Shown here: positions 1 through 64,000 of the stretch, one piece after another | Layout of the letters: each line of letters starts with the position of its first letter | How positions within the stretch are numbered: the first letter of the stretch is position 1 | Source: Gammaproteobacteria bacterium | Lineage (GTDB): Bacteria > Pseudomonadota > Gammaproteobacteria > Magnimaribacterales > TMED112 | NCBI GenBank assembly: GCA_038133485.1 | Contig: JAYPTH010000005.1 | Coordinates: forward strand, 247-64,246 | Reading direction: 5' to 3' | DNA: 64,000 bases | Notes under the pieces: generated by a model | The model's database searches: none | The model's input: only the letters and a program-made list of their open reading frames with translations | What the model was told of the DNA's origin: nothing | Translations under genes and position numbers: made by a program

Positions 1-68
1 AGAGGTGGAATCGAACCACCGACACAAGGATTTTCAGTCCTTTGCTCTACCAACTGAGCTATCTGGGC
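1..68 (-). tRNA. tRNA-Phe (anticodon GAA), 3' acceptor end cut by the window edge
   Basis: Reverse complement reads GCCCAGATAGCTCAGTTGGTAGAGCAAAGGACTGAAAATCCTTGTGTCGGTGGTTCGATTCCACCTCT. It shows a D-arm, anticodon loop CTGAAAA and T-arm GGTGG-TTCGATT-CCACC. The last ~8 nt lie beyond position 1. Confidence 0.93.
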
Positions 69-83
69 AAAAGAGTGAATATA

Positions 84-2159
84 TTACTTCGTAATATTTT
101 TCAAAGCAAAGGATTGTTCGATAGAAAAGAGCTCAATTCTCTTCCATTTTGGCATGGCAACACCATTACCTGACCCGTGACCAGCTCTTGGTGTGTCGTA
201 TAGCAATACAGGATTTTCACAACCTTGATATTCTTGAATCCTCGCTGTGAATTTATAAGAATGTGAGGGCACAACTCTATCGTCTCTTCTAGCTGTTGTT
301 GTTAATGTGGGGGAGTAACATTCACCAATTTTCAATTGATGGTAGGGAGAAATTTTTAGATTCCTTTTGAAATCTACTTCGTTTTGTAGTGGACTGCCAT
401 AGTCACCGCGCCAACCCCAACCCTCAGTGAATTCAGTAAATCTCAACATATCTAGTACACCAACTGCTGGCAAAGTTGCTCCAAAGTAGTTTGGATTTTG
501 TATGAGCGTTGTACCAACCAATAGCCCACCATTTGATCTGCCACTTATTACTGTAGACTTTCTATTGCCAATGCCTTGTTCCTCTAAAAACTTGGATGCA
601 TAAAGAAAATCGTCGAATACATTTTGTTTGGTATCAAGACGACCAGCATTATGCCAATCTTTGCCTAGCTCACCGCCACCACGCAAGTTAGCAACAGCTA
701 AAACACCACCCATTTCAAGCCAGGCGACATACTTGGGCGTAAAAGATGGTCTAATCGATATGTTATAGCCCCCATAGCCGTATAAGAATATAGGCGTATC
801 TGTTGTTATGTTGATATTCTCTTTAAATGAGTAAGTGATGGGAACCATAGTGCCATCTTTGCTGGGGTAATAAGCATTTATTTCTACATATTCATTTGGA
901 TCAAAACCAGGAATTTGTTCTTCCCAAACCTTTTTAACTCCACCAGTTTCAAAATTAAAATTGAAATACCTCGTTGGCTGCGTGAAGCTTGTTGCGCTAA
1001 ATAATAATTGGTTTTCACCGATGCTTTGGAAGCTACCTAAGGTGCCATTAATAGTATCTGGTAGCTCAATATTTGCTGCCTCTCCTGTTTGGGTAAAAAA
1101 AACAATTTTGGAGTGCATGTCTAGATCAATGTAGTCAGCAATTAAGTAATCAGATACCAGAGATACTCCCTTTAAAGCAAGATCTGATTCTGAAATTACC
1201 TCTTGCATAGAAAAGTCATCGAAAAGAACTTTCACGAGCCTATATTTCGGTGCTTCAAAGTTGGTTAAAAAGTACAACCCATCTTCATCTGAGTCTACAA
1301 AATTAAAACTTGCAATATTCATTGGCGTTACTACTTCAAGTTGATCAACTGAATCACCAAAGAGATAGAAATTTTCCTCTTCTGAGCCGGTGATTACTTT
1401 AATAAGAACTCTTTCTTCATCGCCAATAAAGCTGACTGTGTAGTTTTCTTCTGGATTGACCTCGCCGTAAAACAGCTGCTCTTTGCCTGTTGTCAAATTA
1501 AAGAAGTAAATAGCGGCATCATAACTTTGTTGGCTCAAGCGTACATTGTCTGCTGGCTTTGGGTATTTGTTGTAATAGAAGCCAGATGAATCAGATTTCC
1601 ATGTAATATCAGAGAATTTAACTTCCGTAACCTCTACATCCAGTTTTTGTCCCGATTCCATATCTAAGATCTTTATGGTGCGCCAATCAACACCTCCATC
1701 TGTGACCGAATAGGCTAGATATTTTTTATTAGGACTAAGAGCGGTTTTATCTAAGTTAAGTGTTTGGTCATTTGCCCAAGTATTAGGATCTAGAATTAGC
1801 TTATCTTGATCTCCTTTCTGCAGATAAAGGTTATGTTCACTCTGACCAGAATTATAAAAATAAAAGTCGCTCTTGGGATTAAAGTAAGAGATTGAAAAGT
1901 ATTCCGAACTATAAGCCTCTCTTAAGATAGATTGAATTTCCTGAATGCTTGAGTCTGCTAAATAGTTTTTAGTAAATTCATTTTGTTTATTAGACCAATC
2001 AACTACTTCAGTACTCTGAAAATCTTCCATATAAATATATGGATCGTAAATTGTTGTGCCAGCCACGTTATAGCTACCACGTTTCTTTTCACTTTCAGGA
2101 TAATTAAACTCTGAACTGCAACTTGAAATGAGAAAAATTAGAATTAGAAATCTTATCAT
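84..2159 (-). CDS. Prolyl oligopeptidase family (S9A) serine peptidase, probable lipoprotein
   Basis: Long propeller-sized N-terminal region plus C-terminal alpha/beta hydrolase with GRSNGGLL nucleophile elbow, RDDRV and AGHG contexts. Start moved to Met27 (ATG 2159), giving signal/lipobox MIRFLILIFLISSC and a 76-nt divergent spacer. Confidence 0.85.
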   Translation of the reverse strand: MIRFLILIFLISSCSSEFNYPESEKKRGSYNVAGTTIYDPYIYMEDFQSTEVVDWSNKQNEFTKNYLADSSIQEIQSILREAYSSEYFSISYFNPKSDFYFYNSGQSEHNLYLQKGDQDKLILDPNTWANDQTLNLDKTALSPNKKYLAYSVTDGGVDWRTIKILDMESGQKLDVEVTEVKFSDITWKSDSSGFYYNKYPKPADNVRLSQQSYDAAIYFFNLTTGKEQLFYGEVNPEENYTVSFIGDEERVLIKVITGSEEENFYLFGDSVDQLEVVTPMNIASFNFVDSDEDGLYFLTNFEAPKYRLVKVLFDDFSMQEVISESDLALKGVSLVSDYLIADYIDLDMHSKIVFFTQTGEAANIELPDTINGTLGSFQSIGENQLLFSATSFTQPTRYFNFNFETGGVKKVWEEQIPGFDPNEYVEINAYYPSKDGTMVPITYSFKENINITTDTPIFLYGYGGYNISIRPSFTPKYVAWLEMGGVLAVANLRGGGELGKDWHNAGRLDTKQNVFDDFLYASKFLEEQGIGNRKSTVISGRSNGGLLVGTTLIQNPNYFGATLPAVGVLDMLRFTEFTEGWGWRGDYGSPLQNEVDFKRNLKISPYHQLKIGECYSPTLTTTARRDDRVVPSHSYKFTARIQEYQGCENPVLLYDTPRAGHGSGNGVAMPKWKRIELFSIEQSFALKNITK

Positions 2160-2235
2160 TGTTACTCCATGTACTTTCAATTGAAGAAATAATTTAAATA
2201 CAGTATTTTCTAATCTTAAGAAAACTGGTTTATCC

Positions 2236-3348
2236 ATGTTAAATAATTTGCAACAGAAAATAAAAGAAATTCACGAATCTAATTTTCGATTTGTGATTGT
2301 TTCTAGTGGAGGTGGCAGCAACGCCATAGCTTCATTATTAAAAGTTCCAGGTGCAAGTAATTCGGTATTAGAAGCTTACATACCTTATGCAAAAGAATCT
2401 TTAGATTTTTATCTGCTAAAACAGCCTGATTTTTATTGTTCAAAAGACACCTCATTGCGTATGGCAGCTAAAGCTTACAGCGCTGCTAAAAAAATTGACC
2501 AAGGTACACCCACCAATCAGCTTTTTGGTATTGCAATTACGGCTGCTCTAGCAACCAATTATGAGAAGAAAGGAGATCATAGGTTTCATATTGCATTGCA
2601 AACAGAAGATTATTCAAAAATTATTTCCTGTGTTATGAATAAAGGGCAAAGAAGCAGGCAAGAAGAAGAAGAGCTGGTAACTGCATTTGTGGTAAGTCTT
2701 ATTGCAGAATCTGTGGGGCTTGAACCCTGTTATCCAGATATAGATGAACAGTATACAGCTGGCACAGTAGAGGCTCGTGAGGGGTGGCGTGAGCTGATGA
2801 GAGAAGAGATTGATTTCATAACAAACAGTGGTGAAACACCTAAGCTAATATTTCCTGGGTCCTTTAATCCGATTCACGAAGGTCATAGAAAGATGTCCTC
2901 ATTGGCAGAGGAAAAAATCAATGAAAAAACTTTTTTTGAAATCTGCATTCAAAATGCCGATAAACCTCCATTAAGTTACCATCAGATCGAGTCGACTCTT
3001 AAACAGTTTGATCAATCGGAATGGCTGTTAACAAAAACTGGAAAATTTTCTGATAAGGCCAAGATATTTCCAGATGCAACATTTATTATTGGTGCAGATA
3101 CTCTGTCAAGAATGCTGGATGAAAAGTTTTACACAAGCCACAAAGATATGATTGAAGAATTTGAAACTTTCAATGAACAAAATTCACGCTTTCTTGTTTT
3201 TGGAAGATTTTTCCAAAACAAATTTATTACACTTTCAGATCTGAATGTACCAAAAAATATAGTTAACAGGTTTGAAGGCTTTGCAGAAGATATTTTTAGA
3301 GACGATATATCATCTACTTCAATTCGGGTCGCTAAAGGTGAGGATTAA
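2236..3348 (+). CDS. Two-domain protein: CinA-C/PncC-like domain fused to a NadD/NMNAT-like nucleotidyltransferase
   Basis: N-terminal half has VSSGGG..PGASNSVLEAYIPYAKESL, resembling ESCTGG..GSS..G.V.YSNEAK of PncC. C-terminal half has GSFNPIHEGH (HxGH) and terminal ISSTSIR (ISSTxxR), the cytidylyltransferase/NadD signatures. Confidence 0.6.
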   Translation: MLNNLQQKIKEIHESNFRFVIVSSGGGSNAIASLLKVPGASNSVLEAYIPYAKESLDFYLLKQPDFYCSKDTSLRMAAKAYSAAKKIDQGTPTNQLFGIAITAALATNYEKKGDHRFHIALQTEDYSKIISCVMNKGQRSRQEEEELVTAFVVSLIAESVGLEPCYPDIDEQYTAGTVEAREGWRELMREEIDFITNSGETPKLIFPGSFNPIHEGHRKMSSLAEEKINEKTFFEICIQNADKPPLSYHQIESTLKQFDQSEWLLTKTGKFSDKAKIFPDATFIIGADTLSRMLDEKFYTSHKDMIEEFETFNEQNSRFLVFGRFFQNKFITLSDLNVPKNIVNRFEGFAEDIFRDDISSTSIRVAKGED

Positions 3349-3606
3349 TTATTCTGGAATAAAGCCTGAAGGCTTCTGATATTCTTCATTGTTAAGAAAT
3401 AGTTCCATCTGCTCATTGAGCCACTTTCTATTTGTTTTATCTGATAAATCGAGGTGATTTTCATTGATAAGCATGGTTTGAAGATTAATCCATTCATCCC
3501 AAGCTTTTTGTGAATAGTTTTCAAGGATATGCTTGCCCTTTTCACCTGGCAGGGGGGCAAATTCTAAACTTGGAAGCTCCGTATTATATTTTTTACATAA
3601 AATCAT
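3349..3606 (-). CDS. yggX: Fe(2+)-trafficking / oxidative damage protection protein YggX
   Basis: ~85 aa with LPGEKGKHI..SQKAWDEWINLQTMLINE, matching E. coli YggX (YPGELGKRI..WQHKQTMLINE). Sits downstream of mutY as in enterics. The ATG at 3606 gives an ATGA overlap with the mutY stop; an alternative start is at 3612. Confidence 0.85.
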   Translation of the reverse strand: MILCKKYNTELPSLEFAPLPGEKGKHILENYSQKAWDEWINLQTMLINENHLDLSDKTNRKWLNEQMELFLNNEEYQKPSGFIPE

Positions 3607-4556
3607 AGGCATATCTTTATTAATTTATCAGAAATTGGTTTGGGTGTTGTTAAATTTAGTGCTTCTTCATATGTAAATGAGGAAAAATTCTTAAAGTCAG
3701 CCGAAGGCAAGAACTGAATATTTAGCTTTCGATGTGAAAGATTATGAATATATTCAGTTTCATTTTTATGCACCACTTCATATGGAAAAATCCACAAATC
3801 CTTCCAAAAACCTAATTCCTCATTTTTAATTAAAACAATCCGCTTATTATCTGTAATTAATTTAAAGTTAATAAATAATTCTTTTTTTACTGTCTGTTTT
3901 TTAGCAAGGGAGGGAAACGAGTTCTTATGGAATGATATGCATTCATCTTGCAGAGGGCATTTAAAACAAAGAGGGCTGGCTTTAGTACAGATAGTTGCAC
4001 CAATATCCATAATTCCTTGCTGAAACGAAAATGGGTCATTTTTGTCGAGCATCAATTCTGAAAATTCCCAAAACTCATTTTCGTTAAATTTATCTACATG
4101 AAATAATCGTGAGATTACTCTTTTTACATTGCCATCAAGTATGGGGTAAGGCAGGTTATAGGCAAGAGACATTATGGCGCCAGCTGTCGATTTACCGACA
4201 CCTGGAAGTTTAAGTAGGTCTTGGAAATTATCAGGGAAAACACCATTAAAGTCAGCAAAAATCATTTCTTTGGCTTTGAAGATATAGCTTGCTCTTCGGT
4301 AGTATCCAAGCCCTTTCCAGAGTTTGAGGATGTCATTTTCAGATGCATGCTTAAGAGCATTTAAATTAGGATAAGTTGATAAAAAATTTTTGAAATATCT
4401 TAATCCAGTCGCAACCTGAGTTTGTTGAAGGATTAATTCAGAAATCCATACTTTATAGGGAGATGGGTTAATGCGCCAAGGTAATTCTTTGCGCCCATTG
4501 GATTTATACCAGTCAGATACCTTCTTACCAATCAATTCTTGTGAGCTTGTCATCAA
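3603..4556 (-). CDS. mutY: A/G-specific adenine DNA glycosylase MutY
   Basis: HhH-GPD motif [12 protein letters not shown] and 4Fe-4S cluster loop C-x6-C-x2-C-x5-C ([17 protein letters not shown]). C-terminal NUDIX-like region is present. Confidence 0.9.
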
Positions 4557-5136
4557 TTATTGTATAAATTATTGGTTCACCAGTTGCAATTTCAAATTTT
4601 AAGATATCTGTTTCAGAAATTTCCTCAATGTATTTAACTAAGGATCTGAGCGAGTTTCCATGAGCAGCTACTAGAACATTATTTCCTGATTCAATTTTAG
4701 GCTGAATTTTTTCTTTAAAATAAGGCACAACTCTTTCGTAAGTATTCTTCAAACTTTCACCGCCGGGAGGTGGGACATCATATGATCTTCGCCATACATG
4801 TACCTGTTCATCGCCAAATTTAGCTCTGGCTTCATCCTTGTTCATACCTGTTAAATCACCATAATCTCTTTCATTTAGATTTATATTTTTTTCAGTTGGT
4901 ACATAATCTTGTCCTAAGGCACGCAATATAAGTTCTCCAGTTTTTTGGGCCCTTTGAAGCACAGAGGTGTACATAATGTCGAATGTGATATCTTTATCCT
5001 TAAGAATTTTCCCTGCTTTTTCTGCTTCTTTAATGCCTTGTGCAGTTAAGTCAGGATCTTTCCAGCCAGTAAAAAGATTTTTTTCATTCCACTCGCTCTG
5101 ACCATGCCTAACCAAGACTAAGATATTTGTTTTCAT
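4525..5136 (-). CDS. gpmA: 2,3-bisphosphoglycerate-dependent phosphoglycerate mutase
   Basis: [10 protein letters not shown] catalytic His motif, AAHGNSLR second His motif, 203 aa. Confidence 0.92.
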
Positions 5137-5190
5137 GATTTATCTTTAAAATAAGTTATATATTGTATAAGCTTAGAAAAATTTTGATAT

Positions 5191-5595
5191 ATGGATTTAT
5201 TCGATTTTCTTATTTCTAGGTGGTATTTATCACTACCTTTATTTGTAACGCTTGTTTCATGGTGGATCTATGAAAATAACAAAGGCGGCAAAAAGATAGG
5301 GCCAACTGAAGCAACACAATTGGTGAATCTTGGTCAGGCCTTTTTTCTAGATATAAGAGATAGAGATGCCTATGAATCTGGCCATATTCATGGGTCAATA
5401 AATATTCCCAAAGATCAATTTAAACAACAGGAGCATTTACTAGTTAATGACAAAGCTGTAATTGTTGTATCAGAGAATGGTCTGGATGCAGGCGGGGCTG
5501 GTGTAGAGCTCAAGCAGCTCGGTGTAAAAGAAGTATTTCTACTTAAATATGGCCTTGTTTCTTGGGCAGAAGAGAGCCTCCCACTGGTAAAGTAG
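5191..5595 (+). CDS. yibN: Membrane-anchored rhodanese-domain protein (YibN-like)
   Basis: N-terminal TM helix followed by a rhodanese fold (FLDIRDRDAYESGHIHGSINIP..VIVVSENG..LPLVK). Collinear with E. coli YibN. The active-site-loop position has Ser, not Cys. Confidence 0.75.
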   Translation: MDLFDFLISRWYLSLPLFVTLVSWWIYENNKGGKKIGPTEATQLVNLGQAFFLDIRDRDAYESGHIHGSINIPKDQFKQQEHLLVNDKAVIVVSENGLDAGGAGVELKQLGVKEVFLLKYGLVSWAEESLPLVK

Positions 5596-5612
5596 AAGGC
5601 TCTAGCAATAAC

Positions 5613-7019
5613 TTAGACGCTATAGTACATATCAAATTCAACTGGATGTGTAGACATTCTTAATCTATCTACTTCTTCCATCTTTAATGCTATGTAGTCA
5701 TCAATCAGGTTATCTGTAAATACTCCACCTTCTTTTAAGAAAGCACGATCTTTATCTAAAGCTTGCAAAGCTTCATCTAATGAACTGCAAACGGTTTTGA
5801 ATCGTCTTAATTCTCTCGCAGATGCTTCATATAGATCTAAATCACCTGGTTTGCCTGGATCAATCTTATTTTTGATACCATCTAGGCCAGCCATTAGCAT
5901 TGCAGCAAAAGTAAAATAAGGGTTACCAGATGCATCTGGAAATCTAACCTCTATTCTTGCTGCTTTAGGATTGCTCTCATAAGGTATTCTTATGGAAGCT
6001 GATCTGTTTTTATTTGAATATGTAAGAATTACTGGAGCTTCGAATCCAGGCACAAGTCTTTTGTAGCTATTTGTAGTTGCATTTGAGAATGCATTGATTG
6101 CTCGAGCATGCTTCATAATTCCACCAATGTAGTAAAGCGCTGTTTGGCTTAAACCACCGTATTCATTACCAGTGAATAGGTTAACTCCATCTTTGACAAG
6201 TGATTGGTGACAATGCATGCCACTACCATTATCGCCAACAAGTGGTTTTGGCATAAATGTTGCAGTTTTACCAAAATTGAAAGCAGTATTGTGTACGCAA
6301 TACTTAAAGGTTTGTATATCATCAGCTTTCTTTGTGAGAGAGTTAAATTTAACTCCGATTTCACATTGACCAGCTGTTCCAACTTCATGGTGATGGACCT
6401 CTGTTTCAAGACCAAAATCTTGGCATGCTTTGCAAGCAGCAGCTCTAAGGTCAGCTAAAGAGTCAACAGGTGGGACTGGAAAATAACCGCCTTTCACTCC
6501 AGGCCTATGACCTAGATTTCCATCTTCGTATTCAGTATCTGTTTCCCAAGCAGCTTCTTCAGACGATATTTGGTACGACATCTTCTGCATCTCTGTTGAC
6601 CATCTAATATCATCAAAAACGAAGAATTCTGGTTCAGGACCAAAAAATGCTTCATCAGCAACACCTTCTGATCTCATAAATGCTTCAGCTTTTTTGGCTA
6701 CTGATCTAGGATCTTTTTCATAACCTAGACCATCGCTTGGTTCAACAATATCACATCTCAAAATGACCAATGGATCATCGGAAAAAACATCAAGAACGCT
6801 GGTGCTATCATCTGGCATCAGGATCATATCTGATTCATTGATTGGCTTCCAACCGGCAATAGAAGAACCATCAAACATCTTCCCTGTTTTAAAAAACCCT
6901 GCATCCACTGTATCAGCAGAGACGGTAACATGCTGCTCTTTACCTTTAGTATCAGTAAAGCGTAGGTCAACCCATTCAGCTTTTGAATCGGCAATAAGTT
7001 TTAAAGTATTTTTAGACAT
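5613..7019 (-). CDS. glnA: Glutamine synthetase type I
   Basis: 468 aa with [37 protein letters not shown] and SIRIP motifs. GGAG Shine-Dalgarno lies 8 nt upstream of the ATG. Confidence 0.97.
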
Positions 7020-7100
7020 AAAAATGCTCCAATTAAATTAAAAAATTTTTGCATTTTTGCTCTGCAGGATATTTAGAAATTAAACTCGATCCTGTTTAAC

Positions 7101-7154
7101 GGGCGCGTTCCTTCAGCTTTCGCTTACTTCCGTCTTCTTTCGAAGATGAACGAT
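7101..7154 (-). promoter_or_regulatory. Glutamine riboswitch-like aptamer (glnA RNA motif), copy proximal to glnA
   Basis: Minus-strand RNA AUCGUUCAUCUUCGAAAGAAGACGGAAGUAAGCGAAAGCUGAAGGAACGCGCCC. It has CGUUC/GAACG closing helix, UCUUC-GAAA-GAAGA hairpin, ACGGAAGUA core and GAAGGAACGC 3' strand. Located in the 5' leader of glnA. Confidence 0.8.
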
Positions 7155-7170
7155 TTACGTTTCCTGTAAA

Positions 7171-7224
7171 CGGCGCGTTCCTTCAGTATTCACTTACTTC
7201 CGTCTTCTTTCGAAGATGAACGAT
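7171..7224 (-). promoter_or_regulatory. Glutamine riboswitch-like aptamer (glnA RNA motif), distal copy
   Basis: Minus-strand RNA AUCGUUCAUCUUCGAAAGAAGACGGAAGUAAGUGAAUACUGAAGGAACGCGCCG, exactly 70 nt upstream of the other copy. Its small hairpin AGU-GAAU-ACU versus AGC-GAAA-GCU shows a compensatory pair change. Confidence 0.8.
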
Positions 7225-7334
7225 TTAACTCTTTACCTAAAAAGGCCCTTTTTTTACCATGGAGTATGGTGCAAAATTAAAAATGCTCATTAAATTTAGC
7301 TTTTTTCTGCCAAAATGGCAAATTTTTGATCAAA

Positions 7335-7913
7335 TTAGCTGAAATGAATCAAAATACCTGGAATTTTAGACTCTAAATCATCAAAACTATGAGATCCGCC
7401 TTGATCAACTACTATATTAGTGCCCTTAAAATATTTCTCAGCATATCTATAGTCTAAAGTTTCATCTTCAGTTTGCAGGAGGACCAAGAAATTATCTTTA
7501 TGCTGTAATTCGTCAATAAATATATCTTCAAGGCTATCGATCCAAGCTTGATCTATAAAATATTTCTCACCGGTATTTGGATTTTCATTATCTCCTCGAT
7601 TGTTTTCAAAGATCTTATATGCCCAAACGGCGGGATTGATCATGACCGCTTTGAGATTATATTTTTCTGATAAAAAGGTTGCGTAATAACCACCTAATGA
7701 GCTGCCGATTAGATGAACTTTTCGATAAGGAAGCTCATTTTCAATAATTGCTGATAATTGTTCAATTGCCTCGGTTGGGTGAGACCTTAAAGTAACAGAG
7801 GTCAGCTCAAAATGGTCATTGTCTTTAAGCTGATTCTCAAGCAATAATGCTTTACGAGCTCCTTTAAAGGAATTCCATCCATGAATATAAATAATCAAAT
7901 TTTTATTGCTCAT
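7335..7913 (-). CDS. yqiA: YqiA-family esterase (alpha/beta hydrolase, UPF0227)
   Basis: LIIYIHGWNSF N-terminus, GSSLGGYYA nucleophile elbow, C-terminal GGSHSF. Start set to the ATG at 7913 (MSNKNLIIYIHGW). Confidence 0.75.
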   Translation of the reverse strand: MSNKNLIIYIHGWNSFKGARKALLLENQLKDNDHFELTSVTLRSHPTEAIEQLSAIIENELPYRKVHLIGSSLGGYYATFLSEKYNLKAVMINPAVWAYKIFENNRGDNENPNTGEKYFIDQAWIDSLEDIFIDELQHKDNFLVLLQTEDETLDYRYAEKYFKGTNIVVDQGGSHSFDDLESKIPGILIHFS

Positions 7914-8316
7914 AGAAACCACTTGTAAGAATAATATCAAGAACCTCAGTTAAAAACCTATTTTGCTGTAATTTTTCATCTGAAGATTTTGGGAAGCTTT
8001 CCTTGCTGAAAGGAAACTTGCTAGGAGCATAACCATTAAATGAGCTTACTTCACATAATTCAGCATCATGATAGATATTTAAATTGAACTCTAGAGAGTG
8101 CAGCAGCTTATGTTCTAGATTAGAAAAATTGAGACTGCACATCCAAGTATGATTCGACAATTTCTTCTTTTTGATTTGGGCGCTATAGGCAGTTTCATGT
8201 ATTTTGTTTCTGAGTACAAATAAATCCTTTTTACTTACAGATAGAATTTTATTTATCCTGATGTAGTTCGCTGAACATACAGAAATATGACCATTAGTTT
8301 TTTTGTATTCAGACAT
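7903..8316 (-). CDS. yqiB: DUF1249 protein (YqiB-like)
   Basis: LNIYHDAELCEVSS and DEKLQQNRFLTEVLDIIL match E. coli YqiB (VRLYHDAMVAEVCS, DEKHQINQFLADWLRYCL). Sits upstream of yqiA as in enterics. Start set to MSEYKK (8316). Confidence 0.7.
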   Translation of the reverse strand: MSEYKKTNGHISVCSANYIRINKILSVSKKDLFVLRNKIHETAYSAQIKKKKLSNHTWMCSLNFSNLEHKLLHSLEFNLNIYHDAELCEVSSFNGYAPSKFPFSKESFPKSSDEKLQQNRFLTEVLDIILTSGFYEQ

Positions 8317-9409
8317 ATTTAAAGGGAAGTTGTTTTTTTGCATTATCAAAATACTCGAGCACATGCCTTCCCTCCTCCTTGCAATAATTACTAATTGCTT
8401 TCCTAAATTCTGGATGTTTAATCCAATGAAATGATCGATTTAATACTGGCTCAAAACCTCTTTTAAGTTTATGTTGGCCTTGAATGCCAGGATCAAATGA
8501 CTTGAGGCCTTTCTTGATTGAAAGTTCAATTCCTTGATAGTAGCAAGTCTCGAAATGTAAGAAATTGATGTCTTCTTTTGCTCCCCAATATCTGCCATAC
8601 AGATTATTTTTTTTGATAAAAAATAAAGCTGCAGCAATTTTCTCTTTACCTCTTACAGCAGATATTATTATTGGTTTTAAACTATTAATTTGCTTAAAGA
8701 AGTCTAGATTTAAGTATGGGTTTTGTCCTCTTCTTACATATGTGAGCGCATAAAAAAGATAAAACTCTTCCCATTCTTCTGAAGTTGGAGAATCATTAGT
8801 TATAAATTCAATACCTTTGGACTGAATTGCTGCCCGTTCCTTAACAATATTTTTTCTATACCTTGATTTTAGATTTTCAAGATAGTCCTCAAAAGTTGAA
8901 TAGTTGTGGTTAAGCCACCTATAGTTACAATCTATTCTTTCTATAAAATCATTATTAATAAAAGGGTTGCTATGCTCTTGTTCAACATATAAAGCATGTA
9001 TAGATGAATAGTTTTGTTCGCTAATATATTGAGTAAAATCCTGTAAAGCTTCTTGGCCATTTTCATCATTACTGCAGAAGATTCTTTCACCTTCTACTGG
9101 GGTGAAAGGTACACTTAAAACTATCTTTGGATAGTATCTGACACCATTTTTGTAGTAGGCATTAGCCCATGCGTAGTCAAAAACAAACTCTCCCTGACTG
9201 TTATCTTTTTGGTAATAGGGTATTACGCTTCCATTTGAGTGTTTAAAGGAATTTGCAGCCCAGCCAGTCTTGGGGTTCAAGCATTTACTTTGTTCTAGGG
9301 CATGCAAGAAGTCGAAGTTAAAGAAAACGTTACCTTTAGAAAGTTTGTTAATTGCATCTTTATGATGACGGCAACTTTTTTCAACTGAAAAATTCATTTT
9401 GGTTTTCAA
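8309..9409 (-). CDS. FemAB-like / DUF482 N-acyltransferase-fold protein
   Basis: 366 aa. FLHALEQS near the N-terminus, YYPKIVLSVPFTPV, YGRYWG and HFETCYYQGIE..GIQGQHKLKRGF are as I recall for the DUF482 (PF04339) family. An alternative start is at 9397. Confidence 0.65.
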   Translation of the reverse strand: MKTKMNFSVEKSCRHHKDAINKLSKGNVFFNFDFLHALEQSKCLNPKTGWAANSFKHSNGSVIPYYQKDNSQGEFVFDYAWANAYYKNGVRYYPKIVLSVPFTPVEGERIFCSNDENGQEALQDFTQYISEQNYSSIHALYVEQEHSNPFINNDFIERIDCNYRWLNHNYSTFEDYLENLKSRYRKNIVKERAAIQSKGIEFITNDSPTSEEWEEFYLFYALTYVRRGQNPYLNLDFFKQINSLKPIIISAVRGKEKIAAALFFIKKNNLYGRYWGAKEDINFLHFETCYYQGIELSIKKGLKSFDPGIQGQHKLKRGFEPVLNRSFHWIKHPEFRKAISNYCKEEGRHVLEYFDNAKKQLPFKYV

Positions 9410-10229
9410 TAAAAAATATCATAGCTATCACTAGACCAACATGGCTATTTGATTTAAAGGCTTGAATATAATGCCCATCTGCACCCAACTTGTTTTGGTA
9501 ATAGCCTTGGTAAATTAAAAATAAGACCCCAAATTTAAGGATTCCATAATTATTATGTATGGCAAATAAGCCAATCATTACGACAAATAATGCATAGAAT
9601 ATGTTGATAACTTTCAGAGTTGAGCTGCCAAATACCAAGGGCAGTGAATTAATGTTAATTTTTTTATCATCATTAACATCAGATAGAGCATAGTAACTGT
9701 CATAAGCAACTATCCAGAAAATACAGGCTAGATACAGATAAATAGCACCTAAACTAATATAACCATGAACAATTGAATAACTAATTGGCAATGACAGACC
9801 AAATGTGATGCCCAGCACCAATTGAGGGATTGCAATGAACCTTTTGGCTAATGGGTAAAAAATGATTAAAGGAATAGCGCAATATGCAACTAAAAGTATT
9901 GTGAATTGATTTGTTTGAAGCAAAAGAAAAACACATGCAAAACCCATTGCTGCTGCAAATAATAGTGCTTCAAGCAGTGATAATTCTCCACTCGCTATTG
10001 GTCTAGTCTTTGTTCTTTCTACTTTGCTATCAAAATCTCTATCCAGAATATCGTTGATGGCACAACCGAGAGATCTGGTTAAAAATGATCCCAAAACTAC
10101 AATGGCAAATTCTTTTATGCCAAAGCCTGATTCAATAAATAATCCCCACAAGCCAGGCCAAAGCAACAACCAAAAACCAATAGGATTGCGAAATCGGATT
10201 AGATTTAGATAACCAGAAAACTTATTCAT
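9381..10229 (-). CDS. ubiA: 4-hydroxybenzoate polyprenyltransferase
   Basis: UbiA prenyltransferase motif NDILDRDFD, multiple TM helices, second Asp-rich region YALSDVNDD. Adjacent to ubiC. Confidence 0.9.
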   Translation of the reverse strand: MNKFSGYLNLIRFRNPIGFWLLLWPGLWGLFIESGFGIKEFAIVVLGSFLTRSLGCAINDILDRDFDSKVERTKTRPIASGELSLLEALLFAAAMGFACVFLLLQTNQFTILLVAYCAIPLIIFYPLAKRFIAIPQLVLGITFGLSLPISYSIVHGYISLGAIYLYLACIFWIVAYDSYYALSDVNDDKKININSLPLVFGSSTLKVINIFYALFVVMIGLFAIHNNYGILKFGVLFLIYQGYYQNKLGADGHYIQAFKSNSHVGLVIAMIFFIENQNEFFS

Positions 10230-10698
10230 TGAATAAGAATACTTCTATAACTGAAAAAAGTTCACCACTTAATGAGTAGATACACTTTCTTGCAGTATGC
10301 TCCTTATCTTTATATTCAAAGGTTGCAACGTATGTTTCTTTCTTTTCAATATTAGGATGAGAAAACAGATACTTTCCAAGCGCCTCATTTCCTAAAGCAC
10401 CAAATTTTGGAAAATGTTTGATAACAGCTTCACTAAAGAATGACTCAGCAAAAACAATTTTTTCACTTCCTAAAAGATAAATTTGTCTAAAATTTCCATA
10501 AACCTCAACGTTAGATATTTCTTTATCTTGAAATGAGCACATTTTTTCAGAGTGTACTTCTAAATCTATTTCGCCATATTTCTCGGTCAGCCGACCAATC
10601 AAAGAGGTATCCTCTAAAATCCATGATTCCATATGGCCACAAGCATCTTTCATTTGCTCAGAAAAAAGTTGCCAATTTGTTTTAATTAAAGGTGTCAT
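10222..10698 (-). CDS. ubiC: Chorismate pyruvate-lyase
   Basis: ILEDTSLIGRLTE, LGKYLF and a C-terminal SVIEVFL parallel E. coli UbiC (LLEDSMTKRFE, LGRYLF, LTELFL). Overlaps the ubiA start by 8 nt. Confidence 0.8.
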   Translation of the reverse strand: MTPLIKTNWQLFSEQMKDACGHMESWILEDTSLIGRLTEKYGEIDLEVHSEKMCSFQDKEISNVEVYGNFRQIYLLGSEKIVFAESFFSEAVIKHFPKFGALGNEALGKYLFSHPNIEKKETYVATFEYKDKEHTARKCIYSLSGELFSVIEVFLFNE

Positions 10699-10747
10699 TT
10701 CACAGTGATGAATGATTATAATACTTCCCTTTATAAGAGAACATAAA

Positions 10748-10918
10748 ATGGATTATAAAAGATGGGAATGCATAGTTTGTGGATGGATTTATGATGAAGA
10801 AAAAGGTCATCCTGAGGAAGGCATAGCTCCTGGCACTAGGTGGGAAGATGTTCCTAATGACTGGGTTTGTCCTGAATGTGGTGTTGGTAAAGAAGATTTT
10901 GATATGATTGAGTTATGA
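10748..10918 (+). CDS. Rubredoxin
   Basis: WECIVCGWIYDE...DWVCPECG gives two CxxC knuckles in a 56-aa product starting at the ATG at 10748. Confidence 0.9.
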   Translation: MDYKRWECIVCGWIYDEEKGHPEEGIAPGTRWEDVPNDWVCPECGVGKEDFDMIEL

Positions 10919-12174
10919 CAGAACTTTCAGCACCAAAAAATCTTACAAGAAATGTATTAATCGGTATGGGAGCAGGCTTTATTGTAGGAGCCTTTTTCTT
11001 TTATACAAATATCACGCCGCAGTTTTTTGAAGATTTCTTTTCCACTTATATTTTTAGCCTAGGTGGAGATATTTTTAAAAATCTTCTTCGACTAATTGTT
11101 GTGCCACTTGTATTCTTTTCCTTGGTTTCAGGAATTTCATCACTTACCGATATGGCAAGATTAGGGTCAATAGCTTATAAGACAGTCGGACTATATTTGC
11201 TTACAACTGCTATTGCAGTATCTCTTGCACTTTTCTTTGGATGGGTAACTAATTTAGGTTCTGGCTTTTCTGGAGATCTTGTCCCTACCGAGTTAGCTGG
11301 AGGCGAAGCCAGTTTCTACGATACGGTAATGCGAATCTTCCCAAGCAATATGTTTGGAGCTTTTGTTGAGAATAATATGCTAGGCATTGTTTTTATCAGT
11401 ATTTTATTTGGTATGGCATTAAATGCTACTGACTCAATAACAGGCGGGTTATCAAAAAGTTTTGAAAAATTAAATACCGTATTTTTGAAGATAGTCCTTT
11501 TGGTCATGCAATTTGCCCCAATCGGAGTTTTTTGTTTAATTGGCACTTACGTTGCAACTAAAGGTTTGGATATTTTTGGCGATGTTGCTCAGTACGTGGT
11601 GCTATTAATTTTTGTTTTAGTCTTTCATTTAATTTTTACTTATTCCTTAATACTGACAATTTTTGCACGTTTAAACCCTTTAAAATTCTTTGCCAAGATG
11701 AAAGATGTAATGCTTTTTGCTTTTTCAACTTCATCTAGTGCGGCAACTATTCCAGTGACTTTAAAAACGGTTACACAAGACCTAGGTGTTAAAAAGGATG
11801 TTGGCTCATTTGTTGTACCAGTAGGAGCAACTATAAATATGGATGGCACCGCAATCATGCAGGGCTTAGCAACAGTTTTTATTGCAGGAATAACTCCTGG
11901 AATTGAGCTAGGGTTAGTCGAATATGTGCAGATAATTTTCTTAGCTGTAATCACTTCAATTGGAACTGCAGCAGTGCCTTCAGCAGGTATAGTTACACTT
12001 ACAATCATACTAAGTCAGCTTGGCATTCCACTAGAAGCTATTGGCCTCATATTGGCTGTAGATAGGATTCTTGACATGTTAAGAACTTCAATAAATGTTT
12101 GCGGAGATGCGGCAGTTTCTTGTATAGTAGCTAAAACAGAGAGGGGGCTAGACGAGGAAGTCTTTAATAGCTAG
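10915..12174 (+). CDS. Dicarboxylate/amino acid:cation (Na+/H+) symporter, DAACS family
   Basis: SSSAATIPV, NMDGTA and VDRILDMLRTSINVCGD motifs, ~8 TM plus re-entrant loops, 419 aa. Confidence 0.9.
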   Translation: MTELSAPKNLTRNVLIGMGAGFIVGAFFFYTNITPQFFEDFFSTYIFSLGGDIFKNLLRLIVVPLVFFSLVSGISSLTDMARLGSIAYKTVGLYLLTTAIAVSLALFFGWVTNLGSGFSGDLVPTELAGGEASFYDTVMRIFPSNMFGAFVENNMLGIVFISILFGMALNATDSITGGLSKSFEKLNTVFLKIVLLVMQFAPIGVFCLIGTYVATKGLDIFGDVAQYVVLLIFVLVFHLIFTYSLILTIFARLNPLKFFAKMKDVMLFAFSTSSSAATIPVTLKTVTQDLGVKKDVGSFVVPVGATINMDGTAIMQGLATVFIAGITPGIELGLVEYVQIIFLAVITSIGTAAVPSAGIVTLTIILSQLGIPLEAIGLILAVDRILDMLRTSINVCGDAAVSCIVAKTERGLDEEVFNS

Positions 12175-12184
12175 CAAAAAAACT

Positions 12185-14206
12185 ATGGAAATTTTTGAAA
12201 CTTTTATTATTGGACCAATGACACCATGGGGCCCATTTGTTGTGGGCTTGGTTGGTTTATTTTGTGCTTTTGTACTTTTTGCATTAATCATGAAATACCC
12301 AGAGGGCAACGCTAAAGTCGCAAAAATTGGGGAGCAAATTCATCTTGGGGCAAAGGTATTTATGATTACCGAATATAAAATTTTGTTACCTGTGTTAATA
12401 GCTTTAGTTTTAGCTTGTGGCTTTTCACCACTTGGATGGAATACAGCATTAGCAATTGGAGTTGGGGCGCTATCTTCAGCTATAGCAGGCTTTATTGGTA
12501 TGTATTCAGCAACAAAAGCAAATGTTAGAACAGCAACAGCAGCAGAAGAGTCCGGACAAGAAAGAGCATTATCAATATCATTTTTTGGCGGATCAATCAT
12601 GGGTCTTTGTGTTGCATCAATGGGTTTAGTTGGTTTAGGCGGCTTATATGTATATTTTGTTAACGCTCTAACTGACGATTACAAAACAATAGCATCAGCT
12701 CTGGAAGGGTTTGGAGTTGGCGCATCAGCGGTTGCATTATTTTCAAGAGTTGGAGGCGGCATTTATACAAAAAGTGCAGATGTAGGCGCCGATCTTGTAG
12801 GAAAAATTGAAGCAGGCATACCTGAAGATGATCCTAGAAACCCAGGAGTTATTGCTGACAATGTGGGAGACAATGTAGGAGATATAGCAGGGATGGGGTC
12901 TGATATATTTGAATCTTATTGTGGAGCAATGATTGCTTCTATTGCTATAGCCGCAACACTAAGCAATCCAGATCTAATGTTTTTGCCACTATGGCTTGCA
13001 GCATCTGGTTTATTCTGCTCATTAATAGGCATAGGGATTGTTAGATCACAAGTATCTCGGTCACCAGCAGTTGCTTTAAGGTTTGGCACTTTCTTCTCAC
13101 CAATTATTTTTCTAATTTTTGCTGGACTTAGCATCTATTATTCACCAAATCTAGAAATGAAATATTTCTATTCAATATTAACTGGAGCAGTGGGAGGCAT
13201 ATTAATTGGCTTAATTACAGAATATTATACTGGTGGCGCTACACCTGAATCACCCGTTGGTAAAATTGCAAAATCAGGAGAAACTGGTCCTGCTACAGTT
13301 ATTATTTCAGGCTTAAGCGTTGGAATGATTTCTGTTGTTATGCCAGTTTTGGTTATTGCAGCAACCATTGGTATCTCTACTTATTTTTCAGGCCTTTATG
13401 GCGTAGGCATAGCAGCTGTCGGCATGCTCTCAACAGTAGGCATTACTATGGCAATAGATGCTTATGGTCCTGTCGCTGATAATGCTGGTGGTATCGCTGA
13501 GATGAGTGGTATGAAGAGTGAAGTAAGAGAAATAACAGATTCGCTTGACGAGTTAGGAAATACTACTGCTGCAATAGGTAAGGGTTTTGCTATTGGAGCA
13601 GCAGCATTAGCAGCATTGGCAATTATTGCGGCGTTTACACAAGTAACAAAAGTAGAGCTACTGCTTTCAGATCCAAGAGTTTTGGTTGGCATGTTTATTG
13701 GAGGTTCAATACCATTCTTAGTGTCTTCAATAACTATGACTGCAGTTGGGGATGCGGCTTTTGAAATGATAGAAGAAATCAGAAGGCAATTCAGAGAGAT
13801 ACCTGGTCTCCTTGAAGGTAAAGCAGATCCCGATACAGCCAAATGTGTTGATATTGCCACTAATGCCGCTTTGAAAAAAATGTTACTACCTGGAGCTATA
13901 GCAATCTTAAGTCCAATCGTTGTTGGGTTTGCATTGGGAGCTGTTGAGTTAGGTGGTATGTTAGCTGGAGCTCTCTTGGGCTGTGTACTTTTAGCATTAA
14001 TGATGGCCAATGCAGGTGGTGCATGGGATAACGCTAAAAAGTTTGTTGAGAAAGGTAATTTTGGTGGCAAGGGAACCGAAACTCATTCGGCAGCTGTTGT
14101 AGGTGATACAGTTGGTGACCCATTTAAAGATACATCAGGACCATCCATGAATATCTTAATTAATGTAATGGCAATCGTGAGCTTAGTTATAGCTCCACTT
14201 CTTTAA
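12185..14206 (+). CDS. hppA: Membrane-integral ion-pumping pyrophosphatase (K+-dependent-type signature)
   Basis: 673 aa polytopic protein with [31 protein letters not shown] and [14 protein letters not shown] motifs. Confidence 0.93.
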
Positions 14207-14236
14207 ACAAAGAAAAATTGATATTAAGTTGGTAAA

Positions 14237-14440
14237 TTAAGCTAGTTTTATTTCGCCGACGCCAATTCTGCCCTTGTATTCTTCAACAGTGAACTCGACA
14301 TTATCGTCCTCGTTCAGAGTTTCTATTCCGCATCTTTGCAAAGAGCTTATATGAACAAATACATCTTTAGAACCATCTTCGGGTGCAATAAATCCAAAGC
14401 CTTTTGTATTATTGAAAAATTTTACGACTCCTTTTTGCAT
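14237..14440 (-). CDS. Cold-shock domain protein (CspA family)
   Basis: 67 aa with RNP1 KGFGFI and RNP2 VFVHIS. Confidence 0.92.
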
Positions 14441-14501
14441 TGCAATCTCCTATATTTCACACAACAATACAGGAATTTAATAATAAGTAAATGAATATGT
14501 C

Positions 14502-15314
14502 TTATGTTCGTCCAAAATTTCCAGCATTAAAATCTTCTATTGCTTTAAGAATCTCTGATTTAGTATTCATAACAAAGGGCCCATATTGAAATATTGGCTC
14601 ATTTATTGGTTTGCCACCAATCAACAGGAACCTTGCATTCCTATCTGATTGAACATTAATTTCCCCTGAAAAACTCATTCCATTTCTCGACTTTAGTTCA
14701 ATGCCATCTACCAAAACATCACCCTCAAAAACATAAATGAAATAATTTTTATCATTTGAGCTATGGAAATTGAAGTTCCCAGCTCCTAATGTAATATCCA
14801 TGTAATCTAGTTCTGTGCTCAGACCATTTATAGGCCCCACATGATCCTTGTAATCACCAGCAATAAGCTTGATTAAGGCAATGCCGTCATTTATTTCTAG
14901 AATCTCATCTGATTTGATGTCTCTGTATGAGGGAATTTTCATTTTTTCTTTGGCTGGGAGGTTTACCCATAACTGAAAACCCTTCATAAGACCATTTTTC
15001 TGTAATGGCATTTCTGAATGTATAATTCCTCTGCCTGCTGTCATCCATTGCATCTCGCCTGATTTTAACTCTCCGCTATTGCCCATGCTGTCTTCATGTT
15101 GTAAATGTCCTTCAATCATGTATGTGAATGTTTCAAAACCTCTATGTGGATGAGAGGGAAACCCACCAATATAATCATCAGGATTCTCAGAGCAGAACTC
15201 ATCTAACATTAAAAAAGGGTCAAGGCGCACATCTTGAGTTTGCCCAAGGCTACGAAAAATTTTAACACCAGCTCCATCAGAGGTTTCGTGTGCAGTAATT
15301 ATATTTCTAGTCAT
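14502..15314 (-). CDS. Pirin family protein
   Basis: Cupin metal site HPHRGFET..E and the typical PFVMNT C-terminal domain, 270 aa. Confidence 0.9.
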   Translation of the reverse strand: MTRNIITAHETSDGAGVKIFRSLGQTQDVRLDPFLMLDEFCSENPDDYIGGFPSHPHRGFETFTYMIEGHLQHEDSMGNSGELKSGEMQWMTAGRGIIHSEMPLQKNGLMKGFQLWVNLPAKEKMKIPSYRDIKSDEILEINDGIALIKLIAGDYKDHVGPINGLSTELDYMDITLGAGNFNFHSSNDKNYFIYVFEGDVLVDGIELKSRNGMSFSGEINVQSDRNARFLLIGGKPINEPIFQYGPFVMNTKSEILKAIEDFNAGNFGRT

Positions 15315-16240
15315 ATTTCCTTTGGTCCTTGAGGGATAATGCGATATGGATTGATTTGATCATGGCTGTAGTAGTAATGACGCTTAATATGTTCAAGATT
15401 GCAAGTATCTTTGATGGCTGGAATTTTGAGCATGTCTTGCATATATCTGTATAAGTTTTTGTAATCAATGATGCGTTTAATGTTGCATTTAAAGTGGGTG
15501 ACATAAACAGGATCAAACCTTAATAGAGTTGGAATTAATCTTAAGTCTGCTTCTGTAAAGCTATCCCCAACTAGAAATTTTGTCTCACCAAGCCTGTTAT
15601 CAAGATAATCTAATGTTTCAAACAGCTTAGAAACAGCATTATCATAGGCCTCTTGGGAAAGCGCAAAGCCTGACTTGTAGACACCATTGTTGACGTTTTC
15701 ATAAATGATTTCATTTAATTCATCTATTGCTGCTCTTTTATCTTCGGGGTAGAAGTCGTCATGATTGCCTGTCAGATTATTGAAAGCAGAATTTAATATT
15801 CGAATAATCTGTGAAGATTCATTATTTACGATTGTTTCATTTTTTTTATCCCAAAGAATGGGAACAGTTACACTGGTGGTAATTGATGGATCTGCTTTCT
15901 GATATATCTCCCTTAAAAATTTTTTACCATACAGATGATCATTTGTAGCTGCTGGAAAGCTTGCATCGAATTTCCACCCATCTTCAAGCATATCGGGATG
16001 TACAACACTCACACTTATGTGATCATTTAATTCTTTAAGCTGTCTAAATATAAGTGTTCTGGTTGCCCAAGGACAGGCATAGCTTACATATAAATGATAG
16101 CGTCCTAGTTCTGGTTGAAATTTTTCATGACCCTCTTCAACTGTTTCAAGAAATGTTCTTGGCAGGCGGTCATAGGCTCCTGAATCATCTGAAGTAATAA
16201 TGGATTTTGCTACCCACTTACCGTCAATTAGTTTACCCAT
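15311..16240 (-). CDS. yqjG: Glutathionyl-hydroquinone reductase (Xi-class GST, YqjG-like)
   Basis: GRYHLYVSYACPWATRTLI (CPWA motif) and MGKLIDGKW N-terminus are collinear with E. coli YqjG. Start set to the ATG at 16240. Confidence 0.88.
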   Translation of the reverse strand: MGKLIDGKWVAKSIITSDDSGAYDRLPRTFLETVEEGHEKFQPELGRYHLYVSYACPWATRTLIFRQLKELNDHISVSVVHPDMLEDGWKFDASFPAATNDHLYGKKFLREIYQKADPSITTSVTVPILWDKKNETIVNNESSQIIRILNSAFNNLTGNHDDFYPEDKRAAIDELNEIIYENVNNGVYKSGFALSQEAYDNAVSKLFETLDYLDNRLGETKFLVGDSFTEADLRLIPTLLRFDPVYVTHFKCNIKRIIDYKNLYRYMQDMLKIPAIKDTCNLEHIKRHYYYSHDQINPYRIIPQGPKEI

Positions 16241-16257
16241 AGTCGTTAATATGTATG

Positions 16258-18318
16258 TCAAACATCAGAAAGTTCAAGATGAGCTGGGAACCACCTTTCA
16301 ATAATTTTCCTTTGCTTCTCAATTGGTAATTGCATAATTTTATCCGTAATTCTATTTGCTTCAGATTGAATTTCTTCATCTGCAATCAAATCATAAAATG
16401 TGAAACTTGGTTGTCCTGTTTGGGACAAGCCCAAAATATCACCTGGACCTCGTAATTTAAGATCTTCTTCAGCAATTAAAAAGCCGTCATTAGTGGCTGA
16501 TATTACATTTAGTCTTTTCTCGGATAATTCTGAAAGATTATCCTCATGCATTAGGATGCAATAACTTTCTTTATCGCCACGCCCAACTCTCCCCCTTAAT
16601 TGGTGTAATTGTGCCAAACCAAATCGCTCTGAGTTTTCTATTACCATAATATTTGCATCTGGCACATCAATACCGACTTCAATAACAGTGGTAGCTAATA
16701 AAATTTGTGTTGTTTTATTCTTAAAACTATCCAAGATTTCATTTTTTTCTTTGTCAGGCATTTTGCCGTGCAAAATTTTAAATTGATCACTTTTAAATTC
16801 ATTTTTTAGAACTTTTTCTAAATCCTCAATACCTATTAATCTGTTATCACTTTCTTCAATTAAAGGACAAACCCAATAAACTTGAGATCCAGACGCTATA
16901 GCTTTTTTGATTCTATTGATGAGAGCATCTCGTCTTTTATTACTCAGAAGCTTAGTCACTATTGGCTTCCTGTTGGGTGGCAATGATTTGATTGTTGACA
17001 CGTCTAGGCCTGATAAAACACTCATCGCCATAGTTCTTGGTATGGGGGTAGCTGATAAAAGCAGTTGATGAGGATAATCTTCAGCCTTCTCTTTAAGCTT
17101 AAGCCTCTGAGTAACTCCAAATCTATGTTGCTCGTCATAAATTACCAAGGATAATGATTTATAAAATACATCCTTTTGAAAAACCGCATGCGTACCGATA
17201 ATAATCTTGACATGGCCAGTTGCTATCTTAATTAATTTTTCTCTACGCTCTTTGGCTGAAATTTTTGAAGTTAGTAGTTCAATCTCAATACCATTTCCAA
17301 ACCATTCAATAAAGTTTTTGTAGTGCTGTTTAGCCAGTATGGTGGTTGGCGCTAAAATTGCTACTTGCTTTCCATCGAAAACAACACTTGCAGCAATCAG
17401 AGCTGCAACAATAGTTTTTCCTGAACCAACATCTCCCTGTAAAAGTCGCAACATTGGAGAGCCTGACGAAATATCGTCTTTAATTTCTTGATAAGCTAGA
17501 TTTTGATCATCCGTTAAATGAAATGGCAATGACCCAATGATTTGATTTGCGAGCGATTCATCTGAAAAAATATCTGCAGGCTTGTTTTTATTTTGATATT
17601 TAATTGAAAGATAACTTATTTTATTGGCTACGACTTCTTCTAAACCAATTCTCTTTCTATGTGGGGACTTTCCGCCAACTAAGTAATCATTAATTTCATC
17701 GTTGGGGTGTGGAGCATGAATTCTCAGTATCGAGTTGCTTAAATCTTCAAGATTATTTTGTGGAAAATAATCTTTTAACTCAATTTTTCCCCTATTTACC
17801 ATTTCAATAGCATTAGCTAAAACTTTACGTAATTTTTGATGTGTAATTCCTCTAGTGAGCCTATATTTTGGAAGTATTTTTGGAGTAAATTCTAAGTTTG
17901 TACAAAGTTCATAATCAGGGTGAATTGTTTCAAGACCATATCTGCCTAATCTTGCTATACCAGCAATTTCCATGACACTCCCTTCCTTAAATAGGTTTCT
18001 TAAGCCAGGAAAATAATAAAAAAACCTAAGATAGATGTGGCCTGTACTATCTGCAACTCTGATAATTAACATTTTACGCGGCACAAATGTTTGTGAAACT
18101 TTCTCAACTGTTCCACGAATTACAAACTCCTGATCTGGCTCTAGGTCAGCAATCCTTGAGAGCTTTGTTCTGTCTTGATAGTCTGTAGGAAAATGAAATA
18201 AAAGATCCTCTACGCTCTTAATGCCTAATTTAAGAAATGAAGCACCCATTTTTTCACCAACCCCTTTAATTGTTGTAACCAATAACGAAGAAGCATCAAT
18301 TTTTGGTGAAGAAGACAT
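16258..18318 (-). CDS. recG: ATP-dependent DNA helicase RecG
   Basis: Wedge-domain N-terminus, Walker A GDVGSGKT, DEQHRFG, helicase C motifs QLRGRVGRG. The ATG at 18318 is preferred over the TTG at 18345. Confidence 0.93.
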   Translation of the reverse strand: MSSSPKIDASSLLVTTIKGVGEKMGASFLKLGIKSVEDLLFHFPTDYQDRTKLSRIADLEPDQEFVIRGTVEKVSQTFVPRKMLIIRVADSTGHIYLRFFYYFPGLRNLFKEGSVMEIAGIARLGRYGLETIHPDYELCTNLEFTPKILPKYRLTRGITHQKLRKVLANAIEMVNRGKIELKDYFPQNNLEDLSNSILRIHAPHPNDEINDYLVGGKSPHRKRIGLEEVVANKISYLSIKYQNKNKPADIFSDESLANQIIGSLPFHLTDDQNLAYQEIKDDISSGSPMLRLLQGDVGSGKTIVAALIAASVVFDGKQVAILAPTTILAKQHYKNFIEWFGNGIEIELLTSKISAKERREKLIKIATGHVKIIIGTHAVFQKDVFYKSLSLVIYDEQHRFGVTQRLKLKEKAEDYPHQLLLSATPIPRTMAMSVLSGLDVSTIKSLPPNRKPIVTKLLSNKRRDALINRIKKAIASGSQVYWVCPLIEESDNRLIGIEDLEKVLKNEFKSDQFKILHGKMPDKEKNEILDSFKNKTTQILLATTVIEVGIDVPDANIMVIENSERFGLAQLHQLRGRVGRGDKESYCILMHEDNLSELSEKRLNVISATNDGFLIAEEDLKLRGPGDILGLSQTGQPSFTFYDLIADEEIQSEANRITDKIMQLPIEKQRKIIERWFPAHLELSDV

Positions 18319-18347
18319 ATATTTATTATTATTGCTAAATATCAAAA

Positions 18348-19085
18348 ATGAAAATTTTAATTTTAGGCGCTGGCAAAATTGCTGACTATTTGATAAGTAA
18401 AAATCCTAATTGGGATTTTATTGCTATAAGAAGAACACAGCAGAATTATCCTGATAACGTTATTCAATGCCCTATGCACATAACTGCAGACAGGATTGAG
18501 GAGTTTGACTCCTTTGAATGTGATTGGCTTATATATATGCCAAAAACTCTATCTGCATCTACTGATTCTTATAAATATGCCTATATTGAACTTCCTGAAC
18601 GTATAGCAAAGCTTAAAATTAAGAATAAACTTTTCATCTCATCTACTCGTGTTTTTAATGGCTATAAAAATATAAATGTCGATGAGAATACAGCTCCCAA
18701 ACCAAATGACAGTTTGGCAAAGCTGATAGCTGAGTACGAAAAACAAATTACTCAATTTAAAGATAATAGGCTGCTTAGATTGTCTGGGATCGTTAATAAT
18801 GAAAGTAATTTTATTAAAGCAGTACTAAATAAAGCTGAGCATGAGGTGATTAAAGATAAATTTATTAATGCTATTCATATTGAAGATGTAGTAGAGATAA
18901 TTCAAAAGATACTAAATACCTCAATCACATCACAAATTATCAATGGGGTATTACCAAGTACAGACAGATATTCTGATTTATCCACATGTATTGAAAATAA
19001 TGATCCAGTGAATGCCAATGTGCAGTCCATACAATACAATAGCAGTTATGACTTTAAATATAGGGATATAAAATCATTGCTATGA
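18348..19085 (+). CDS. Hypothetical NAD(P)-binding Rossmann-fold protein (SDR/epimerase-like)
   Basis: The N-terminal KILILGAGKIADYL glycine-rich loop is the only motif. No catalytic motif was recognised confidently. Confidence 0.4.
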   Translation: MKILILGAGKIADYLISKNPNWDFIAIRRTQQNYPDNVIQCPMHITADRIEEFDSFECDWLIYMPKTLSASTDSYKYAYIELPERIAKLKIKNKLFISSTRVFNGYKNINVDENTAPKPNDSLAKLIAEYEKQITQFKDNRLLRLSGIVNNESNFIKAVLNKAEHEVIKDKFINAIHIEDVVEIIQKILNTSITSQIINGVLPSTDRYSDLSTCIENNDPVNANVQSIQYNSSYDFKYRDIKSLL

Positions 19086-19927
19086 AGGGTATGACTGGCT
19101 TTACAGAGATTGCTTATGCTGAAAATGGCATACAGTATAAGTGTATTGGCAAGTCATTAAATAGCAGGTTTCTAGAGGTATCAGTAAAACTCCCATCTAA
19201 TCTTAAGGGGTATGAAGGGTGGGTTAGAAATGAAGTTAAAAAAATATTTTCTCGTGGGAAAGTAGATGTAGAACTTTATGCTTTTACTTCTCAAGATGAC
19301 CAGCTCAAAGTTTCTGAAAGTCTTGCACGGAAAGTGAAGAAGAACGAAGACGAATTGAAGAGCAAAGGTGTAGAATTTGTCCCTATATCATATTTTCAGC
19401 TTTTGAAACTCAAAGATTCGCTTGGTACCAATAACAGCTTAGGTTCCCCAAGTTTTAAAAAATTGATCAAAGATACATTGAAGAATTTAGCTATTTCTCG
19501 ATTACAGGATGGCAACGCCACAAAAAAAGATTTGGAGTTATTGGTTAATCAAATGTATAAGCACTTAGGTAGAATTACAAAATTTGAGCAGAAAAACTCG
19601 GAGCAAGTATTTAAGAAATTTAAGAAATACAAAAGAGAACTAAATCTAAAAAATACTGATGTAAATTATCCTGAAATATTTGCTGCTATTAGCAAGTCTG
19701 ATATTAATGAAGAGGTTGTTAGGTTTAAATCACATCTTGATCAGGTAAGTAAATTAGTGAAATCAAAAGGACAAATTGGAAAAAAGTTAGACTTCTTTAC
19801 ACAAGAACTTTTAAGAGAAACCAATACCATGACGTCAAAAGCATCTATTTCGGAAATAAAAATTGAAGCTGTGGAATTAAAAAGCTTGATAGAAAAAGTT
19901 AAAGAACACGCACAAAATGTCGAATAA
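19082..19927 (+). CDS. yicC: YicC family stress-induced protein
   Basis: C-terminal FFTQELLRETNTMTSKA resembles the YicC/DUF1732 signature. Conserved position upstream of gmk. Confidence 0.8.
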   Translation: MKGMTGFTEIAYAENGIQYKCIGKSLNSRFLEVSVKLPSNLKGYEGWVRNEVKKIFSRGKVDVELYAFTSQDDQLKVSESLARKVKKNEDELKSKGVEFVPISYFQLLKLKDSLGTNNSLGSPSFKKLIKDTLKNLAISRLQDGNATKKDLELLVNQMYKHLGRITKFEQKNSEQVFKKFKKYKRELNLKNTDVNYPEIFAAISKSDINEEVVRFKSHLDQVSKLVKSKGQIGKKLDFFTQELLRETNTMTSKASISEIKIEAVELKSLIEKVKEHAQNVE

Positions 19928-20513
19928 CCACGAAAAAAACTTATTCATATTCACTGCTCCTTCTGGAGCTGGCAAGACTACCCTCATTCAACGCATACTT
20001 GATTATGCCGAAGAAAAAAAATACAAAGTACATCTTTCCATCTCTCATACAACTAGACAACCAAGATCAGGAGAAGAGTCATCAAAGGATTACTTTTTTA
20101 TATCTCAAGAGGAGTTTCACAGAAATATTTCAGATAACCTTTATATAGAGCATGCTGTTGTCCATGGCAATCTTTATGGCACGCCCAAAACACAAATAGA
20201 TCAAAAATTAATAGAAGGCTACAAAGTTTTTTTAGAAATAGATTGGCAGGGTGCGCTAGATATATTAAAAATTTACCCCAATGCAGAAAGTATTTTTATT
20301 TTACCTCCATCTATAGACCATTTAAGAAAAAGATTAGAAGAAAGGGGGTTAGACAATGAAGAGGTGATTAGCAGGAGAATTGAAGGCGCGGCACTAGAAA
20401 TTGAAAAAGCACCCCATTTCAAGCATCAAATTGTAAATATTTCACTTGACACAGCAACGAAAAACCTTATAAATATCATCTTCGGAGAAAACAATGGCAA
20501 GAATAACAGTTGA
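19917..20513 (+). CDS. gmk: Guanylate kinase
   Basis: P-loop [21 protein letters not shown] and EIDWQGA motifs. Confidence 0.93.
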
Positions 20514-20736
20514 AGGATGCTTAAAACAAGTCGATAGTAGATTCGACCTTGTTTTGAAGGCTGCTGAAAGAGCAAGAGATCTTATTTCAACAAGTGCTGA
20601 GCCACTAGTTGAGCCTGAAAACGATAAGCCTACCATCATCGCATTAAGAGAAATAGAAGCAGGCGTTCTTACTGAAGAGAACCTTGCCTCTAGTGACACC
20701 GAAGAGGTTTTTCTCGATAATGAAGATGAGGAGTAG
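20494..20736 (+). CDS. rpoZ: DNA-directed RNA polymerase subunit omega
   Basis: [30 protein letters not shown] is a canonical RpoZ N-terminus. Lies between gmk and spoT. Confidence 0.93.
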
Positions 20737-20744
20737 TATTTTTA

Positions 20745-22892
20745 TTGTTTGATTCACTTAGCATTTTTAAAAAACCTCAAACTTCCAAATTAAGCGAAGA
20801 GTTAGATCAATTATCCAAAATTTATCTGAACCCTCTTTCAAGCCAAAAAATTAAAAAAGCAATTGATTTTGCTGACAAAGCTCACGAAGGACAATTCAGA
20901 AAAAGTGGTGAACCATTTCTAACTCATCCCATAAACGTTGGTTTAATATTAGCTTCATTAAAAATGGATGCAGACACAATTGTTGCTGGTCTGCTTCATG
21001 ACGTTGTAGAAGATTGCAATATCTCACTCTCAAAAGTTCGAGAAGAATTTGGAAGCAATGTCAGTGTGCTTGTAAATGGAGTGACAAAGTTATTGCAGTT
21101 GGATGAAAAAATAAAAGGTGAAAGCCAAGCTGAGAATTTCCAAAAGATGGCTTTAGCTACCGCAGAAGATGTAAGGGTGGTAATAATTAAGTTGGCTGAC
21201 AGGCTTCATAACTTAAAAACTATTGAGCATCTTCCAAGAGAAAAACAAATTAAGAAATGTAGGGAAACAATGGAGCTTTATGCCCCACTTGCTCATCAGA
21301 TAGGAATGCATAAGATGGCAACTGAGCTTGAAGATATTTCTTTTAAAACTATACATCCAATAAGATATAAGCTAATTGTTGATGCACTGAAGAAGAATGA
21401 TTTAGACAAGAAAACACTAGTAAGTAAAGTAAAAAAGTCAGCAAGAAAAAAATTTAATGATGCCGGGCTCGAATTAAAAATTACAGGTAGAGAAAAAAGA
21501 ATTTTCAGCATTTATCAAAAGATGAAAAAGAAAAAATCTTTTTCTAATATTTATGATGTATTCGCATTTAGGATAATCGTTGATAAAGCAGAGGATTGCT
21601 ATAGGGCACTGGGTCTAATTCACAATATATTTACACCTATAACTGGTAGATTTAAAGACTATATTGCAGTCCCAAAGATGAATGGTTATCAAGCTATTCA
21701 TACAAGTGTTATGACATTCGATGGTGTACCACTTGAAGTTCAAATACAAACAGATGCAATGGAAACATTTGCCAGTTATGGGATAGCTTCACATGGCCTA
21801 TATAAAACAAACGTAAGCAATGATTTAATTCAAGCAAAATCAAGACAGCTAGTGCAAAGGTTAACAGAGGCAAAAAATAGAAGCGCTACATCATCAGAAT
21901 TTCTTGAGAATATAAAGTCAGATTTAAAAGGTAAAGAAGTTTATGTTTTCTCCCCTAACGGAAGAATCTACTCATTAAAAAGTGGCGCAACACCTGTAGA
22001 TTATGCTTATGCTGTTCACAGTAGTCTTGGAAGTTATTGTCTTACTTGTGAAATAGATAAACAGTTATCACCACTGTCTACTGTTTTGAAGAGTGGTCAG
22101 ACTGTTGAGATCATCAAAAGCAAAAAGAAAAACGTCAATCCAGACTGGCTCAACTTTGTGGTTACCTCAAAGGCAATTACAGAGATTAAAAAGGATTTAA
22201 AGTCTATTAAAATCAGCGATGCAAGAGCATTAGGAAAAGATTTGCTTGAAGAATCACTTCAAGATTCCGGCATTGATCTAAAAGAATTTCCAAATGAGCA
22301 ACTAAAAGAAGTTTTTAATGTACTTGGAGCAAGATCTCTTAATCAGCTTATGGTTGATATTGGTTCGGGAAGAAGAACAAGTAATTTTGTATCTGAAAGT
22401 TTTGCTGAGACGCTAAGAGGAAAAAAGAGAAAAATTTCGAAAATTATTTCCGAAATAAAAGTAGGTTCATCAAAAAAATACGGTGCAATAAAATTTCCAG
22501 AATGTTGCTACCCTGTTAGTGGCGACCCAAGCTTAGCCGTACATAATGAATCTGGCATTACTATTCATAGAAATGATTGCCAGAATCTGCAGGGCTTTCT
22601 CAATAAGCCTGGTAGATGCTCTAATGTAGTTTGGGAAAAAGAACCTGGAGCAACCTTTATTACATCAATTAACATAACAATTAAGAATGAACCTGGTGTG
22701 CTTGCTGATATTTCAAAACTAATAGCGAGCGCCTCTTCAAATATTGAATCAGTTAGCACAAAAACACTCGACGAAAACTTTGTTGAGCTAAATATTAAGA
22801 CTTTAGTCGAAGATCTAGATCACCTTAAACTTATCTCTAACAAATTAAAAAATAATAAGACAGTTACCAAAATTATTAGGCAGACAACTTGA
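20745..22892 (+). CDS. spoT: Bifunctional (p)ppGpp synthetase/hydrolase, RelA/SpoT homologue
   Basis: HD hydrolase domain (AHEGQFRKSGEPFLTHP, LLHDVVED), RelA/SpoT synthetase region, TGS and C-terminal ACT-like region. TTG start. Confidence 0.92.
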   Translation: MFDSLSIFKKPQTSKLSEELDQLSKIYLNPLSSQKIKKAIDFADKAHEGQFRKSGEPFLTHPINVGLILASLKMDADTIVAGLLHDVVEDCNISLSKVREEFGSNVSVLVNGVTKLLQLDEKIKGESQAENFQKMALATAEDVRVVIIKLADRLHNLKTIEHLPREKQIKKCRETMELYAPLAHQIGMHKMATELEDISFKTIHPIRYKLIVDALKKNDLDKKTLVSKVKKSARKKFNDAGLELKITGREKRIFSIYQKMKKKKSFSNIYDVFAFRIIVDKAEDCYRALGLIHNIFTPITGRFKDYIAVPKMNGYQAIHTSVMTFDGVPLEVQIQTDAMETFASYGIASHGLYKTNVSNDLIQAKSRQLVQRLTEAKNRSATSSEFLENIKSDLKGKEVYVFSPNGRIYSLKSGATPVDYAYAVHSSLGSYCLTCEIDKQLSPLSTVLKSGQTVEIIKSKKKNVNPDWLNFVVTSKAITEIKKDLKSIKISDARALGKDLLEESLQDSGIDLKEFPNEQLKEVFNVLGARSLNQLMVDIGSGRRTSNFVSESFAETLRGKKRKISKIISEIKVGSSKKYGAIKFPECCYPVSGDPSLAVHNESGITIHRNDCQNLQGFLNKPGRCSNVVWEKEPGATFITSINITIKNEPGVLADISKLIASASSNIESVSTKTLDENFVELNIKTLVEDLDHLKLISNKLKNNKTVTKIIRQTT

Positions 22893-23779
22893 ATAAGATT
22901 ACTGATATCTCATCACTTTCGAAAGACTTTATTCAAAAGTTGTTTTCAAAAACTTTAGAGATCAAATCCCAATGGCCAAATATATCTAAAACGAACAATA
23001 ATAAAACGGTCTGCTTATTATTCTGGGAACCAAGCACAAGAACTAAACTCTCATTTGAGCATGCTGCAAAAAAATTAGGCTTTACAGTAATTGATTTTTC
23101 CCCAGAACATTCTTCAATTCAAAAAGGAGAATCTTTTGAAGATACTATAAAAACCTTATTAGCCCTAAAAGTTGATGGTTTTATCGTGAGACATCCTGAA
23201 GATAAGATTATCAACAAAATAGCTACATGGTTGCCTGATGATGTGTTTCTAATAAATGCTGGAGATGGTAATCATGCTCACCCAACTCAGGCAATGCTTG
23301 ATGTTTATACGATGCAAGAAAATTATGAGTCTCTTGATAATTTAGCTGTAACTATTTTAGGAGATGCTAAGCATTCAAGAGTCATACCATCATATATTGA
23401 GTTATTAAAGCTTATGGGTTGTTCTGATATCAGTTTCCTCGCACCCAAAGAACTGCTTACAGAAAAATATGCTCCGGCATATTACGATATAAATGATGGA
23501 TGTTTGGCAAAAAAAAATATTCTCTATGTATTGCGAATCCAAAAGGAGAGATTTTCTTCAACCGAACAGATTAACGAGCAAGATTTTATAAACAAATTTC
23601 AGGTTAATGAAAAGTTTCTTTCAAAAACGAAATTTGCTGGCAAATTAATGCATCCTGGACCAATCAATATTGGCATGGAAATAGATATGATCACCGCAAA
23701 TTCAAATCACTCCTTGATTTTAGATCAAGTAGAAAATGGTCTTTATATTAGGGCAGCTTTATTGAGTTTGGTCTCTTAG
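22889..23779 (+). CDS. pyrB: Aspartate carbamoyltransferase catalytic subunit
   Basis: EPSTRTK, HPTQ and HPGPIN motifs. TTG start overlapping the spoT stop. No pyrI follows. Confidence 0.9.
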   Translation: MNKITDISSLSKDFIQKLFSKTLEIKSQWPNISKTNNNKTVCLLFWEPSTRTKLSFEHAAKKLGFTVIDFSPEHSSIQKGESFEDTIKTLLALKVDGFIVRHPEDKIINKIATWLPDDVFLINAGDGNHAHPTQAMLDVYTMQENYESLDNLAVTILGDAKHSRVIPSYIELLKLMGCSDISFLAPKELLTEKYAPAYYDINDGCLAKKNILYVLRIQKERFSSTEQINEQDFINKFQVNEKFLSKTKFAGKLMHPGPINIGMEIDMITANSNHSLILDQVENGLYIRAALLSLVS

Positions 23780-24370
23780 CACTCTTTCTGTAGTATCAAC
23801 AATAGTTACAGTATTTTGATCTAGCTCTATATTTACTAAATCTCCATATAGAAGGTTATTGAGATTAGTTGATTCTAATGTCTCAGGAATGAGATGTAAG
23901 TAAAAATTATTTTTTATAACCCTTCCAATAGTTAAGCTACAACCATTTAATGCAACATAGCCTTTTTCGAAGATATATTTTGAATATTTCTCGTCTATTT
24001 CTACTAATAAATTTTTAGCTCTGCCATCAATCTCAACTTCTTTAATCTCTGCAATTGTCTGTATGTGGCCAGAGACCAGATGTCCACCAACATGCTCTCC
24101 ATAACTTAGCGAGTTTTCAAGATTCACTTCATTTCCCAACTTGTAGTGTTGAATTATTGTTCTTTCTAGGGTCTCATTTACAGCATCGAAACCAACAACA
24201 TTTTCTGCAATACTTACTACTGTTAGGCATGCTCCATCAACTGAGAGACTATCGCCAATCTTTAATTTATCAACAATTTCTGCTGGCACATTAATCTTCA
24301 GCGCATGTGTTGAGCCATTAGGAATAATATCAACTATTTTGCCAGTTCCTTTGACTATACCTGTAAACAT
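23759..24370 (-). CDS. ribE: Riboflavin synthase alpha chain
   Basis: MFTGIV N-terminus and two lumazine-binding repeats (GDSLSVDGACLTV / VALNGCSLTI). Confidence 0.92.
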   Translation of the reverse strand: MFTGIVKGTGKIVDIIPNGSTHALKINVPAEIVDKLKIGDSLSVDGACLTVVSIAENVVGFDAVNETLERTIIQHYKLGNEVNLENSLSYGEHVGGHLVSGHIQTIAEIKEVEIDGRAKNLLVEIDEKYSKYIFEKGYVALNGCSLTIGRVIKNNFYLHLIPETLESTNLNNLLYGDLVNIELDQNTVTIVDTTERVLRDQTQ

Positions 24371-25002
24371 TATTTGCCTCTGAATAAATCTCTGTAAGTC
24401 TCAATTTTTTCTAGATGTTCTTTTTCTATCAAGGATTCTGCTGCAATAAGATCATCTAAGGAAATTATTTCAAAAACTCTAATTCCATTTTGCTTTAATT
24501 CATCTGATGCCATGTGATCAGATAATTGACCCTTTTCTTGTCTATTTAGGGTAACTAGTGCTCCCGCTACTTCAACATCAAATGGCTTAAGATATTTGTG
24601 AGCTTCATTTATTGCCATACCAGAAGAAAGTACGTCATCTATAATTAGTACTTTGCCCCGAGGTGTTGCTCCTATAAGTGAACCACCCTCACCATGATCT
24701 TTGATTTCTTTACGATTAAAACAAACAGGCATTGGTGATTTATTGCTTAGAGAGTTTGCTAAAAGTGTTCCAAGAAAAATTCCCTTATATGCAGGTCCAA
24801 AAATCATGTCAACTTCAATGTTCATATCATGAAACTTATGGAGCAGTATCTCTGATAGCTCTGATATCGAACCTTGGCTTAAGAAGGCTGCAGCATTGAA
24901 AAAGTACGGACTACTGCGTCCAGATTTGAGTGTAAATTCACCAAACCTAAGAGCGTTTGATTTAATGGCTAACTCAATGAATCTTGTCTGAAAGTCCTTC
25001 AC
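24370..25002 (-). CDS. pyrE: Orotate phosphoribosyltransferase
   Basis: GEFTLKSGRSSPYFFN and PRPP loop VLIIDDVLSSG. Confidence 0.92.
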   Translation of the reverse strand: MKDFQTRFIELAIKSNALRFGEFTLKSGRSSPYFFNAAAFLSQGSISELSEILLHKFHDMNIEVDMIFGPAYKGIFLGTLLANSLSNKSPMPVCFNRKEIKDHGEGGSLIGATPRGKVLIIDDVLSSGMAINEAHKYLKPFDVEVAGALVTLNRQEKGQLSDHMASDELKQNGIRVFEIISLDDLIAAESLIEKEHLEKIETYRDLFRGK

Positions 25003-25712
25003 AGTGATTCAATTGTTTTCTTTTGTAGCTGAATTAAATCCTTGATTCCAGATTCAGCTAAATCGATTAGGGTGTTAAATTCCTGCCTAGTGAAAGCTTT
25101 TTCTTCTGCAGTTCCTTGGACTTCTATCAAGTCTAGATTTTCATTCATCACTATATTCACATCTGCTTGTGCTTGACTGTCTTCATGGTAATTTAGGTCA
25201 AGAATCAACTCATCATTGAAAGTGCCAACACTTACTGCAGCTACTAAATTTTCAATGGCATCTTCTTTAGATAATCTTTTTAAAGCCATACATAAGGCAA
25301 CGGTGCCACCAGTGATTGAAGCAGTTCTGGTTCCGCCATCAGCTTGGATAACATCACAGTCTACAGTAATTGTGTATCCTGTTAGTTTATCCAGATTAAC
25401 TACCTGTCTTAGTGATCTGCCTATTAGTCTTTGTATCTCTTGAGTTCGACCCGATTGCTTCCCTCTATTTGCTTCCCTGGCCATACGCTCATTGGTAGAT
25501 CTTGGAAGCATTCCATATTCTGATGTAATCCAGCCAGTTTTTTTATCTTGCATCCAGCGTGGTATAGCCTTTTCCACTGTCGCATTACAAATAACATGTG
25601 TGTTGCCAAATTTAATTAAAGCAGAACCTTCTGAATGGATGTTAAATCCTGGAATTATGCTTACTTCTCTTAATTGGTTATTTTGTCTTTTATCTATTCT
25701 TTGTATGCTCAT
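24999..25712 (-). CDS. rph: Ribonuclease PH
   Basis: GWITSEYGMLPRST, RGKQSGRTQEIQRLIGRSLR and CDVIQADGGTRTASITG motifs. Confidence 0.93.
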   Translation of the reverse strand: MSIQRIDKRQNNQLREVSIIPGFNIHSEGSALIKFGNTHVICNATVEKAIPRWMQDKKTGWITSEYGMLPRSTNERMAREANRGKQSGRTQEIQRLIGRSLRQVVNLDKLTGYTITVDCDVIQADGGTRTASITGGTVALCMALKRLSKEDAIENLVAAVSVGTFNDELILDLNYHEDSQAQADVNIVMNENLDLIEVQGTAEEKAFTRQEFNTLIDLAESGIKDLIQLQKKTIESL

Positions 25713-25748
25713 ATTTGCTAGTATTATACATTCAAAGGGGTATTAAAG

Positions 25749-27128
25749 ATGATAAGAAAATTATTTTTAGGCCTTTTACTACTTGTTTTATTTGGATGTT
25801 CAGATGAATCATTCTCACTAACGCAAGATCAGGCAGAAGGTTCAGTAACTAAATTTGATAACGACACACATGGCACATATGCCTCTACATATGTTCCATT
25901 AAATTCAGAAAATGTTGTTATCAGAAATGCGACAGTTTTTGATGGCTTAGGAAATAAGTTTCAAAACTATGATGTTTATTTTTCTGAAGGAAAAATTCAG
26001 GCATTAGGGTCAAACCTGCAAGTAGATGCAGATGAAATTGATGGAACAGATAAATTTGTATCTCCAGGCATTATTGACATTCATTCACATATGGGTGTCT
26101 ATCCTGCACCCGGTGTAAGGACCAGCAGTGATGGGAACGAAGCAACAAGCCCTGTTACAGCGGAAGTTTGGGCAGAACATAGTGTTTGGCCACAGGATCC
26201 GCAATATAAGCTTGCACTAGCTGGAGGAATCACAAGCTTTCATGTTCTTCCTGGTTCAGCGAACCTAATTGGTGGCCGAGGCGTAACTTTAAAAAATGTT
26301 TCTGCAAACACTGTTACTGCAATGAAGTTTCCTGAAGCACCACACTCATTAAAGATGGCGTGCGGAGAAAATCCAAAAAGAGTCTATAGCTCAAGAGGCC
26401 CCTCAACAAGAATGGGGAATGTCGCAGGCTACAGAGAAGCATGGATAGGAGCTGAAAAATATAAAAAATCCCTCGAGAGAGATCCTAATTCACGAAACTT
26501 AAGAAATGAAACTCTAGTTGGTGTCTTAGACGGTAAAATTCTGATCCAAAATCATTGCTACAGAGCAGATGAGATGGCAACAATGATAAATATTGCAAAA
26601 GAATTTGATTATAAAATTACCACTTTCCATCATGCTGTTGAAGCATACAAAGTTGCAGACTTATTAGCAGATGAAGGCATATGTGCTGCTATGTGGGCTG
26701 ACTGGTGGGGTTTCAAACATGAGGCTTATGATATGACAATTGCAAATGTGGCAATAGTTGACCAAGCAAGAGATGCATCTGGCTGTGCTATAGTACATTC
26801 AGATAGTGCTAGCGGTATTCAAAGACTTAACCAAGAAGCTGCTAAAGCCCTCGCCGCAGGCAATAGAGCAGGATTTAATATTTCAGAAGCAAGAGCAATG
26901 ACTTGGATTACACACAACCCTGCTAAAGCAGCTGGAATTATCGATCAAACAGGCACATTGGAAGTTGGGAAAAATGCTGATGTTGTCATTTGGGATGGCA
27001 ACCCTTTCAGCGTCTACACAAAAGCAGATAAAGTTTATGTTGATGGGGCTCTGACATTTGATAAAGCAACACAATTTATGCCACACACTGATTTTGATTT
27101 AGGCGTAAAAGAGTGGGAGGTAGAATAA
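25749..27128 (+). CDS. Secreted/lipoprotein amidohydrolase (COG1228-like metal-dependent hydrolase)
   Basis: Lipobox LLVLFGCS, metal motif SPGIIDIHSHMG, C-terminal GTLEVGKNADVVIWDGNPF. Confidence 0.8.
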   Translation: MIRKLFLGLLLLVLFGCSDESFSLTQDQAEGSVTKFDNDTHGTYASTYVPLNSENVVIRNATVFDGLGNKFQNYDVYFSEGKIQALGSNLQVDADEIDGTDKFVSPGIIDIHSHMGVYPAPGVRTSSDGNEATSPVTAEVWAEHSVWPQDPQYKLALAGGITSFHVLPGSANLIGGRGVTLKNVSANTVTAMKFPEAPHSLKMACGENPKRVYSSRGPSTRMGNVAGYREAWIGAEKYKKSLERDPNSRNLRNETLVGVLDGKILIQNHCYRADEMATMINIAKEFDYKITTFHHAVEAYKVADLLADEGICAAMWADWWGFKHEAYDMTIANVAIVDQARDASGCAIVHSDSASGIQRLNQEAAKALAAGNRAGFNISEARAMTWITHNPAKAAGIIDQTGTLEVGKNADVVIWDGNPFSVYTKADKVYVDGALTFDKATQFMPHTDFDLGVKEWEVE

Positions 27129-28402
27129 TGAGATATCTAAGCATAATTCTATTCTCTATATTAGGATTCTTCTTAAATGCTGATGCTCAAGATATGGTTC
27201 TTGTCAAAGGGGGCAATGTATTTTTATCTGATCAAGGCTTTGTTGAAAAAGACCTATTAATTGATGAAGGAAAAATAATTCTTATACAAGATGAGATTGG
27301 AGATGTTGGTGCAGGCAAAACCATTTATGCAGATGGAAAATATATCACACCCGGCTTAGTTGTTTTCTCATCCTTGGGTCTTCTTGAAATAGGAGCATTA
27401 AGCGAAACTAATGATAATTCCTCTGATATTTATAACGCAGGTTTTGACCCTTCAAAAGCTTATAATCCATTTTCTCAAGCAGTTAGATTAAATAGAGCAA
27501 AAGGTGTTACTTCTACCGTTCATATTCCTGGAGCATCTGGGTATTTTTCCGGATTATTAAGTCATACAAAAATTAACAATGGCTGGAAACAAAAAAAACA
27601 GGGACCTCTTGGTTTATTAACAAGGTATGGGCAGTCAAGAGGGGATTCTCGTGCTGCTGAATTACAATTTATGACAGATCTTTTTAATTTTGTAAGAAGC
27701 AGGCCTGAAGATAAAGCAAATTACGAAACGGATAACATTCAGTTTTTCTTTGGCACACAAAATGATTATAGATTTACCAATCGAGATCTAGTTGCGATAA
27801 GAAAGCTTCTCAATAATGAAGTCCCTCTGGTTGTAAGGGTAAATAAGGCCACTGATATTCTAAATACAATCAAATTCGCTGAATCTCAGGGCATAGATCT
27901 AATACTCTGGGAAGCAAATGAAGCTCATATGGTAGCTGAAGAGATAGCAAAAGCTGGAGTTCCAGTAGTGCTAGATCCATTAGATAATATTCCAAATAGT
28001 TTTGATGCCTTAAATGCAACTTATGAGAACGTAGCTCGACTAAGTGAAGTGGGAGTGCAAATGGCTTTCTATTATGGTCAAGGTGCGGGTGCGCACAATG
28101 CTTATCTTGCAACACAGTCAGCTGGCAATGCAGTAGCCATGGGAGTTAGCTATAACGAAGCATTGAACTCAATCACTAAAACTCCAGCTGATATTTTTGG
28201 TTTGGTAGATGTGGGTCAGATTGCGGTAGGCTTTGATGGTGATATAGCCATTTGGGATGCTGATCCATTAGAACTTACTTCTTTTGTTGAGCACTTATTC
28301 ATTGATGGTGTGGAGCAGGACCTTTCAAATAGGTATGAAGAATTAACAGACAGGTATACCAAAGAAAAAGATATACCTAACTCTTATAGATCAAGAGAGT
28401 AG
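27128..28402 (+). CDS. Secreted amidohydrolase-fold paralogue with degenerate metal site
   Basis: Signal peptide MRYLSIILFSILGFFLNADA. Collinear with the upstream gene, but the HxH position reads TPGLVVFSSLG. C-terminal GFDGDIAIWDADP is retained. TAATG junction with the upstream gene. Confidence 0.7.
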   Translation: MRYLSIILFSILGFFLNADAQDMVLVKGGNVFLSDQGFVEKDLLIDEGKIILIQDEIGDVGAGKTIYADGKYITPGLVVFSSLGLLEIGALSETNDNSSDIYNAGFDPSKAYNPFSQAVRLNRAKGVTSTVHIPGASGYFSGLLSHTKINNGWKQKKQGPLGLLTRYGQSRGDSRAAELQFMTDLFNFVRSRPEDKANYETDNIQFFFGTQNDYRFTNRDLVAIRKLLNNEVPLVVRVNKATDILNTIKFAESQGIDLILWEANEAHMVAEEIAKAGVPVVLDPLDNIPNSFDALNATYENVARLSEVGVQMAFYYGQGAGAHNAYLATQSAGNAVAMGVSYNEALNSITKTPADIFGLVDVGQIAVGFDGDIAIWDADPLELTSFVEHLFIDGVEQDLSNRYEELTDRYTKEKDIPNSYRSRE

Positions 28403-28834
28403 GTTTCTAGCTATAGAGCTGGCTTCAGACATCTCAGCATCGGGATGTCTGAGCTTGATTTCTTTCATTAATTGTCCCATATCCCTCATTTCTAAGGGAC
28501 CAATTTCATCTAATATATTTTTTACAGCCTCCTGAAGCGCGTCTCCACTCAAAGCCTCTGGTAGATATCTACTAATTATTTGGAGTTCATTTTCTTCAAC
28601 TTCAGCAAGATCGGCTCTACCACCAGAGTTATACTGTTCTATAGAATCTTTTCTTTGTTTTGCCATTTTCTTTAATATGGCAATAAAATCATCCTGAGAG
28701 GCCTCTACACGGTTATCTACTTCGAATCTTTTTATTTCCGAAGTGATAAGGCGCAGAGTATCTCTAACAAAGACGTCTTTAGCAAGCATTGCTTGCTTTA
28801 GCTCTTCTTTAAGTTGATCGAAGGTTGCAGACAA
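28391..28834 (-). CDS. GatB/YqeY domain-containing protein
   Basis: 147 aa. LKEELKQAMLAKD..RDTLRLI..YLPEALS pattern of the YqeY family. Immediately downstream of rpsU. Confidence 0.8.
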   Translation of the reverse strand: MSATFDQLKEELKQAMLAKDVFVRDTLRLITSEIKRFEVDNRVEASQDDFIAILKKMAKQRKDSIEQYNSGGRADLAEVEENELQIISRYLPEALSGDALQEAVKNILDEIGPLEMRDMGQLMKEIKLRHPDAEMSEASSIARNLLS

Positions 28835-28836
28835 AT

Positions 28837-29046
28837 TTACTTGAGTTTTGCAAAAGAGTCTTTCATAACTCTTTTGTAGTTTCTCTTAACTGCGGCCGCA
28901 GCTTTTCTTTTTCTTTCTTCTGTAGGCTTCTCAAAGAATTCTCTCTTTCTAATTTCAGTAACGATGCCTGCTCTTTCACAAGCTCTTCTGAATTTTCTTA
29001 AACCTACATCAAAAGATTCAGTTTCTTTAATTTTTATACTTGGCAT
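28837..29046 (-). CDS. rpsU: 30S ribosomal protein S21
   Basis: [42 protein letters not shown] is canonical S21. Confidence 0.95.
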
Positions 29047-29089
29047 AATGTAACGTGTATTTTAAGGATAATTAGAAAAGAATCAACAA

Positions 29090-30094
29090 ATGAAAGTTTT
29101 AGGTATTGAAAGTTCATGTGATGAGACGGGAATAGCAGTTTATTGTTCTGAAAAAGGGCTGCTTGGCCACAGAGTTAATTCACAAGTAGATTTATTCACA
29201 GAGTATGGGGGAGTGATTCCAGAAATTGCAGCTAGGGACCATAGTGTCAAAATTATAAAGATACTTGAAAGTCTTTTATCTGATCTTCAGCTTGATTTAA
29301 ATGATATCGATCTTGTTGCCTATACAGTCGGTCCTGGTTTAATTGGATCACTAATGGTAGGTGAGACTGTAGCGAAGACCATTGCTAAATTAAAAGACAT
29401 TGAGCTCATGCCAATTCATCATCTGGAGGGACATATATTAGCTCCTGGTCTTGAAGCTGAAGATATACCTCCACCTTATTTATGTTTATTGGTATCTGGA
29501 GGACATACCCAGATAATTGATTGCCAGTCCTACGGGAATTACACCATCATTGGTGAGACGATTGATGATGCTTGTGGTGAAGCCTTTGATAAAGTTGGAA
29601 AGCTTCTAAATCTTGAGTATCCCGGTGGGCCAAAAGTATCTAAGTTAGCTGAAAATGGCGATCCACACAGATTCAAGTTCCCCAGAGCATTAACAAAAGA
29701 TCGCAATTATAACTTTAGTTTTAGTGGGCTAAAAACTGCTGTGCTATATCTAATGGATGATGTTACAACGTCTGATCATGCTGATGTAGCAGCGTCATTT
29801 CAAGAAGCTATCATCGATGTCTTAGTTAAAAAAGTAACCTGGGCATTAGAGGACACAAATCATAAGAGCTTAATCTGTTCTGGAGGAGTGGCTGCTAACA
29901 AACAATTACGTGAAAGGTTGCAATTACTTAGTTCCGAAATTGGCACAAAGGTCTTGTATCCAAGTCTTGAATTTTGCACAGATAACGCCGCAATGATAGC
30001 CTATGCTGGTTACATAAGAAAAAAATTTAATTTACAAGAACATAAGACAAATTTTGCTCGACCCAGATGGCCGCTTGGAGAGTTATATGCTTAA
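29090..30094 (+). CDS. tsaD: tRNA N6-adenosine threonylcarbamoyltransferase
   Basis: GIESSCDET, HHLEGH and SGGVAAN motifs. Divergent from rpsU as in many gammaproteobacteria. Confidence 0.93.
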   Translation: MKVLGIESSCDETGIAVYCSEKGLLGHRVNSQVDLFTEYGGVIPEIAARDHSVKIIKILESLLSDLQLDLNDIDLVAYTVGPGLIGSLMVGETVAKTIAKLKDIELMPIHHLEGHILAPGLEAEDIPPPYLCLLVSGGHTQIIDCQSYGNYTIIGETIDDACGEAFDKVGKLLNLEYPGGPKVSKLAENGDPHRFKFPRALTKDRNYNFSFSGLKTAVLYLMDDVTTSDHADVAASFQEAIIDVLVKKVTWALEDTNHKSLICSGGVAANKQLRERLQLLSSEIGTKVLYPSLEFCTDNAAMIAYAGYIRKKFNLQEHKTNFARPRWPLGELYA

Positions 30095-30458
30095 TGGAGA
30101 TAAAATTTACGTTGAAGATTTAAGAATTAACGCAACTATTGGTATTTTTGATTGGGAAAAGAAGATAAAACAAGAAGTTAGCATTTCCTATGAAATACCC
30201 CATGACAATAAAAAAGCTGCAGCAGCAGATATTATTGAGGCTACAACCGATTACAAAAGTATAACCAAAGCAATCATTGCGTTTGTTGAAAATAATAAGT
30301 TTGAGCTTGTGGAGACTTTCGCTGAAAAGATTGCAGAAATGGTTATCAAAGATTTTAACATTGAAGAGATAAAACTTAGAGTTTCAAAACCAGGTGCCTT
30401 ACGTTTCTCAAAAGATGTTGGGGTTATCATAGAGCGCAATAAAAAATCGTATGAATGA
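30087..30458 (+). CDS. folB: Dihydroneopterin aldolase
   Basis: IYVEDLRINATIGIFDWEK..DY..LVETFAE..VSKPGA pattern. The ATG at 30087 overlaps the tsaD stop. Confidence 0.85.
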   Translation: MLNGDKIYVEDLRINATIGIFDWEKKIKQEVSISYEIPHDNKKAAAADIIEATTDYKSITKAIIAFVENNKFELVETFAEKIAEMVIKDFNIEEIKLRVSKPGALRFSKDVGVIIERNKKSYE

Positions 30459-30864
30459 GTTTTATGTTTTGGTGGGCTCTAACATCAATCCAGACTTTAA
30501 TATCAAAAAGGGCTTAGCAGAAATAGAAGCACATCCAGACCTTAGCATTATCCAACAAAGCAGCTTATATGAATCAGAGCCCTATGGAATGGAGGGAGAG
30601 AATTTTATAAATTTAGTCATATTTGTTGAGAGTGCTAGAGATTTTGTTGAGGTGGAGCAAGCACTTAAAAAAATCGAGTTTAACTGTGGAAGAATAAGAG
30701 ATCCTCAGAATAAATTCACTTCAAGAACATTAGATCTAGACATTATTGATTGGAATGGATTTGTCGGAGAGCTCAATGGAAAGCAATTTCCTGACCCTGA
30801 AATTGAGATAAGAGAATTTATCAGCAAGCCCTATAAAGAATTAAAAGCAATTCTTAGGGTTTAA
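30451..30864 (+). CDS. folK: 2-amino-4-hydroxy-6-hydroxymethyldihydropteridine pyrophosphokinase
   Basis: LVGSNINP..YESEPYG..FIN..RTLDLDI motifs. Follows folB. Confidence 0.85.
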   Translation: MNEFYVLVGSNINPDFNIKKGLAEIEAHPDLSIIQQSSLYESEPYGMEGENFINLVIFVESARDFVEVEQALKKIEFNCGRIRDPQNKFTSRTLDLDIIDWNGFVGELNGKQFPDPEIEIREFISKPYKELKAILRV

Positions 30865-31783
30865 AGATAAATCTTTTTGCTAGAGGATCAAAGTAGACAA
30901 ATGGTTCTTTATCTGCCGCACCTAAAGCTTGTAGAGCAACATCTCTATTAATCAGTCTTAATGGAAGATTTGAGAGTTTTAAGTTATAAAGGTAATCTTC
31001 TAAATCTTCTTTTTCATTTGAGCTTAATTGGTAGTATGTATCATTCTCAATAATCTCGTATGGATCGCTATCATTTAAGATAGTAGCTAGCTCGGCAACT
31101 GCAAGGTCACCATAAATTTCAAAAAATTGCTCTGCATGATAGTAATCAACATTCTGGATATTATTTTTGTCTGCAAGTACTAAAGCTGAGTAAATATCAA
31201 AAACATATCCTTGAGTGATTAGGCATCTTACAGTTATTGATTTAATAATGAATGCCTTAGCGCTGTTTTCAGCTGAGACATTCTCATCAGATGCATCATT
31301 TATTATTTCTGCAATCAGCAGATATGGAGCAGCCATACCATAACCATACATTGCCCCTCCTAATGCTCCAGCAGCAGCAGCAAATAAACCATATGGTCCA
31401 AGAGCTAAAGCTCCTGCAACAGCTCCCGCTGTTGCTATATTGCTCCCAGTTCCACTAATTCTCTCTGATCTTGCGTCTTTTGCCGCTTTTTTCATGCTCT
31501 GTATATGTGATTGCACAAAAGGTATTGCTTCAATTGGATAATATAAGGCTGCGTCTAAACAATTTTTTAGATCTGTTCCTATATTTACCTTTTCTACATC
31601 AAAAGCCAGACCAGGAAATTCTGGCAAAATTTCGAGAACATATGGTGTGGAGAGAAGCAATTTTCTTTTTTCCAACGGAGAAAGTTCTTTTTGTTCAATT
31701 TCAGTGATTGGATTTACGGGATTTGGTTGATTAGTGCTACAACTGACTAAAAATATTATTAATAGTACAAATATATACTTCAT
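30854..31783 (-). CDS. Hypothetical lipoprotein with central glycine-zipper segment
   Basis: Lipobox IIFLVSCS. The GTGSNIATAGAVAGALALGPYGLFAAAAGALGGAMYGYGMAAPY stretch is Gly/Ala-zipper like. No enzymatic motif was recognised. Confidence 0.5.
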   Translation of the reverse strand: MKYIFVLLIIFLVSCSTNQPNPVNPITEIEQKELSPLEKRKLLLSTPYVLEILPEFPGLAFDVEKVNIGTDLKNCLDAALYYPIEAIPFVQSHIQSMKKAAKDARSERISGTGSNIATAGAVAGALALGPYGLFAAAAGALGGAMYGYGMAAPYLLIAEIINDASDENVSAENSAKAFIIKSITVRCLITQGYVFDIYSALVLADKNNIQNVDYYHAEQFFEIYGDLAVAELATILNDSDPYEIIENDTYYQLSSNEKEDLEDYLYNLKLSNLPLRLINRDVALQALGAADKEPFVYFDPLAKRFIFKP

Positions 31784-31829
31784 ATATTATTAAGATAGGG
31801 GAAAGTGTGTTTTCGTTCAATCAGCTTTT

Positions 31830-32606
31830 TTAGGTTCTATTGGTGCTTTCAAAAATTTTATCAGCCGATTTAGCTATGAAGCCTTGATATATTTCACCAT
31901 CTTTACCTTTGTATCTTTTTGCAAACTCGTAATAACAACTAGGCACATGATGAATATTGCCTGAAAAATCTACTTCTTGGAGATCAGCAATAATTGAGGA
32001 TTGTTCTAATAATTCTTCTGGAGTTCCTTTTATTTCACCGCCAGATTCATTGAGTCTATAACCATTTCCTTTAATCAAATTATTTACTTCTTCTAAGCTT
32101 TTAAAATTGTTGAGATGATTTACTGATACAGTGAAGTGATTAGGACAAAAGCCCCAAACATAAAGCCATGATGCATATTCTGATTCCTCTGCGAGCTTAA
32201 GATATTCATTGTGATTTATCTCCCAACTTCTTCCTGCCATAAAGAGATCCTCACTAACAATAGATTTTCCTCTGAAAATGTTTTCGAATATTTCCTGAAG
32301 ATTATTGCTAAATTGTTCTAGCAAAAGCTCAGATAGAAAGATCTTTGGTAGCGTTTCATCCTTATTCTCGAGATGGATTGCTTTTAATTTTTTAACTTTA
32401 AAATCGTACTGTCCTTTCTCCTGATAGCCAAATTGACACAGATATTCCTTTTGAATCTTTATTGATGTTTCAGGAAAGTTTAGGGTGCGAAAAGCTATAT
32501 GATCATTAGTAATTTCCTCCCCAAATAACTGATGTATTTGTTTTGCTGAAGGGGTATAGGATGTATATTTCTCCCAGAATTTATCAATTAAAGTGCTAAT
32601 ATCCAT
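31830..32606 (-). CDS. DUF1338 (YdcJ/HglS-like VOC-fold metalloenzyme) protein
   Basis: NDHIAFRT motif near the N-terminus and HFTVSVN / YEFAKR regions typical of DUF1338. The ATG at 32606 (MDISTL) gives a TAATG junction with the upstream gene; an alternative start is at 32633. Confidence 0.65.
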   Translation of the reverse strand: MDISTLIDKFWEKYTSYTPSAKQIHQLFGEEITNDHIAFRTLNFPETSIKIQKEYLCQFGYQEKGQYDFKVKKLKAIHLENKDETLPKIFLSELLLEQFSNNLQEIFENIFRGKSIVSEDLFMAGRSWEINHNEYLKLAEESEYASWLYVWGFCPNHFTVSVNHLNNFKSLEEVNNLIKGNGYRLNESGGEIKGTPEELLEQSSIIADLQEVDFSGNIHHVPSCYYEFAKRYKGKDGEIYQGFIAKSADKIFESTNRT

Positions 32607-33640
32607 TAAGTTATACTTTTCGCTTTTTGCCAACCCAGCTCAGCAAAAAACTTTGCTCGTTCTCCCATCTGCTTTGCAAAATCACTTGATGCAGTGCCAT
32701 CTCTAACACGACCAAGAATGCCTTGGCATATGCCTGCTACTTTAAATAGAGAAAAGATTATGTAAAATTCCCATTCGCTATCTAGCCCAAAATTAGTTCG
32801 CGATAAATAAAGATCAACATACTCTTTTTGTGTAAAGATACCATTCTCTTTAGCAGCAGCATCATCAATATTGCCAACGTCCCAAAGCATACAGTGATAG
32901 CCAAAATCAGCTAAAGGATCACCAATAGTTGATAGCTCCCAATCTAAGATAGCTTGATTCTTGTCATTTTCAGTAAAAATTATGTTGTCCAACCTGTAAT
33001 CCCCATGAACTATAGAAGTATATTTTTGTTGAGGGATCTTATTAGGAATCCAATCAATCAGGCTGTGCATTGCATCTATTTTTTCTGTTTCTGAATCAAG
33101 ATATTGTTTGGTCCATCTCGAAGTTTGTCTTTCAATATAATTTCCTTCTTTGCCGTAATCTACTAATCCTAAAGCCTGATAATCTTGTTGATGAAGTAAA
33201 GCTATTCCCTGGTTCATTTCATCAAATATCACCGATCTTCTTTCTTTTTCAATTTCTTTTGCAAGCGGATCCCAATAAATGTTTCCATCGCAATATTCCA
33301 TGATGTAGAAAGCTGTGCCAATCACGTCATCATTTTCACAAAGATGATAAGTTTTTGGAGTCGGTACTTCTGTTTGCATTAGTGCTGTCAGGACACGATA
33401 TTCCCTATCTACAGCATGTGCAGATTTAAGAAGTTTACCGGGTGGTTTTCGTCTTAAAACATAGTTTTTTTTCTTAGTTTTAAGCAGGTAGGATGGATTT
33501 GATTGCCCGCCCTTAAACTGTTTGTAATCTATTATCGTATCTATTTCATCACAGCTATCTTTTAGATAAGAATTTAGGATATTAAGATCAAATTGTAAAA
33601 AGTCAGTGACTTCTTTTGTACCAGAGAATTGCTCACTCAT
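32606..33640 (-). CDS. Phosphotransferase-family kinase (APH fold, ACAD10/11-type)
   Basis: FKGGQSNPSYLL nucleotide-binding region, catalytic HGDYRLDNIIF (HxDxxxxN), LDWELSTIGDP (DxE). Confidence 0.8.
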   Translation of the reverse strand: MSEQFSGTKEVTDFLQFDLNILNSYLKDSCDEIDTIIDYKQFKGGQSNPSYLLKTKKKNYVLRRKPPGKLLKSAHAVDREYRVLTALMQTEVPTPKTYHLCENDDVIGTAFYIMEYCDGNIYWDPLAKEIEKERRSVIFDEMNQGIALLHQQDYQALGLVDYGKEGNYIERQTSRWTKQYLDSETEKIDAMHSLIDWIPNKIPQQKYTSIVHGDYRLDNIIFTENDKNQAILDWELSTIGDPLADFGYHCMLWDVGNIDDAAAKENGIFTQKEYVDLYLSRTNFGLDSEWEFYIIFSLFKVAGICQGILGRVRDGTASSDFAKQMGERAKFFAELGWQKAKSIT

Positions 33641-33812
33641 ACGCTTTGGTATTTTTTAGAACTAGGTTTTGATTTTCTTTTTCAAGCGTTGAAATTTTCC
33701 TCTCTTGCTGCTCAACTCTATTTCTTAATGACTTAGATTCTGTTTTGAGCTTAAAGTTTTGCTCAATCAGTTTGTCAATCAATGATGATAATTTTTCAAT
33801 TTTTTCGTGCAT
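33633..33812 (-). CDS. Small coiled-coil protein (ZapB/TIGR02449-like), absent from the ORF track
   Basis: Manual translation gives MHEKIEKLSSLIDKLIEQNFKLKTESKSLRNRVEQQERKISTLEKENQNLVLKNTKAYE* (59 aa). It shows a heptad Leu/Ile pattern. Its stop overlaps the downstream kinase start (ATGAGTGA). It fills an otherwise empty 183-nt gap. Confidence 0.6.
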   Translation of the reverse strand: MHEKIEKLSSLIDKLIEQNFKLKTESKSLRNRVEQQERKISTLEKENQNLVLKNTKAYE

Positions 33813-33823
33813 AATATGCTTCT

Positions 33824-35122
33824 ATGAGTAACTTAAGCCCTAATCATTTCAAAGCAAGAAGAGCTGAGGTAGCAAAATTACTTGATAAAAACTCATATTT
33901 GCTACTAAGTTCATCAAAAAACCTTATTAGAAATAATGATACTACATTTCCGTTTCGGCAAGACAGCAACTTCTATTATTTAACAGGCTTTGAAGAGCCT
34001 GATTCGGTTCTGATACTAAGTAGCGATGGAGAATCAACAATCTTTTGTCGTAAAAAGAATCCAGATTTAGAAAAATGGGATGGTTTCATGTTTGGCGTCG
34101 AAGGTGCTAAGGAAATTTTAAAGTTTGACAATGCCTATGATATAGCTGAGTTAACAGCTATAGCCCCACAAATGATTAGAGGCTCAAAATCAATTTATTC
34201 TCTTGTAGGCAAAGATAATTCATTCGACAACGATATTATTTCTTGGATTACAAAAGCCAATAGTCTAGAGAGACATCAGGGGAATATAGATCTAAAAAAC
34301 TTTACTAATACACTTGGATACCAAAGGCTAATAAAGAAAGATGAAGAGATAGGGCTAATGAAGGAATCATGTGAGATCGCTGCTCAAGCTCACAAAGCAG
34401 TCATGCATAACGTAAGGGTAGGTATGAGCGAGTACGATCTTGAGTCTATGTATTTAAATGAGTTTAGAAAAAGAGGATCAAGATTTCCCTCCTATACGCC
34501 AATTGTAGCTGGAGGAAAGAATGCATGCATTCTGCACTATAACGATAACAACCAAAAAATTAATGATGGTGACTTAGTATTGGTCGATGCTGGTTGCGAA
34601 TATGGTCTTTATGCGTCAGATATTACTAGAACATTCCCTATAAATGGAACATTTAGCTCAGAACAAAGAGCTATTTATGATGTTGTTCTAGAGGCGCATG
34701 ATAGGGCATGTGAGGCAGCAAAAGTCGGCAACTCTTGTCTTGAGCCTCAAAGGGTTTCAGAGAAAGTAATTTCACAAGGGCTTAAAGATTTAGGGTTCTT
34801 AAGTGAAAGCATGGATGAAATTCTAGAAAAGCAATTATTTAGAGAATATTACTACCACAAAATTGGCCACTGGATAGGTTTGGATGTACACGATGATTGC
34901 CCCTACTTTTTAGATGGAAAAGAGATTAATTTTCAAAAAAATATGGCCATGACAATTGAGCCTGGTATTTATGTTAATGATACAGCCCCTATTGATGATA
35001 GGTGGAAAGGCATTGGCATTAGAATTGAAGACGACATCCTTATTACAGAGACCGGATATGAAAATCTTACTGCTTCTGTACCTTCTTCAGCAGACTTGAT
35101 TGAAGAATTGATGAAATCTTAA
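33824..35122 (+). CDS. pepP: Xaa-Pro aminopeptidase
   Basis: M24B motifs VLVDAGCEYGLYASDITRTFP, HKIGHWIGLDVHD, EPGIY and IRIEDD. Confidence 0.92.
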   Translation: MSNLSPNHFKARRAEVAKLLDKNSYLLLSSSKNLIRNNDTTFPFRQDSNFYYLTGFEEPDSVLILSSDGESTIFCRKKNPDLEKWDGFMFGVEGAKEILKFDNAYDIAELTAIAPQMIRGSKSIYSLVGKDNSFDNDIISWITKANSLERHQGNIDLKNFTNTLGYQRLIKKDEEIGLMKESCEIAAQAHKAVMHNVRVGMSEYDLESMYLNEFRKRGSRFPSYTPIVAGGKNACILHYNDNNQKINDGDLVLVDAGCEYGLYASDITRTFPINGTFSSEQRAIYDVVLEAHDRACEAAKVGNSCLEPQRVSEKVISQGLKDLGFLSESMDEILEKQLFREYYYHKIGHWIGLDVHDDCPYFLDGKEINFQKNMAMTIEPGIYVNDTAPIDDRWKGIGIRIEDDILITETGYENLTASVPSSADLIEELMKS

Positions 35123-36213
35123 TGTCAAAAAAAGTTTTAATAGCAGGGTCTGGAGTAAACGGCTTGGTCTTAGCTAAGGTTTTACAGAATAACAAAGTTC
35201 CCTTCACCATTATTGAAAAAAATCATCAATTCTTTAACAGCCCAGATAGAACAGTTGCTTTGACAAGTGACTCTATTCGTTTTTTAAATACTTTAGATAA
35301 AGATTTAGATATAAACGCATGGTCAACACCAGTTCATAAGATGGTTTTGTATCAGGATGCTAATTTAAATTTAACCTTATCTAAGGAAGAAGAAAAAATA
35401 TCTACGATTTGTCAGCTTGATAAGCTTCATGGCCAACTTCTCAAGGGATTAGAGGAGCATATAGTCATGGGCCAAGAGATATATTCAATTGATAAATCTG
35501 ATGATGGCATAGTAGTGACTACAAAAAATGATACTTTTGAAGGATCTCTAATTTTTGCATGTGATGGCATAAATTCGCCTATCAGAGCATTAAAGCAATT
35601 TAGAATTGATGAATGGTACTATGGTCAAAAGGTGTATATAGCAACTATTGAAGCAGAGCATAATAACATTGCCCATCAATTTTTTTCAAAGTCAGGCACT
35701 TTAGCATTTTTACCTCTAACAATAGAAGAAAACTTTTTTTCACTTATATTCTGCACAAACACTACTGGTGACCCCCTTGAAGAGTTAAACTCTTTAATTC
35801 AAGAGAATGCGCAAAATTTAAAAATTGATAAGATTAAGTCTGTTTCTGGAGGCATAGACCTAAAACACCATCGTGCACATAAACTTTATTTAGATAATGT
35901 AATTCTTTGTGGTGATGCTGCTAATTCATTTCACCCCATGGCTGGACAAGGGTTAAATTTAGGCATCGGCGACATAATGTTTATCGCAGAGAATCTAAAT
36001 GATATTTTACATTTAAAGCAGGACGCTCTTCAGAGCTACAGCAGCAAAAGAAATGCAAAGAATATTCAGATGACGTGGATTATCCAGTCGCTTTTTGGAG
36101 CATTCGGTAATTCTTCAGGAATATCCAAGAGCATCATAAATGAGGGAATGAAAATTTTGGATACATTCCCCAAAGCTAAAGAAAAAATAATCGAGTTTGC
36201 AAATAAAAACTAA
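35122..36213 (+). CDS. ubiH: UbiH/UbiF/VisC-family FAD-dependent ubiquinone biosynthesis hydroxylase
   Basis: VLIAGSGVNGL dinucleotide fold and GDAANSFHPMAGQGLNLG motif. Follows pepP as in E. coli and Pseudomonas. Confidence 0.8.
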   Translation: MSKKVLIAGSGVNGLVLAKVLQNNKVPFTIIEKNHQFFNSPDRTVALTSDSIRFLNTLDKDLDINAWSTPVHKMVLYQDANLNLTLSKEEEKISTICQLDKLHGQLLKGLEEHIVMGQEIYSIDKSDDGIVVTTKNDTFEGSLIFACDGINSPIRALKQFRIDEWYYGQKVYIATIEAEHNNIAHQFFSKSGTLAFLPLTIEENFFSLIFCTNTTGDPLEELNSLIQENAQNLKIDKIKSVSGGIDLKHHRAHKLYLDNVILCGDAANSFHPMAGQGLNLGIGDIMFIAENLNDILHLKQDALQSYSSKRNAKNIQMTWIIQSLFGAFGNSSGISKSIINEGMKILDTFPKAKEKIIEFANKN

Positions 36214-36782
36214 ATTAAATTTAGTTCACGCAAAATTTCATAGGTTTCATGCACTGGAAGACCAACAACATTGGTATAGCTGCCTTCAATTCTTGTGATA
36301 AATTTGCCTGCAGGCCCATGTATGCCATACCCACCAGCCTTGCCTTTACCTTCATTGGAATAAACATATGACAGAATTTCATCTTTATCTAGTCTCTTAA
36401 ATGTGACTAAAGTTTCACAAGTTTTAATCAACGATTGTTCTTGATGCCTAACCATGACAGATGAAAAAACGCTATGAGTTGAGTTGGAAAATTTCTCTAG
36501 CATGGCTATATTGTCTTGATCATTGTTAGGTTTGCCTAAAATTTCTCCTTCTGGAGTGAAAACTAAAGTATCGGAGGTTAAAATTGGTAAATTCTTTAGA
36601 CTATCATCTAGTAATTCATAGGCGCTGTTATTTTTGCCAATGACTATTTCTTGTGAATGTTTAAATGGATCTGGATTTGTGACACTTTCTTCATTAAATC
36701 TCTGTTCAACTATTTTATGTTCAACCTTGATAAGATTTAGAAGTTCGGTACGTCTCTGAGATGCTGATGCAAGAAGCAGCAC
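36210..36782 (-). CDS. maf: Maf-like nucleoside triphosphate pyrophosphatase
   Basis: LLLASASQRRTELL N-terminus and GKAGGYGIHG motif. The GTG start overlaps the rpmB stop by 1 nt. Confidence 0.88.
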   Translation of the reverse strand: MLLLASASQRRTELLNLIKVEHKIVEQRFNEESVTNPDPFKHSQEIVIGKNNSAYELLDDSLKNLPILTSDTLVFTPEGEILGKPNNDQDNIAMLEKFSNSTHSVFSSVMVRHQEQSLIKTCETLVTFKRLDKDEILSYVYSNEGKGKAGGYGIHGPAGKFITRIEGSYTNVVGLPVHETYEILRELNLI

Positions 36783-37018
36783 TAGACTTTTATTCCATTT
36801 GAGCGCATGTCAGCAAGAACAGCATCAATACCTTTTTTATCAATAATTCTCATGCCTTTTGCTGATACAGTGAGAGTAACAAATTTTTGCTCTGTCTCTA
36901 CCCAAAATTTGTGGCTATGAAGATTTGGCTTAAAAAGTCTTTTTACACGGTTCTTTGCATGGGATACATGATTGCCCACCATGGCTTTTTTTCCTGTTAC
37001 CTGACACACCTTACTCAT
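36782..37018 (-). CDS. rpmB: 50S ribosomal protein L28
   Basis: [33 protein letters not shown] is canonical L28 (78 aa) from the ATG at 37018. The ORF-track N-terminal extension was rejected. Confidence 0.95.
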
Positions 37019-37075
37019 AAGAACGCATGATAATAAAATAGTAATTAAATTTATGCAATAATTATCCCTTTGCAA

Positions 37076-37528
37076 ATGAAACTTAAGTTCAAAATTCTTG
37101 ATTCAAGAATTGGTACAATATTTCCAATTCCTAAACACCAAACTATTGGCTCAGCAGGAATAGATTTAATTGCTTGCTTAGATGAAGAAATTAGCTTAGC
37201 TCCTAATGAAGCCACAATCATCCCATCTGGTATTGCAATTTATATCGAGGACAGTGGATATGCAGGTATTGTAATTCCTAGATCAGGATTAGGGGCAAAA
37301 AAAGGCCTTGTATGCGGTAATTTAACTGGATTAATTGATTCAGATTACCAGGGTCCATTAAGCATATCTCTGTGGAATAGATCTAGCGAGGTTATTGAAG
37401 TTAAGCCAGGCGATAGGGTCGCACAACTAGTTATTTTAAAGATAAATCAAGTAGAGCTTGAAGAAGTTGATAATTTTATTGAAACAGCTAGGGGCGAATT
37501 AGGATTTGGTAGTACAGGAAAGCGTTAA
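37076..37528 (+). CDS. dut: dUTP diphosphatase
   Basis: GSAGIDL, PRSGLG, IDSDYQG, RVAQLV and GFGSTG motifs. Confidence 0.94.
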
Positions 37529-37734
37529 CCTGCTGATTTACCAAATTTCTTCTCAAATCTTTGAACCCTTCCACCAGTGTCAATTATCTTTTGTTGCCCA
37601 GTATAGAAAGGATGGCAATTAGAACAGATATCTATATTGATGTCTGAAGTTAATGTTGAATTAACCTCAATAACATTTCCACAACTGCACGTTGCTTTAA
37701 TTGCTTGATATTTTGGGTGCAAGTCTTTTTTCAT
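37525..37734 (-). CDS. rpmE: 50S ribosomal protein L31 (zinc-binding type)
   Basis: [27 protein letters not shown]. Divergent from priA as in E. coli. Confidence 0.95.
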
Positions 37735-37791
37735 TTCATCAATATTTGAGTGAGAAATAATATCAAATTAATTATCTATTACAATAACTAG

Positions 37792-39759
37792 ATGAATTTT
37801 GTTGAGGTAGCCCTCCCTGCGCCATTAAGATCAACCTTTACTTATAAAAATCAATTTCCTTCCCTCATCACTGGTAAAAGAGTTGTAGTGCAGTTTGGAA
37901 GAAGAACAATGATTGGGTTAGTTCTGTCTCAATCAGAGAGCAATAATTCACCTTATAAGATAAAAGAAATTTTAGAGGTATTAGATGAAAAGCCTATTTT
38001 TTCAGATGATATGCTCAAAAAAATAATGGCAATATCTGATTATTATTTCCATCCAATTGGGGAAGTAGTTCAGGCCTTCATTCCAAACTTACTCAGAAAA
38101 AGAAAAGATACCAATAGCCTACAGAAATATGAAAACCATGAATCTCCTAAGATCTTGCACAACAAATCTTTAGTCAAGCTAACAGATGAGCAAGAACTTT
38201 GTCTTAGATCCATAATGCATTCTAAGAACAGGGAATTCTTGTTATTTGGAGTTACTTCTTCTGGGAAAACAGAAGTTTATAAACACTATATTCATCAATT
38301 ACTAAACTCCGGGAAAAGTAGCTTGGTTCTCGTACCTGAAATTTTTTTAACACCTCAGGTTTTTGAAAGCTTTCAAAAAGATTTTGGTGAGCAGGTATGT
38401 GTTTTTCACTCAAGTTTAACTGAACTCCAAAGATACAAAGTTTGGTTGAGATGTAGCAGCAAAGAGCCAATAGTAGTTATTGGTACAAGATCTGCCATAT
38501 TTCTTCCCCTAACGAATTTTGATGCAATTATCTTTGATGAAGAACATGATCAATCATTTAAGCAGCAGGAGGGATTTAGATATGATGCAAAATTTCTTGC
38601 AAGCACCCTAGCTCCAGACAATGCAAAAATTATCTATTCATCAGCCACTCCTTCCTTGTCCTTAATTAAGAAATCAGATTCAAAAGAAATTGGTTTTTTT
38701 CATCTTGATAAACGTTTTGGAAATTTTAAAAAACCCAACATCAATATTCATTCAATAAATAAACAGAAATTAATTAGTGGAGTTAGTGATGAATTATTAA
38801 CAAAAATTAGCAATACATTAGATGAAGGCAAGCAAGCTCTCATATTGTTGAATAGAAGAGGTTATGCAACTGTTTTTTTCTGTGATGGTTGTGGCTGGAT
38901 TGCAAAGAGTAATTGTTGTGATGTCGAACTCGTATATCATTCATCTGATCGCAGGCTTAAATGTCATAGATGCGATTCCTCATGGGGGCTGCCACCTCTA
39001 TGTCCAGAATGTGGCCATGATGAATTTGAATTTAGAGGTGTTGGCACTCAACAGATTGAAGAAATGCTTACCAAAAGATTCCCCAATTATAAAATAATCA
39101 GAATTGATAGAGATTCTGTTTCAACCAAAGCAAAAAGAGAATCCAGTAGAGATAAAATTAATGATAATGAGCCCAAAGTTTTCGTTGGTACACAGTTGCT
39201 AGCCAAAGGGCATGATTTTTCAAACCTTGCAACAATTATTGTCTTGAATTTGGATTTTGGTTTTTTTGGTGCAGACCTGCATATGCAAGAACAAACAGCG
39301 CAGCTTTTGGTACAAGTAGCAGGTAGAGCTGGCAGAAGAAACAACCATTCAGATGTTTATTTACAATCAAGACTTTCTGATCATCCATTATTGCAGAAAT
39401 TAAAATCTGGCGATTATGCTCAAGTTGCAGAGTTAATGCTAAAAGAGCGAAAGCAATTAGGTTTATTGCCTTATATTCATCTTGTATACCTTAAGGCTGA
39501 AGATTCTAACCAAGAGCGATTAACTAATTTTTTACTTAACGCTAAAAAAATACTATCTAAGGAAGATTTAGAGGTCTATGGACCATTTGAAAGCCCAATA
39601 GCCAAGCAAGGTTATAAATATAGAAAGTTCTGCATCATACAGTCTGAAAATAAAGACAGACTGCTAGGAGAAATAAAATTTTTTGCAGAGAATTTAAAAA
39701 AAGAAAAAAATGTTGTTTCTGGCTGGGTTCTAGATATTGACCCTATCAATGCTAGCTAG
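37792..39759 (+). CDS. priA: Primosomal replication restart helicase PriA
   Basis: Walker A GVTSSGKTEVY, DEEHD, Cys-rich zinc region CDGCGW..CHRCDS..CPECG, helicase C QVAGRAGR. Confidence 0.92.
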   Translation: MNFVEVALPAPLRSTFTYKNQFPSLITGKRVVVQFGRRTMIGLVLSQSESNNSPYKIKEILEVLDEKPIFSDDMLKKIMAISDYYFHPIGEVVQAFIPNLLRKRKDTNSLQKYENHESPKILHNKSLVKLTDEQELCLRSIMHSKNREFLLFGVTSSGKTEVYKHYIHQLLNSGKSSLVLVPEIFLTPQVFESFQKDFGEQVCVFHSSLTELQRYKVWLRCSSKEPIVVIGTRSAIFLPLTNFDAIIFDEEHDQSFKQQEGFRYDAKFLASTLAPDNAKIIYSSATPSLSLIKKSDSKEIGFFHLDKRFGNFKKPNINIHSINKQKLISGVSDELLTKISNTLDEGKQALILLNRRGYATVFFCDGCGWIAKSNCCDVELVYHSSDRRLKCHRCDSSWGLPPLCPECGHDEFEFRGVGTQQIEEMLTKRFPNYKIIRIDRDSVSTKAKRESSRDKINDNEPKVFVGTQLLAKGHDFSNLATIIVLNLDFGFFGADLHMQEQTAQLLVQVAGRAGRRNNHSDVYLQSRLSDHPLLQKLKSGDYAQVAELMLKERKQLGLLPYIHLVYLKAEDSNQERLTNFLLNAKKILSKEDLEVYGPFESPIAKQGYKYRKFCIIQSENKDRLLGEIKFFAENLKKEKNVVSGWVLDIDPINAS

Positions 39760-40194
39760 AAAATCTTGACAATTAGTTTCAAATTCTAAGAATCTAATAT
39801 TTTTATCCATGATAATTCTTATGCTAATTACTTTTCCTTGAAGTTCTTTTGAAATAATATCTGGCCATTCAACAAAAATAACCCCTGGTTTGCTGTAATT
39901 AATCTCGAGCCCTAACATTTCAAAATCATTTAAATTTTCAAGTCTGTATAAATCTGCATGGAAGATATCTTTATCCATTAATGTATATTCTTCAACTATG
40001 CTAAATGTCGGGCTTTTAACTGATTTATTCCAGCCTAGATCTTTTAAAATGTATCTTACAAGTGTTGTTTTACCCGTCCCAAGATTGCCATACAAAAGAA
40101 AAGTACAAAAGTTATTACTATTTCGAATATAGTCAGCAATTACTGTTGCAATTGCTTCTGTATTTTGGAGACTGACAAGTTTAAATTTCATCAA
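39730..40194 (-). CDS. tsaE: tRNA threonylcarbamoyladenosine biosynthesis ATPase TsaE
   Basis: YGNLGTGKTTLVR P-loop, SPTFSIVEEY and HADLYRL motifs. Confidence 0.9.
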   Translation of the reverse strand: MMKFKLVSLQNTEAIATVIADYIRNSNNFCTFLLYGNLGTGKTTLVRYILKDLGWNKSVKSPTFSIVEEYTLMDKDIFHADLYRLENLNDFEMLGLEINYSKPGVIFVEWPDIISKELQGKVISIRIIMDKNIRFLEFETNCQDFLASIDRVNI

Positions 40195-40844
40195 AAAATT
40201 TGAGGACTAAGATTAACATATTCTTTGCCCACTATTTCTCTATTTAGGTGATCAATAAGAGTTTGGTAGTCGCTTTGTTTGGAAACAAAATCCATATTCT
40301 CAACATTGAGAACTAGTAAAGGAGAACTGGAGTAATCAAAGAAAAATTCTGTATACATTTCACATACCCTTTGTAAATATTCTAGAGATAATTTCTCTTC
40401 ATAACTTTTGCCTCTTGACTTGATTCTTTCATAAATGCTCTTGGGAGATGCTTGCAAGTAAATTACTAAATCTGGCTTTGGGTTAAAATTATAGAATTTA
40501 GACTTGATTGAAAGAAAAGTTTTATATTCATTTGAAGATAGGTTCAGTTTTGCGAAAAGGTCTTCTTTCTGAAAGATAAAATCTGAAATAATTCTTTTAT
40601 CTATCAGTTCATCTGAAAAGTACTTATTTATTTGCTGAGATCTTTGCATAACGAAATGAATCTGAGTGGTGAATGCATGCTTCTCTCTATCTTGATAAAA
40701 ATCTTTCAAGAAGGGATTCTCATCAGGCTCTTCAAGGCATAGTTCATATTGAAAATCACCAGCTATTCTTTCTGCTAGTGAAGTCTTGCCAACTCCTATA
40801 GGGCCCTCTATGGCCAGATATTTAGGAAGGTGTAAAGAGCTCAT
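40191..40844 (-). CDS. Deoxynucleoside kinase family protein
   Basis: IEGPIGVGKTSLA P-loop, E..NPFL and a dNK-like lid (ERIKSRGKSYE). 217 aa. Confidence 0.75.
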   Translation of the reverse strand: MSSLHLPKYLAIEGPIGVGKTSLAERIAGDFQYELCLEEPDENPFLKDFYQDREKHAFTTQIHFVMQRSQQINKYFSDELIDKRIISDFIFQKEDLFAKLNLSSNEYKTFLSIKSKFYNFNPKPDLVIYLQASPKSIYERIKSRGKSYEEKLSLEYLQRVCEMYTEFFFDYSSSPLLVLNVENMDFVSKQSDYQTLIDHLNREIVGKEYVNLSPQIF

Positions 40845-42052
40845 CTTCTTTTTCTTAAATTAAGTAGCCTTATTTTTTTATCGTAGTTGGCCGTTTTAAA
40901 TTCTTTCCACCAATCAATTTTCTCAACTAGCCCAGGCTCCAATATCTTTCGAATGAGTAAAAAATCATATGCAGCCCTAAACCTCAAGCTTTGCGAAAAG
41001 CTAATGGATTTTTTTCCTATTTTATTGAATCTAACCTGGTACATCCAAACATCTTTTATAAAACTAGTAAACCTTCTGGGGACGGCAGTAATTAATTGTT
41101 GTCTCCTAATTACATTAGCAGTTGTTTGGTAAAATTTTCTGAAATTTATTTTTTTATCAATCTCTGATTCTTCAAAAATCTTAGGCCAAAGTAATGTAGC
41201 AAATAAAAAGCCTGGATTTAGTGTTTTATTATTGTGAAATCTTTGATCAGTGTCTCTTAATGCACTTTCAAAAAATTGATCATAATTTGTGTTTAGATAA
41301 TTTGTATGCGGAAACAATATTTCAAAAATGCCTAGTTCCTTCAGTATTTTGTATGATCTTTCACCATGTCCCAGCAAGAATAATTTTATGACTTCTTCGT
41401 AGACTCTAGCAGGGGGCATTTCTGTAATCTGCGCTTTATATTTTTTTATAATTGGTAAAGCTCTTTTTTCGATTGAGAAATCAAGCTTAGATGCAAACCT
41501 TACTGCTCTAAGTATTCGTATTGGATCTTCCTTTATTCTTTGTTCAGGGTTACCAATAAACTTTATAACCTTCGTCTTAAGATCTTTAACGCCTGCTGTG
41601 TAATCGATAACTTCTTTGGAAAATGGGTTGTAATATATAGAGTTGATTGTGAAATCACGCCTAAATACATCTTCTTCTTGAGTGCCCCACATATTATCTC
41701 TAATAATTCGACCACCATCATTTATTTGAATTGATTCTTCATCTTCATTTTTACCTGATCGAAATGTGGTTGTTTCTACAACCTCATTGGGGAAGGTGAT
41801 GTGAACCAGCTGGAATCTTCTTCCAATTATTCTCGAGTTTTTGAAGAGTTTTCTTATTTCATTTGGTTGGCAATTAGTGACTATATCAAAGTCTTTTGGT
41901 TTAAGTCCTTTTATTAAATCTCTAATACCTCCACCAACAATATATGCATCAAACCCTTCTTTCTGTAGTTTGGCAATTACACTTAATGCGTTTTTTGAAA
42001 GTTGGTCAGAATTTACTCCAAACCTTTTTTCGCTATAAATCTCGGGTGTCAC
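40841..42052 (-). CDS. pcnB: Poly(A) polymerase I
   Basis: YIVGGGIRDL..KDFDIVT nucleotidyltransferase head and RDFTINS motif. GTG start. Confidence 0.88.
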   Translation of the reverse strand: MTPEIYSEKRFGVNSDQLSKNALSVIAKLQKEGFDAYIVGGGIRDLIKGLKPKDFDIVTNCQPNEIRKLFKNSRIIGRRFQLVHITFPNEVVETTTFRSGKNEDEESIQINDGGRIIRDNMWGTQEEDVFRRDFTINSIYYNPFSKEVIDYTAGVKDLKTKVIKFIGNPEQRIKEDPIRILRAVRFASKLDFSIEKRALPIIKKYKAQITEMPPARVYEEVIKLFLLGHGERSYKILKELGIFEILFPHTNYLNTNYDQFFESALRDTDQRFHNNKTLNPGFLFATLLWPKIFEESEIDKKINFRKFYQTTANVIRRQQLITAVPRRFTSFIKDVWMYQVRFNKIGKKSISFSQSLRFRAAYDFLLIRKILEPGLVEKIDWWKEFKTANYDKKIRLLNLRKRR

Positions 42053-43036
42053 TTAGGCGCTCTTAAAGTTCCGAATAATCTCAGCATATTTATTTTTAGA
42101 TAATCTTGGGCTCTTTTCTTGAACTATGATTGATGAAGCAAAGTTCCCAAATCTACAAGCTTCAAAAAAATTATCACCTTTTATTATTTTATGTAATGCT
42201 GAGCCTGCAAATATATCTCCGGCGCCATTTGAATCAATTGCTTTGACTTTATACGGCTCAATCATCTGAATCTCTTGATTAGAATATGCGGTAGAAGCTT
42301 CCGACCCATTAGTAACCACAAAATTATTTGCAATCTTAGGCAACTCATTAATAAAATCTTCCCCTACAAGAGATTTAGCTTCTTCAAGGTTGCAAAATAA
42401 ATAATCTATCCTCTTTAAATTGATTACATTTTCAACCCTATCTCTAAAGTTTTCTATAACAAAAGGATCCGATAAGCTTAAGGCAAACTTTACATGACTT
42501 TTTGCAGACTTAAGAATTCTGATGAAAGCCTCGTAATTCTCAGTTGAAGTGAATTGATACCCTTCAGAAAATAAAATTTTTGCTTGGTTAACATGCTCTA
42601 TAAATATGGGATCAAATTTAAGTTGTTCAGATGCACCAAGGTATGTCCCCATAGTTCTCTCACTGTTTGGTGTTATAAGCACCAAGCATCTTCCCGTCTT
42701 GAATGATGTATGGTGAAATTGATTAAGCGAAATAATTTCATTTTGACTGAGATCATTTTCATATAATTGGCCTTTTGCATCTGCTCCTAGCTGACAGATA
42801 TGACCACATATGGACCCATAATTAGCTGCAGCTGCCAGACTGTTTGTGGTTGATCCTCCACAAACAATTTCAGGCCCGCTTCCATCTGGCACTGAATCGA
42901 TTATCTTCTCTTGTTCTTCGTGGGTGAGGGGATGGAAATGATTGAAAGGTAATCCAGTTGAATCAACAAAATCTCTTTGAACATAATATGTCTCATCAAC
43001 CAGTGCATTCCCAACTCCAACTATATCAAAATTCAT
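42053..43036 (-). CDS. PfkB-family carbohydrate/nucleoside kinase (adenosine kinase-like)
   Basis: N-terminal GNALVDE, GGSTTNS and C-terminal DSNGAGDIFAG ribokinase-fold signature. Confidence 0.8.
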   Translation of the reverse strand: MNFDIVGVGNALVDETYYVQRDFVDSTGLPFNHFHPLTHEEQEKIIDSVPDGSGPEIVCGGSTTNSLAAAANYGSICGHICQLGADAKGQLYENDLSQNEIISLNQFHHTSFKTGRCLVLITPNSERTMGTYLGASEQLKFDPIFIEHVNQAKILFSEGYQFTSTENYEAFIRILKSAKSHVKFALSLSDPFVIENFRDRVENVINLKRIDYLFCNLEEAKSLVGEDFINELPKIANNFVVTNGSEASTAYSNQEIQMIEPYKVKAIDSNGAGDIFAGSALHKIIKGDNFFEACRFGNFASSIIVQEKSPRLSKNKYAEIIRNFKSA

Positions 43037-44322
43037 TTTTTAATTTTTTTAAAAATTCTGTGAGCTATTTTAGCTGTTTTAGATAGTTGTTGCTCTGAAT
43101 GTTCACTTGATAAAAAGCAACTTTCAAAAGCTGAAGGAGGCAAATAAATATTTTCATGCAGCATCCCTTTGAAAAAGTTAACAAACATTTCTAAATCAGA
43201 TTTCTGTACATCATTAAAATTCTTTGGCAATGAATCTGAGAAGAAAAATCCAAACATGCCGCCCCTAATATTTGATGAAAATGGTATTCCTTCTTGTGAT
43301 GCATAAGCTGTTAGCTGATCAAGAAATATTTGCCCTTTAGACTCTAGTTCAGCATAAAGTTTTTTATTCTTAAGTTGTTTTAATAAGGCTGTACCAGCAC
43401 TTACAGCTATTGGATTCCCAGACAAAGTTCCAGCCTGATATACCGGACCATCTGGAGCTATATGATTCATTATTTCCGCTCTCCCTCCATATACTCCAAC
43501 GGGCAAACCTCCTCCCACAATTTTACCCAATGCAGTCAGATCGGGAGTAACTCCAAATAATTCTTGAGCTCCACCTCTTGCTACTCTAAAACCTGTCATG
43601 ACTTCATCATAGATAACTAGGGATCCATTTTTCTGACTTAAGGAATTTACAAGGTTTATAAAATCTTTTTCAGGTTCCACAAAACCCATATTGCCTGCAA
43701 TTGGTTCAATTATTACCGCAGCAATTTTTTCTCCATATTTTTTAAAGGCTGCTTCAAGATCCTCAGTTGAGTTATATGTTAAGGAAAGAGTTAGCTCAGA
43801 AAGCTCTTCAGGTATACCAGGCGAATCAGGTAATCCTAATGTCGCTACTCCAGATCCAGCCTTAACTAATAAAGAGTCAACGTGACCATGGTAACAACCA
43901 GTAAATTTTATGATTAACTTCCTATTAGTAAATCCTCTGGCGAGCCTAATGCAACTCATTGTTGCTTCCGTACCTGAATTCACCATTCTTATTTTTTCCA
44001 TGCTAGGGAAATAAGCCTTGATGATTTTTGCAATTTCTAATTCATTTTTTGTTGGAGCGCCAAAGCTAATCGCTTTGCTGGCTTGTCTTTTGATAGCATT
44101 GATAATATTTTTATTTGAGTGTCCTAGTACCATGGGCCCCCATGAACCTACAAAATCTAAGTACTTATTGCCATCCTCGTCATAGAGATAGGAACCTCTA
44201 GCTTTTTTAAAGAAAATTGGGGTTCCCCCTACACTTTTAAAAGCACGAACTGGCGAATTAACTCCACCTGCAATGTATTCTTTAGATTTTTTAAATAAAA
44301 GTTCTGAATTTTTAGTTTTCAT
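43033..44322 (-). CDS. hemL: Glutamate-1-semialdehyde 2,1-aminomutase
   Basis: GGVNSPVRAF, VNSGTEA, YDEVMTGFR, LGKIVGGG (PLP Lys) and GTLSGNP motifs. Confidence 0.94.
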   Translation of the reverse strand: MKTKNSELLFKKSKEYIAGGVNSPVRAFKSVGGTPIFFKKARGSYLYDEDGNKYLDFVGSWGPMVLGHSNKNIINAIKRQASKAISFGAPTKNELEIAKIIKAYFPSMEKIRMVNSGTEATMSCIRLARGFTNRKLIIKFTGCYHGHVDSLLVKAGSGVATLGLPDSPGIPEELSELTLSLTYNSTEDLEAAFKKYGEKIAAVIIEPIAGNMGFVEPEKDFINLVNSLSQKNGSLVIYDEVMTGFRVARGGAQELFGVTPDLTALGKIVGGGLPVGVYGGRAEIMNHIAPDGPVYQAGTLSGNPIAVSAGTALLKQLKNKKLYAELESKGQIFLDQLTAYASQEGIPFSSNIRGGMFGFFFSDSLPKNFNDVQKSDLEMFVNFFKGMLHENIYLPPSAFESCFLSSEHSEQQLSKTAKIAHRIFKKIKK

Positions 44323-44938
44323 GCCAAATTTCTATTAAGTTTTTACTATTTCTATAGATTCTATCTTTTTGAGAAAAGATAGCATCACATATTGCTGCCA
44401 TGGTAAAACCTGCACGTTTTACTTGTTTAAGATTTATATGATTTATTCCGCCAATAGCAACAGATTTTGTTTGTTTATCTAGTTTATTAGCAAAATACAT
44501 AGGTTCTTTTGGTTTTGTAAGCATCGCTTTTGTTTGTGTGTTGAAAACTGGACCATAAGAGAAGTATGAGAAATCACTATAAATTTTACGTGATGGTAAC
44601 TTAAGATTATGATGGCAGCTTATCCCTATAAATTTAATGTTAGTACAATTTAAAAAAAAATTATTGGTATTATTCTGGCCAATATGAAGACCACAGTTTA
44701 AAAGCTCTGCTAGCTCGTAGCTGTCATTGACAATTAAGGTCTTATTATGACTTTTACATAATTTCTGTAGTTTCTCAGCATCTTGAACAATCTCATCAAA
44801 ATTTTGATTGGCTGAAAATCTATACTGCAAGAGATCAATGCCTGCATCTAGAGCTGCTGCGGCTGAATCAATCAGCTCATTACCTTTTATGCTTTTAGGA
44901 GTAATGGCGTAGATTCCGTTAGTAATTTTTATTGCCAT
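44312..44938 (-). CDS. thiE: Thiamine-phosphate synthase
   Basis: GIYAITP, LLQYR, LIVND, GISCH, YGPVFNTQTK and VAIGGI motifs of the TMP-TENI fold. Confidence 0.8.
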   Translation of the reverse strand: MAIKITNGIYAITPKSIKGNELIDSAAAALDAGIDLLQYRFSANQNFDEIVQDAEKLQKLCKSHNKTLIVNDSYELAELLNCGLHIGQNNTNNFFLNCTNIKFIGISCHHNLKLPSRKIYSDFSYFSYGPVFNTQTKAMLTKPKEPMYFANKLDKQTKSVAIGGINHINLKQVKRAGFTMAAICDAIFSQKDRIYRNSKNLIEIWHEN

Positions 44939-45348
44939 TTAAATACCGATAAAAAGATTATCGGAATCAGAATTAAAACAACAACCTCATTTATTAGCTT
45001 GTAATGCAAAATTGATCTAATTTTTAAATCTTTTTGTCTTTGGTGTTCATAAAACAAAAAACCGTTATAAAGAACAAGAAATGCTACCAACATAATTTTT
45101 GTTTTAAACCAAAATGTTTCTAGAAGTTGTAATGCTTGTGCAAACATCAGCGCTCCAAAAATAATTCCTAATAATCCCAGCGGAGTTGTAAAGAACAGAA
45201 GCCTTTTTTGTTGCTCAACGTAGACAGAAGTATACTTTCTTTTTGTATCTTCAGCCGCATATACAAATAATCTAGGTATATAGAAAAGGCCTGCCATCCA
45301 GGAAATAATCAGAATAATATGCAGCGATTTGAAGATAAGATAATCCAT
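44929..45348 (-). CDS. hemJ: Protoporphyrinogen IX oxidase HemJ (UPF0093)
   Basis: 139 aa, 4 TM, N-terminal KSLHIILIISWMAGLFYIPRLFVY with the conserved His. Confidence 0.8.
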   Translation of the reverse strand: MDYLIFKSLHIILIISWMAGLFYIPRLFVYAAEDTKRKYTSVYVEQQKRLLFFTTPLGLLGIIFGALMFAQALQLLETFWFKTKIMLVAFLVLYNGFLFYEHQRQKDLKIRSILHYKLINEVVVLILIPIIFLSVFKWQ

Positions 45349-45394
45349 TAAATAAATTATACGGGATAAACTATTCTGCTAAAATTATATTGCT

Positions 45395-45742
45395 ATGACA
45401 CTTCAATCAAAAAAAGCCAACCCTTTTAAGCTTTCTAGCTCTGCTGTAGAAAAGATTCATCATCTTTCTCAAACTGAGGAAAATAAATTTTTTAGAGTAT
45501 ACGTTACAGGAGGTGGCTGTTCAGGCTTTCAGTATGGTTTTAAATTTGATGAATATGATCAAGATGAAGATGCAATCCTTGATTTTGATGATGGCATAAA
45601 AGTCCTATTGGATGAACTTTCTTATCCTTATATTCTGGGTTCAGAAATAGATTTCGTTGAAGATTTAATGGGAGCTAAATTTACAGTTAGCAATCCTAAT
45701 GCCAAATCAACATGTGGATGTGGCGCCTCCTTTTCTATTTAA
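45395..45742 (+). CDS. erpA: Iron-sulfur cluster insertion protein ErpA (A-type carrier)
   Basis: GGGCSGFQY and C-terminal CGCGASFSI Cys ligands. Confidence 0.9.
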   Translation: MTLQSKKANPFKLSSSAVEKIHHLSQTEENKFFRVYVTGGGCSGFQYGFKFDEYDQDEDAILDFDDGIKVLLDELSYPYILGSEIDFVEDLMGAKFTVSNPNAKSTCGCGASFSI

Positions 45743-46703
45743 AGGCTAACCCCAGACCTAAATGAGCTAAGTAGGCAAAAGCTGCTCCTTCGACGTATTC
45801 TGTTGGCAAAATATATTCAGATGTTTTAAATTCGCCAATGCTTTGCTTTATTTTATTCATCAGAAAATTATTTTTTATGCCTCCTCCATGCAGTATTAAG
45901 TTAGATGGCCTATTACAATAATCATGGAATTCTCTTATCTTTAATGAGGTAAGTTCTGCAAAAGTTGCAAGAAGGTCTTCTGCTTTGTATTGGTTGCAAT
46001 TAAATTGATCATAAATCTTTGTGTACTGTGTTATATCATCAGCTCGAGGATATGAAAGATTGCTTAGGAGATTAGTGCTTTTTTCAAGAAGCTCATCTAT
46101 GCAATGACCTTGAGAAGCAAGGATACCCTCATTATCAAATTGCCCAAGTTCATTTTTGAGCATAACTAGGTCCATTAAACAATTTCCTGGCCCAATATCG
46201 GTTCCTATCAGAATCTCACCCTTTTTAAGGTAAGTTCCATTAGCAATACCACCTATATTGATTATTAATGAATCTTGCTTCTTATCACCAAATAAGTATG
46301 CATGGAAGGGAGGGATTAAGGGCGCACCTCGTCCACCTCTTTTAATATCTTCGTTTCTAAAGTCAGAGAAAACTGTCATTCCTAATGCTCTAGCGATCTT
46401 ATCTGGATTTCCTGCTTGAACACTTAATTTATCGTTATGTGAAATAGTTTGGCCTGAAAATGCAACTCCACTAATATCATTTTTATCGAGACCAGATTTT
46501 TCAATTATGCAATTAACTAATTCAATACTTACAGTAGTAATTTCCTGGTCTAAAAATTGAATATCATCTGATGATTTATATTTGTCATTAAATGACATGG
46601 TCTCACCACAAATAAAATTAAAACCATCACTAAAATCAACAAGACATCCATCCAAGCCATCTTTACTCGTGCCTGACATAAGACCAATAAATTTTTGCTT
46701 CAT
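45735..46703 (-). CDS. anmK: Anhydro-N-acetylmuramic acid kinase
   Basis: IGLMSGTSKDGLDG N-terminus, NIGGIAN, GPGN and GGG..N motifs. Shorter (322 aa) than typical AnmK. Confidence 0.85.
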   Translation of the reverse strand: MKQKFIGLMSGTSKDGLDGCLVDFSDGFNFICGETMSFNDKYKSSDDIQFLDQEITTVSIELVNCIIEKSGLDKNDISGVAFSGQTISHNDKLSVQAGNPDKIARALGMTVFSDFRNEDIKRGGRGAPLIPPFHAYLFGDKKQDSLIINIGGIANGTYLKKGEILIGTDIGPGNCLMDLVMLKNELGQFDNEGILASQGHCIDELLEKSTNLLSNLSYPRADDITQYTKIYDQFNCNQYKAEDLLATFAELTSLKIREFHDYCNRPSNLILHGGGIKNNFLMNKIKQSIGEFKTSEYILPTEYVEGAAFAYLAHLGLGLAFK

Positions 46704-47938
46704 TATATGCCTGATAGATTGGCAATTAGTTTAGTTCTTCGTTCAGCAAGCTGATTAAAGTACTCTTTGTTATAGGAATTTATTGATTGTGCATTCGGCG
46801 GCTCAACCTTAATTGGATCAGTAGGCTTTCCATTAATATGGAATTCATAATGAAGGTGAGGACCTGTAGCAAGGCCAGTAGAGCCAACATAGCCGATAGT
46901 TTGGCCTTGCTCTACTTTAGCACCCTTTTTTATTCCTTTAGCAAAACCATCTAGGTGGGCATATCTAGTCATATATTTATTGAAGTGTGTTACGTCAATA
47001 TGATAACCATATGAGTCAGAATAAGACGCATTTTTTATAACACCATCGCCAGTAACCTTCACTGCTGTTCCAGTTTTAGCAGCGTAATCAGTTCCTTTAT
47101 GAGCTCTGATAGTATTTAAAATTGGGTGCTTTCTTTTTGGATTGTAATGGGAGCTTATTCTTGCAAATTCAATCGGAGTCCTCAAAAAAGCTTTTCTTAC
47201 ATTAGAACTATCTAGAGAGTAATAATCCTTCCTCCCTCTTTGTGTAAATCTTATAACAGAAAGCTTTTCACCTTTATTGATAAAATCTGCAGCCAAAATA
47301 TCACCATTGGCTATAAGCCTGCCATCAGAATAGATGTTTTCATATAAGATTTTGACTTTATCACCGTTTCTAATATCAAAAGCATAATCGATATCCCAAC
47401 CAAAAATATAGATTAGGTCACCAAGCACACTATCTGGCACCTCCGCTTTTTTGCCAGAAGCATACAAAGAGTCGGTAATTACAAACTCTTTGTAATAAGC
47501 AATTCGTTCAAGGCTTTCTTTTTGCTTTTCAAAGCTGTACCCATCATCATCGATTGTTAGCACATCAACATAAAAGTCGTCATCAAATCTTTTTATTTCA
47601 AATTTATTTTCAACAGATGTAATAAATATCTCATCGTTAATTTTAAATTTTGTAAAATCCCGCACTTTTTTATCGGCTGCAATCTTATTAATAAATACAG
47701 AATCAATCCCTAAATTTATTAAGGTTGAGTAGAAGGTATCTCCTGATTTAATCTTTATTCTTGTCTCATTTGGCAGTTGGAATTCTTCTGCAGCATAACT
47801 TTCAGCAAGCATTAAAGGTGTAATTTCTTGAGTCGTGTCGGTTTTTCTAAAATCAACATCTGCTGCTAATAAAAATATAAACAGCACCGGTAGAAACAAA
47901 ATGCTGATAATTAATTTAAACTGGGAGCCAACGTACAT
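46703..47938 (-). CDS. M23 family metallopeptidase (MepM/YebA-like murein endopeptidase)
   Basis: N-terminal TM, OapA/LysM-like region, M23 catalytic HKGTDYAA and GLATGPHLHYEF. Confidence 0.88.
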   Translation of the reverse strand: MYVGSQFKLIISILFLPVLFIFLLAADVDFRKTDTTQEITPLMLAESYAAEEFQLPNETRIKIKSGDTFYSTLINLGIDSVFINKIAADKKVRDFTKFKINDEIFITSVENKFEIKRFDDDFYVDVLTIDDDGYSFEKQKESLERIAYYKEFVITDSLYASGKKAEVPDSVLGDLIYIFGWDIDYAFDIRNGDKVKILYENIYSDGRLIANGDILAADFINKGEKLSVIRFTQRGRKDYYSLDSSNVRKAFLRTPIEFARISSHYNPKRKHPILNTIRAHKGTDYAAKTGTAVKVTGDGVIKNASYSDSYGYHIDVTHFNKYMTRYAHLDGFAKGIKKGAKVEQGQTIGYVGSTGLATGPHLHYEFHINGKPTDPIKVEPPNAQSINSYNKEYFNQLAERRTKLIANLSGI

Positions 47939-47966
47939 GTTCTGATATTATATATAAAGCTTCGTT

Positions 47967-49160
47967 ATGGATTACAAAAAACAACTGGAAATTATAAAAC
48001 AAGGTATTGATGAAATCATAGGTGAAGATGATCTTGTTAAAAAACTAAAAGCCAATAAAACTCTGACAATCAAGGTGGGATTTGACCCGACTGCACCTGA
48101 TTTACATTTAGGACATACCGTAATCCTTAGAAAAATGAGGCAATTTCAGGAGCTTGGACACAAGGTTATTTTTCTCATTGGAGATTTTACTGGTCGAATT
48201 GGAGACCCAAGTGGTAAGAATAAAACCAGACCTCCACTGACAGATAAAGAAATTAATGCCAATGCAAAAACTTACAAAGAACAAGTCTTTAAGGTGTTAG
48301 ATCCTAAAACAACTATAGTTGAATTCAATTCTAAGTGGGGTGATAAAATGTCTGCTGTAGATATGATTAAGCTCGCTGCTCAGTCTACTGTTGCCAGAAT
48401 GATTGAGAGAGATGATTTTTCAAAACGCTATAAAAATAATCAGCCTATATCAATTCATGAATTCTTGTATCCGCTAATGCAAGGTTATGATTCAGTAGAA
48501 TTAGCTGCTGACATTGAGCTGGGTGGCACTGATCAAAAATTTAATCTTTTAGTTGGAAGAGATCTCCAGAGAAACAGTAATCAAGATCCCCAAACAATCA
48601 TTACACTTCCATTGCTTGAAGGTCTAGATGGCGTTAAAAAAATGTCAAAAAGTGAGCAAAATTATATTGGCATAACCGAAAATGCAGATGAAATATTTGG
48701 GAAGACAATGTCTATTCCAGATGAAATTATGTTCAAGTGGTTTGATCTTCTTAGTTTGCGGCCACTAAAAGATATTAAGGGCCTATTGAAAAATATAGAG
48801 AGTGGAGCGAATCCAAGAGATGCCAAAATAGAATTAGCATTAGAACTCACTGAAAGATTTACTTCCAAAGAAGAGGCCGTGGTAGCAAAAGATAATTTCT
48901 TTAAAAAATTTGCCAAAAATGAATTACCAACAAACATAGAGGAAATAGAAATGTCATTTTGTGATGGTCAAGCATTCCCTAACATTCTTAAAGAGCTCAA
49001 AATGGTAGCGAGCACATCTGAGGCTTTGCGACTAATTAAACAAGGTGCAGTGAAAGTTAATCAAGAAAAAGTAGATTCTAAAGATTTTCAAATTGAGGCT
49101 AATAAGAAAACATTAATCCAAGTTGGAAAAAAGAAATTTGTCTATTTAAGTCTTATTTGA
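47967..49160 (+). CDS. tyrS: Tyrosine--tRNA ligase (type 2, TyrZ-like)
   Basis: HLGH and KMSKS class I signatures, [14 protein letters not shown]-terminal S4 domain. Confidence 0.94.
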
Positions 49161-49169
49161 GGAGAAATA

Positions 49170-50330
49170 ATGAGTAATAAAACATATGACTATTTAATTT
49201 TTGGTGCCAGTGGTTTTACGGGCAGATTGGTAGCGGAATATTTTCAAAATGAATATGGGAAAAATTTAAATTGGGCAGTTGCTGGTCGAAATCAATCAAA
49301 GCTTGAGGAAGTTTTGACTGAGATTGGAGCTAATGCTCCAATTGAAATTTTAGATTCTTCAGATGCGGCATCAATACATGCAGCGATATCGAAAACAAAA
49401 GTCTTGATAACAACAGTAGGCCCATATCAATTATATGGAAGTGATATTGTGAAAAAATGCGCTGAACTAGGAGTTCATTACGTGGATTTAAGCGGTGAAC
49501 CAGGTTGGATGCATTACATGCAAGAGCATCAATCGGTTGCCAAAGAGTCTGGAGCAAGAATTGTTCATAGCTGTGGTTTTGATTCAATACCATCAGACTT
49601 AGGTGTCTTTTTCTTGCAGCAAAAAGCAATAGAAAAATATGGTAAGCCATTTTTAACTGTGAAATGTGGAGTAAGATCGATGGTTGGTGAATTCTCTGGA
49701 GGCACGGCAGCTTCTTTGAATGCTACGCTTCAATCAATTAGAAAAGATCCAAATATGATCAATATCCTTATGAATCCATTTTCTTTAGCAGAGGGATTTG
49801 AGGGTCCAACTCAACCGGATGGCAATACAGTTATCTACGATGAAGACTTCAATCAATGGATGGCTCCTTTTATTATGGCGCCAATTAATACTAAAAACGT
49901 TCATAGATCAAATAAATTGCTCTCGCATCTATATGGTAAAGACTTAATTTATAGTGAAATGATGATGGCCGGTGACGGTGACAAGGGTAAAGAGACGGCG
50001 GATTTTATTGCTTCAGTGAATCCTTTGATGGGGGAAAATGTTCCCAAGCCAGGTGAGGGCCCTTCAAAAGAATCGCGAGAAGCTGGAAGCTACGATTTGG
50101 TTTTTCTTGGAGTAGATGAAACTAATAAAATGCAAGTTGCAGTAAAAGGAAATCTAGATCCTGGTTATGGCTCAACATCAAAAATGATTGCCGAAAGTGG
50201 GATATGTTTGCTTGAGGATTGTGCAGATCTTCCTGGAGGTATTTACACCACAGCACCAGCAATGGGCAATAAGCTAATTGCTCGCTTAGAGGCGCATGAT
50301 GTTATGCATTTCACAGAAGAAATAATTTAG
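49170..50330 (+). CDS. Saccharopine dehydrogenase-like NAD(P)-binding oxidoreductase
   Basis: YDYLIFGASGFTGRLVAEY Rossmann N-terminus and CGFDSIPSDLG motif typical of the family. Confidence 0.75.
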   Translation: MSNKTYDYLIFGASGFTGRLVAEYFQNEYGKNLNWAVAGRNQSKLEEVLTEIGANAPIEILDSSDAASIHAAISKTKVLITTVGPYQLYGSDIVKKCAELGVHYVDLSGEPGWMHYMQEHQSVAKESGARIVHSCGFDSIPSDLGVFFLQQKAIEKYGKPFLTVKCGVRSMVGEFSGGTAASLNATLQSIRKDPNMINILMNPFSLAEGFEGPTQPDGNTVIYDEDFNQWMAPFIMAPINTKNVHRSNKLLSHLYGKDLIYSEMMMAGDGDKGKETADFIASVNPLMGENVPKPGEGPSKESREAGSYDLVFLGVDETNKMQVAVKGNLDPGYGSTSKMIAESGICLLEDCADLPGGIYTTAPAMGNKLIARLEAHDVMHFTEEII

Positions 50331-50404
50331 CTTTAAAAAAATTTTGCAAAATTGTTACAGTTTTAATATTGCATAAATCACCTTAATTATTGCAGCATTT
50401 ATCT

Positions 50405-51601
50405 ATGAAAATTCATAGATTTCTTATTGCTTGCTTATCACTAATTTTCCTTAGTTCTTGTGGTGGTGGAAATGGTTCTGAAACACCAGCCCCAACACCA
50501 GCCCCAACACCAGCCCCAACACCAGCCCCAACACCAGCCCCTGAACCAAAGTATGATGCTTCTATTTTTGTTCCTGAAGGAGAGACAAAAGGTTACATTG
50601 GATTCTTATTCCACAAGGATGCCAGTAACGCTGGATGCTTATCAACAATAAAACTAGATTTGACCAATGACAATGGCTTTTTAGCTGCAAATCAACTTTT
50701 AGCAAACGAATGGCGTTACATTGCCTACTTTGATGATGAAGGTAATGGTTTTGATAGTTATGAGGGCAACTCCTCAAATACTGGCATAAGGCTCGGTGAC
50801 AATTTCATAACAAGCGAGGGCGATGACCCTGGAATCGATTACGAAATTGCTTTGGTGGATTCAAACCTCAATGGTATAGAAATCAATGAAGGTGACTTCA
50901 ACCCCTACACCTTTGAAGGTAGCCCTGGTGATTTAGCAGTTTTTTCTGCCGATTTTTATCTTGAAACTACAGAAGAGCATTACTGTCAGCCAAGCCTTGA
51001 AATGGGCATAATGGCAGTCCCAGGCTCATCCCCAGATGACGATGATGAAGTTTTCATTGGAGCCACAGATAGCTTCGATGGCTATACATTTCTCTACCTA
51101 GTTTCGCAAGATTGGTGGACAAGTAATACAGAAAATTTGCCAGATGAGTCAGATTTATTTGGTATAAATTATTACGGTCTCAATATTTTCACTTCATACA
51201 AATCCTCCGCAAATATTACTGAATCTGGTCTTGGAATTAGAGTTAAACCAGATTTGATCACCGAAGTTAATAATGCCTCCAGCCAAGTTGAGCAAACTAT
51301 GGTTGGTTCAAGATTTACTGATGCTATTGAATCAGATAGTGAAACTTGGTTTGTTGATGATTATTTTACCAAGTATCTATTTGAAGGAGAATCTTGGTCC
51401 TCTCAAAGGGTTTTTCTGAAAGGAGACAATACAACCGATTGTTATTTTGAAGAAACCAGTGGTTATAGCTGTCAATACGGTGCCTTGTATATTCATTTTC
51501 TCTCTCCTGATAAGGAGCTTTTATTTGGTTTTTCATTGGGAGGATATGATGGAGCAGTCGAAACAACTTTTACACAAGTTTATTTTAATAACGACGATTA
51601 G
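50405..51601 (+). CDS. Acidic lipoprotein with (TPAP)5 linker, function unknown
   Basis: Signal/lipobox MKIHRFLIACLSLIFLSSCGGG, then ETPAPTPAPTPAPTPAPTPAPEP, then a ~350-aa Asp/Glu-rich body with no motif I recognise. The ATG at 50405 is preferred over the TTG at 50390. Confidence 0.75.
   Translation: MKIHRFLIACLSLIFLSSCGGGNGSETPAPTPAPTPAPTPAPTPAPEPKYDASIFVPEGETKGYIGFLFHKDASNAGCLSTIKLDLTNDNGFLAANQLLANEWRYIAYFDDEGNGFDSYEGNSSNTGIRLGDNFITSEGDDPGIDYEIALVDSNLNGIEINEGDFNPYTFEGSPGDLAVFSADFYLETTEEHYCQPSLEMGIMAVPGSSPDDDDEVFIGATDSFDGYTFLYLVSQDWWTSNTENLPDESDLFGINYYGLNIFTSYKSSANITESGLGIRVKPDLITEVNNASSQVEQTMVGSRFTDAIESDSETWFVDDYFTKYLFEGESWSSQRVFLKGDNTTDCYFEETSGYSCQYGALYIHFLSPDKELLFGFSLGGYDGAVETTFTQVYFNNDD
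50483..50542 (+). repeat. 12-nt tandem repeat x5 (ACACCAGCCCCA) encoding the (TPAP)n linker
   Basis: Four perfect copies plus one with a terminal T, in frame with the lipoprotein ORF. Confidence 0.95.
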
Positions 51602-51679
51602 AAACCTAACATACTAAACTGCAATACTCTTAACAGATGCATTTTCAAGCACGTAATCAATGTTTAACAAAAGTTCACA

Positions 51680-51700
51680 TTTGTAACAACTTGTTACAAA
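51680..51700. promoter_or_regulatory. 21-nt perfect palindrome, candidate operator upstream of the large lipoprotein gene
   Basis: TTTGTAACAA-C-TTGTTACAAA lies 70 nt upstream of the ATG at 51770. The half-site TTGTTACA recurs at 50352-50359 upstream of the first lipoprotein gene. A near-copy TTTGTCACA sits at 54812-54820 upstream of the TonB-dependent receptor. Confidence 0.5.
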
Positions 51701-51769
51701 TCTTCAGCAATAAGTAACAAAAAAGTCATATTCATCCATTAATTTTTCAGACTATAACTAGGAGAAGTT

Positions 51770-54739
51770 ATGAAATTAACTAAAACACTTGTAATTATAT
51801 TCTCTACTCTTTTCGTTGCTGCCTGTGGCGGTGGTGGAAGTTCATCTCCTGAACCAACACCAGCCCCAACACCAGCTCCAACACCGGCCCCAACACCAGC
51901 CCCAACACCAGCTCCAACACCGGCCCCAGAGTCTTGTTTGGTTGGTGCAGATACAGGAGTCACTACTCAGGATCTCGATGGCATTTCTAAGAAAGTCTGT
52001 GTATTAACATTCCCAGAAACTGCACCAATAACAGGTGATGTTACCTTGAGTAATGATGCTATATATGCCCTAAATGGTGCGGTATATGTTGGAAACGGAA
52101 TTGGTGAAGATGGTAGTGATGCTGGCGCTGATGGTAACCTTACGATCGAAGCCGGTACAACAATTTCAGGAACAGCTGGTGCAGGCTTTGAAAATGCCAC
52201 AGCATGGGTAACAGCTCTTAATGAGGGCGCAGCGGATGTAGAAGTCTCAGATTCAGACGTAGATTATCTAGTAGTGAAGCCTGGTTCTAAAATATTTGTT
52301 GAAGGAAGTTCATCTGCACCAGTGATAATGACAGGTGCAAGTGATTTGACTGGTGAAGTTAGAGATGGCTCGGAAGCTCAATGGGGCGGACTAGTTATTT
52401 CAGGCTTAGCAACACAAAATAAATGTAATGAAGCTGATTTAGGCACTGCCTCTTGCGTTGCAAATGGTGAAGGTGCTTCAGGATATTATGGTGGTACTGA
52501 CGATGCAGATAGCTCCGGTTCTATTGAATATCTTCAAGTGAAATATGCTGGTTACAAGTTTTCAAATGAGGACGAATTAAACGGTATTGCATTTCAAGCT
52601 GTGGGTTCAGGAACAGTGCTTGATTACATACAGGTTCACAATGGCTCAGACGATGGAATTGAGTTTTTTGGTGGCACAGCTGGCATTAAACATTTTGTAG
52701 TGACTGGTGCATCTGACGATTCTTTAGATTGGACCGATGGTTGGAGAGGTTTTGCCCAGTATGGTGTAATAGTTCAGACACTTTTCCCTGCTACAGATTC
52801 TAGTCGTAGCAAAGATAATGTCATTGAAGCTGATAATTATGGCTCAGATATGGACAGGGCACCAAGGTCTTTTCCAAAGATAGCAAACATAACCATGGTT
52901 CAAGATTATGGTGGTGATACTTTGCTACTAAGGGAAGGTACAGGTGCTTACATCTTAAATTCAATTGTTGCTGGAAACCCTGACGATTCAAGTTATTGCT
53001 TGGATGTGGATGACAATGAAACATATCGTTTTGCTGGAACAGCTGGGAACATGACCAATATAAGTTTTGATGGATCTATTTTTGATTCAGTCAAATGTAG
53101 TGCCATGGCTGCATCTAAAGGGTGGGTTGATCCATCCTCAGCTGATGAAGGTGATGATGTATTTGATATCGGAGCTGAGCTTGAAAATCTAGATTCAGTT
53201 CAGTTTGCTGCAACAGGCCTACATGGCTCAAAGAGGAATGCAGCTTATTTGTCTCATCCACTCGTAAATTCTTACTATGTAGAAAAAGTCGCTAACGCAA
53301 ATATTCTTGACTCAAACCTTGTAACGGAAGATTTTATTGGTGGTGTTAAAAGCGATGCAGAAGATTGGACTAAAGGTTGGACATATGGGTTGCATATCTC
53401 CAATTCAGATATGCAAGACTTTTGCCCATTTGGAACAGCTTTAACAACAATTAAAGACGATGGTGGTGCTGCATGTGAAATTACAGCATCGCAAGCAGCT
53501 GAAAACAATATCAGGCTTGTTGGCGGCGGTCTGCCTTATGTCATGAAAGGCAAGCTTGTTGTTGGTGATGGCACAGCTGAAGGTGCACAATACTTGCAAA
53601 TTGATCCAGGTGTCACAGTCTACAGCGATCAAGTTGCAGGCGAAGGCTCTTTAACAGATCTGGATTACGTTGTAGTTCCAACTTATTCAAAAATCTTGGT
53701 CAACGGTGCCCCAGGAGCACCAGTAACCTTTACATCAAGCAGAGAGGTTAGAACTTCTGGCGATAGTTCCAGCTCAACATTGTCCAAAGAAACAACCAAT
53801 GATTGGGGAGGCCTGGTTATTAATGGTCTGGCATCGCAGAATAAATGCAACATCAGTGATATCGGAACAGCTGCATGTACTGCTGATGGTGAAGGAGCTT
53901 CAGGAAGCTATGGTGGTACCAATGATGCCGATAACAGTGGCAACATATTCTACGGAGTTGTGAAATATGCCGGAAGAAAATTTAACAATGAAGACGAACT
54001 AAATGGTGTCGCTTTCCAAGCCGTCGGCAATAAGACTGAAATTGATTATCTGCAAACTTTCAATACTTCAGATGATGGAGTGGAATTCTTCGGAGGTACA
54101 GTCAATGCAAAACACCTATTGGTTATGAGTGCATCTGATGATTCTATAGACTGGACAGATGGATGGCGCGGGAAAGTTCAGCACGCTATTGTATGGCAAA
54201 ATCAGGGACAAGAATTTGCTGTGGACAGGTCAATAGAAGCTGATAACTATGGGTCCGATATGGACAGAACTCCAAGATCCATGCCAATGTTTGCCAACTT
54301 AACAATAGTTAGCCAAGATGGTCAGGCAGTGCTCTTAAGAGAAGGAACAGGACTGCACATCTTTAACTCTGTCGTGGCAGACGAAGGTGCCAGCACATGT
54401 TGGGATATAGATGATGATACCACTTACGATTTCAATGCCGATGGTGTGGCTGGTGAAGGACATGTTTATGATGGGAACTTATTCTCTTGCGCAACATTAG
54501 CACAAGAAGATTCAAGTGGACCATCAATTGCTCAAATTGAAGCTTTATTGTCATCCAATACTAATACAGCTTCAGCAGGTGGTGGATCACTATCTGGTTA
54601 CTGCAATGGAAGTGTTGAGTCAGGGCTTACTCCTGTAGCAATTGACGATGCATTTTTTGATGCTACAGACTATGTTGGAGCTTGTGCATCAGCGGAAACC
54701 GATTGGACTCTAAATTGGGCGTTTAAACCATCTGAATAG
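51770..54739 (+). CDS. Large lipoprotein with (TPAP)6 linker and two homologous ~450-aa modules, function unknown
   Basis: AGGAG RBS and lipobox FSTLFVAACGGGG. Both halves share WGGLVI.GLA.QNKCN..GTA.C.A.GEGASG.YGGT.DAD.SG.I.Y..VKYAG.KF.NEDELNG.AFQAVG..DY.Q...SDDG.EFFGGT...KH..V..ASDDS.DWTDGWRG...EADNYGSDMDR.PRS.P..AN.T. Confidence 0.8.
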   Translation: MKLTKTLVIIFSTLFVAACGGGGSSSPEPTPAPTPAPTPAPTPAPTPAPTPAPESCLVGADTGVTTQDLDGISKKVCVLTFPETAPITGDVTLSNDAIYALNGAVYVGNGIGEDGSDAGADGNLTIEAGTTISGTAGAGFENATAWVTALNEGAADVEVSDSDVDYLVVKPGSKIFVEGSSSAPVIMTGASDLTGEVRDGSEAQWGGLVISGLATQNKCNEADLGTASCVANGEGASGYYGGTDDADSSGSIEYLQVKYAGYKFSNEDELNGIAFQAVGSGTVLDYIQVHNGSDDGIEFFGGTAGIKHFVVTGASDDSLDWTDGWRGFAQYGVIVQTLFPATDSSRSKDNVIEADNYGSDMDRAPRSFPKIANITMVQDYGGDTLLLREGTGAYILNSIVAGNPDDSSYCLDVDDNETYRFAGTAGNMTNISFDGSIFDSVKCSAMAASKGWVDPSSADEGDDVFDIGAELENLDSVQFAATGLHGSKRNAAYLSHPLVNSYYVEKVANANILDSNLVTEDFIGGVKSDAEDWTKGWTYGLHISNSDMQDFCPFGTALTTIKDDGGAACEITASQAAENNIRLVGGGLPYVMKGKLVVGDGTAEGAQYLQIDPGVTVYSDQVAGEGSLTDLDYVVVPTYSKILVNGAPGAPVTFTSSREVRTSGDSSSSTLSKETTNDWGGLVINGLASQNKCNISDIGTAACTADGEGASGSYGGTNDADNSGNIFYGVVKYAGRKFNNEDELNGVAFQAVGNKTEIDYLQTFNTSDDGVEFFGGTVNAKHLLVMSASDDSIDWTDGWRGKVQHAIVWQNQGQEFAVDRSIEADNYGSDMDRTPRSMPMFANLTIVSQDGQAVLLREGTGLHIFNSVVADEGASTCWDIDDDTTYDFNADGVAGEGHVYDGNLFSCATLAQEDSSGPSIAQIEALLSSNTNTASAGGGSLSGYCNGSVESGLTPVAIDDAFFDATDYVGACASAETDWTLNWAFKPSE
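51857..51928 (+). repeat. 12-nt tandem repeat x6, organised as a 36-nt unit x2, encoding the (TPAP)n linker
   Basis: The unit ACACCAGCCCCA ACACCAGCTCCA ACACCGGCCCCA is repeated twice exactly. It uses the same 12-mer and the same codon phase as the repeat at 50483-50542. Confidence 0.95.
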
Positions 54740-54774
54740 CCTTTGTATAAATCCCTTTAATTATTGAGTCCGTA

Positions 54775-54799
54775 CTGCCCCGAAAGGGGCAGTTTTTTT
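54775..54799 (+). terminator. Rho-independent terminator
   Basis: CTGCCCC-GAAA-GGGGCAG stem-loop (7 GC-rich bp, GNRA-type tetraloop) followed by TTTTTTT, 36 nt after the lipoprotein stop. Confidence 0.85.
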
Positions 54800-54852
54800 A
54801 TTCTTAACCTATTTGTCACATTATTGATTCAAAAGCTGTGTACTCTTAAACC

Positions 54853-57396
54853 GTGAAAACTTATTTAAAAATTGCACTCCTCCTCGCTTCCACTTTTTTA
54901 TTTGCCCAGGAAAGCGATACAGAAATTAACACTGAAACAATAGAGGACGTTGTAGTTTCTGTCAGCTTTATCCCTGATGAGAAAAGAGATACTAGTGAGA
55001 TTTCCAATGTTCTTTCTTCAGAGGATATGACTTTAGCTGGAGATAGTGCAGCATCAGATGCTCTTAAAAGGGTTACAGGTTTAAGTTTGGTAAAGGGAAA
55101 ATACGTATATGTTAGAGGCTTAGGTGAGCGTTACTCATCTGCTTTACTCAATGGTGTATTACTACCAAGCCCAGAACCTCTTAAACGTGTTGTACCTTTT
55201 GATATTTTTCCAACCTCAGTGCTAGAAAGTGTTCTAGTACAAAAAACTTACTCTGCTCAATATCCAGGAGAATTTGGTGGTGGAGTTATTGATATGAGAA
55301 CAAAATTGATACCAGATTCCAAATTTTATGAATTTGGCATCTCCTTTGCCTATGATTCTCTTGCAACGAACACAAATGCACCTTTAATGCCGGGATTTAG
55401 CGGCGACTGGAGCGGCTATGATGATGGGTCTAGAAACTTACCTTCAAGCCTGCAGCCATTTTACGCAAATGGGGATTTTGTTTCACTCTCCAATGGGTCA
55501 TATGCTGAATTAACCACGGCAGGACAAAATTTTGGTGGCGAATGGATGCCGGTTGATTCAAAGTTAAACCCAGCTTTAGGCTTGAATTTTAGCTATGGCA
55601 ATTCTTTCGATTTTAACTTTGGCAAGGTTGGCATTGTTTTAAGTGGGGGATACGATAACGACTCCTCCAATACCCCAGACATCAAAAGAACAAATTATGC
55701 TAGAGGCTCAAATAATAATTTGGTTTCAAGAGACACTTATGATGTGCAAAAAACAAACAACCAAATAGACACAAATATTTTAACTTCTATTGGATGGGAT
55801 ATCGATGGAATGAATTACTTGCAACTTACTAACTTGCTAGTTAGGAAGACCGATAACAGATTAACTTTAAGTGAAGGCAAGAATGTTGAGGCTGATTTTT
55901 TTGCAAAAAGTACAAAATTTGAGTGGGTGGAGAGACAAATTAATTCCCTAACCCTCTCAGGAAATCATGATTTCAATTTTGGATTGTATATTGATTGGAG
56001 AATAGGGCATGCCGATGGGAAGCGAGTAGCCCCATTCGAAAGAGAATATTTCTATGAATGTGAAGAATCCTTCATTGAAAATTGTGGTGGAAAATATGAA
56101 TTTTCACGTCGTTCTGATAGTAATTCAACACAATTTTCATGGCTTAATGATGATGCAACTGAGGTTGCCATAGATTTCACGTATCCTTTCCAATCTACAT
56201 CTAATGAGCTGGAACTAAGGTTTGGTGTTAAGCAGTCCACTAAAGAACGACAAACTGATGTAAAAAGATACCGATTTTTACCAGATTTTGTGAATGGCTC
56301 ATTGTTTTCTTCACAAGATTTTCGAAGACAAACCATTGATAAAATTATGGCTTCAGAAAATTTCAGACTAGATAGATCTGGATTAATTTTATTAGAAGAA
56401 ACACTTAATACCGATAACTACGAAGGGAGTTTGACAATTGATGCAGCGTATATCTCTTTAGAAACAACATTAAATGATAACCTCGAAATCACTACTGGTT
56501 TTAGATCAGAAAATTCTGATATTGAGGTAACAACACAAACTTACTTTGGGGGATTAAATTCAGCTGTATCAGCCGACGAGCTTAATAAAGTATTGCCTGC
56601 TTTAACTGCAACCTACAGCTTTAACGATAGTATGCAGCTGAGGTTTGGCTATAGTGAAACATTATCAAGACCACAATTTAGAGAAATGAGCCCCGTTCTT
56701 TATGTCAATTTTGATACTGACAGGCTCGAAAGAGGCTTCCTTGGCTTAAAATCTTCTGAGATAACTAATTTGGACTTACGTTACGAATGGTATTTTGGGT
56801 TCAATGAATCTTTAACTCTGTCATTTTTCAACAAAGATTTTATAAACCCAATTGAACAAGTTCTTGAAGCAGCAGCAACTAGCGATTATGTGAGTTACCG
56901 TAATGCACAGTCAGCAGAACTTAATGGTGTAGAGTTTGAGGTTGAAAAACAACTTGGAGAGCTAATAACTGGATATGATTTTTTTGTTAAGTTTAACTAT
57001 ACCCTGACAGAATCAAATGCAGTCACCAATCCAGAGTTCGTAGTTTTGTCTTCCTATGACGACAGACCTTTGGTGGGTCAGCCTGAGGATATTGTTAATT
57101 TTCAATTTGGATATTACGGCGCCAATGATACTCAGCTGAGCCTCAACTACAACGATGTTGGTGAAAGAATAAGAGAGCTTGGCACAGATGTCATTCCAAA
57201 TGTTACCGAAGATCTACCACCATTGCTTGACTTAGTTTTTAGCAAGGAAATACAAGCCTGGGATGGCACATTAGATCTATCAATCAAATGGAGAAATATT
57301 CTTGAAGATCAGTACGAAGCGTTACAAGGCAGTGAAGTATTTGAATCTTATTCTTCTAGTTCTGCTATTTCATTTGGTTTGAAATATAGCTATTAA
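54853..57396 (+). CDS. TonB-dependent outer membrane receptor
   Basis: Signal peptide ...LFAQE, TonB-box-like EDVVVSV, plug region (RVTGLSLVKGKYVYVRGLGERYS), long beta-barrel, terminal aromatic ...GLKYSY. GTG start. Confidence 0.9.
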   Translation: MKTYLKIALLLASTFLFAQESDTEINTETIEDVVVSVSFIPDEKRDTSEISNVLSSEDMTLAGDSAASDALKRVTGLSLVKGKYVYVRGLGERYSSALLNGVLLPSPEPLKRVVPFDIFPTSVLESVLVQKTYSAQYPGEFGGGVIDMRTKLIPDSKFYEFGISFAYDSLATNTNAPLMPGFSGDWSGYDDGSRNLPSSLQPFYANGDFVSLSNGSYAELTTAGQNFGGEWMPVDSKLNPALGLNFSYGNSFDFNFGKVGIVLSGGYDNDSSNTPDIKRTNYARGSNNNLVSRDTYDVQKTNNQIDTNILTSIGWDIDGMNYLQLTNLLVRKTDNRLTLSEGKNVEADFFAKSTKFEWVERQINSLTLSGNHDFNFGLYIDWRIGHADGKRVAPFEREYFYECEESFIENCGGKYEFSRRSDSNSTQFSWLNDDATEVAIDFTYPFQSTSNELELRFGVKQSTKERQTDVKRYRFLPDFVNGSLFSSQDFRRQTIDKIMASENFRLDRSGLILLEETLNTDNYEGSLTIDAAYISLETTLNDNLEITTGFRSENSDIEVTTQTYFGGLNSAVSADELNKVLPALTATYSFNDSMQLRFGYSETLSRPQFREMSPVLYVNFDTDRLERGFLGLKSSEITNLDLRYEWYFGFNESLTLSFFNKDFINPIEQVLEAAATSDYVSYRNAQSAELNGVEFEVEKQLGELITGYDFFVKFNYTLTESNAVTNPEFVVLSSYDDRPLVGQPEDIVNFQFGYYGANDTQLSLNYNDVGERIRELGTDVIPNVTEDLPPLLDLVFSKEIQAWDGTLDLSIKWRNILEDQYEALQGSEVFESYSSSSAISFGLKYSY

Positions 57397-57786
57397 ATGA
57401 AAAGTGTCTTATTTGTTTGTGTAGAAAATGCTTGTAGAAGTCAGCTGGCTGAAGCAATAAGCAATAGTTATTACGGCTATGCACTACAAGCATCCTCCGC
57501 TGGCTCAAGACCCGCTGACAGAGTTAACCCTAAAGCTATTTCATCTTTATTGCGCTTGGGATTAAGCATAGAGCCTAACCAGCCTAAAGATGTCAAAACT
57601 TATGAAAATGACCACTTTGACTATGTGGTAACGATGGGTTGCGGAGATAAGTGTCCTCATATCCCTGGAGCTATAGTATTTGATTGGCAAATACCAGATC
57701 CAAAGCATATGTCGGATAGTGATTTTGATGCAATAAGAGATTTGATTGATTTAAAAATTCAATCAGAGTTAATATCAGATGCTTAA
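57397..57786 (+). CDS. arsC: Arsenate reductase, low-molecular-weight phosphatase type
   Basis: P-loop VLFVCVENACRSQLAE (CX5R-S) and downstream Cys pair MGCGDKCP. The ATG immediately follows the receptor's TAA stop. Confidence 0.8.
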   Translation: MKSVLFVCVENACRSQLAEAISNSYYGYALQASSAGSRPADRVNPKAISSLLRLGLSIEPNQPKDVKTYENDHFDYVVTMGCGDKCPHIPGAIVFDWQIPDPKHMSDSDFDAIRDLIDLKIQSELISDA

Positions 57787-58411
57787 ACAATTGATAGCAG
57801 AATTATTTGGAACAGCTTTGCTTGTAAGTGTTGTGATCGGATCTGGCATTATGGCTGAACGACTCGCAGCTGGTAATGAGGCGGTCATGCTTTTAGCAAA
57901 TAGTTTTGCTACTTTTCTTGGGTTGTTTTTCTTGATAACTATACTGGGCCGCATAAGTGCACAATTTAACCCGGTTGTCTCAATGGTTATGTTGCTTGAG
58001 AAAAAAATTTCTAATGCTCAATTCTTATTATTTAGCTTATTCCAGATCCTTGGTGCCTTGGTTGGGGTAGTTATGACAAATTTTATGTTTGACCTAGACC
58101 CCATTTCACTGGCTCAAAAATCAAGATATGGAGTAAATTTATGGGTTTCTGAAATCATAGCTACTGCAATGTTAATTATTGTGATTCTCTCTTCTCCTCC
58201 AAAAAAAGTTGCAATTATGGTTGCGTCATTTATTGGCGCTGCCTATTGGTTCACCTCTTCAACATCCTTTGCCAATCCTGCAGTTACGTTTGGAAGAATG
58301 TTTTCAGATACTTTTACAGGCATTTATGCTTTTGATGCTCTTTATTTCATGCTTGCACAAATACTTGGTGCAATTTTAGGTTTATTTTTTTACCGTTATC
58401 TCTGGAAATAA
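57779..58411 (+). CDS. MIP-family channel (aquaglyceroporin/AqpS-like)
   Basis: Six TM helices with FNPVVS and ANPAVTFGR half-helix motifs. 210 aa. Overlaps arsC by 8 nt. Confidence 0.82.
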   Translation: MLKQLIAELFGTALLVSVVIGSGIMAERLAAGNEAVMLLANSFATFLGLFFLITILGRISAQFNPVVSMVMLLEKKISNAQFLLFSLFQILGALVGVVMTNFMFDLDPISLAQKSRYGVNLWVSEIIATAMLIIVILSSPPKKVAIMVASFIGAAYWFTSSTSFANPAVTFGRMFSDTFTGIYAFDALYFMLAQILGAILGLFFYRYLWK

Positions 58412-58412
58412 T

Positions 58413-59993
58413 CTAATCTACTTTCCCAGGACCATAAAGTACCCTTCCGGGTTTTGAAAGATTGTGAACTCCATCACTTACAACAATTTGTCCATTTACT
58501 ATCACATACTCAACTCCTGTTGAATATTGGTGGGGAGCTTGAAAGGTTGCATTATCAGAAATCTTCTCAGGGTTAAAAATAGTAATGTCAGCATAATAAC
58601 CTTCTTTAATTAATCCTCTTTTATTGAGTGATATGATTTTGGCAGGCAGGGAAGTCATTTTTCTAATAGCCTCTTCTAGACTTATGACATTGCTTTCTCT
58701 TACATATTTGCCAAGAACTCTCGGAAAGGTGCCATAGGATCTTGGATGTGGTCTGCTTTCGCCAAAAGGCATTAGTGGTCCATCTGAAGCAATAGCAGCA
58801 TTCGGATGTTGCATAATAAATTTAACATCATCATCACTGATCGCATGAAATACTGCTCGTGCATAACCACCTTCAATAATTTCAAAGACCGTCTCTGCAG
58901 CATTTTCAGGTGTGGCTTCTAGACCTTTTGCAATTGTTATTTCAGCAAGATTTTTGCCTTCAAGAGAGGTGTCCCATTTGGCTTCAGAAATCACTACATT
59001 TTTTGGATTTCCCCCACCACGATCGAAAAGTATTTTTCTTATAACCTCCTCTTTGATCTGATTACGTGTTTGTTGATTATTTAGTCGATCTAACAAAGCT
59101 TTTCTTCCTCCAGCTTGGGCCCATTGAGGTATTAAAGCCGTAATACTGGTTTGGGATGCGGTATAAGGATATTGATCAAGATAGACTATATGACCATTTT
59201 TATTTGCCTCATCAACCAATGCTAATGTCTTAGATGACATACCCCAATTTTCTTTGCCTATAACTTTATGATGAGTGATATGAGCTGGCAAATTGCCAGC
59301 AATCCCTATATCAATTGTTTCAGTGACAGAATCTAGAATCTTATCGGCTTCATCACGCATATGAGATATATAAATTCCACCGCTCGAACCTACAATCTTT
59401 GCAAGTTCGATTATTTCTTCCTTAGAGCTAAAATTTCCAGGCACATAAAATAAACCTGATGAGAGACCTAGAGCCCCCTCATCCATTGCCTCTTGAGTTA
59501 ACCGTTTCATTTTCTCTAACTCAGCATCTGTTGGTAGTCTATTTTCTAAACCCATAACTGCTTCCCTTATGGTGCCCTGACCAATAAAAACAGCCCAATT
59601 TGGCGTTATACCGGTTTGTTCAATTTTTTGATAATGTTCTCCAATAGGAAAAGGTGAGCTACCATCATTTCCATCAGTTAAAGTAGTAACACCTTGATAA
59701 ATGAATGCTTCTGCAGTGGGAACTTCAAAAATACCACGCACTGCATGGGTATGGACATCTATGAAACCAGGAGCAACTATTAAATTGCTAACATCTATAT
59801 TTTCTTTTGCTTGAAAATTTTTTAACTCACCAATACTTACTATTTTGTCATCTTTGATACCAATATCAGTTTGATACTTAGGGCTGCCACTGCCATCAAT
59901 AATTACTCCATTTCTAATAATCAAGTCATATTCAGGTTGATCTGAACATGATGAAACAATTATAAAAATAGCGAAAAGTAAGATTTTTTTCAT
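58413..59993 (-). CDS. N-acyl-D-amino-acid deacylase family amidohydrolase, lipoprotein
   Basis: Lipobox FIIVSSCS, PGFIDVHTHA metal motif, D-aminoacylase-like insert and C-terminal GYYADITIF..VNG. Confidence 0.82.
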   Translation of the reverse strand: MKKILLFAIFIIVSSCSDQPEYDLIIRNGVIIDGSGSPKYQTDIGIKDDKIVSIGELKNFQAKENIDVSNLIVAPGFIDVHTHAVRGIFEVPTAEAFIYQGVTTLTDGNDGSSPFPIGEHYQKIEQTGITPNWAVFIGQGTIREAVMGLENRLPTDAELEKMKRLTQEAMDEGALGLSSGLFYVPGNFSSKEEIIELAKIVGSSGGIYISHMRDEADKILDSVTETIDIGIAGNLPAHITHHKVIGKENWGMSSKTLALVDEANKNGHIVYLDQYPYTASQTSITALIPQWAQAGGRKALLDRLNNQQTRNQIKEEVIRKILFDRGGGNPKNVVISEAKWDTSLEGKNLAEITIAKGLEATPENAAETVFEIIEGGYARAVFHAISDDDVKFIMQHPNAAIASDGPLMPFGESRPHPRSYGTFPRVLGKYVRESNVISLEEAIRKMTSLPAKIISLNKRGLIKEGYYADITIFNPEKISDNATFQAPHQYSTGVEYVIVNGQIVVSDGVHNLSKPGRVLYGPGKVD

Positions 59994-60044
59994 TGGCCTA
60001 ATTTTTTAAGTTTAATGTAAGATAGAGTCATTGGGGTAATATCT

Positions 60045-61139
60045 ATGAGACATTTTTTTATAACATTTTTTATTTTTTTATTATGTGAATTCCTAGCGTC
60101 AGAGGATTTTAAATACAACCAAATTGGTAAAGCACAAAAAGATCCTTGGAGTTTGGCATTTATAGATGAGGACAGATTTTTATTATCTGATTTATCGGGT
60201 GAGTTATCGGTTATCTCATTATCATCTGGAGAAAAGCTTTACAACTTAAAAGGTGTACCTGAGGTCGCTTATGGTAGTCAAGGCGGGCTGTCAGATGTAA
60301 AAGTTGATCCAGATTTTGCTAACAACAGTTACGTTTATTTAACATACTCAGCTAAGGATGCTGATCAGAATAATGCAGTCACCTTATTTGTTGGTAAAGG
60401 CGAATTAGTTGATGATGAGTTAAGAAATTTCACTGTAATTTTTAAAGCAATTGCTCCAAGAAGAGTGCCAGTTCATATGGGGGCAAAGATGGCATTTCTT
60501 TCAGATTCGACACTGTTAGTTACAAGTGGTGATGCTTATGATAAAAGAGAGAAGGCTCAGACCTTAGATAATCACTACGGCAAAATTATACGTATAAACC
60601 TCGATGGCAGCGTACCAGAAGATAACCCATTTATCGGGCAAGAGGGAGCTTTACCAGAGATTTACAGTTATGGTCACAGAAATATGCAGGGTTTATTGGT
60701 TTTGTCTGATGGGACGATAATCGAGCACGAGCATGGCCCCAGAGGTGGCGATGAATTAAACATTATTGAGCCGGGGAAAAACTATGGATGGCCAGCTATT
60801 TGCTATTGCATTGACTATTCAGGCGCATCAATAACACCTTTCACAGAAAAAGAGGGCATGGAACAACCGCTAAAATATTGGCGCCCATCAATTGCCCCTT
60901 CAGGGTTTATTTTTTATAACAGTGATTACTTTCCTGAATGGAATGGACATTTTTTTGTTTCAGCTTTAGCTGCAAAAGATGTAAGAAAACTTAACATTCA
61001 GGGTAATCTGGTTAAAGAGGAAATCTTATTCTCTGATTTAGAAGCCAGAATTAGAAATATTTACCAAACTCCCAAAGGATCACTCCTTTTGCTAGTTGAT
61101 GGCCCTGATGGCAGATTAATTGAAGTAACCAAACAGTGA
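60045..61139 (+). CDS. PQQ-dependent soluble sugar (glucose/sorbosone) dehydrogenase-like beta-propeller
   Basis: Signal peptide followed by GHRNMQGL, HEHGPRGGDELN and KNYGWP motifs of the YliI/sorbosone dehydrogenase family. Confidence 0.82.
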   Translation: MRHFFITFFIFLLCEFLASEDFKYNQIGKAQKDPWSLAFIDEDRFLLSDLSGELSVISLSSGEKLYNLKGVPEVAYGSQGGLSDVKVDPDFANNSYVYLTYSAKDADQNNAVTLFVGKGELVDDELRNFTVIFKAIAPRRVPVHMGAKMAFLSDSTLLVTSGDAYDKREKAQTLDNHYGKIIRINLDGSVPEDNPFIGQEGALPEIYSYGHRNMQGLLVLSDGTIIEHEHGPRGGDELNIIEPGKNYGWPAICYCIDYSGASITPFTEKEGMEQPLKYWRPSIAPSGFIFYNSDYFPEWNGHFFVSALAAKDVRKLNIQGNLVKEEILFSDLEARIRNIYQTPKGSLLLLVDGPDGRLIEVTKQ

Positions 61140-61960
61140 AGTTTCTAAGGTACCCAATTTTTTTGATTACTGCAGCCGCTGTTGCTGTTGCTTTGGTTAC
61201 GCCAATTACATCTATTTCTAATCTCCTTTGGTTAGGGGCATCAGGCATGGAGCCAAATTTATTTATCTGGTTAAAAGTAATTCTTTTTGACCTCTTTTCA
61301 TTAGGGCTTCCTTTAGTAATTGTCTTTTCGATAGGTTTTGCTATTGCTTTTATAGTTGCTGGCTTAATAGCTAAAGTTATAAAAGTAAATTCCCCTCATC
61401 TTTATGGCCTAGCAGGCGCTACTGCAATAGGTATGGCGCTTTATTTAATGGTTGAGTTGCTTTTTCAGACCCAACTCCTTGGTGGCAATAGAACTTTGAT
61501 TGGTTCTTTGTTTCATGTGGTTGCTGGTTATATTGGAGGCTTAAGTTACTATAGTTTTATGCAAAAAGATTTCACTATTAAGAGCATCATACGCTTCTTA
61601 GCAGCTATACCCTTGGCATTAATTTTAGTGACAACATTTAATTGGATTTTTGATCCCGCAACTGCCGCTGAAGGGTTTGGTTTCACCTTCAGTGAGATTT
61701 CTGATTTAGGAAGAAATACCTTGATTAGAGACATGACAGCTTTTTTTATGGCAAACGCTATTTTCTATCTTCTGGGTATTTTTACACTCAACCATACTTG
61801 GTTTTATGCATCTGGCACAATTTATGGTTCGGCTTTTATTTTTAATTTAATGGCAATAAATTTTTATAATACCAGCCAAAACCCTGCCTTAATTTTTGAA
61901 GCTGTATTTACCATATGGTCATTTGGTTTAGGGTTTTGGTTAAAAAACAAATCATTTTAA
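61136..61960 (+). CDS. Hypothetical polytopic membrane protein
   Basis: 274 aa with ~7-8 hydrophobic segments. GTG start in a GTGA overlap with the dehydrogenase stop. No family recognised. Confidence 0.5.
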   Translation: MKFLRYPIFLITAAAVAVALVTPITSISNLLWLGASGMEPNLFIWLKVILFDLFSLGLPLVIVFSIGFAIAFIVAGLIAKVIKVNSPHLYGLAGATAIGMALYLMVELLFQTQLLGGNRTLIGSLFHVVAGYIGGLSYYSFMQKDFTIKSIIRFLAAIPLALILVTTFNWIFDPATAAEGFGFTFSEISDLGRNTLIRDMTAFFMANAIFYLLGIFTLNHTWFYASGTIYGSAFIFNLMAINFYNTSQNPALIFEAVFTIWSFGLGFWLKNKSF

Positions 61961-62018
61961 AGATTGATCACTTTTTTCTTTAAAGAGATTGCTGTTAATC
62001 ATATAATGTCTTCTCTTC

Positions 62019-62095
<77 letters not shown>

Positions 62096-62129
62096 TTCAT
62101 TTCTCATTTAAGTTATCTATAATTAAAAG

Positions 62130-62372
62130 GTGAATAAGTACTGGCAGGAAAACTTAAAGATTATTTCAATTCTGCTTTCAGTGTGGTTTATTGTTTCTTT
62201 TGGTTTTGGCATTCTATTTTCTGACTTTTTAGACCAGTTTAGGTTTGGTGGTTTTAAATTAGGTTTTTGGTTTGCGCAGCAAGGCAGCATCTTCTTTTTT
62301 GTTATTCTGATTTTCATTTATGTGCATCTACTCAATAAGCTCGATGATAAATATAAAAAGGATAAAGAGTGA
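62130..62372 (+). CDS. DUF4212 small membrane subunit of a sodium:solute symporter
   Basis: 80 aa, two TM, YWQENLKII..GFWFAQQGSI pattern. GTG start. GTGA overlap with the following SSS permease. Confidence 0.8.
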   Translation: MNKYWQENLKIISILLSVWFIVSFGFGILFSDFLDQFRFGGFKLGFWFAQQGSIFFFVILIFIYVHLLNKLDDKYKKDKE

Positions 62373-64000
62373 GCACCCAGTTATTAACTTATCTATTTGT
62401 AGGCATTACCTTTGCACTTTACATAGGAATAGCTTTCTGGAGTAAGGCCAAAGATACTGGTGATTTCTATGTCGCTGGTAAGGGAGTGCATCCCGTTGCC
62501 AACGGAATGGCAACAGCAGCTGATTGGATGTCTGCTGCATCTTTCATCTCTATTGCTGGCATTATTGCTTTTTCAGGTCGCGATGGTTCTGTCTACTTAA
62601 TGGGTTGGACGGGCGGCTATGTTTTATTAGCTTTATTGTTGGCACCTTATCTTAGAAAATTTGGGAAATATACAGTACCTGAATTCATAGGCACAAGATA
62701 TTATTCCGATGTGGCACGTGTGGTAGCAGTTTTGTGTCTTATCTTTATTTCATTTACATACATTGCTGGCCAAATGCGAGGTGTTGGCATTGTTTTCTCA
62801 AGGTTTCTTGAAGTTGATATTAATCTTGGTGTTGTAATTGGTATGTTCATAGTTTTTTTCTATGCCGTTATGGGAGGTATGAAAGGAATTACTTATACAC
62901 AAGTGGCTCAATACTGCGTTTTGATATTTGCCTACTTAGTTCCAGCAATCTTTATCTCAATTCTCGTTACAGGCAATCCAGTTCCACAGCTTGGCTTTGG
63001 AGACACCCTAGCAGGAAGCTCTGAATATTTGCTTGATAAGTTAGATAGAATTACTACAGATTTGGGTTTTGTGCCCTATACAGAAAATACTAAAAGCACT
63101 CTTGATATATTTTGTATCACAGCAGCTTTAATGTTTGGCACAGCTGGGTTGCCACATGTAATAGTTCGTTTCTTCACCGTACCTAAGGTTAAAGATGCTC
63201 GCAAGTCCGTGGGCTATGCATTGGTATTTATAGCATTACTATTTACAACTGCACCTGCTGTTGGAGCGTTTGCAAGAGTCAACCTGACAGACTCATTGCA
63301 AGACACTAAATACGTTGATGCTCCAGAATGGTTTAGAAATTGGGAAAATATTGGTCTTATAGCTTGGAAAGACAAGAATGAAGATGGATCAATTCAGTAT
63401 TCTGCTGGCAATGCTTTCGAGGGAGTAAAAATTAATTTTTCCGAAGAGCGAGGTGAACATGGGGAAAGGGTGGTTATTAATGAAAGCAACTACACAAACC
63501 AAAATGAGTTGTATATTGACCGAGATATTATGGTTTTAGCGAATCCAGAAATTGCCAGCCTGCCACCCTGGGTGTTTGCTTTAGTTGCTGCGGGAGCATT
63601 GGCTGCCGCACTTTCAACTGCAGCGGGTCTGTTATTGGTTATATCTTCATCAATTTCTCACGATTTAATGAAAAATACATTTCGACCGAATATCACAGAA
63701 AAACAAGAATTATTGTATGCAAGGATGGCTGCTACAGTTGCAATAGTTATAGCCGGCTACTTTGGCATTAATCCACCGGGGTTTGTGGCTCAAGTGGTGG
63801 CTTTAGCATTTGGCCTTGCTGCTTCAACTATATTTCCTGCCTTGCTAATGGGCATATTTTATAAGCCAGCAAATAAAGAGGGGGTAATTGTAGGGATGAT
63901 AATAGGTCTAGTTGCAACATTGACATACATTATTTATTTCAAATTTATTGCTCCAGAGTTGAACGTTGCATCTCATTGGTTTTTAGGTATTTCACCAGAG
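62369..64000 (+). CDS. Sodium:solute symporter family permease (ActP/VC_2705-like large subunit), 3' end beyond the window
   Basis: Not in the ORF track because it is open-ended. Manual translation from the GTG at 62369 gives MSTQLLTYLFVGITFALYIGIAFWSKAKDTGDFYVAGKGVHPVANGMATAADWMSAASFISIAG.... The frame stays open for 544 codons to the window end. Confidence 0.85.
   Translation, partial: MSTQLLTYLFVGITFALYIGIAFWSKAKDTGDFYVAGKGVHPVANGMATAADWMSAASFISIAGIIAFSGRDGSVYLMGWTGGYVLLALLLAPYLRKFGKYTVPEFIGTRYYSDVARVVAVLCLIFISFTYIAGQMRGVGIVFSRFLEVDINLGVVIGMFIVFFYAVMGGMKGITYTQVAQYCVLIFAYLVPAIFISILVTGNPVPQLGFGDTLAGSSEYLLDKLDRITTDLGFVPYTENTKSTLDIFCITAALMFGTAGLPHVIVRFFTVPKVKDARKSVGYALVFIALLFTTAPAVGAFARVNLTDSLQDTKYVDAPEWFRNWENIGLIAWKDKNEDGSIQYSAGNAFEGVKINFSEERGEHGERVVINESNYTNQNELYIDRDIMVLANPEIASLPPWVFALVAAGALAAALSTAAGLLLVISSSISHDLMKNTFRPNITEKQELLYARMAATVAIVIAGYFGINPPGFVAQVVALAFGLAASTIFPALLMGIFYKPANKEGVIVGMIIGLVATLTYIIYFKFIAPELNVASHWFLGISPE

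Follow-up and report, generated by a model that had tools for sequence, protein, structure and literature searches.

Tandem type-1 glutamine riboswitch aptamers in the glnA leader of an uncultured gammaproteobacterium

Control of glutamine synthetase (GS) is a classic of bacterial regulation and relies mostly on protein cascades (PII, GlnD, NtrBC, adenylylation). We analyzed a 64,000-nt stretch of DNA, designated as the window, in which the widest ORF-to-ORF gap, a spacer of 315 nt, lies 5′ of the GS gene glnA. The question raised by this locus is what the spacer contributes to the regulation of glnA. It appears to encode a structured mRNA leader with two tandem type-1 glutamine riboswitch aptamers. 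The features are listed below from the promoter region to glnA.

7293..7321, minus strand: sigma-70-like promoter, TTGCCA (7321-7316), 17-nt spacer and TAAATT (7298-7293); consensus scan, 9/12 matches
7278..7288, minus strand: candidate mimic of the ribosome-binding site (RBS), Y′, GAGCAUUUUUA; exact 11-nt copy of the glnA ribosome-binding region 7029-7019
7270..7286, minus strand: 5′ strand of P0, a predicted leader-closing helix, GCAUUUUU..UUUUGCA; pairs with 7066-7051 in the MFE fold
7224-7172, minus strand: glutamine riboswitch aptamer 1 (type 1, RF01739); 67.9 bits, E 6.4e-13
7155..7171, minus strand: 17-nt linker, which with C7172 can form the hairpin CGUUU-ACAGG-AAACG (7172-7158); read from the sequence
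7154-7102, minus strand: glutamine riboswitch aptamer 2 (type 1, RF01739); 70.4 bits, E 1.3e-13
7065..7100, minus strand: post-aptamer segment with two mutually exclusive hairpins, H_A and H_B; RNAfold prediction
7051..7066, minus strand: predicted 3′ strand of P0 including the putative anti-RBS segment X, AAAAAUGC (7058-7051); duplex energies and invariance of X in the sister species
7036..7050, minus strand: A/U spacer rather than a terminator tail; altered by indels and substitutions in the sister species
7001..7032, minus strand: predicted RBS hairpin including the SD and AUG; RNAfold, -5.6 kcal/mol
5613..7019, minus strand: glnA, type I glutamine synthetase of 468 aa, the regulated gene; TIGR00653, 630 bits (cut-off 429), and full-length alignment with homologues

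The glnA start codon AUG is located at 7019-7017 on the minus strand. A yqiA-like esterase gene is the neighbour upstream of glnA, and a convergent rhodanese-like gene is located downstream. The same GlnA protein is also present in Amazon-plume and estuary assemblies. A protein search with the window GlnA identified gammaproteobacterial proteins as its nearest named relatives (72% identity), the best including Spongiibacter and Halieaceae, and returned no relatives between 72% and 97% identity; among the matches listed in a genome-collection scan for glnA relatives were loci of 64-71% identity. Identity was 72% to the Cellvibrionales-type GlnA and 52-60% to the GlnA of riboswitch-bearing alphaproteobacteria. 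These relatives (Spongiibacter, Halieaceae and other Gammaproteobacteria) and the gene content of the window (recG, spoT, gmk, rph, pyrE, ubiA and yqiA-type) agree with the gammaproteobacterial host proposed by the first-pass annotation, and a host that is an uncultured, low-GC, marine or estuarine gammaproteobacterium is supported by the sequence.

We searched for aptamers using cmscan against Rfam 15, in which RF01739 has a gathering score of 35. Both matches to this family were full-length (model positions 1-53 of 53) with maximal posterior probabilities, scored near the top of the family range, and were recovered again when the leader alone was searched. The first-pass annotation had recognized the glnA RNA motif from the letters and had named a covariance-model search as its check; the two matches, at approximately twice the gathering score, confirmed this identity. 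Its description of two 54-nt elements lying 70 nt apart on the glnA strand was accurate in spacing and strand, and the length is 53 nt by the model, the figure of 54 including one extra base. The aptamer period is exactly 70 nt with a 17-nt linker between the copies, and, on the same strand, 82 nt separate the 3′ end of aptamer 2 from the downstream glnA start codon (7019). No other RNA family was detected above noise in the leader with the Rfam models. The Glutamine-II riboswitch (RF01704), which partially overlapped with aptamer 2, scored 14.8 bits, below its gathering score of 33, and was rejected.

The three-stem junction (P1, P2 and P3) is kept by standard pairs, with no non-canonical pair flagged in either aptamer. 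Aptamer 1 consists of P1 (CGUUC/GAACG), P2 (UCUUC-GAAA-GAAGA) and P3 (AGU-GAAU-ACU), and P3 of aptamer 2 is AGC-GAAA-GCU. The family-invariant junction nucleotides AUCGUUCA, ACGGAAGUA and GAAGGAACGC are all found, the G and C of the linchpin pair among them, and the junction and E-loop nucleotides ACGGAAGUA ... GAAGGAAC match the consensus letter for letter in both aptamers. The linchpin positions were assigned via the crystallised construct and Klahn's description (PMC6212724). Both partners, the second G of CGG and the C directly 3′ of P1, are found in both aptamers, the C being 7175 in aptamer 1 and 7105 in aptamer 2. Judged from their sequences, the two elements are type-1 glutamine riboswitch aptamers on the glnA strand, for which binding of glutamine is predicted.

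The two aptamers are identical at 50 of the 53 positions, which points to a duplication, and this duplication is common to the sister species. As the first-pass annotation had noted, the internal differences between the copies are confined to the P3 hairpin: all three are located there, as a C-G to U-A double change and one loop change. Among 95 glnA-associated aptamers that we collected, 27 different P2 and 15 different P3 sequences were found, with complementary stem ends.

We compared the leader with that of the sister species, the comparison set for the window lineage consisting of two species-level sequences. Between the two glnA genes, 16% of nucleotides and 189 of 469 third positions (40%) differ, and the 205 nt from aptamer 1 to the ATG contain approximately 10 differences. 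Five of these are inside the aptamers, all in loops or pair-preserving (A-U to G-U); the sole difference in aptamer 2 is in the P2 loop, and the 17-nt linker has none. The platform carries two substitutions (7089 and 7060) and changes in one A/U spacer, and the anti-RBS segment X is invariant. No compensatory changes were found in the proposed platform helices among the two species-level sequences. The comparison indicates strong purifying selection on the whole leader.

The first-pass annotation had placed a plausible sigma-70 promoter upstream of both copies. The site is present, and the block conserved in the sister species starts exactly at the -35 hexamer, being invariant downstream and diverged upstream; on the other hand, the number of promoter-like sites in this AT-rich region, 9, is within the range expected by chance (7.5 +/- 3.0). 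Transcription is predicted to start near 7287-7284, giving a leader of approximately 265 nt, and would probably pass through the aptamers from this conserved promoter-like site. A perfect 13-bp palindrome, TGCCATTTTGGCA, overlaps with the -35 hexamer and is conserved in the sister species. In the 5′ leader, the RBS mimic Y′ keeps 10 of its 11 nt in the sister species. Among dinucleotide shuffles, 0.1% had a repeat of 11 nt or more shared by the 5′ leader and the RBS, a post hoc estimate, as the repeat was noticed first. Two small ORFs in the leader (AUG 7054, 17 codons; AUG 7290) are lost or frame-shifted in the sister species, and thus do not represent conserved peptides.

The gene arrangement around glnA was compared with that of gammaproteobacterial relatives. 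Among the matches listed, a sigma-54 activator with the GAFTGA motif is encoded just downstream of glnA in 62 of 73 relatives, a strict sigma-54 consensus precedes glnA in 35 of 77, and an aptamer precedes glnA in none of 80. The GAFTGA motif is absent from every frame of the 64-kb window, and no ntrB-ntrC is linked to glnA. Our search for a sigma-54 promoter (GG-N10-GC, TGGCAC-N5-TTGCW) yielded a sole candidate, TTGGCAGAAAAAAGCT (7312-7297), which was rejected since it has 9 and not 10 bases from GG to GC. The window glnA has neither linkage to ntrBC nor a sigma-54 promoter with canonical spacing, and the RNA sensor would here occupy the place that the sigma-54 promoter and NtrBC hold in related Gammaproteobacteria.

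The glnA RNA motif was named for its position in glnA leaders in marine metagenomes (Weinberg 2010, PMC2864571). It is known from cyanobacteria and marine metagenomes, often in tandem (Weinberg 2010, PMC2864571; Klahn 2018, PMC6212724), and type-1 riboswitches upstream of glnA in marine samples have been described with taxon and effect unknown (Klahn 2018, PMC6212724). The family background given by the first-pass annotation, including the ON control of a GS-inactivating factor, agrees with both papers. Its surprise at finding the motif in a glnA leader does not stand, as this is the original placement of the motif and PMC6212724 notes the same. Tandem aptamers before glnA are an arrangement already known in kind; the gammaproteobacterial host and a readable expression platform are new here. 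In the literature, we found no paper assigning glnA-linked glutamine riboswitches to Gammaproteobacteria; RF01739 is mentioned in passing for SAR86 MAGs (PMC12379486) and for pelagiphages and methylophages (PMC9004378).

We searched metagenomes using a pattern combining the aptamer 3′ strand with DLRFT codons; this pattern proved too loose, and just 17 among the loci it retrieved were true aptamer-glnA loci. The arrangement was also found in two alphaproteobacterial lineages, to which part of the metagenomic aptamer-glnA population resolves. One has a single aptamer in the layout glnB-[aptamer]-glnA. Constraining the aptamer to its bound state lowers the predicted SD accessibility in this lineage (15 of 15 sequences). 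The other lineage is SAR11-like and includes the MAG GCA_002717485.1; every sampled member has a tandem, with a spacing of 64-73 nt between the aptamers and a distance of 75-100 nt to the ATG. All SAR11-like sublineages share a conserved leader block, UUUC(C)AUAAC, that pairs with the region of the start codon or of the SD, the partner not being the same in each of them. The linker between the two aptamers, whose first nucleotide is the linchpin C of aptamer 1, is likewise complementary to this block. Thus, the strand extending from the ligand-captured C complements the block that sequesters the RBS and not the RBS itself, which predicts an OFF response.

We predicted the expression platform between the aptamers and glnA by RNA folding. 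The closing helix P0 is present in the MFE fold of both species' leaders, with the sister-species differences falling in an internal loop; the energy of the duplex between the 5′ and 3′ leader was not significant compared with shuffles (p = 0.17). The segment X is complementary to both the 5′ mimic (7286-7279) and the RBS (7027-7020), with duplex energies of -14.2 kcal/mol for Y′:X with its extension and -7.9 kcal/mol for X:Y (RBS). The probability of an 8-nt complement to the RBS by chance was 0.08 (post hoc). Upstream of X, H_A pairs GUUAAAC (7100-7094) with GUUUAAU (7085-7079) and H_B pairs CAGGAU (7094-7089) with AUCCUG (7070-7065); RNAfold predicted H_B for the window and H_A for the sister species, which carries C in place of U7089. 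In the RBS hairpin, the SD GGAG (7030-7027) pairs with CUUU of codons 5-6, and AUUUUUA (7025-7019) pairs with UAAAAAU (7014-7008). All constraint states gave this hairpin in the predictions, and the probability that the SD is unpaired was approximately 0.1.

Constrained folding of the window leader gave the same SD/AUG accessibility with one or both aptamers locked as with the aptamers free. Blocking the 5′ mimic also caused no change in SD/AUG accessibility, and the X:RBS pairing was still not predicted. The folding z-score of the whole leader was just -1.5, and duplexes between the aptamer and downstream sequences were no better than shuffles in the window or in the alphaproteobacterial lineage. 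As read from the sequence, the tail at the linchpin C of the window is not complementary to the RBS. An intrinsic terminator was sought on the minus strand between the aptamers and the ATG (7101-7020), and no terminator-like site was found. The U-run at 7045-7040 is interrupted in the sister species. The absence of a terminator-like site and of a conserved U-run suggests translational rather than terminator control.

We consider it reasonably probable that the tandem type-1 aptamers sense L-glutamine and control GS synthesis in cis, most likely by repressing translation at high glutamine. The OFF direction is suggested by physiology and by analogy with lineages whose platforms are not sequence-homologous. 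The first-pass annotation had expected an OFF response or a different expression platform, which is reasonable and agrees with the platform analysis. Negative regulation of glnA is also a reasonable expectation in Klahn 2018 (PMC6212724). According to Ren 2015, as cited in Klahn 2018 (PMC6212724), glutamine binding captures the C after P1. By these aptamer mechanics, capture of C7175 and C7105 by the glutamine-bound aptamers would remodel the flanking helices. X (7058-7051) could pair with either of two identical sequences, the RBS (7027-7020) or the mimic (7286-7279), and its pairing with the 5′ mimic would enclose both aptamers by a long helix. Folding of the aptamers in response to glutamine may select the partner of X, and the SD/AUG region (hairpin 7032-7001) would be open or closed to ribosomes as a result. 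We put forward this relay of X, mimic and RBS with low confidence.

If the aptamers are genuine and act elsewhere than on the RBS, glutamine could still lower the amount of glnA mRNA through transcript elongation or stability, by Rho-dependent termination, a non-canonical attenuator or RNase access. The long (approximately 265 nt), A/U-rich leader with its U-run at 7045-7040 would suit such an output, and U-tracts follow weak helices in several related leaders; moreover, folding predicted the same state of the RBS with free and with glutamine-bound aptamers, and the output may therefore be at another site. We nevertheless regard this explanation as unlikely, as the minus strand has no hairpin plus U-tract in 7101-7020 and the U-run is broken in the sister species within an invariant flanking platform. 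In addition, interpreting the U-tract helix of the single-aptamer alphaproteobacterial lineage as a terminator would imply an ON switch, and the U-tract is missing in two members. An ON switch, in which glutamine raises GS synthesis, for instance because the constitutive SD/AUG hairpin is opened, would resemble the sole experimentally characterised members of the family, which are ON (Klahn 2018, PMC6212724), and the glnA RBS is predicted to be only weakly sequestered by default (-5.6 kcal/mol), which an activating switch could relieve. However, stimulation of GS by its own product would run counter to every known logic of GS control, Klahn 2018 (PMC6212724) expects negative regulation, and the complementarity of the SAR11-like linchpin-C strand to the RBS-sequestering block predicts OFF. 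An ON switch is therefore improbable in our judgement.

The aptamers might also be a decaying or neutral insertion, such as the remnant of a horizontally acquired leader, with glnA controlled by a protein at the promoter, for example through the palindrome TGCCATTTTGGCA. The conserved palindrome at the -35 hexamer and the gammaproteobacterial relatives without an aptamer, among the matches listed, fit this explanation. Against it, both aptamers score near the top of the family and are almost invariant compared with the 40% divergence at synonymous sites, their five differences being in loops or pair-preserving; a protein operator and a riboswitch are also compatible with each other. We consider a neutral insertion very improbable.

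Returning to translation repression by glutamine, a joint reading would combine an OFF-type platform, a closing helix built with the mimic, and an anti-RBS segment that chooses between mimic and RBS according to glutamine, with NtrBC replaced at glnA in a streamlined gammaproteobacterium and possible acquisition from SAR11-like alphaproteobacteria. Taken as a whole, this combination is possible but doubtful.

The glutamine riboswitches tested to date act indirectly and positively, through the cyanobacterial GS-inactivating factor (PMC6212724). The question left by Klahn 2018 (PMC6212724), namely which hosts carry the glnA-leader aptamers and what effect glutamine has, is now testable. The window offers a concrete gammaproteobacterial host, whose relatives use NtrBC, and a complete conserved leader with candidate elements for assays. 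Streamlined, abundant marine heterotrophs may swap multi-protein nitrogen sensing for one RNA, and the two alphaproteobacterial lineages together with the window suggest that GS is commonly controlled directly by RNA across the surface ocean.

The nearest characterised system is the cyanobacterial type-1 riboswitch in the Synechocystis gifB leader (PMC6212724), which belongs to the same family and shares P1/P2/P3, the E-loop nucleotides and the linchpin G and C. In both cases, the element lies in cis in the leader of a gene determining GS activity. In cyanobacteria, it usually occurs as a single copy, controls the GS-inactivating factor, and is turned ON via a linchpin-C tail that releases the RBS (PMC6212724). 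In contrast, the window has two aptamers, glnA itself as the target, and an 82-nt platform with a separate anti-RBS and RBS mimic, and its expected sign is OFF. The glnA motif copies from marine metagenomes (PMC2864571, PMC6212724) have the same layout as the window, a type-1 aptamer, sometimes in tandem, directly before the GS gene; they were published without taxonomic assignment or platform analysis (PMC6212724). The platform sequence of the window is unrelated to the alphaproteobacterial ones, and its upstream neighbour is the yqiA-like esterase gene and not glnB.

Tandems of the glycine riboswitch type likewise consist of two aptamers that recognize one ligand, with a short linker between them and a common expression platform. 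In the window, as in tandem riboswitches, the 5′ leader is predicted to form a helix with the sequence following aptamer 2, but the glycine aptamer fold is unrelated. The Glutamine-II riboswitch (Downstream-peptide motif, RF01704) has the same ligand and some conserved core sequence in common with the window aptamers, and unlike them it is a pseudoknot fold of picocyanobacteria. Sigma-54/NtrBC control of glnA, as in glnALG-type operons, fills the same role of coupling GS synthesis to nitrogen status via glutamine. That control is protein-based and transcriptional, whereas the window has an RNA leader and no GAFTGA protein in 64 kb.

We scanned the whole window against Rfam 15. Four matches exceeded the gathering score, two to tRNAs and two to RF01739, the type-1 glutamine riboswitch (glnA RNA motif). 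The features of the glnA locus are as follows.

7940..7335, minus strand (the strand of glnA): ORF for a YqiA-like esterase, upstream of glnA
7224-7172, minus strand: aptamer 1, RF01739, 67.9 bits against a gathering score of 35
7154-7102, minus strand: aptamer 2, RF01739, 70.4 bits against a gathering score of 35
7030-7027, minus strand: SD sequence of glnA, GGAG
7019..5613, minus strand: glnA, type I glutamine synthetase (TIGR00653, 630 bits)

Both RF01739 matches cover model positions 1-53 of 53 with zero non-canonical pairs (E ~1e-13). The first-pass annotation had described tandem glutamine-riboswitch-like elements here, and the two above-threshold covariance-model matches agree with it in motif and in spacing, as two near-identical elements are read with a period of 70 nt (7224-7102, minus strand); each is 53 nt long and not 54, a trivial correction. 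The aptamers are identical at 50 of 53 positions; the other three positions all belong to P3, which reads AGC-GAAA-GCU in one copy and AGU-GAAU-ACU in the other. The differences comprise one loop change and a compensatory change from C-G to U-A, the covariation already pointed out from the sequence. It is essentially certain that this leader element is a tandem type-1 glutamine riboswitch.

The 315-nt spacer upstream of glnA is the largest inter-ORF gap of the window, and a convergent rhodanese-like gene lies downstream. The GC content is 34-41%. The remaining window carries ordinary gammaproteobacterial housekeeping genes (ubiA, recG, spoT, gmk, rph, pyrE, pyrB, tsaD, priA, pcnB, hemL, tyrS and genes for TonB-dependent receptors). 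No nitrogen regulators were found among the genes identified in the 64 kb. A gene for a GltP/DctA-family glutamate/dicarboxylate symporter is directly followed by one for a Na+-translocating pyrophosphatase (983 bits; 10915-14206, plus strand). Two large ORFs lie side by side at 51770-57396 (plus strand), the first (989 aa) without an NCBIfam match and the second (847 aa) encoding a TonB-dependent receptor. A free-standing tRNA-Ile(GAU) lies outside any rRNA operon (62019-62095, plus strand), and another tRNA is truncated by the window edge (1-68, minus strand).

GlnA matches at 97-100% identity came only from metagenome contigs of estuaries and river plumes, in which the synteny is the same, and the next matches fell to 72% (Spongiibacter, Halieaceae and other Gammaproteobacteria); the host is thus an isolated low-GC gammaproteobacterial lineage. 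Among the matches listed, the aptamer core occurred at 0 of 80 gammaproteobacterial glnA loci (64-71% identity), a GAFTGA-type sigma-54 activator lay within 3 kb downstream of glnA in 62 of 73 relatives, and a strict TGGCAY-N5-YTGCW promoter lay 56-230 nt upstream in 35 of 77. No GAFTGA protein was present in any frame of the window, and the sole sigma-54-like motif at its glnA, TGGCA..GC, has a spacing one base too short. This glnA thus has the RNA sensor and lacks the classical protein-based arrangement. A perfect 13-bp palindrome, TGCCATTTTGGCA (7308-7320, both strands), shares bases with the -35 hexamer of the promoter-like site before glnA; it includes this TGGCA with its GC partner one base too near, and is unchanged in a sister species. 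It may be a binding site for a regulator or what is left of a glnAp2 promoter.

Twenty related contigs yielded three further leader haplotypes, one group of which represents this sister species. Between it and the window, 16% of glnA nucleotides are different, with 189 of 469 third codon positions affected; over the 205 nt that run from aptamer 1 as far as the ATG, about 10 positions are different. Aptamer 1 differs by one P2-loop base, two P3-loop bases and one A-U to G-U change, the inter-aptamer linker by nothing, and aptamer 2 by a single P2-loop base. The platform, between aptamer 2 and the ATG, has two single substitutions, U7089C and G7060U, as well as a patch of indels and substitutions within the A/U spacer 7050-7036. 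Conservation extends upstream to the -35 hexamer of the promoter-like site. Given the divergence of glnA itself, this is strong sequence evidence that the whole leader, beyond the aptamers alone, is a functional RNA.

No terminator was found in the window glnA leader, and the RBS lies inside a predicted hairpin (7032-7001, -5.6 kcal/mol). An 8-nt segment, AAAAAUGC (7058-7051), is complementary both to the SD-AUG spacer (7027-7020) and to the predicted 5' end of the transcript (7286-7279). An exact 11-nt repeat, GAGCAUUUUUA, occurs at the 5' end (7288-7278) and in the RBS region (7029-7019). In a post hoc test, 0.1% of shuffles contained a repeat this long and 8% contained the 8-nt complement. 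Pairing of AAAAAUGC with the 5' copy extends to a helix of about 15 bp around both aptamers, predicted for the window and the sister species alike, with the species differences located in its internal loop; two mutually exclusive hairpins (7100-7079 and 7094-7065) lie between aptamer 2 and this helix. The elements of a relay are thus present and conserved, in which AAAAAUGC would pair with either the 5' copy, a mimic of the RBS region, or the RBS. This specific relay is put forward as a hypothesis. Constraint folding gave no glutamine-dependent change at the window RBS, and the energy statistics were not significant. A small 5'-leader hairpin, CCAU-ACUCC-AUGG (7257-7269, minus strand), is kept in the sister species; its loop CUCCA complements the SD of glnA (UGGAG, 7031-7027), a 5-mer match expected by chance in about one in four such leaders.

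The pattern used for the metagenome scan was too loose; true aptamer-glnA loci numbered 17, with two lineages besides that of the window. The SAR11-like lineage (GlnA 52% identical to that of the window; database names include Pelagibacteraceae and Alphaproteobacteria) carries two aptamers in all members sampled (74-95% GlnA identity); their spacing is 64-73 nt, and they lie 75-100 nt upstream of the ATG. A tandem arrangement in front of glnA is therefore common among marine alphaproteobacteria. The tandem set (loci L345-L361 and L339) includes the NCBI MAG GCA_002717485.1 (contig PBDW01000007.1). Most members have the order glnB-[aptamers]-glnA-gyrB; the Pelagibacteraceae MAG lacks glnB and has two tRNA genes in its long upstream spacer. 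A conserved block, UUUC(C)AUAAC, follows aptamer 2 and pairs with the start-codon or SD region in the minimum-energy fold of every sublineage, the partner being UUAUGAAA in some and UAUGGAGG in another. Together with the adjoining GCAUG, this block also complements the linker between the aptamers, C(+1)AUGC-AAAA-GUUAU, whose first base is the linchpin C of aptamer 1. Conservation of the linker and of the blocks after the aptamers suggests an OFF relay common to SAR11-like leaders, and such a sequestor/anti-sequestor relay would predict repression by glutamine.

The single-aptamer lineage has low GC, a GlnA 57-60% identical to that of the window, and Rhodospirillales as nearest named relatives. 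Its layout is glnB (PII), a TTGACA promoter, one aptamer and glnA; relatives at 74% identity have glnB-glnA with the aptamer absent. A conserved hairpin, CGGUAU...AUACCG, begins with the linchpin C, and for 15 of 15 sequences folding with the bound-state constraint gave a lower SD accessibility. In the L221-L338 set of loci (e.g. L338, 690-744), a consensus TTGACA/TAnnAT promoter lies directly 5' of the aptamer, between glnB and glnA, and a conserved downstream AAUAAGC block complements the 5' half of P3; in two members P3 is altered (GCAUAUGC) and the block is altered to match. The switching schemes proposed for the SAR11-like and single-aptamer leaders are inferred from sequence. The aptamer core is also very common on IMG/VR contigs (L101-L180; at least 120 stretches), several with tandem copies 53-57 nt apart, in agreement with published glutamine riboswitches in pelagiphages and cyanophages.

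Cis-control of the window glnA by the tandem riboswitch is very likely. By analogy, glutamine likely represses glnA translation; whether the switch is ON or OFF is not derivable from sequence. Both this kind of element and its link to glnA are already known: glutamine synthetase was listed among genes 3' of the motif, and tandem copies were noted (Weinberg 2010, PMC2864571). Type-1 riboswitches upstream of glnA were recorded in marine metagenomes, with taxon and effect not known, and negative regulation was judged reasonable for them (Klahn 2018, PMC6212724). RF01739 is mentioned without analysis in SAR86 MAGs (PMC12379486) and in phages of SAR11 and OM43 (PMC9004378). We found no literature report of a gammaproteobacterial glnA leader with such a riboswitch. 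The new details are the gammaproteobacterial host, the readable, strongly conserved platform and a sigma-54/NtrBC arrangement that has apparently been lost from this locus. SAR11-like leaders share the tandem design, but their hosts belong to a different class, the alphaproteobacteria. According to Ren 2015, as cited by Klahn 2018 (PMC6212724), when glutamine binds, the C that directly follows P1 is captured by long-range pairing with the second G of CGG, and this melts the helix adjoining P1. In Synechocystis, the gifB element works as an ON switch (Klahn 2018, PMC6212724), because its tail 3' of P1 otherwise masks the RBS without glutamine, whereas the direction proposed for the window is the opposite, repression.

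What the first reader, a model, noticed from the sequence alone, without database searches (positions are those of the whole stretch)
50340..57396. Accessory-looking nutrient-capture locus: two PT-linker lipoproteins plus a TonB-dependent receptor, with no recognisable substrate-defining enzyme
- **Context.** The locus is embedded between housekeeping genes (tyrS and an oxidoreductase upstream).
- **Gene set.** It contains a 398-aa acidic lipoprotein, a 989-aa lipoprotein and an 847-aa TonB-dependent receptor.
- **Lipoprotein features.** Both have a lipobox Cys followed by Gly (not Asp), which suggests outer-membrane sorting. Each then has a long, flexible (TPAP)n tether. That architecture is typical of surface-exposed substrate-binding lipoproteins that hand ligands to TonB-dependent transporters, such as SusD/SGBP-like or TbpB-like partners.
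- **Unknown function.** I recognise neither lipoprotein body as a known family. The recurring SDDG.EFFGG / ASDDS.DWTDGWRG / EADNYGSDMDR motifs suggest a repeated beta-solenoid or carbohydrate/metal-binding fold.
- **Assessment.** This is the best candidate in the window for an undescribed functional system: a lipoprotein-assisted TonB uptake module of unknown substrate.
Basis: partly seen in the sequence, partly recalled or inferred. Interest (0 to 1): 0.65.

Follow-up and report, generated by a model that had tools for sequence, protein, structure and literature searches.

The report
SAR86 ElpS-type lipoprotein with TonB receptor
The large lipoprotein and the TonB-dependent receptor are the SAR86 version of a widespread gene pair (Caulobacter ElpS/CC0171 type) that other bacteria switch on when starved of phosphate and whose cargo is still unknown, while the small lipoprotein is an unrelated strain-specific insertion.

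Summary
All three genes exist as described. They do not form one three-part system, and the core is not undescribed.

- **Large lipoprotein.** The 989-aa protein consists of two tandem ~440-aa right-handed beta-helix modules. It belongs to the Beta_helix_4 (PF28492) family.
- **Conserved pair.** In 73 of 80 genomes from several phyla, a homologue of this gene lies directly beside an orthologous TonB-dependent receptor.
- **Phosphate link.** About 27 of those loci also carry phoB and/or phoR. Pho boxes are strongly enriched upstream of the pair. Other loci carry a TonB2-type energiser, or a type II secretion system arranged as in Caulobacter elpS-cc0171-gspC…N.
- **Published relatives.** ElpS (Caulobacter) and FI/FII/FIII (Flavobacterium johnsoniae) are surface or exported lipoproteins induced by low phosphate. 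Their biochemistry is unknown.
- **SAR86 features.** The conserved block is lipoprotein – terminator – receptor – arsC – aquaglyceroporin. There is no phoBR and no canonical Pho box, only enriched Pho-like half-sites.
- **Expression.** In one metatranscriptome study the lipoprotein mRNA is far above the receptor (word depths 60–440x vs 3–23x). In four other runs it is at background.
- **Small lipoprotein.** The 398-aa protein is missing from three syntenic SAR86 genomes. Where longer contigs are available (three of the four homologue contexts examined) its relatives lie beside a phage-type integrase.

Verdict: a new member of a known but unsolved family, of moderate interest.

The parts
50405..51601 (+). 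Small acidic lipoprotein (398 aa; lipobox Cys19; PT linker). It is a strain-specific insertion and not part of the conserved module. Function unknown.
   Evidence: Sequence. The gene is absent from syntenic L001, L007 and L008, and an empty-site joint 50320->51670 appears in run X5. The family has 17 word-search homologues and about a dozen 50%-identity clusters matching the body domain. Relatives lie beside a phage-type integrase in three of the four contexts examined. The AF2 model is unusable (pLDDT 42.6). The body is unrelated to the large lipoprotein.
51662..51729 (+). Promoter-proximal array of Pho-box-like half-sites (GT[ACT]A[CT]). It includes GTAAC-N6-GTCAT at 51714-51729 with 11-nt register and an AAAA-rich spacer. 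Candidate PhoB-type operator, not proven.
   Evidence: There are 5 half-sites in 168 nt on the coding strand (P=0.002 against 2000 dinucleotide shuffles). Similar enrichment occurs in L007, L001 and L008. L001 has CTGTAACAAAAGTGTCAC, which by my count matches the consensus at 10 of 14 positions. The aligned element is conserved in L007. The best full-box match in the window is only 8/14. The half-site pattern was chosen after looking at the sequence.
51770..54739 (+). ElpS-type / Beta_helix_4 lipoprotein, 989 aa. It has a signal peptide and lipobox (Cys19, codon 51824-51826), a PT linker (residues 27-53), beta-helix module 1 (about residues 57-545, 51938-53404) and module 2 (about residues 546-989, 53405-54736).
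   Evidence: Sequence and repeats. More than 743 homologues were found, and all those listed carry precomputed PF28492 Beta_helix_4. AF2 gives pLDDT 76 and pTM 0.71. Foldseek returns only generic right-handed beta-helices. The acidic ladder is invariant in both modules: D294 D295 E298, D316 D317 D320, E353 D355 and R388, matched by D768 D769 E772, D790 D791 D794, E823 D825 and R857.
54774..54800 (+). Intrinsic terminator between the lipoprotein gene and the receptor gene. It acts as an attenuator that uncouples their expression levels.
   Evidence: The stem has 8 pairs (6 G-C), a GAAA loop and a T7 tail. In runs X1-X3 the word depth falls here from 160-440x to 3-23x, and contigs end at 54714-54771.
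54853..57396 (+). Cognate TonB-dependent receptor (847 aa), an orthologue of the receptors that flank Beta_helix_4 genes elsewhere (CC0171 type).
   Evidence: Plug and barrel domains. TIGR01782 scores 203 bits, below its 310-bit cutoff. It is 31-33% identical over its full length to the receptors next to the homologues in Halioglobus, Kordiimonas and L006, while unlinked receptors in those loci give no hit. A profile of these receptors finds one at 226-1296 bits (98-400 for the few cut by contig or ORF ends) in 73/80 loci. No PDB sequence relative was found.
57397..57786 (+). ArsC-type arsenate reductase (LMW-PTP fold, CX5R loop). It starts directly after the receptor's stop codon.
   Evidence: Pfam LMWPc match. 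The top 15 PDB hits include 14 arsenate reductases, the best being 3t38 at E 1.6e-23. All NCBIfam arsenate-reductase models score below cutoff. The position is conserved in L001, L007 and L008.
57779..58411 (+). Small MIP-family channel (210 aa) overlapping arsC by 8 nt. It is a probable AqpS-like arsenite outlet.
   Evidence: Pfam MIP match at E 4e-18. Conserved after arsC in three other SAR86 genomes. The arsenite role is inferred from the known aqpS-arsC pairing in Sinorhizobium (own knowledge).

Best explanation
**What it is.** The 989-aa protein is a two-module member of the ElpS / Beta_helix_4 family, and the 847-aa protein is its dedicated TonB-dependent transporter. Together they form a self-contained outer-membrane capture-and-import module. 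In most lineages this module belongs to the phosphate-starvation (PhoB) regulon.

**Proposed mechanism.**
1. The lipoprotein is acylated at Cys19.
2. It is held away from the membrane by the Pro/Thr tether and exposed at the cell surface. It may be shed.
3. Each beta-helix module carries a row of invariant Asp/Glu residues on successive rungs plus an Arg. This row probably holds divalent cations and, through them, an anionic phosphorus-bearing ligand. The ligand could be a polymer, a colloid or an ester.
4. The ligand, or a fragment cut from it, is passed to the receptor and pulled into the periplasm with TonB energy.

**SAR86 specifics.** The lipoprotein gene is transcribed on its own and ends at a strong terminator. 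It can therefore be made in large excess over the transporter. The receptor gene is fused in one operon with arsC and an aquaglyceroporin, which fits a need to dispose of arsenate that enters along with phosphate-like cargo.

**Shown here.** Family membership by homology, the fold, the conserved receptor partner, the phoBR / Pho-box / TonB2 / T2SS contexts in relatives, the terminator, and conditional high expression.

**Inferred.** Surface exposure, phosphate control in SAR86, the nature of the ligand, the hand-over to the receptor, and the arsenate rationale.
For: **Homology and fold.**
- More than 743 homologues were found, all those listed carrying PF28492.
- The model shows two beta-helix modules.

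**Partner receptor.**
- A receptor lies immediately beside the homologue in Halioglobus, Kordiimonas, L006 and L001 although the flanking genes are unrelated.
- An orthologous receptor is present in 73/80 loci across Gamma- and Alphaproteobacteria, Bacteroidota, Bdellovibrionota and Myxococcota.

**Phosphate link.**
- phoB and/or phoR lie next to the pair in about 27 loci, in at least six different arrangements. pstS lies between phoR and the pair in Alteromonas-type loci.
- The identities were confirmed with NCBIfam: PhoB 310 bits against a 296 cutoff, and PhoR 572 bits against a 390 cutoff.
- Matches of >=11/14 to CTGTCATNNNNCTGTCAT occur upstream of 34/79 pairs, against 50/1518 control windows. 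Matches of >=12/14 occur in 13/79 against 10/1518.

**Literature.**
- ElpS (CC0170) with the receptor CC0171 lies upstream of gspC-N. ElpS is induced by phosphate starvation, palmitoylated, proteinase-K accessible and released in a T2SS-dependent way (PMC2996285).
- The elpS promoter depends on PhoB (PMC5172544).
- F. johnsoniae FI/FII/FIII are ElpS relatives. FI and FII lie beside low-Pi TBDTs, and FII sits in the phoBR operon (PMC8115612).
- The same gene orders appear in my Hyphomonas and Kordiimonas loci and in my Flavobacteriaceae loci.

**SAR86.**
- The block tyrS-oxidoreductase-lipoprotein-receptor-arsC-MIP is conserved in L001, L007 and L008.
- Pho-like half-sites are enriched upstream.
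- A terminator follows the lipoprotein gene.
- The lipoprotein mRNA stands at 60-440x against 3-23x for the receptor in runs X1-X3, but at background in X5, X10, X11 and X13.
Against: - The window has no phoB, phoR or pstS and no canonical Pho box (best match 8/14).
- Whether this SAR86 genome has PhoB at all could not be checked, because the genome search was shut.
- Identity with ElpS rests on the Pfam family label of the homologues and on synteny with published descriptions. A direct alignment to CC0170 could not be made.
- Purified ElpS had no phosphatase activity (PMC2996285), and no ligand is known for any family member.
- The receptor's nearest NCBIfam subfamily is TIGR01782, which as far as I know is mostly linked to carbohydrate uptake. 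The fold is the one used by many polysaccharide-active enzymes.
- Contig word depth is a poor measure of expression, and the conditions of the high-expression samples are unknown.
- The half-site pattern was defined after inspecting the sequence.
Confidence: 0.65

Rival explanations
1. The pair is a carbon-scavenging locus. The beta-helix lipoprotein would be a surface polysaccharide lyase, hydrolase or glycan binder, and the receptor would import the oligosaccharides. This would resemble the CUT loci of Xanthomonas and Caulobacter, with no special link to phosphorus in SAR86.
For: - The best Foldseek matches are two-domain PL6 alginate lyases (7o7t, 7dmk, 5gkd, E about 4e-4). GH87, GH55, tailspike depolymerases and AlgG follow.
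- The receptor's best NCBIfam model is TIGR01782.
- There is no canonical Pho box and no phoBR in the window.
- The DD / DD / E ladder on successive rungs recalls GH28-type active sites (own knowledge). Lidbury et al. also noted homology models on polygalacturonase (PMC8115612).
Against: - No CAZy-type Pfam family matches, and the structural hits are generic (TM 0.1-0.3).
- The recurrent-neighbour clustering of the 80 loci found no recurring neighbour family beyond phoBR, pstS, the TonB2 energiser and T2SS genes. Only ten cluster representatives were inspected or named.
- Pho boxes are enriched about 13-fold upstream of the pair.
- ElpS and FI-FIII respond to phosphate. ElpS does not respond to iron or ammonium supply (PMC2996285), and the F. 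johnsoniae low-Pi loci stay tightly repressed under N and Fe limitation (PMC8115612).
Confidence: 0.12
2. The lipoprotein is not a transport partner. It would be an extracellular helper that activates or stabilises a separate secreted phosphatase, as proposed for ElpS. The neighbouring receptor would work independently, for example as a sensor or as an importer of an unrelated compound.
For: - Overproducing ElpS raised supernatant pNPP hydrolysis although pure ElpS was inactive.
- cc0171 is expressed constitutively and is not needed for ElpS production (PMC2996285).
- In the window a strong terminator separates the two genes, and their transcript levels differ by well over tenfold.
Against: - The two genes stay adjacent on the same strand in 73/80 loci across phyla, while all other neighbours change.
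- The receptors form one orthologous group that tracks the lipoprotein.
- Such strict linkage is hard to explain without a physical or pathway interaction.
- In many loci a dedicated TonB2-type motor is attached to the pair.
Confidence: 0.1
3. Both PT-linker lipoproteins and the receptor would form one three-component uptake system of a so far undescribed kind.
For: - The genes are adjacent on the same strand.
- They share the lipobox-GGG-(TPAP)n design, with near-identical linker DNA.
- A TTGTTACA word lies upstream of both genes.
Against: - The small gene is missing in L001, L007 and L008 and in run contigs.
- Its relatives are never next to a receptor. In three of the four contexts examined they lie beside a phage-type integrase.
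- Its body was not detectably transcribed when the large gene was at 60-440x.
- The large lipoprotein and receptor pair is already described (PMC2996285, PMC8115612).
Confidence: 0.03

Closest known systems
ElpS (CC0170 / CCNA_00169) with TonB-dependent receptor CC0171, Caulobacter crescentus (Le Blastier et al. 2010, PMC2996285; PhoB dependence shown in PMC5172544)
   Same: - Both are lipoproteins with a lipobox and no classical domain hit.
- Both lie immediately upstream of a TonB-dependent receptor on the same strand.
- In both, the lipoprotein is expressed separately from, and far above, the receptor.
- The alphaproteobacterial relatives of the window's protein (Hyphomonas, Kordiimonas, Maricaulis) have the published order: prepilin peptidase - lipoprotein - receptor - gspC - gspD.
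   Different: - The window's protein has two modules (989 aa) instead of one (about 50 kDa) and carries a long PT tether.
- There is no type II secretion system, phoBR or canonical Pho box in the 64-kb window.
- The receptor is fused in an operon with arsC and a MIP channel.
FI / FII / FIII low-phosphate lipoproteins and their TBDTs in Flavobacterium johnsoniae (Fjoh_3856/3857, Fjoh_0546/0545, Fjoh_4889; Lidbury et al. 2021, PMC8115612)
   Same: - These are ElpS-related pectin-lyase-fold lipoproteins beside TonB-dependent transporters.
- They are among the most abundant proteins made under phosphate depletion.
- The order phoR-phoB / TBDT / lipoprotein is the one seen in my Flavobacteriaceae loci L062 and L067.
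- Their function is also unknown.
   Different: - They come from Bacteroidota, where the receptor precedes the lipoprotein.
- They are embedded in phosphate utilisation clusters with phosphodiesterases, which the SAR86 locus lacks.
Hemophore/receptor and surface-lipoprotein/receptor systems (HasA-HasR, TbpB-TbpA, SusD-SusC)
   Same: The working logic is shared: an abundant exposed or released binding protein captures a scarce ligand and hands it to a TonB-dependent transporter. As with hemophores, the binder is made in excess.
   Different: The fold is entirely different: a beta-helix, as opposed to the HasA alpha/beta fold, the TbpB barrel-handle lobes and the SusD TPR-like helices. No ligand is known, and the interaction with the receptor has not been shown.
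Two-domain PL6 alginate lyases (AlyGC 5gkd, Patl3640 7o7t, BcAlyPL6 7dmk)
   Same: Both have two tandem right-handed beta-helix domains in one chain. These are the best Foldseek hits. In PL6 enzymes acidic residues in the groove bind Ca2+ (own knowledge).
   Different: E-values are only about 4e-4 with 7-9% identity. There is no PL6 Pfam hit and no PDB sequence hit. In this family both modules keep the conserved ladder.
aqpS-arsC arsenate detoxification pair of Sinorhizobium meliloti (own knowledge)
   Same: An LMW-PTP-type arsenate reductase is encoded next to an aquaglyceroporin. The reductase would make arsenite, which leaves through the channel.
   Different: There is no arsR or arsH here. 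The pair is appended to a TonB-dependent receptor gene with zero spacer, an arrangement I found only in SAR86.

Membership tests
ElpS / Beta_helix_4 (PF28492) lipoproteins | Sequence membership in Pfam PF28492 | tested here: met
   The local Pfam copy lacks the model (0 hits). However, every listed homologue carries the precomputed PF28492 label, including those at 92%, 71% and 38% identity over 88-100% of the length.
ElpS / Beta_helix_4 (PF28492) lipoproteins | Right-handed parallel beta-helix fold | tested here: met
   The AF2 model has pLDDT 76 and pTM 0.71, with short strands in regular rungs in both halves. All 50 Foldseek matches listed are beta-helix proteins.
ElpS / Beta_helix_4 (PF28492) lipoproteins | Direct sequence similarity to Caulobacter ElpS (CC0170) | not tested
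   No tool gave access to the CC0170 sequence. Similarity is inferred from matching synteny in Hyphomonas and Kordiimonas loci and from PMC2996285 Fig. 1 as described in its text.
ElpS / Beta_helix_4 (PF28492) lipoproteins | Lipoprotein signal peptide | tested here: met
   The N-terminus reads FVAAC19-GGGG. A lipobox-like motif occurs in 76 of 120 homologues; the others have Sec signals.
ElpS / Beta_helix_4 (PF28492) lipoproteins | Adjacent cognate TonB-dependent receptor (CC0171 type) | tested here: met
   The receptor starts 114 nt downstream of the lipoprotein gene. An orthologous receptor is adjacent in 73/80 loci.
ElpS / Beta_helix_4 (PF28492) lipoproteins | Induction by phosphate starvation through PhoB | tested here: inconclusive
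   Pho boxes and phoBR are found in relatives. In SAR86 there are only enriched half-sites and one 11-nt-spaced pair. Expression is conditional, but under unknown conditions.
ElpS / Beta_helix_4 (PF28492) lipoproteins | Neighbouring type II secretion system that mediates release | tested here: not met
   No gspC, gspD or prepilin peptidase was found in the 64-kb window. The T2SS is adjacent only in the alphaproteobacterial loci, so it is not a universal feature of the family.
SusC/SusD-like (SGBP) systems | SusD-fold lipoprotein and a SusC-type receptor with an N-terminal carboxypeptidase-regulatory-like domain | tested here: not met
   The lipoprotein is a beta-helix. The receptor shows only the Plug and barrel domains.
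TbpB/LbpB-type surface lipoproteins | Bilobed barrel-plus-handle fold | tested here: not met
   The fold is a beta-helix. There is no PDB sequence match.
Polysaccharide lyase PL6 / glycoside hydrolase GH28 | Sequence match to the family model and its catalytic motifs | tested here: not met
   No Pfam hit at E<=0.01. No PDB hit with the single sequence or with the profile. Only a weak, generic structural resemblance was found.
TonB-dependent receptors | Plug domain plus 22-strand barrel domain | tested here: met
   PF07715 at E 8.6e-10 and PF00593 at E 3.4e-24. TIGR01782 subfamily membership is not met (203 bits against a 310-bit cutoff).
ArsC (LMW-PTP type) with AqpS-like channel | LMW-PTP fold with a CX5R loop, nearest relatives being arsenate reductases, and an adjacent MIP channel | tested here: met
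   The sequence contains C8-VENAC-R14. Of the top 15 PDB hits, 14 are arsenate reductases. The MIP domain is present. NCBIfam equivalog cutoffs are not reached, so the coupling type (thioredoxin or glutaredoxin) is open.

The most novel reading that the evidence does not exclude
The ElpS-type modules may act as a 'phosphophore'. In this reading they are abundant, tethered or shed proteins whose cation-loaded acidic ladders capture inorganic phosphate species (orthophosphate, polyphosphate or colloidal Ca/Fe-phosphate) at nanomolar levels. They would then deliver the cargo to a TonB-dependent transporter. That would be the first energised outer-membrane uptake route for inorganic phosphorus.

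The SAR86-specific fusion of the receptor gene with arsC and an arsenite channel would then be the signature of a route that cannot fully exclude arsenate.
Probability: 0.12. Interest if true: 0.8.

Novelty: new member of a known kind. Interest (0 to 1): 0.4.

Why it matters
SAR86 is one of the most abundant heterotrophs of the surface ocean, where phosphorus is often limiting. This family is widespread in marine bacteria and can be among their most highly expressed genes. Its ligand is still unknown about 16 years after ElpS was described.

The SAR86 copy adds three usable clues:
- a tandem, fully conserved double module;
- strong conditional transcription that is uncoupled from the receptor by a terminator;
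- an operon link between the receptor and arsenate detoxification.

Solving the ligand would define a new route of marine phosphorus acquisition. As it stands, this locus is another member of an already recognised family, not a new system.

Tried and rejected
- **Family and PDB searches on the lipoproteins.** Pfam, NCBIfam and PDB sequence searches gave nothing beyond low-complexity linker hits. A profile search of the PDB gave nothing either.
- **Small lipoprotein structure.** The AF2 model has pLDDT 42.6 and was not used for a fold search.
- **Small lipoprotein relatives.** The exhaustive profile search was swamped by an Ig-like domain that the window's copy lacks. Only about a dozen clusters match the body.
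- **PHROGs.** The small lipoprotein gave no hit.
- **Receptor.** No PDB sequence relative was found.
- **PF28492 in the literature.** The search returned no papers.
- **Sequences in supplements.** No ElpS or Fjoh sequence text was found in the PMC8115612 supplements.
- **Own-genome search for PhoB.** The tool was shut, so I could not test whether this SAR86 genome has phoBR, or what its pstS promoter looks like.
- **Rfam.** No RNA family was found in 49000-59000.
- **Window-wide searches.** No phoB, phoR, pstS, T2SS or TonB2 energiser genes were found.
- **SusD-like or TbpB-like partner.** Rejected on fold.
- **The '21-nt perfect palindrome' upstream of the large gene.** I first considered it the operator of an unknown dimeric repressor. 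I now read it as two adjacent Pho-like half-sites (TTGTAAC / TTGTTAC), because L007 and L001 keep phased direct half-sites but not the palindrome.

Full report
**1. What is in the sequence**

- a small lipoprotein at 50405-51601 (398 aa from the ATG; a TTG at 50390 would give 403 aa);
- a 989-aa lipoprotein at 51770-54739;
- an 847-aa TonB-dependent receptor at 54853-57396, with Plug and barrel domains.

Both lipoproteins have Cys19 in a lipobox, then GGG, then a (TPAP)n tether. tyrS and a saccharopine-dehydrogenase-type oxidoreductase lie upstream.

The unit continues downstream. An ArsC-type reductase gene begins right after the receptor's stop codon (57397), and a 210-aa MIP channel gene overlaps it by 8 nt. 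The best PDB relative of the reductase is arsenate reductase 3t38 (E 1.6e-23), and 14 of its top 15 PDB hits are arsenate reductases.

An intrinsic terminator lies between the large lipoprotein gene and the receptor gene. It has an 8-bp stem with 6 G-C pairs, a GAAA loop and a T7 tail, at 54774-54800. No Rfam family matches in 49000-59000.

**2. The large lipoprotein**

It consists of two tandem modules of about 440 aa that are 41% identical (E 2e-94).

The local Pfam, NCBIfam and PDB sequence searches find nothing. The large protein database holds more than 743 relatives. Every listed one carries the newer Pfam family PF28492, named Beta_helix_4. Relatives have one, two or three modules. About two thirds have a lipobox and the rest have a Sec signal.

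An AlphaFold2 model built on 73 sequences has pLDDT 76 and pTM 0.71. Foldseek against the PDB returns only right-handed beta-helix proteins, and only weakly. Two-domain PL6 alginate lyases come first at E about 4e-4, followed by tailspikes, GH87, AlgG and NosD. The fold is therefore clear, but no solved relative exists.

The family alignment shows an invariant acidic ladder in both modules:
- D294 D295 E298, matched by D768 D769 E772;
- D316 D317 D320 W321, matched by D790 D791 D794 W795;
- E353 D355, matched by E823 D825;
- R388, matched by R857.

The first two groups are 22 residues apart, which is one helical rung. I read this ladder as a cation-binding or ligand-binding groove. That reading is an inference, because I had no access to the model's coordinates.

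**3. The conserved partner**

In four first look-ups the homologue is followed at once by a TonB-dependent receptor, while all other neighbours differ. These were a close SAR86 relative, Halioglobus japonicus, Kordiimonas gwangyangensis and an unnamed contig. These receptors are 31-33% identical to the window's receptor over their full length. Unlinked receptors in the same loci give no hit.

A scan of one genome per species found at least 576 relatives. Among the best 80 loci, a profile of the partner receptors finds an orthologue in 73 (226-1296 bits for full-length receptors, 98-400 for the few cut by contig or ORF ends). It sits directly beside the lipoprotein gene on the same strand in all but a few loci, where TonB-energiser genes or a ~3-kb gap intervene. 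Most of the seven exceptions end at a contig edge or have TonB-energiser genes next to the lipoprotein gene instead.

The loci span SAR86, Halieaceae, Alteromonas, Pseudoalteromonas, Colwellia, Rheinheimera, Pseudohongiella, Kordiimonas, Hyphomonadaceae, Maricaulis, Flavobacteriaceae, Saprospiraceae, Bacteriovoracaceae and Polyangia.

**4. What the neighbours say**

Clustering all flanking ORFs gave three recurrent contexts.

(a) phoB and/or phoR lie next to the pair in about 27 loci, in at least six arrangements:
- divergent in Rheinheimera;
- phoB-phoR-pstS-lipoprotein-receptor in Alteromonas and its relatives;
- lipoprotein-receptor-phoB-phoR in Pseudohongiella-type loci;
- phoR-phoB divergent from receptor-lipoprotein in Flavobacteriaceae;
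- two further arrangements in a Lysobacterales MAG and a deltaproteobacterial MAG.

NCBIfam confirms PhoB (310 bits, cutoff 296) and PhoR (572 bits, cutoff 390). The PstS-family match reaches 188 bits, below its 206.6-bit cutoff.

(b) A TonB2-type motor (DUF3450, TtpC-like, ExbB, ExbD, TonB, TPR protein) appears in about 17 loci.

(c) gspC-gspD lie downstream, often with a prepilin peptidase upstream, in about 18 alphaproteobacterial loci.

I then scanned the 300 nt upstream of each pair for the Pho box CTGTCATNNNNCTGTCAT.
- Matches of >=11/14 occur in 34 of 79 loci, against 50 of 1518 random windows from the same loci.
- Matches of >=12/14 occur in 13 of 79, against 10 of 1518.
- Most matches are in the gene's orientation. 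One example is CTGTCATAAAACAGTCAT in Rheinheimera.

In most lineages the pair is therefore a Pho-regulon member.

**5. Literature**

The alphaproteobacterial arrangement is the one published for Caulobacter crescentus: cc0170 (elpS) - cc0171 (TonB-dependent receptor) - gspC…N. The paper reports the same tandem in Hyphomonas neptunium, Xanthomonas and Sphingopyxis (PMC2996285).

ElpS is a ~50-kDa lipoprotein with these properties:
- it is made only under phosphate starvation, and neither iron nor ammonium supply affects it;
- it is palmitoylated and accessible to proteinase K on whole cells;
- it is released after cleavage before Asn38, in a T2SS-dependent way;
- overproduction raises supernatant phosphatase activity, but the purified protein is inactive;
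- cc0171 is expressed constitutively.

The elpS promoter depends on PhoB (PMC5172544). The Caulobacter PhoB regulon includes the T2SS and several TonB-dependent receptors (PMC11208175).

In Flavobacterium johnsoniae three ElpS-related pectin-lyase-fold lipoproteins (FI, FII, FIII) are strongly induced by low phosphate. FI and FII lie beside low-Pi TBDTs, and FII sits in the phoBR operon. FI makes up a large share of the exoproteome (PMC8115612).

My Flavobacteriaceae loci L062 and L067 have that same order.

I could not align the window's protein directly to CC0170. Membership in the 'ElpS family' therefore rests on PF28492 and on this double synteny. I put it at about 90%.

**6. The SAR86 locus itself**

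The window is from a SAR86 bacterium. L007 is a SAR86 MAG at 92% identity, and L008 is a SAR86 single-cell assembly at 62%. The order tyrS - oxidoreductase - lipoprotein - receptor - arsC - MIP is conserved in L001, L007 and L008. I saw the arsC-MIP appendage only in the SAR86 loci among the 80.

The window has no phoB, phoR, pstS, T2SS or TonB-motor genes, and its best full Pho-box match is 8/14.

Pho-like half-sites (GT[ACT]A[CT]) are nevertheless enriched on the coding strand upstream of the gene in all four SAR86 genomes. P values against dinucleotide shuffles are 0.002, 0.0005, 0.001 and 0.02. One pair in 11-nt register sits about 45 nt before the start codon:
- window: GTAACAAAAAAGTCAT;
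- L001: CTGTAACAAAAGTGTCAC, which by my count is 10/14.

This is suggestive only, because I chose the pattern after seeing the sequence. The genome search that could have shown whether phoB exists was shut.

**7. Expression in the sea**

Contigs from three metatranscriptome runs of one study (X1-X3) cover the lipoprotein gene at word depths of 60-440x and are 97-99% identical to the window. Depth drops at the terminator to 3-23x over the receptor, arsC and MIP. tyrS and the oxidoreductase are near zero.

In four runs from other studies the gene sits at 1-8x, level with its neighbours.

With the caveat that contig depth is a rough measure, this shows strong conditional induction of a largely monocistronic lipoprotein mRNA. 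It also shows weak, steadier expression of receptor-arsC-MIP. The pattern mirrors inducible elpS and constitutive cc0171 in Caulobacter.

**8. The small lipoprotein**

Its body is unrelated to the large one. It has only 17 close relatives and about a dozen 50%-identity clusters overall. Most relatives carry an extra Ig-like domain where the window's copy has the PT linker.

It is absent from L001, L007 and L008. A run contig joins 50320 to 51670, which is the empty site. Its body was not detectably transcribed in X1-X3.

Among the homologue contexts long enough to read, three sit two small genes downstream of a phage-type integrase: a 265-kb MAG contig (L002) and two ~6.7-kb contigs (L087, L088). 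A third short contig (L089) looks like a circular permutation of the latter two. A fourth context (L090) has no integrase. None of them is next to a receptor.

In L002 the gene two positions downstream of the homologue (445 aa) hits a phage family, phrog_4756.

The gene is a mobile-element cargo gene that landed in the promoter region of the ElpS-type gene. Its linker DNA is nearly identical to its neighbour's, possibly through gene conversion.

**9. How it most likely works**

I commit to a capture-and-import model with confidence 0.65.
1. The tethered lipoprotein may be shed.
2. It binds, and may cut, an anionic phosphorus-bearing ligand through its cation-loaded acidic grooves.
3. It feeds the ligand to its own TonB-dependent transporter.

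Several observations favour a stoichiometric binder over a classical enzyme:
- one to three intact modules per protein;
- expression far in excess of the transporter;
- the high abundance of the F. johnsoniae relatives in the exoproteome.

An enzyme is not excluded.

The receptor-arsC-MIP operon fits phosphate-like cargo that brings arsenate along. This is inference.

Rivals:
- a carbon-scavenging glycan module (0.12);
- a phosphatase helper without a transport role (0.10);

**10. Novelty**

This is a new member of a known but biochemically unsolved family. What is particular here is the SAR86 wiring: the terminator, the arsC-MIP fusion, and the absence of phoBR and T2SS nearby.

One weak run joint (50321->58410; one contig, 26-nt anchor, about 94% identity) hints that the whole 8-kb block may be a flexible island.

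Earlier notes of this scan, read after I had reached ElpS through the literature, describe the same family in other genomes. They agree with my reading but are not independent evidence.

Noticed in passing
L087:1-6680, L088:1-6680, L089:1-4557; L002:6934-13467: Relatives of the small lipoprotein sit in a recurring block: MazG-like / 287 aa / Arm-DNA-binding phage integrase / 107 aa / 132 aa / lipoprotein / 392 aa. The contigs look like circular permutations of one ~6.7-kb element. In L002 the gene two positions downstream of the lipoprotein homologue hits phrog_4756. This may be a small integrative element of marine Gammaproteobacteria.
   Followed up: partly
window 50321-58410: One metatranscriptome contig (X11; 26-nt anchor, about 94% identity) joins the end of the oxidoreductase gene directly to the end of the amidohydrolase gene. 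It skips the whole small-lipoprotein / ElpS-type / receptor / arsC / MIP block. This hints that the block is a flexible island in SAR86 populations. The evidence is weak.
   Followed up: no
window 50535 and 51853: A run contig (X5) joins the PT-linker of the small lipoprotein gene to the PT-linker of the large one, skipping 1317 nt. It is either a real recombinant between the near-identical 12-nt repeats or an assembly artefact.
   Followed up: no
L003:9596-9985 and L006:9585-9986: In Halioglobus japonicus and one other genome, the lipobox, acidic linker and first ~70 residues of the three-module homologues form a separate 129-133-aa ORF. It ends 15 nt before a Beta_helix_4 gene that has its own Sec signal. 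This is either a split gene or a two-protein variant.
   Followed up: no
window 57394-58411: The arsC-type reductase and a small MIP channel are appended to the receptor gene (TAAATG junction, then an 8-nt overlap) without arsR or arsB. The arrangement is conserved in three other SAR86 genomes, and among the 80 related loci I saw it only in the SAR86 ones.
   Followed up: partly
L027, L036, L039, L041, L044-L046, L056, L066, L074, L079, L085, L086: In Alteromonadales, Bacteriovoracaceae, Polyangia and others, the lipoprotein-receptor pair is joined to a complete TonB2-type motor (DUF3450, TtpC-like, ExbB, ExbD, TonB, TPR protein). This suggests a dedicated energiser for this receptor.
   Followed up: partly
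window 60045-61960: A soluble PQQ-type glucose/sorbosone dehydrogenase gene (GSDH, E 1.5e-114) overlaps a 274-aa ORF that has no family hit. The pair is conserved in L001 and L008.
   Followed up: no
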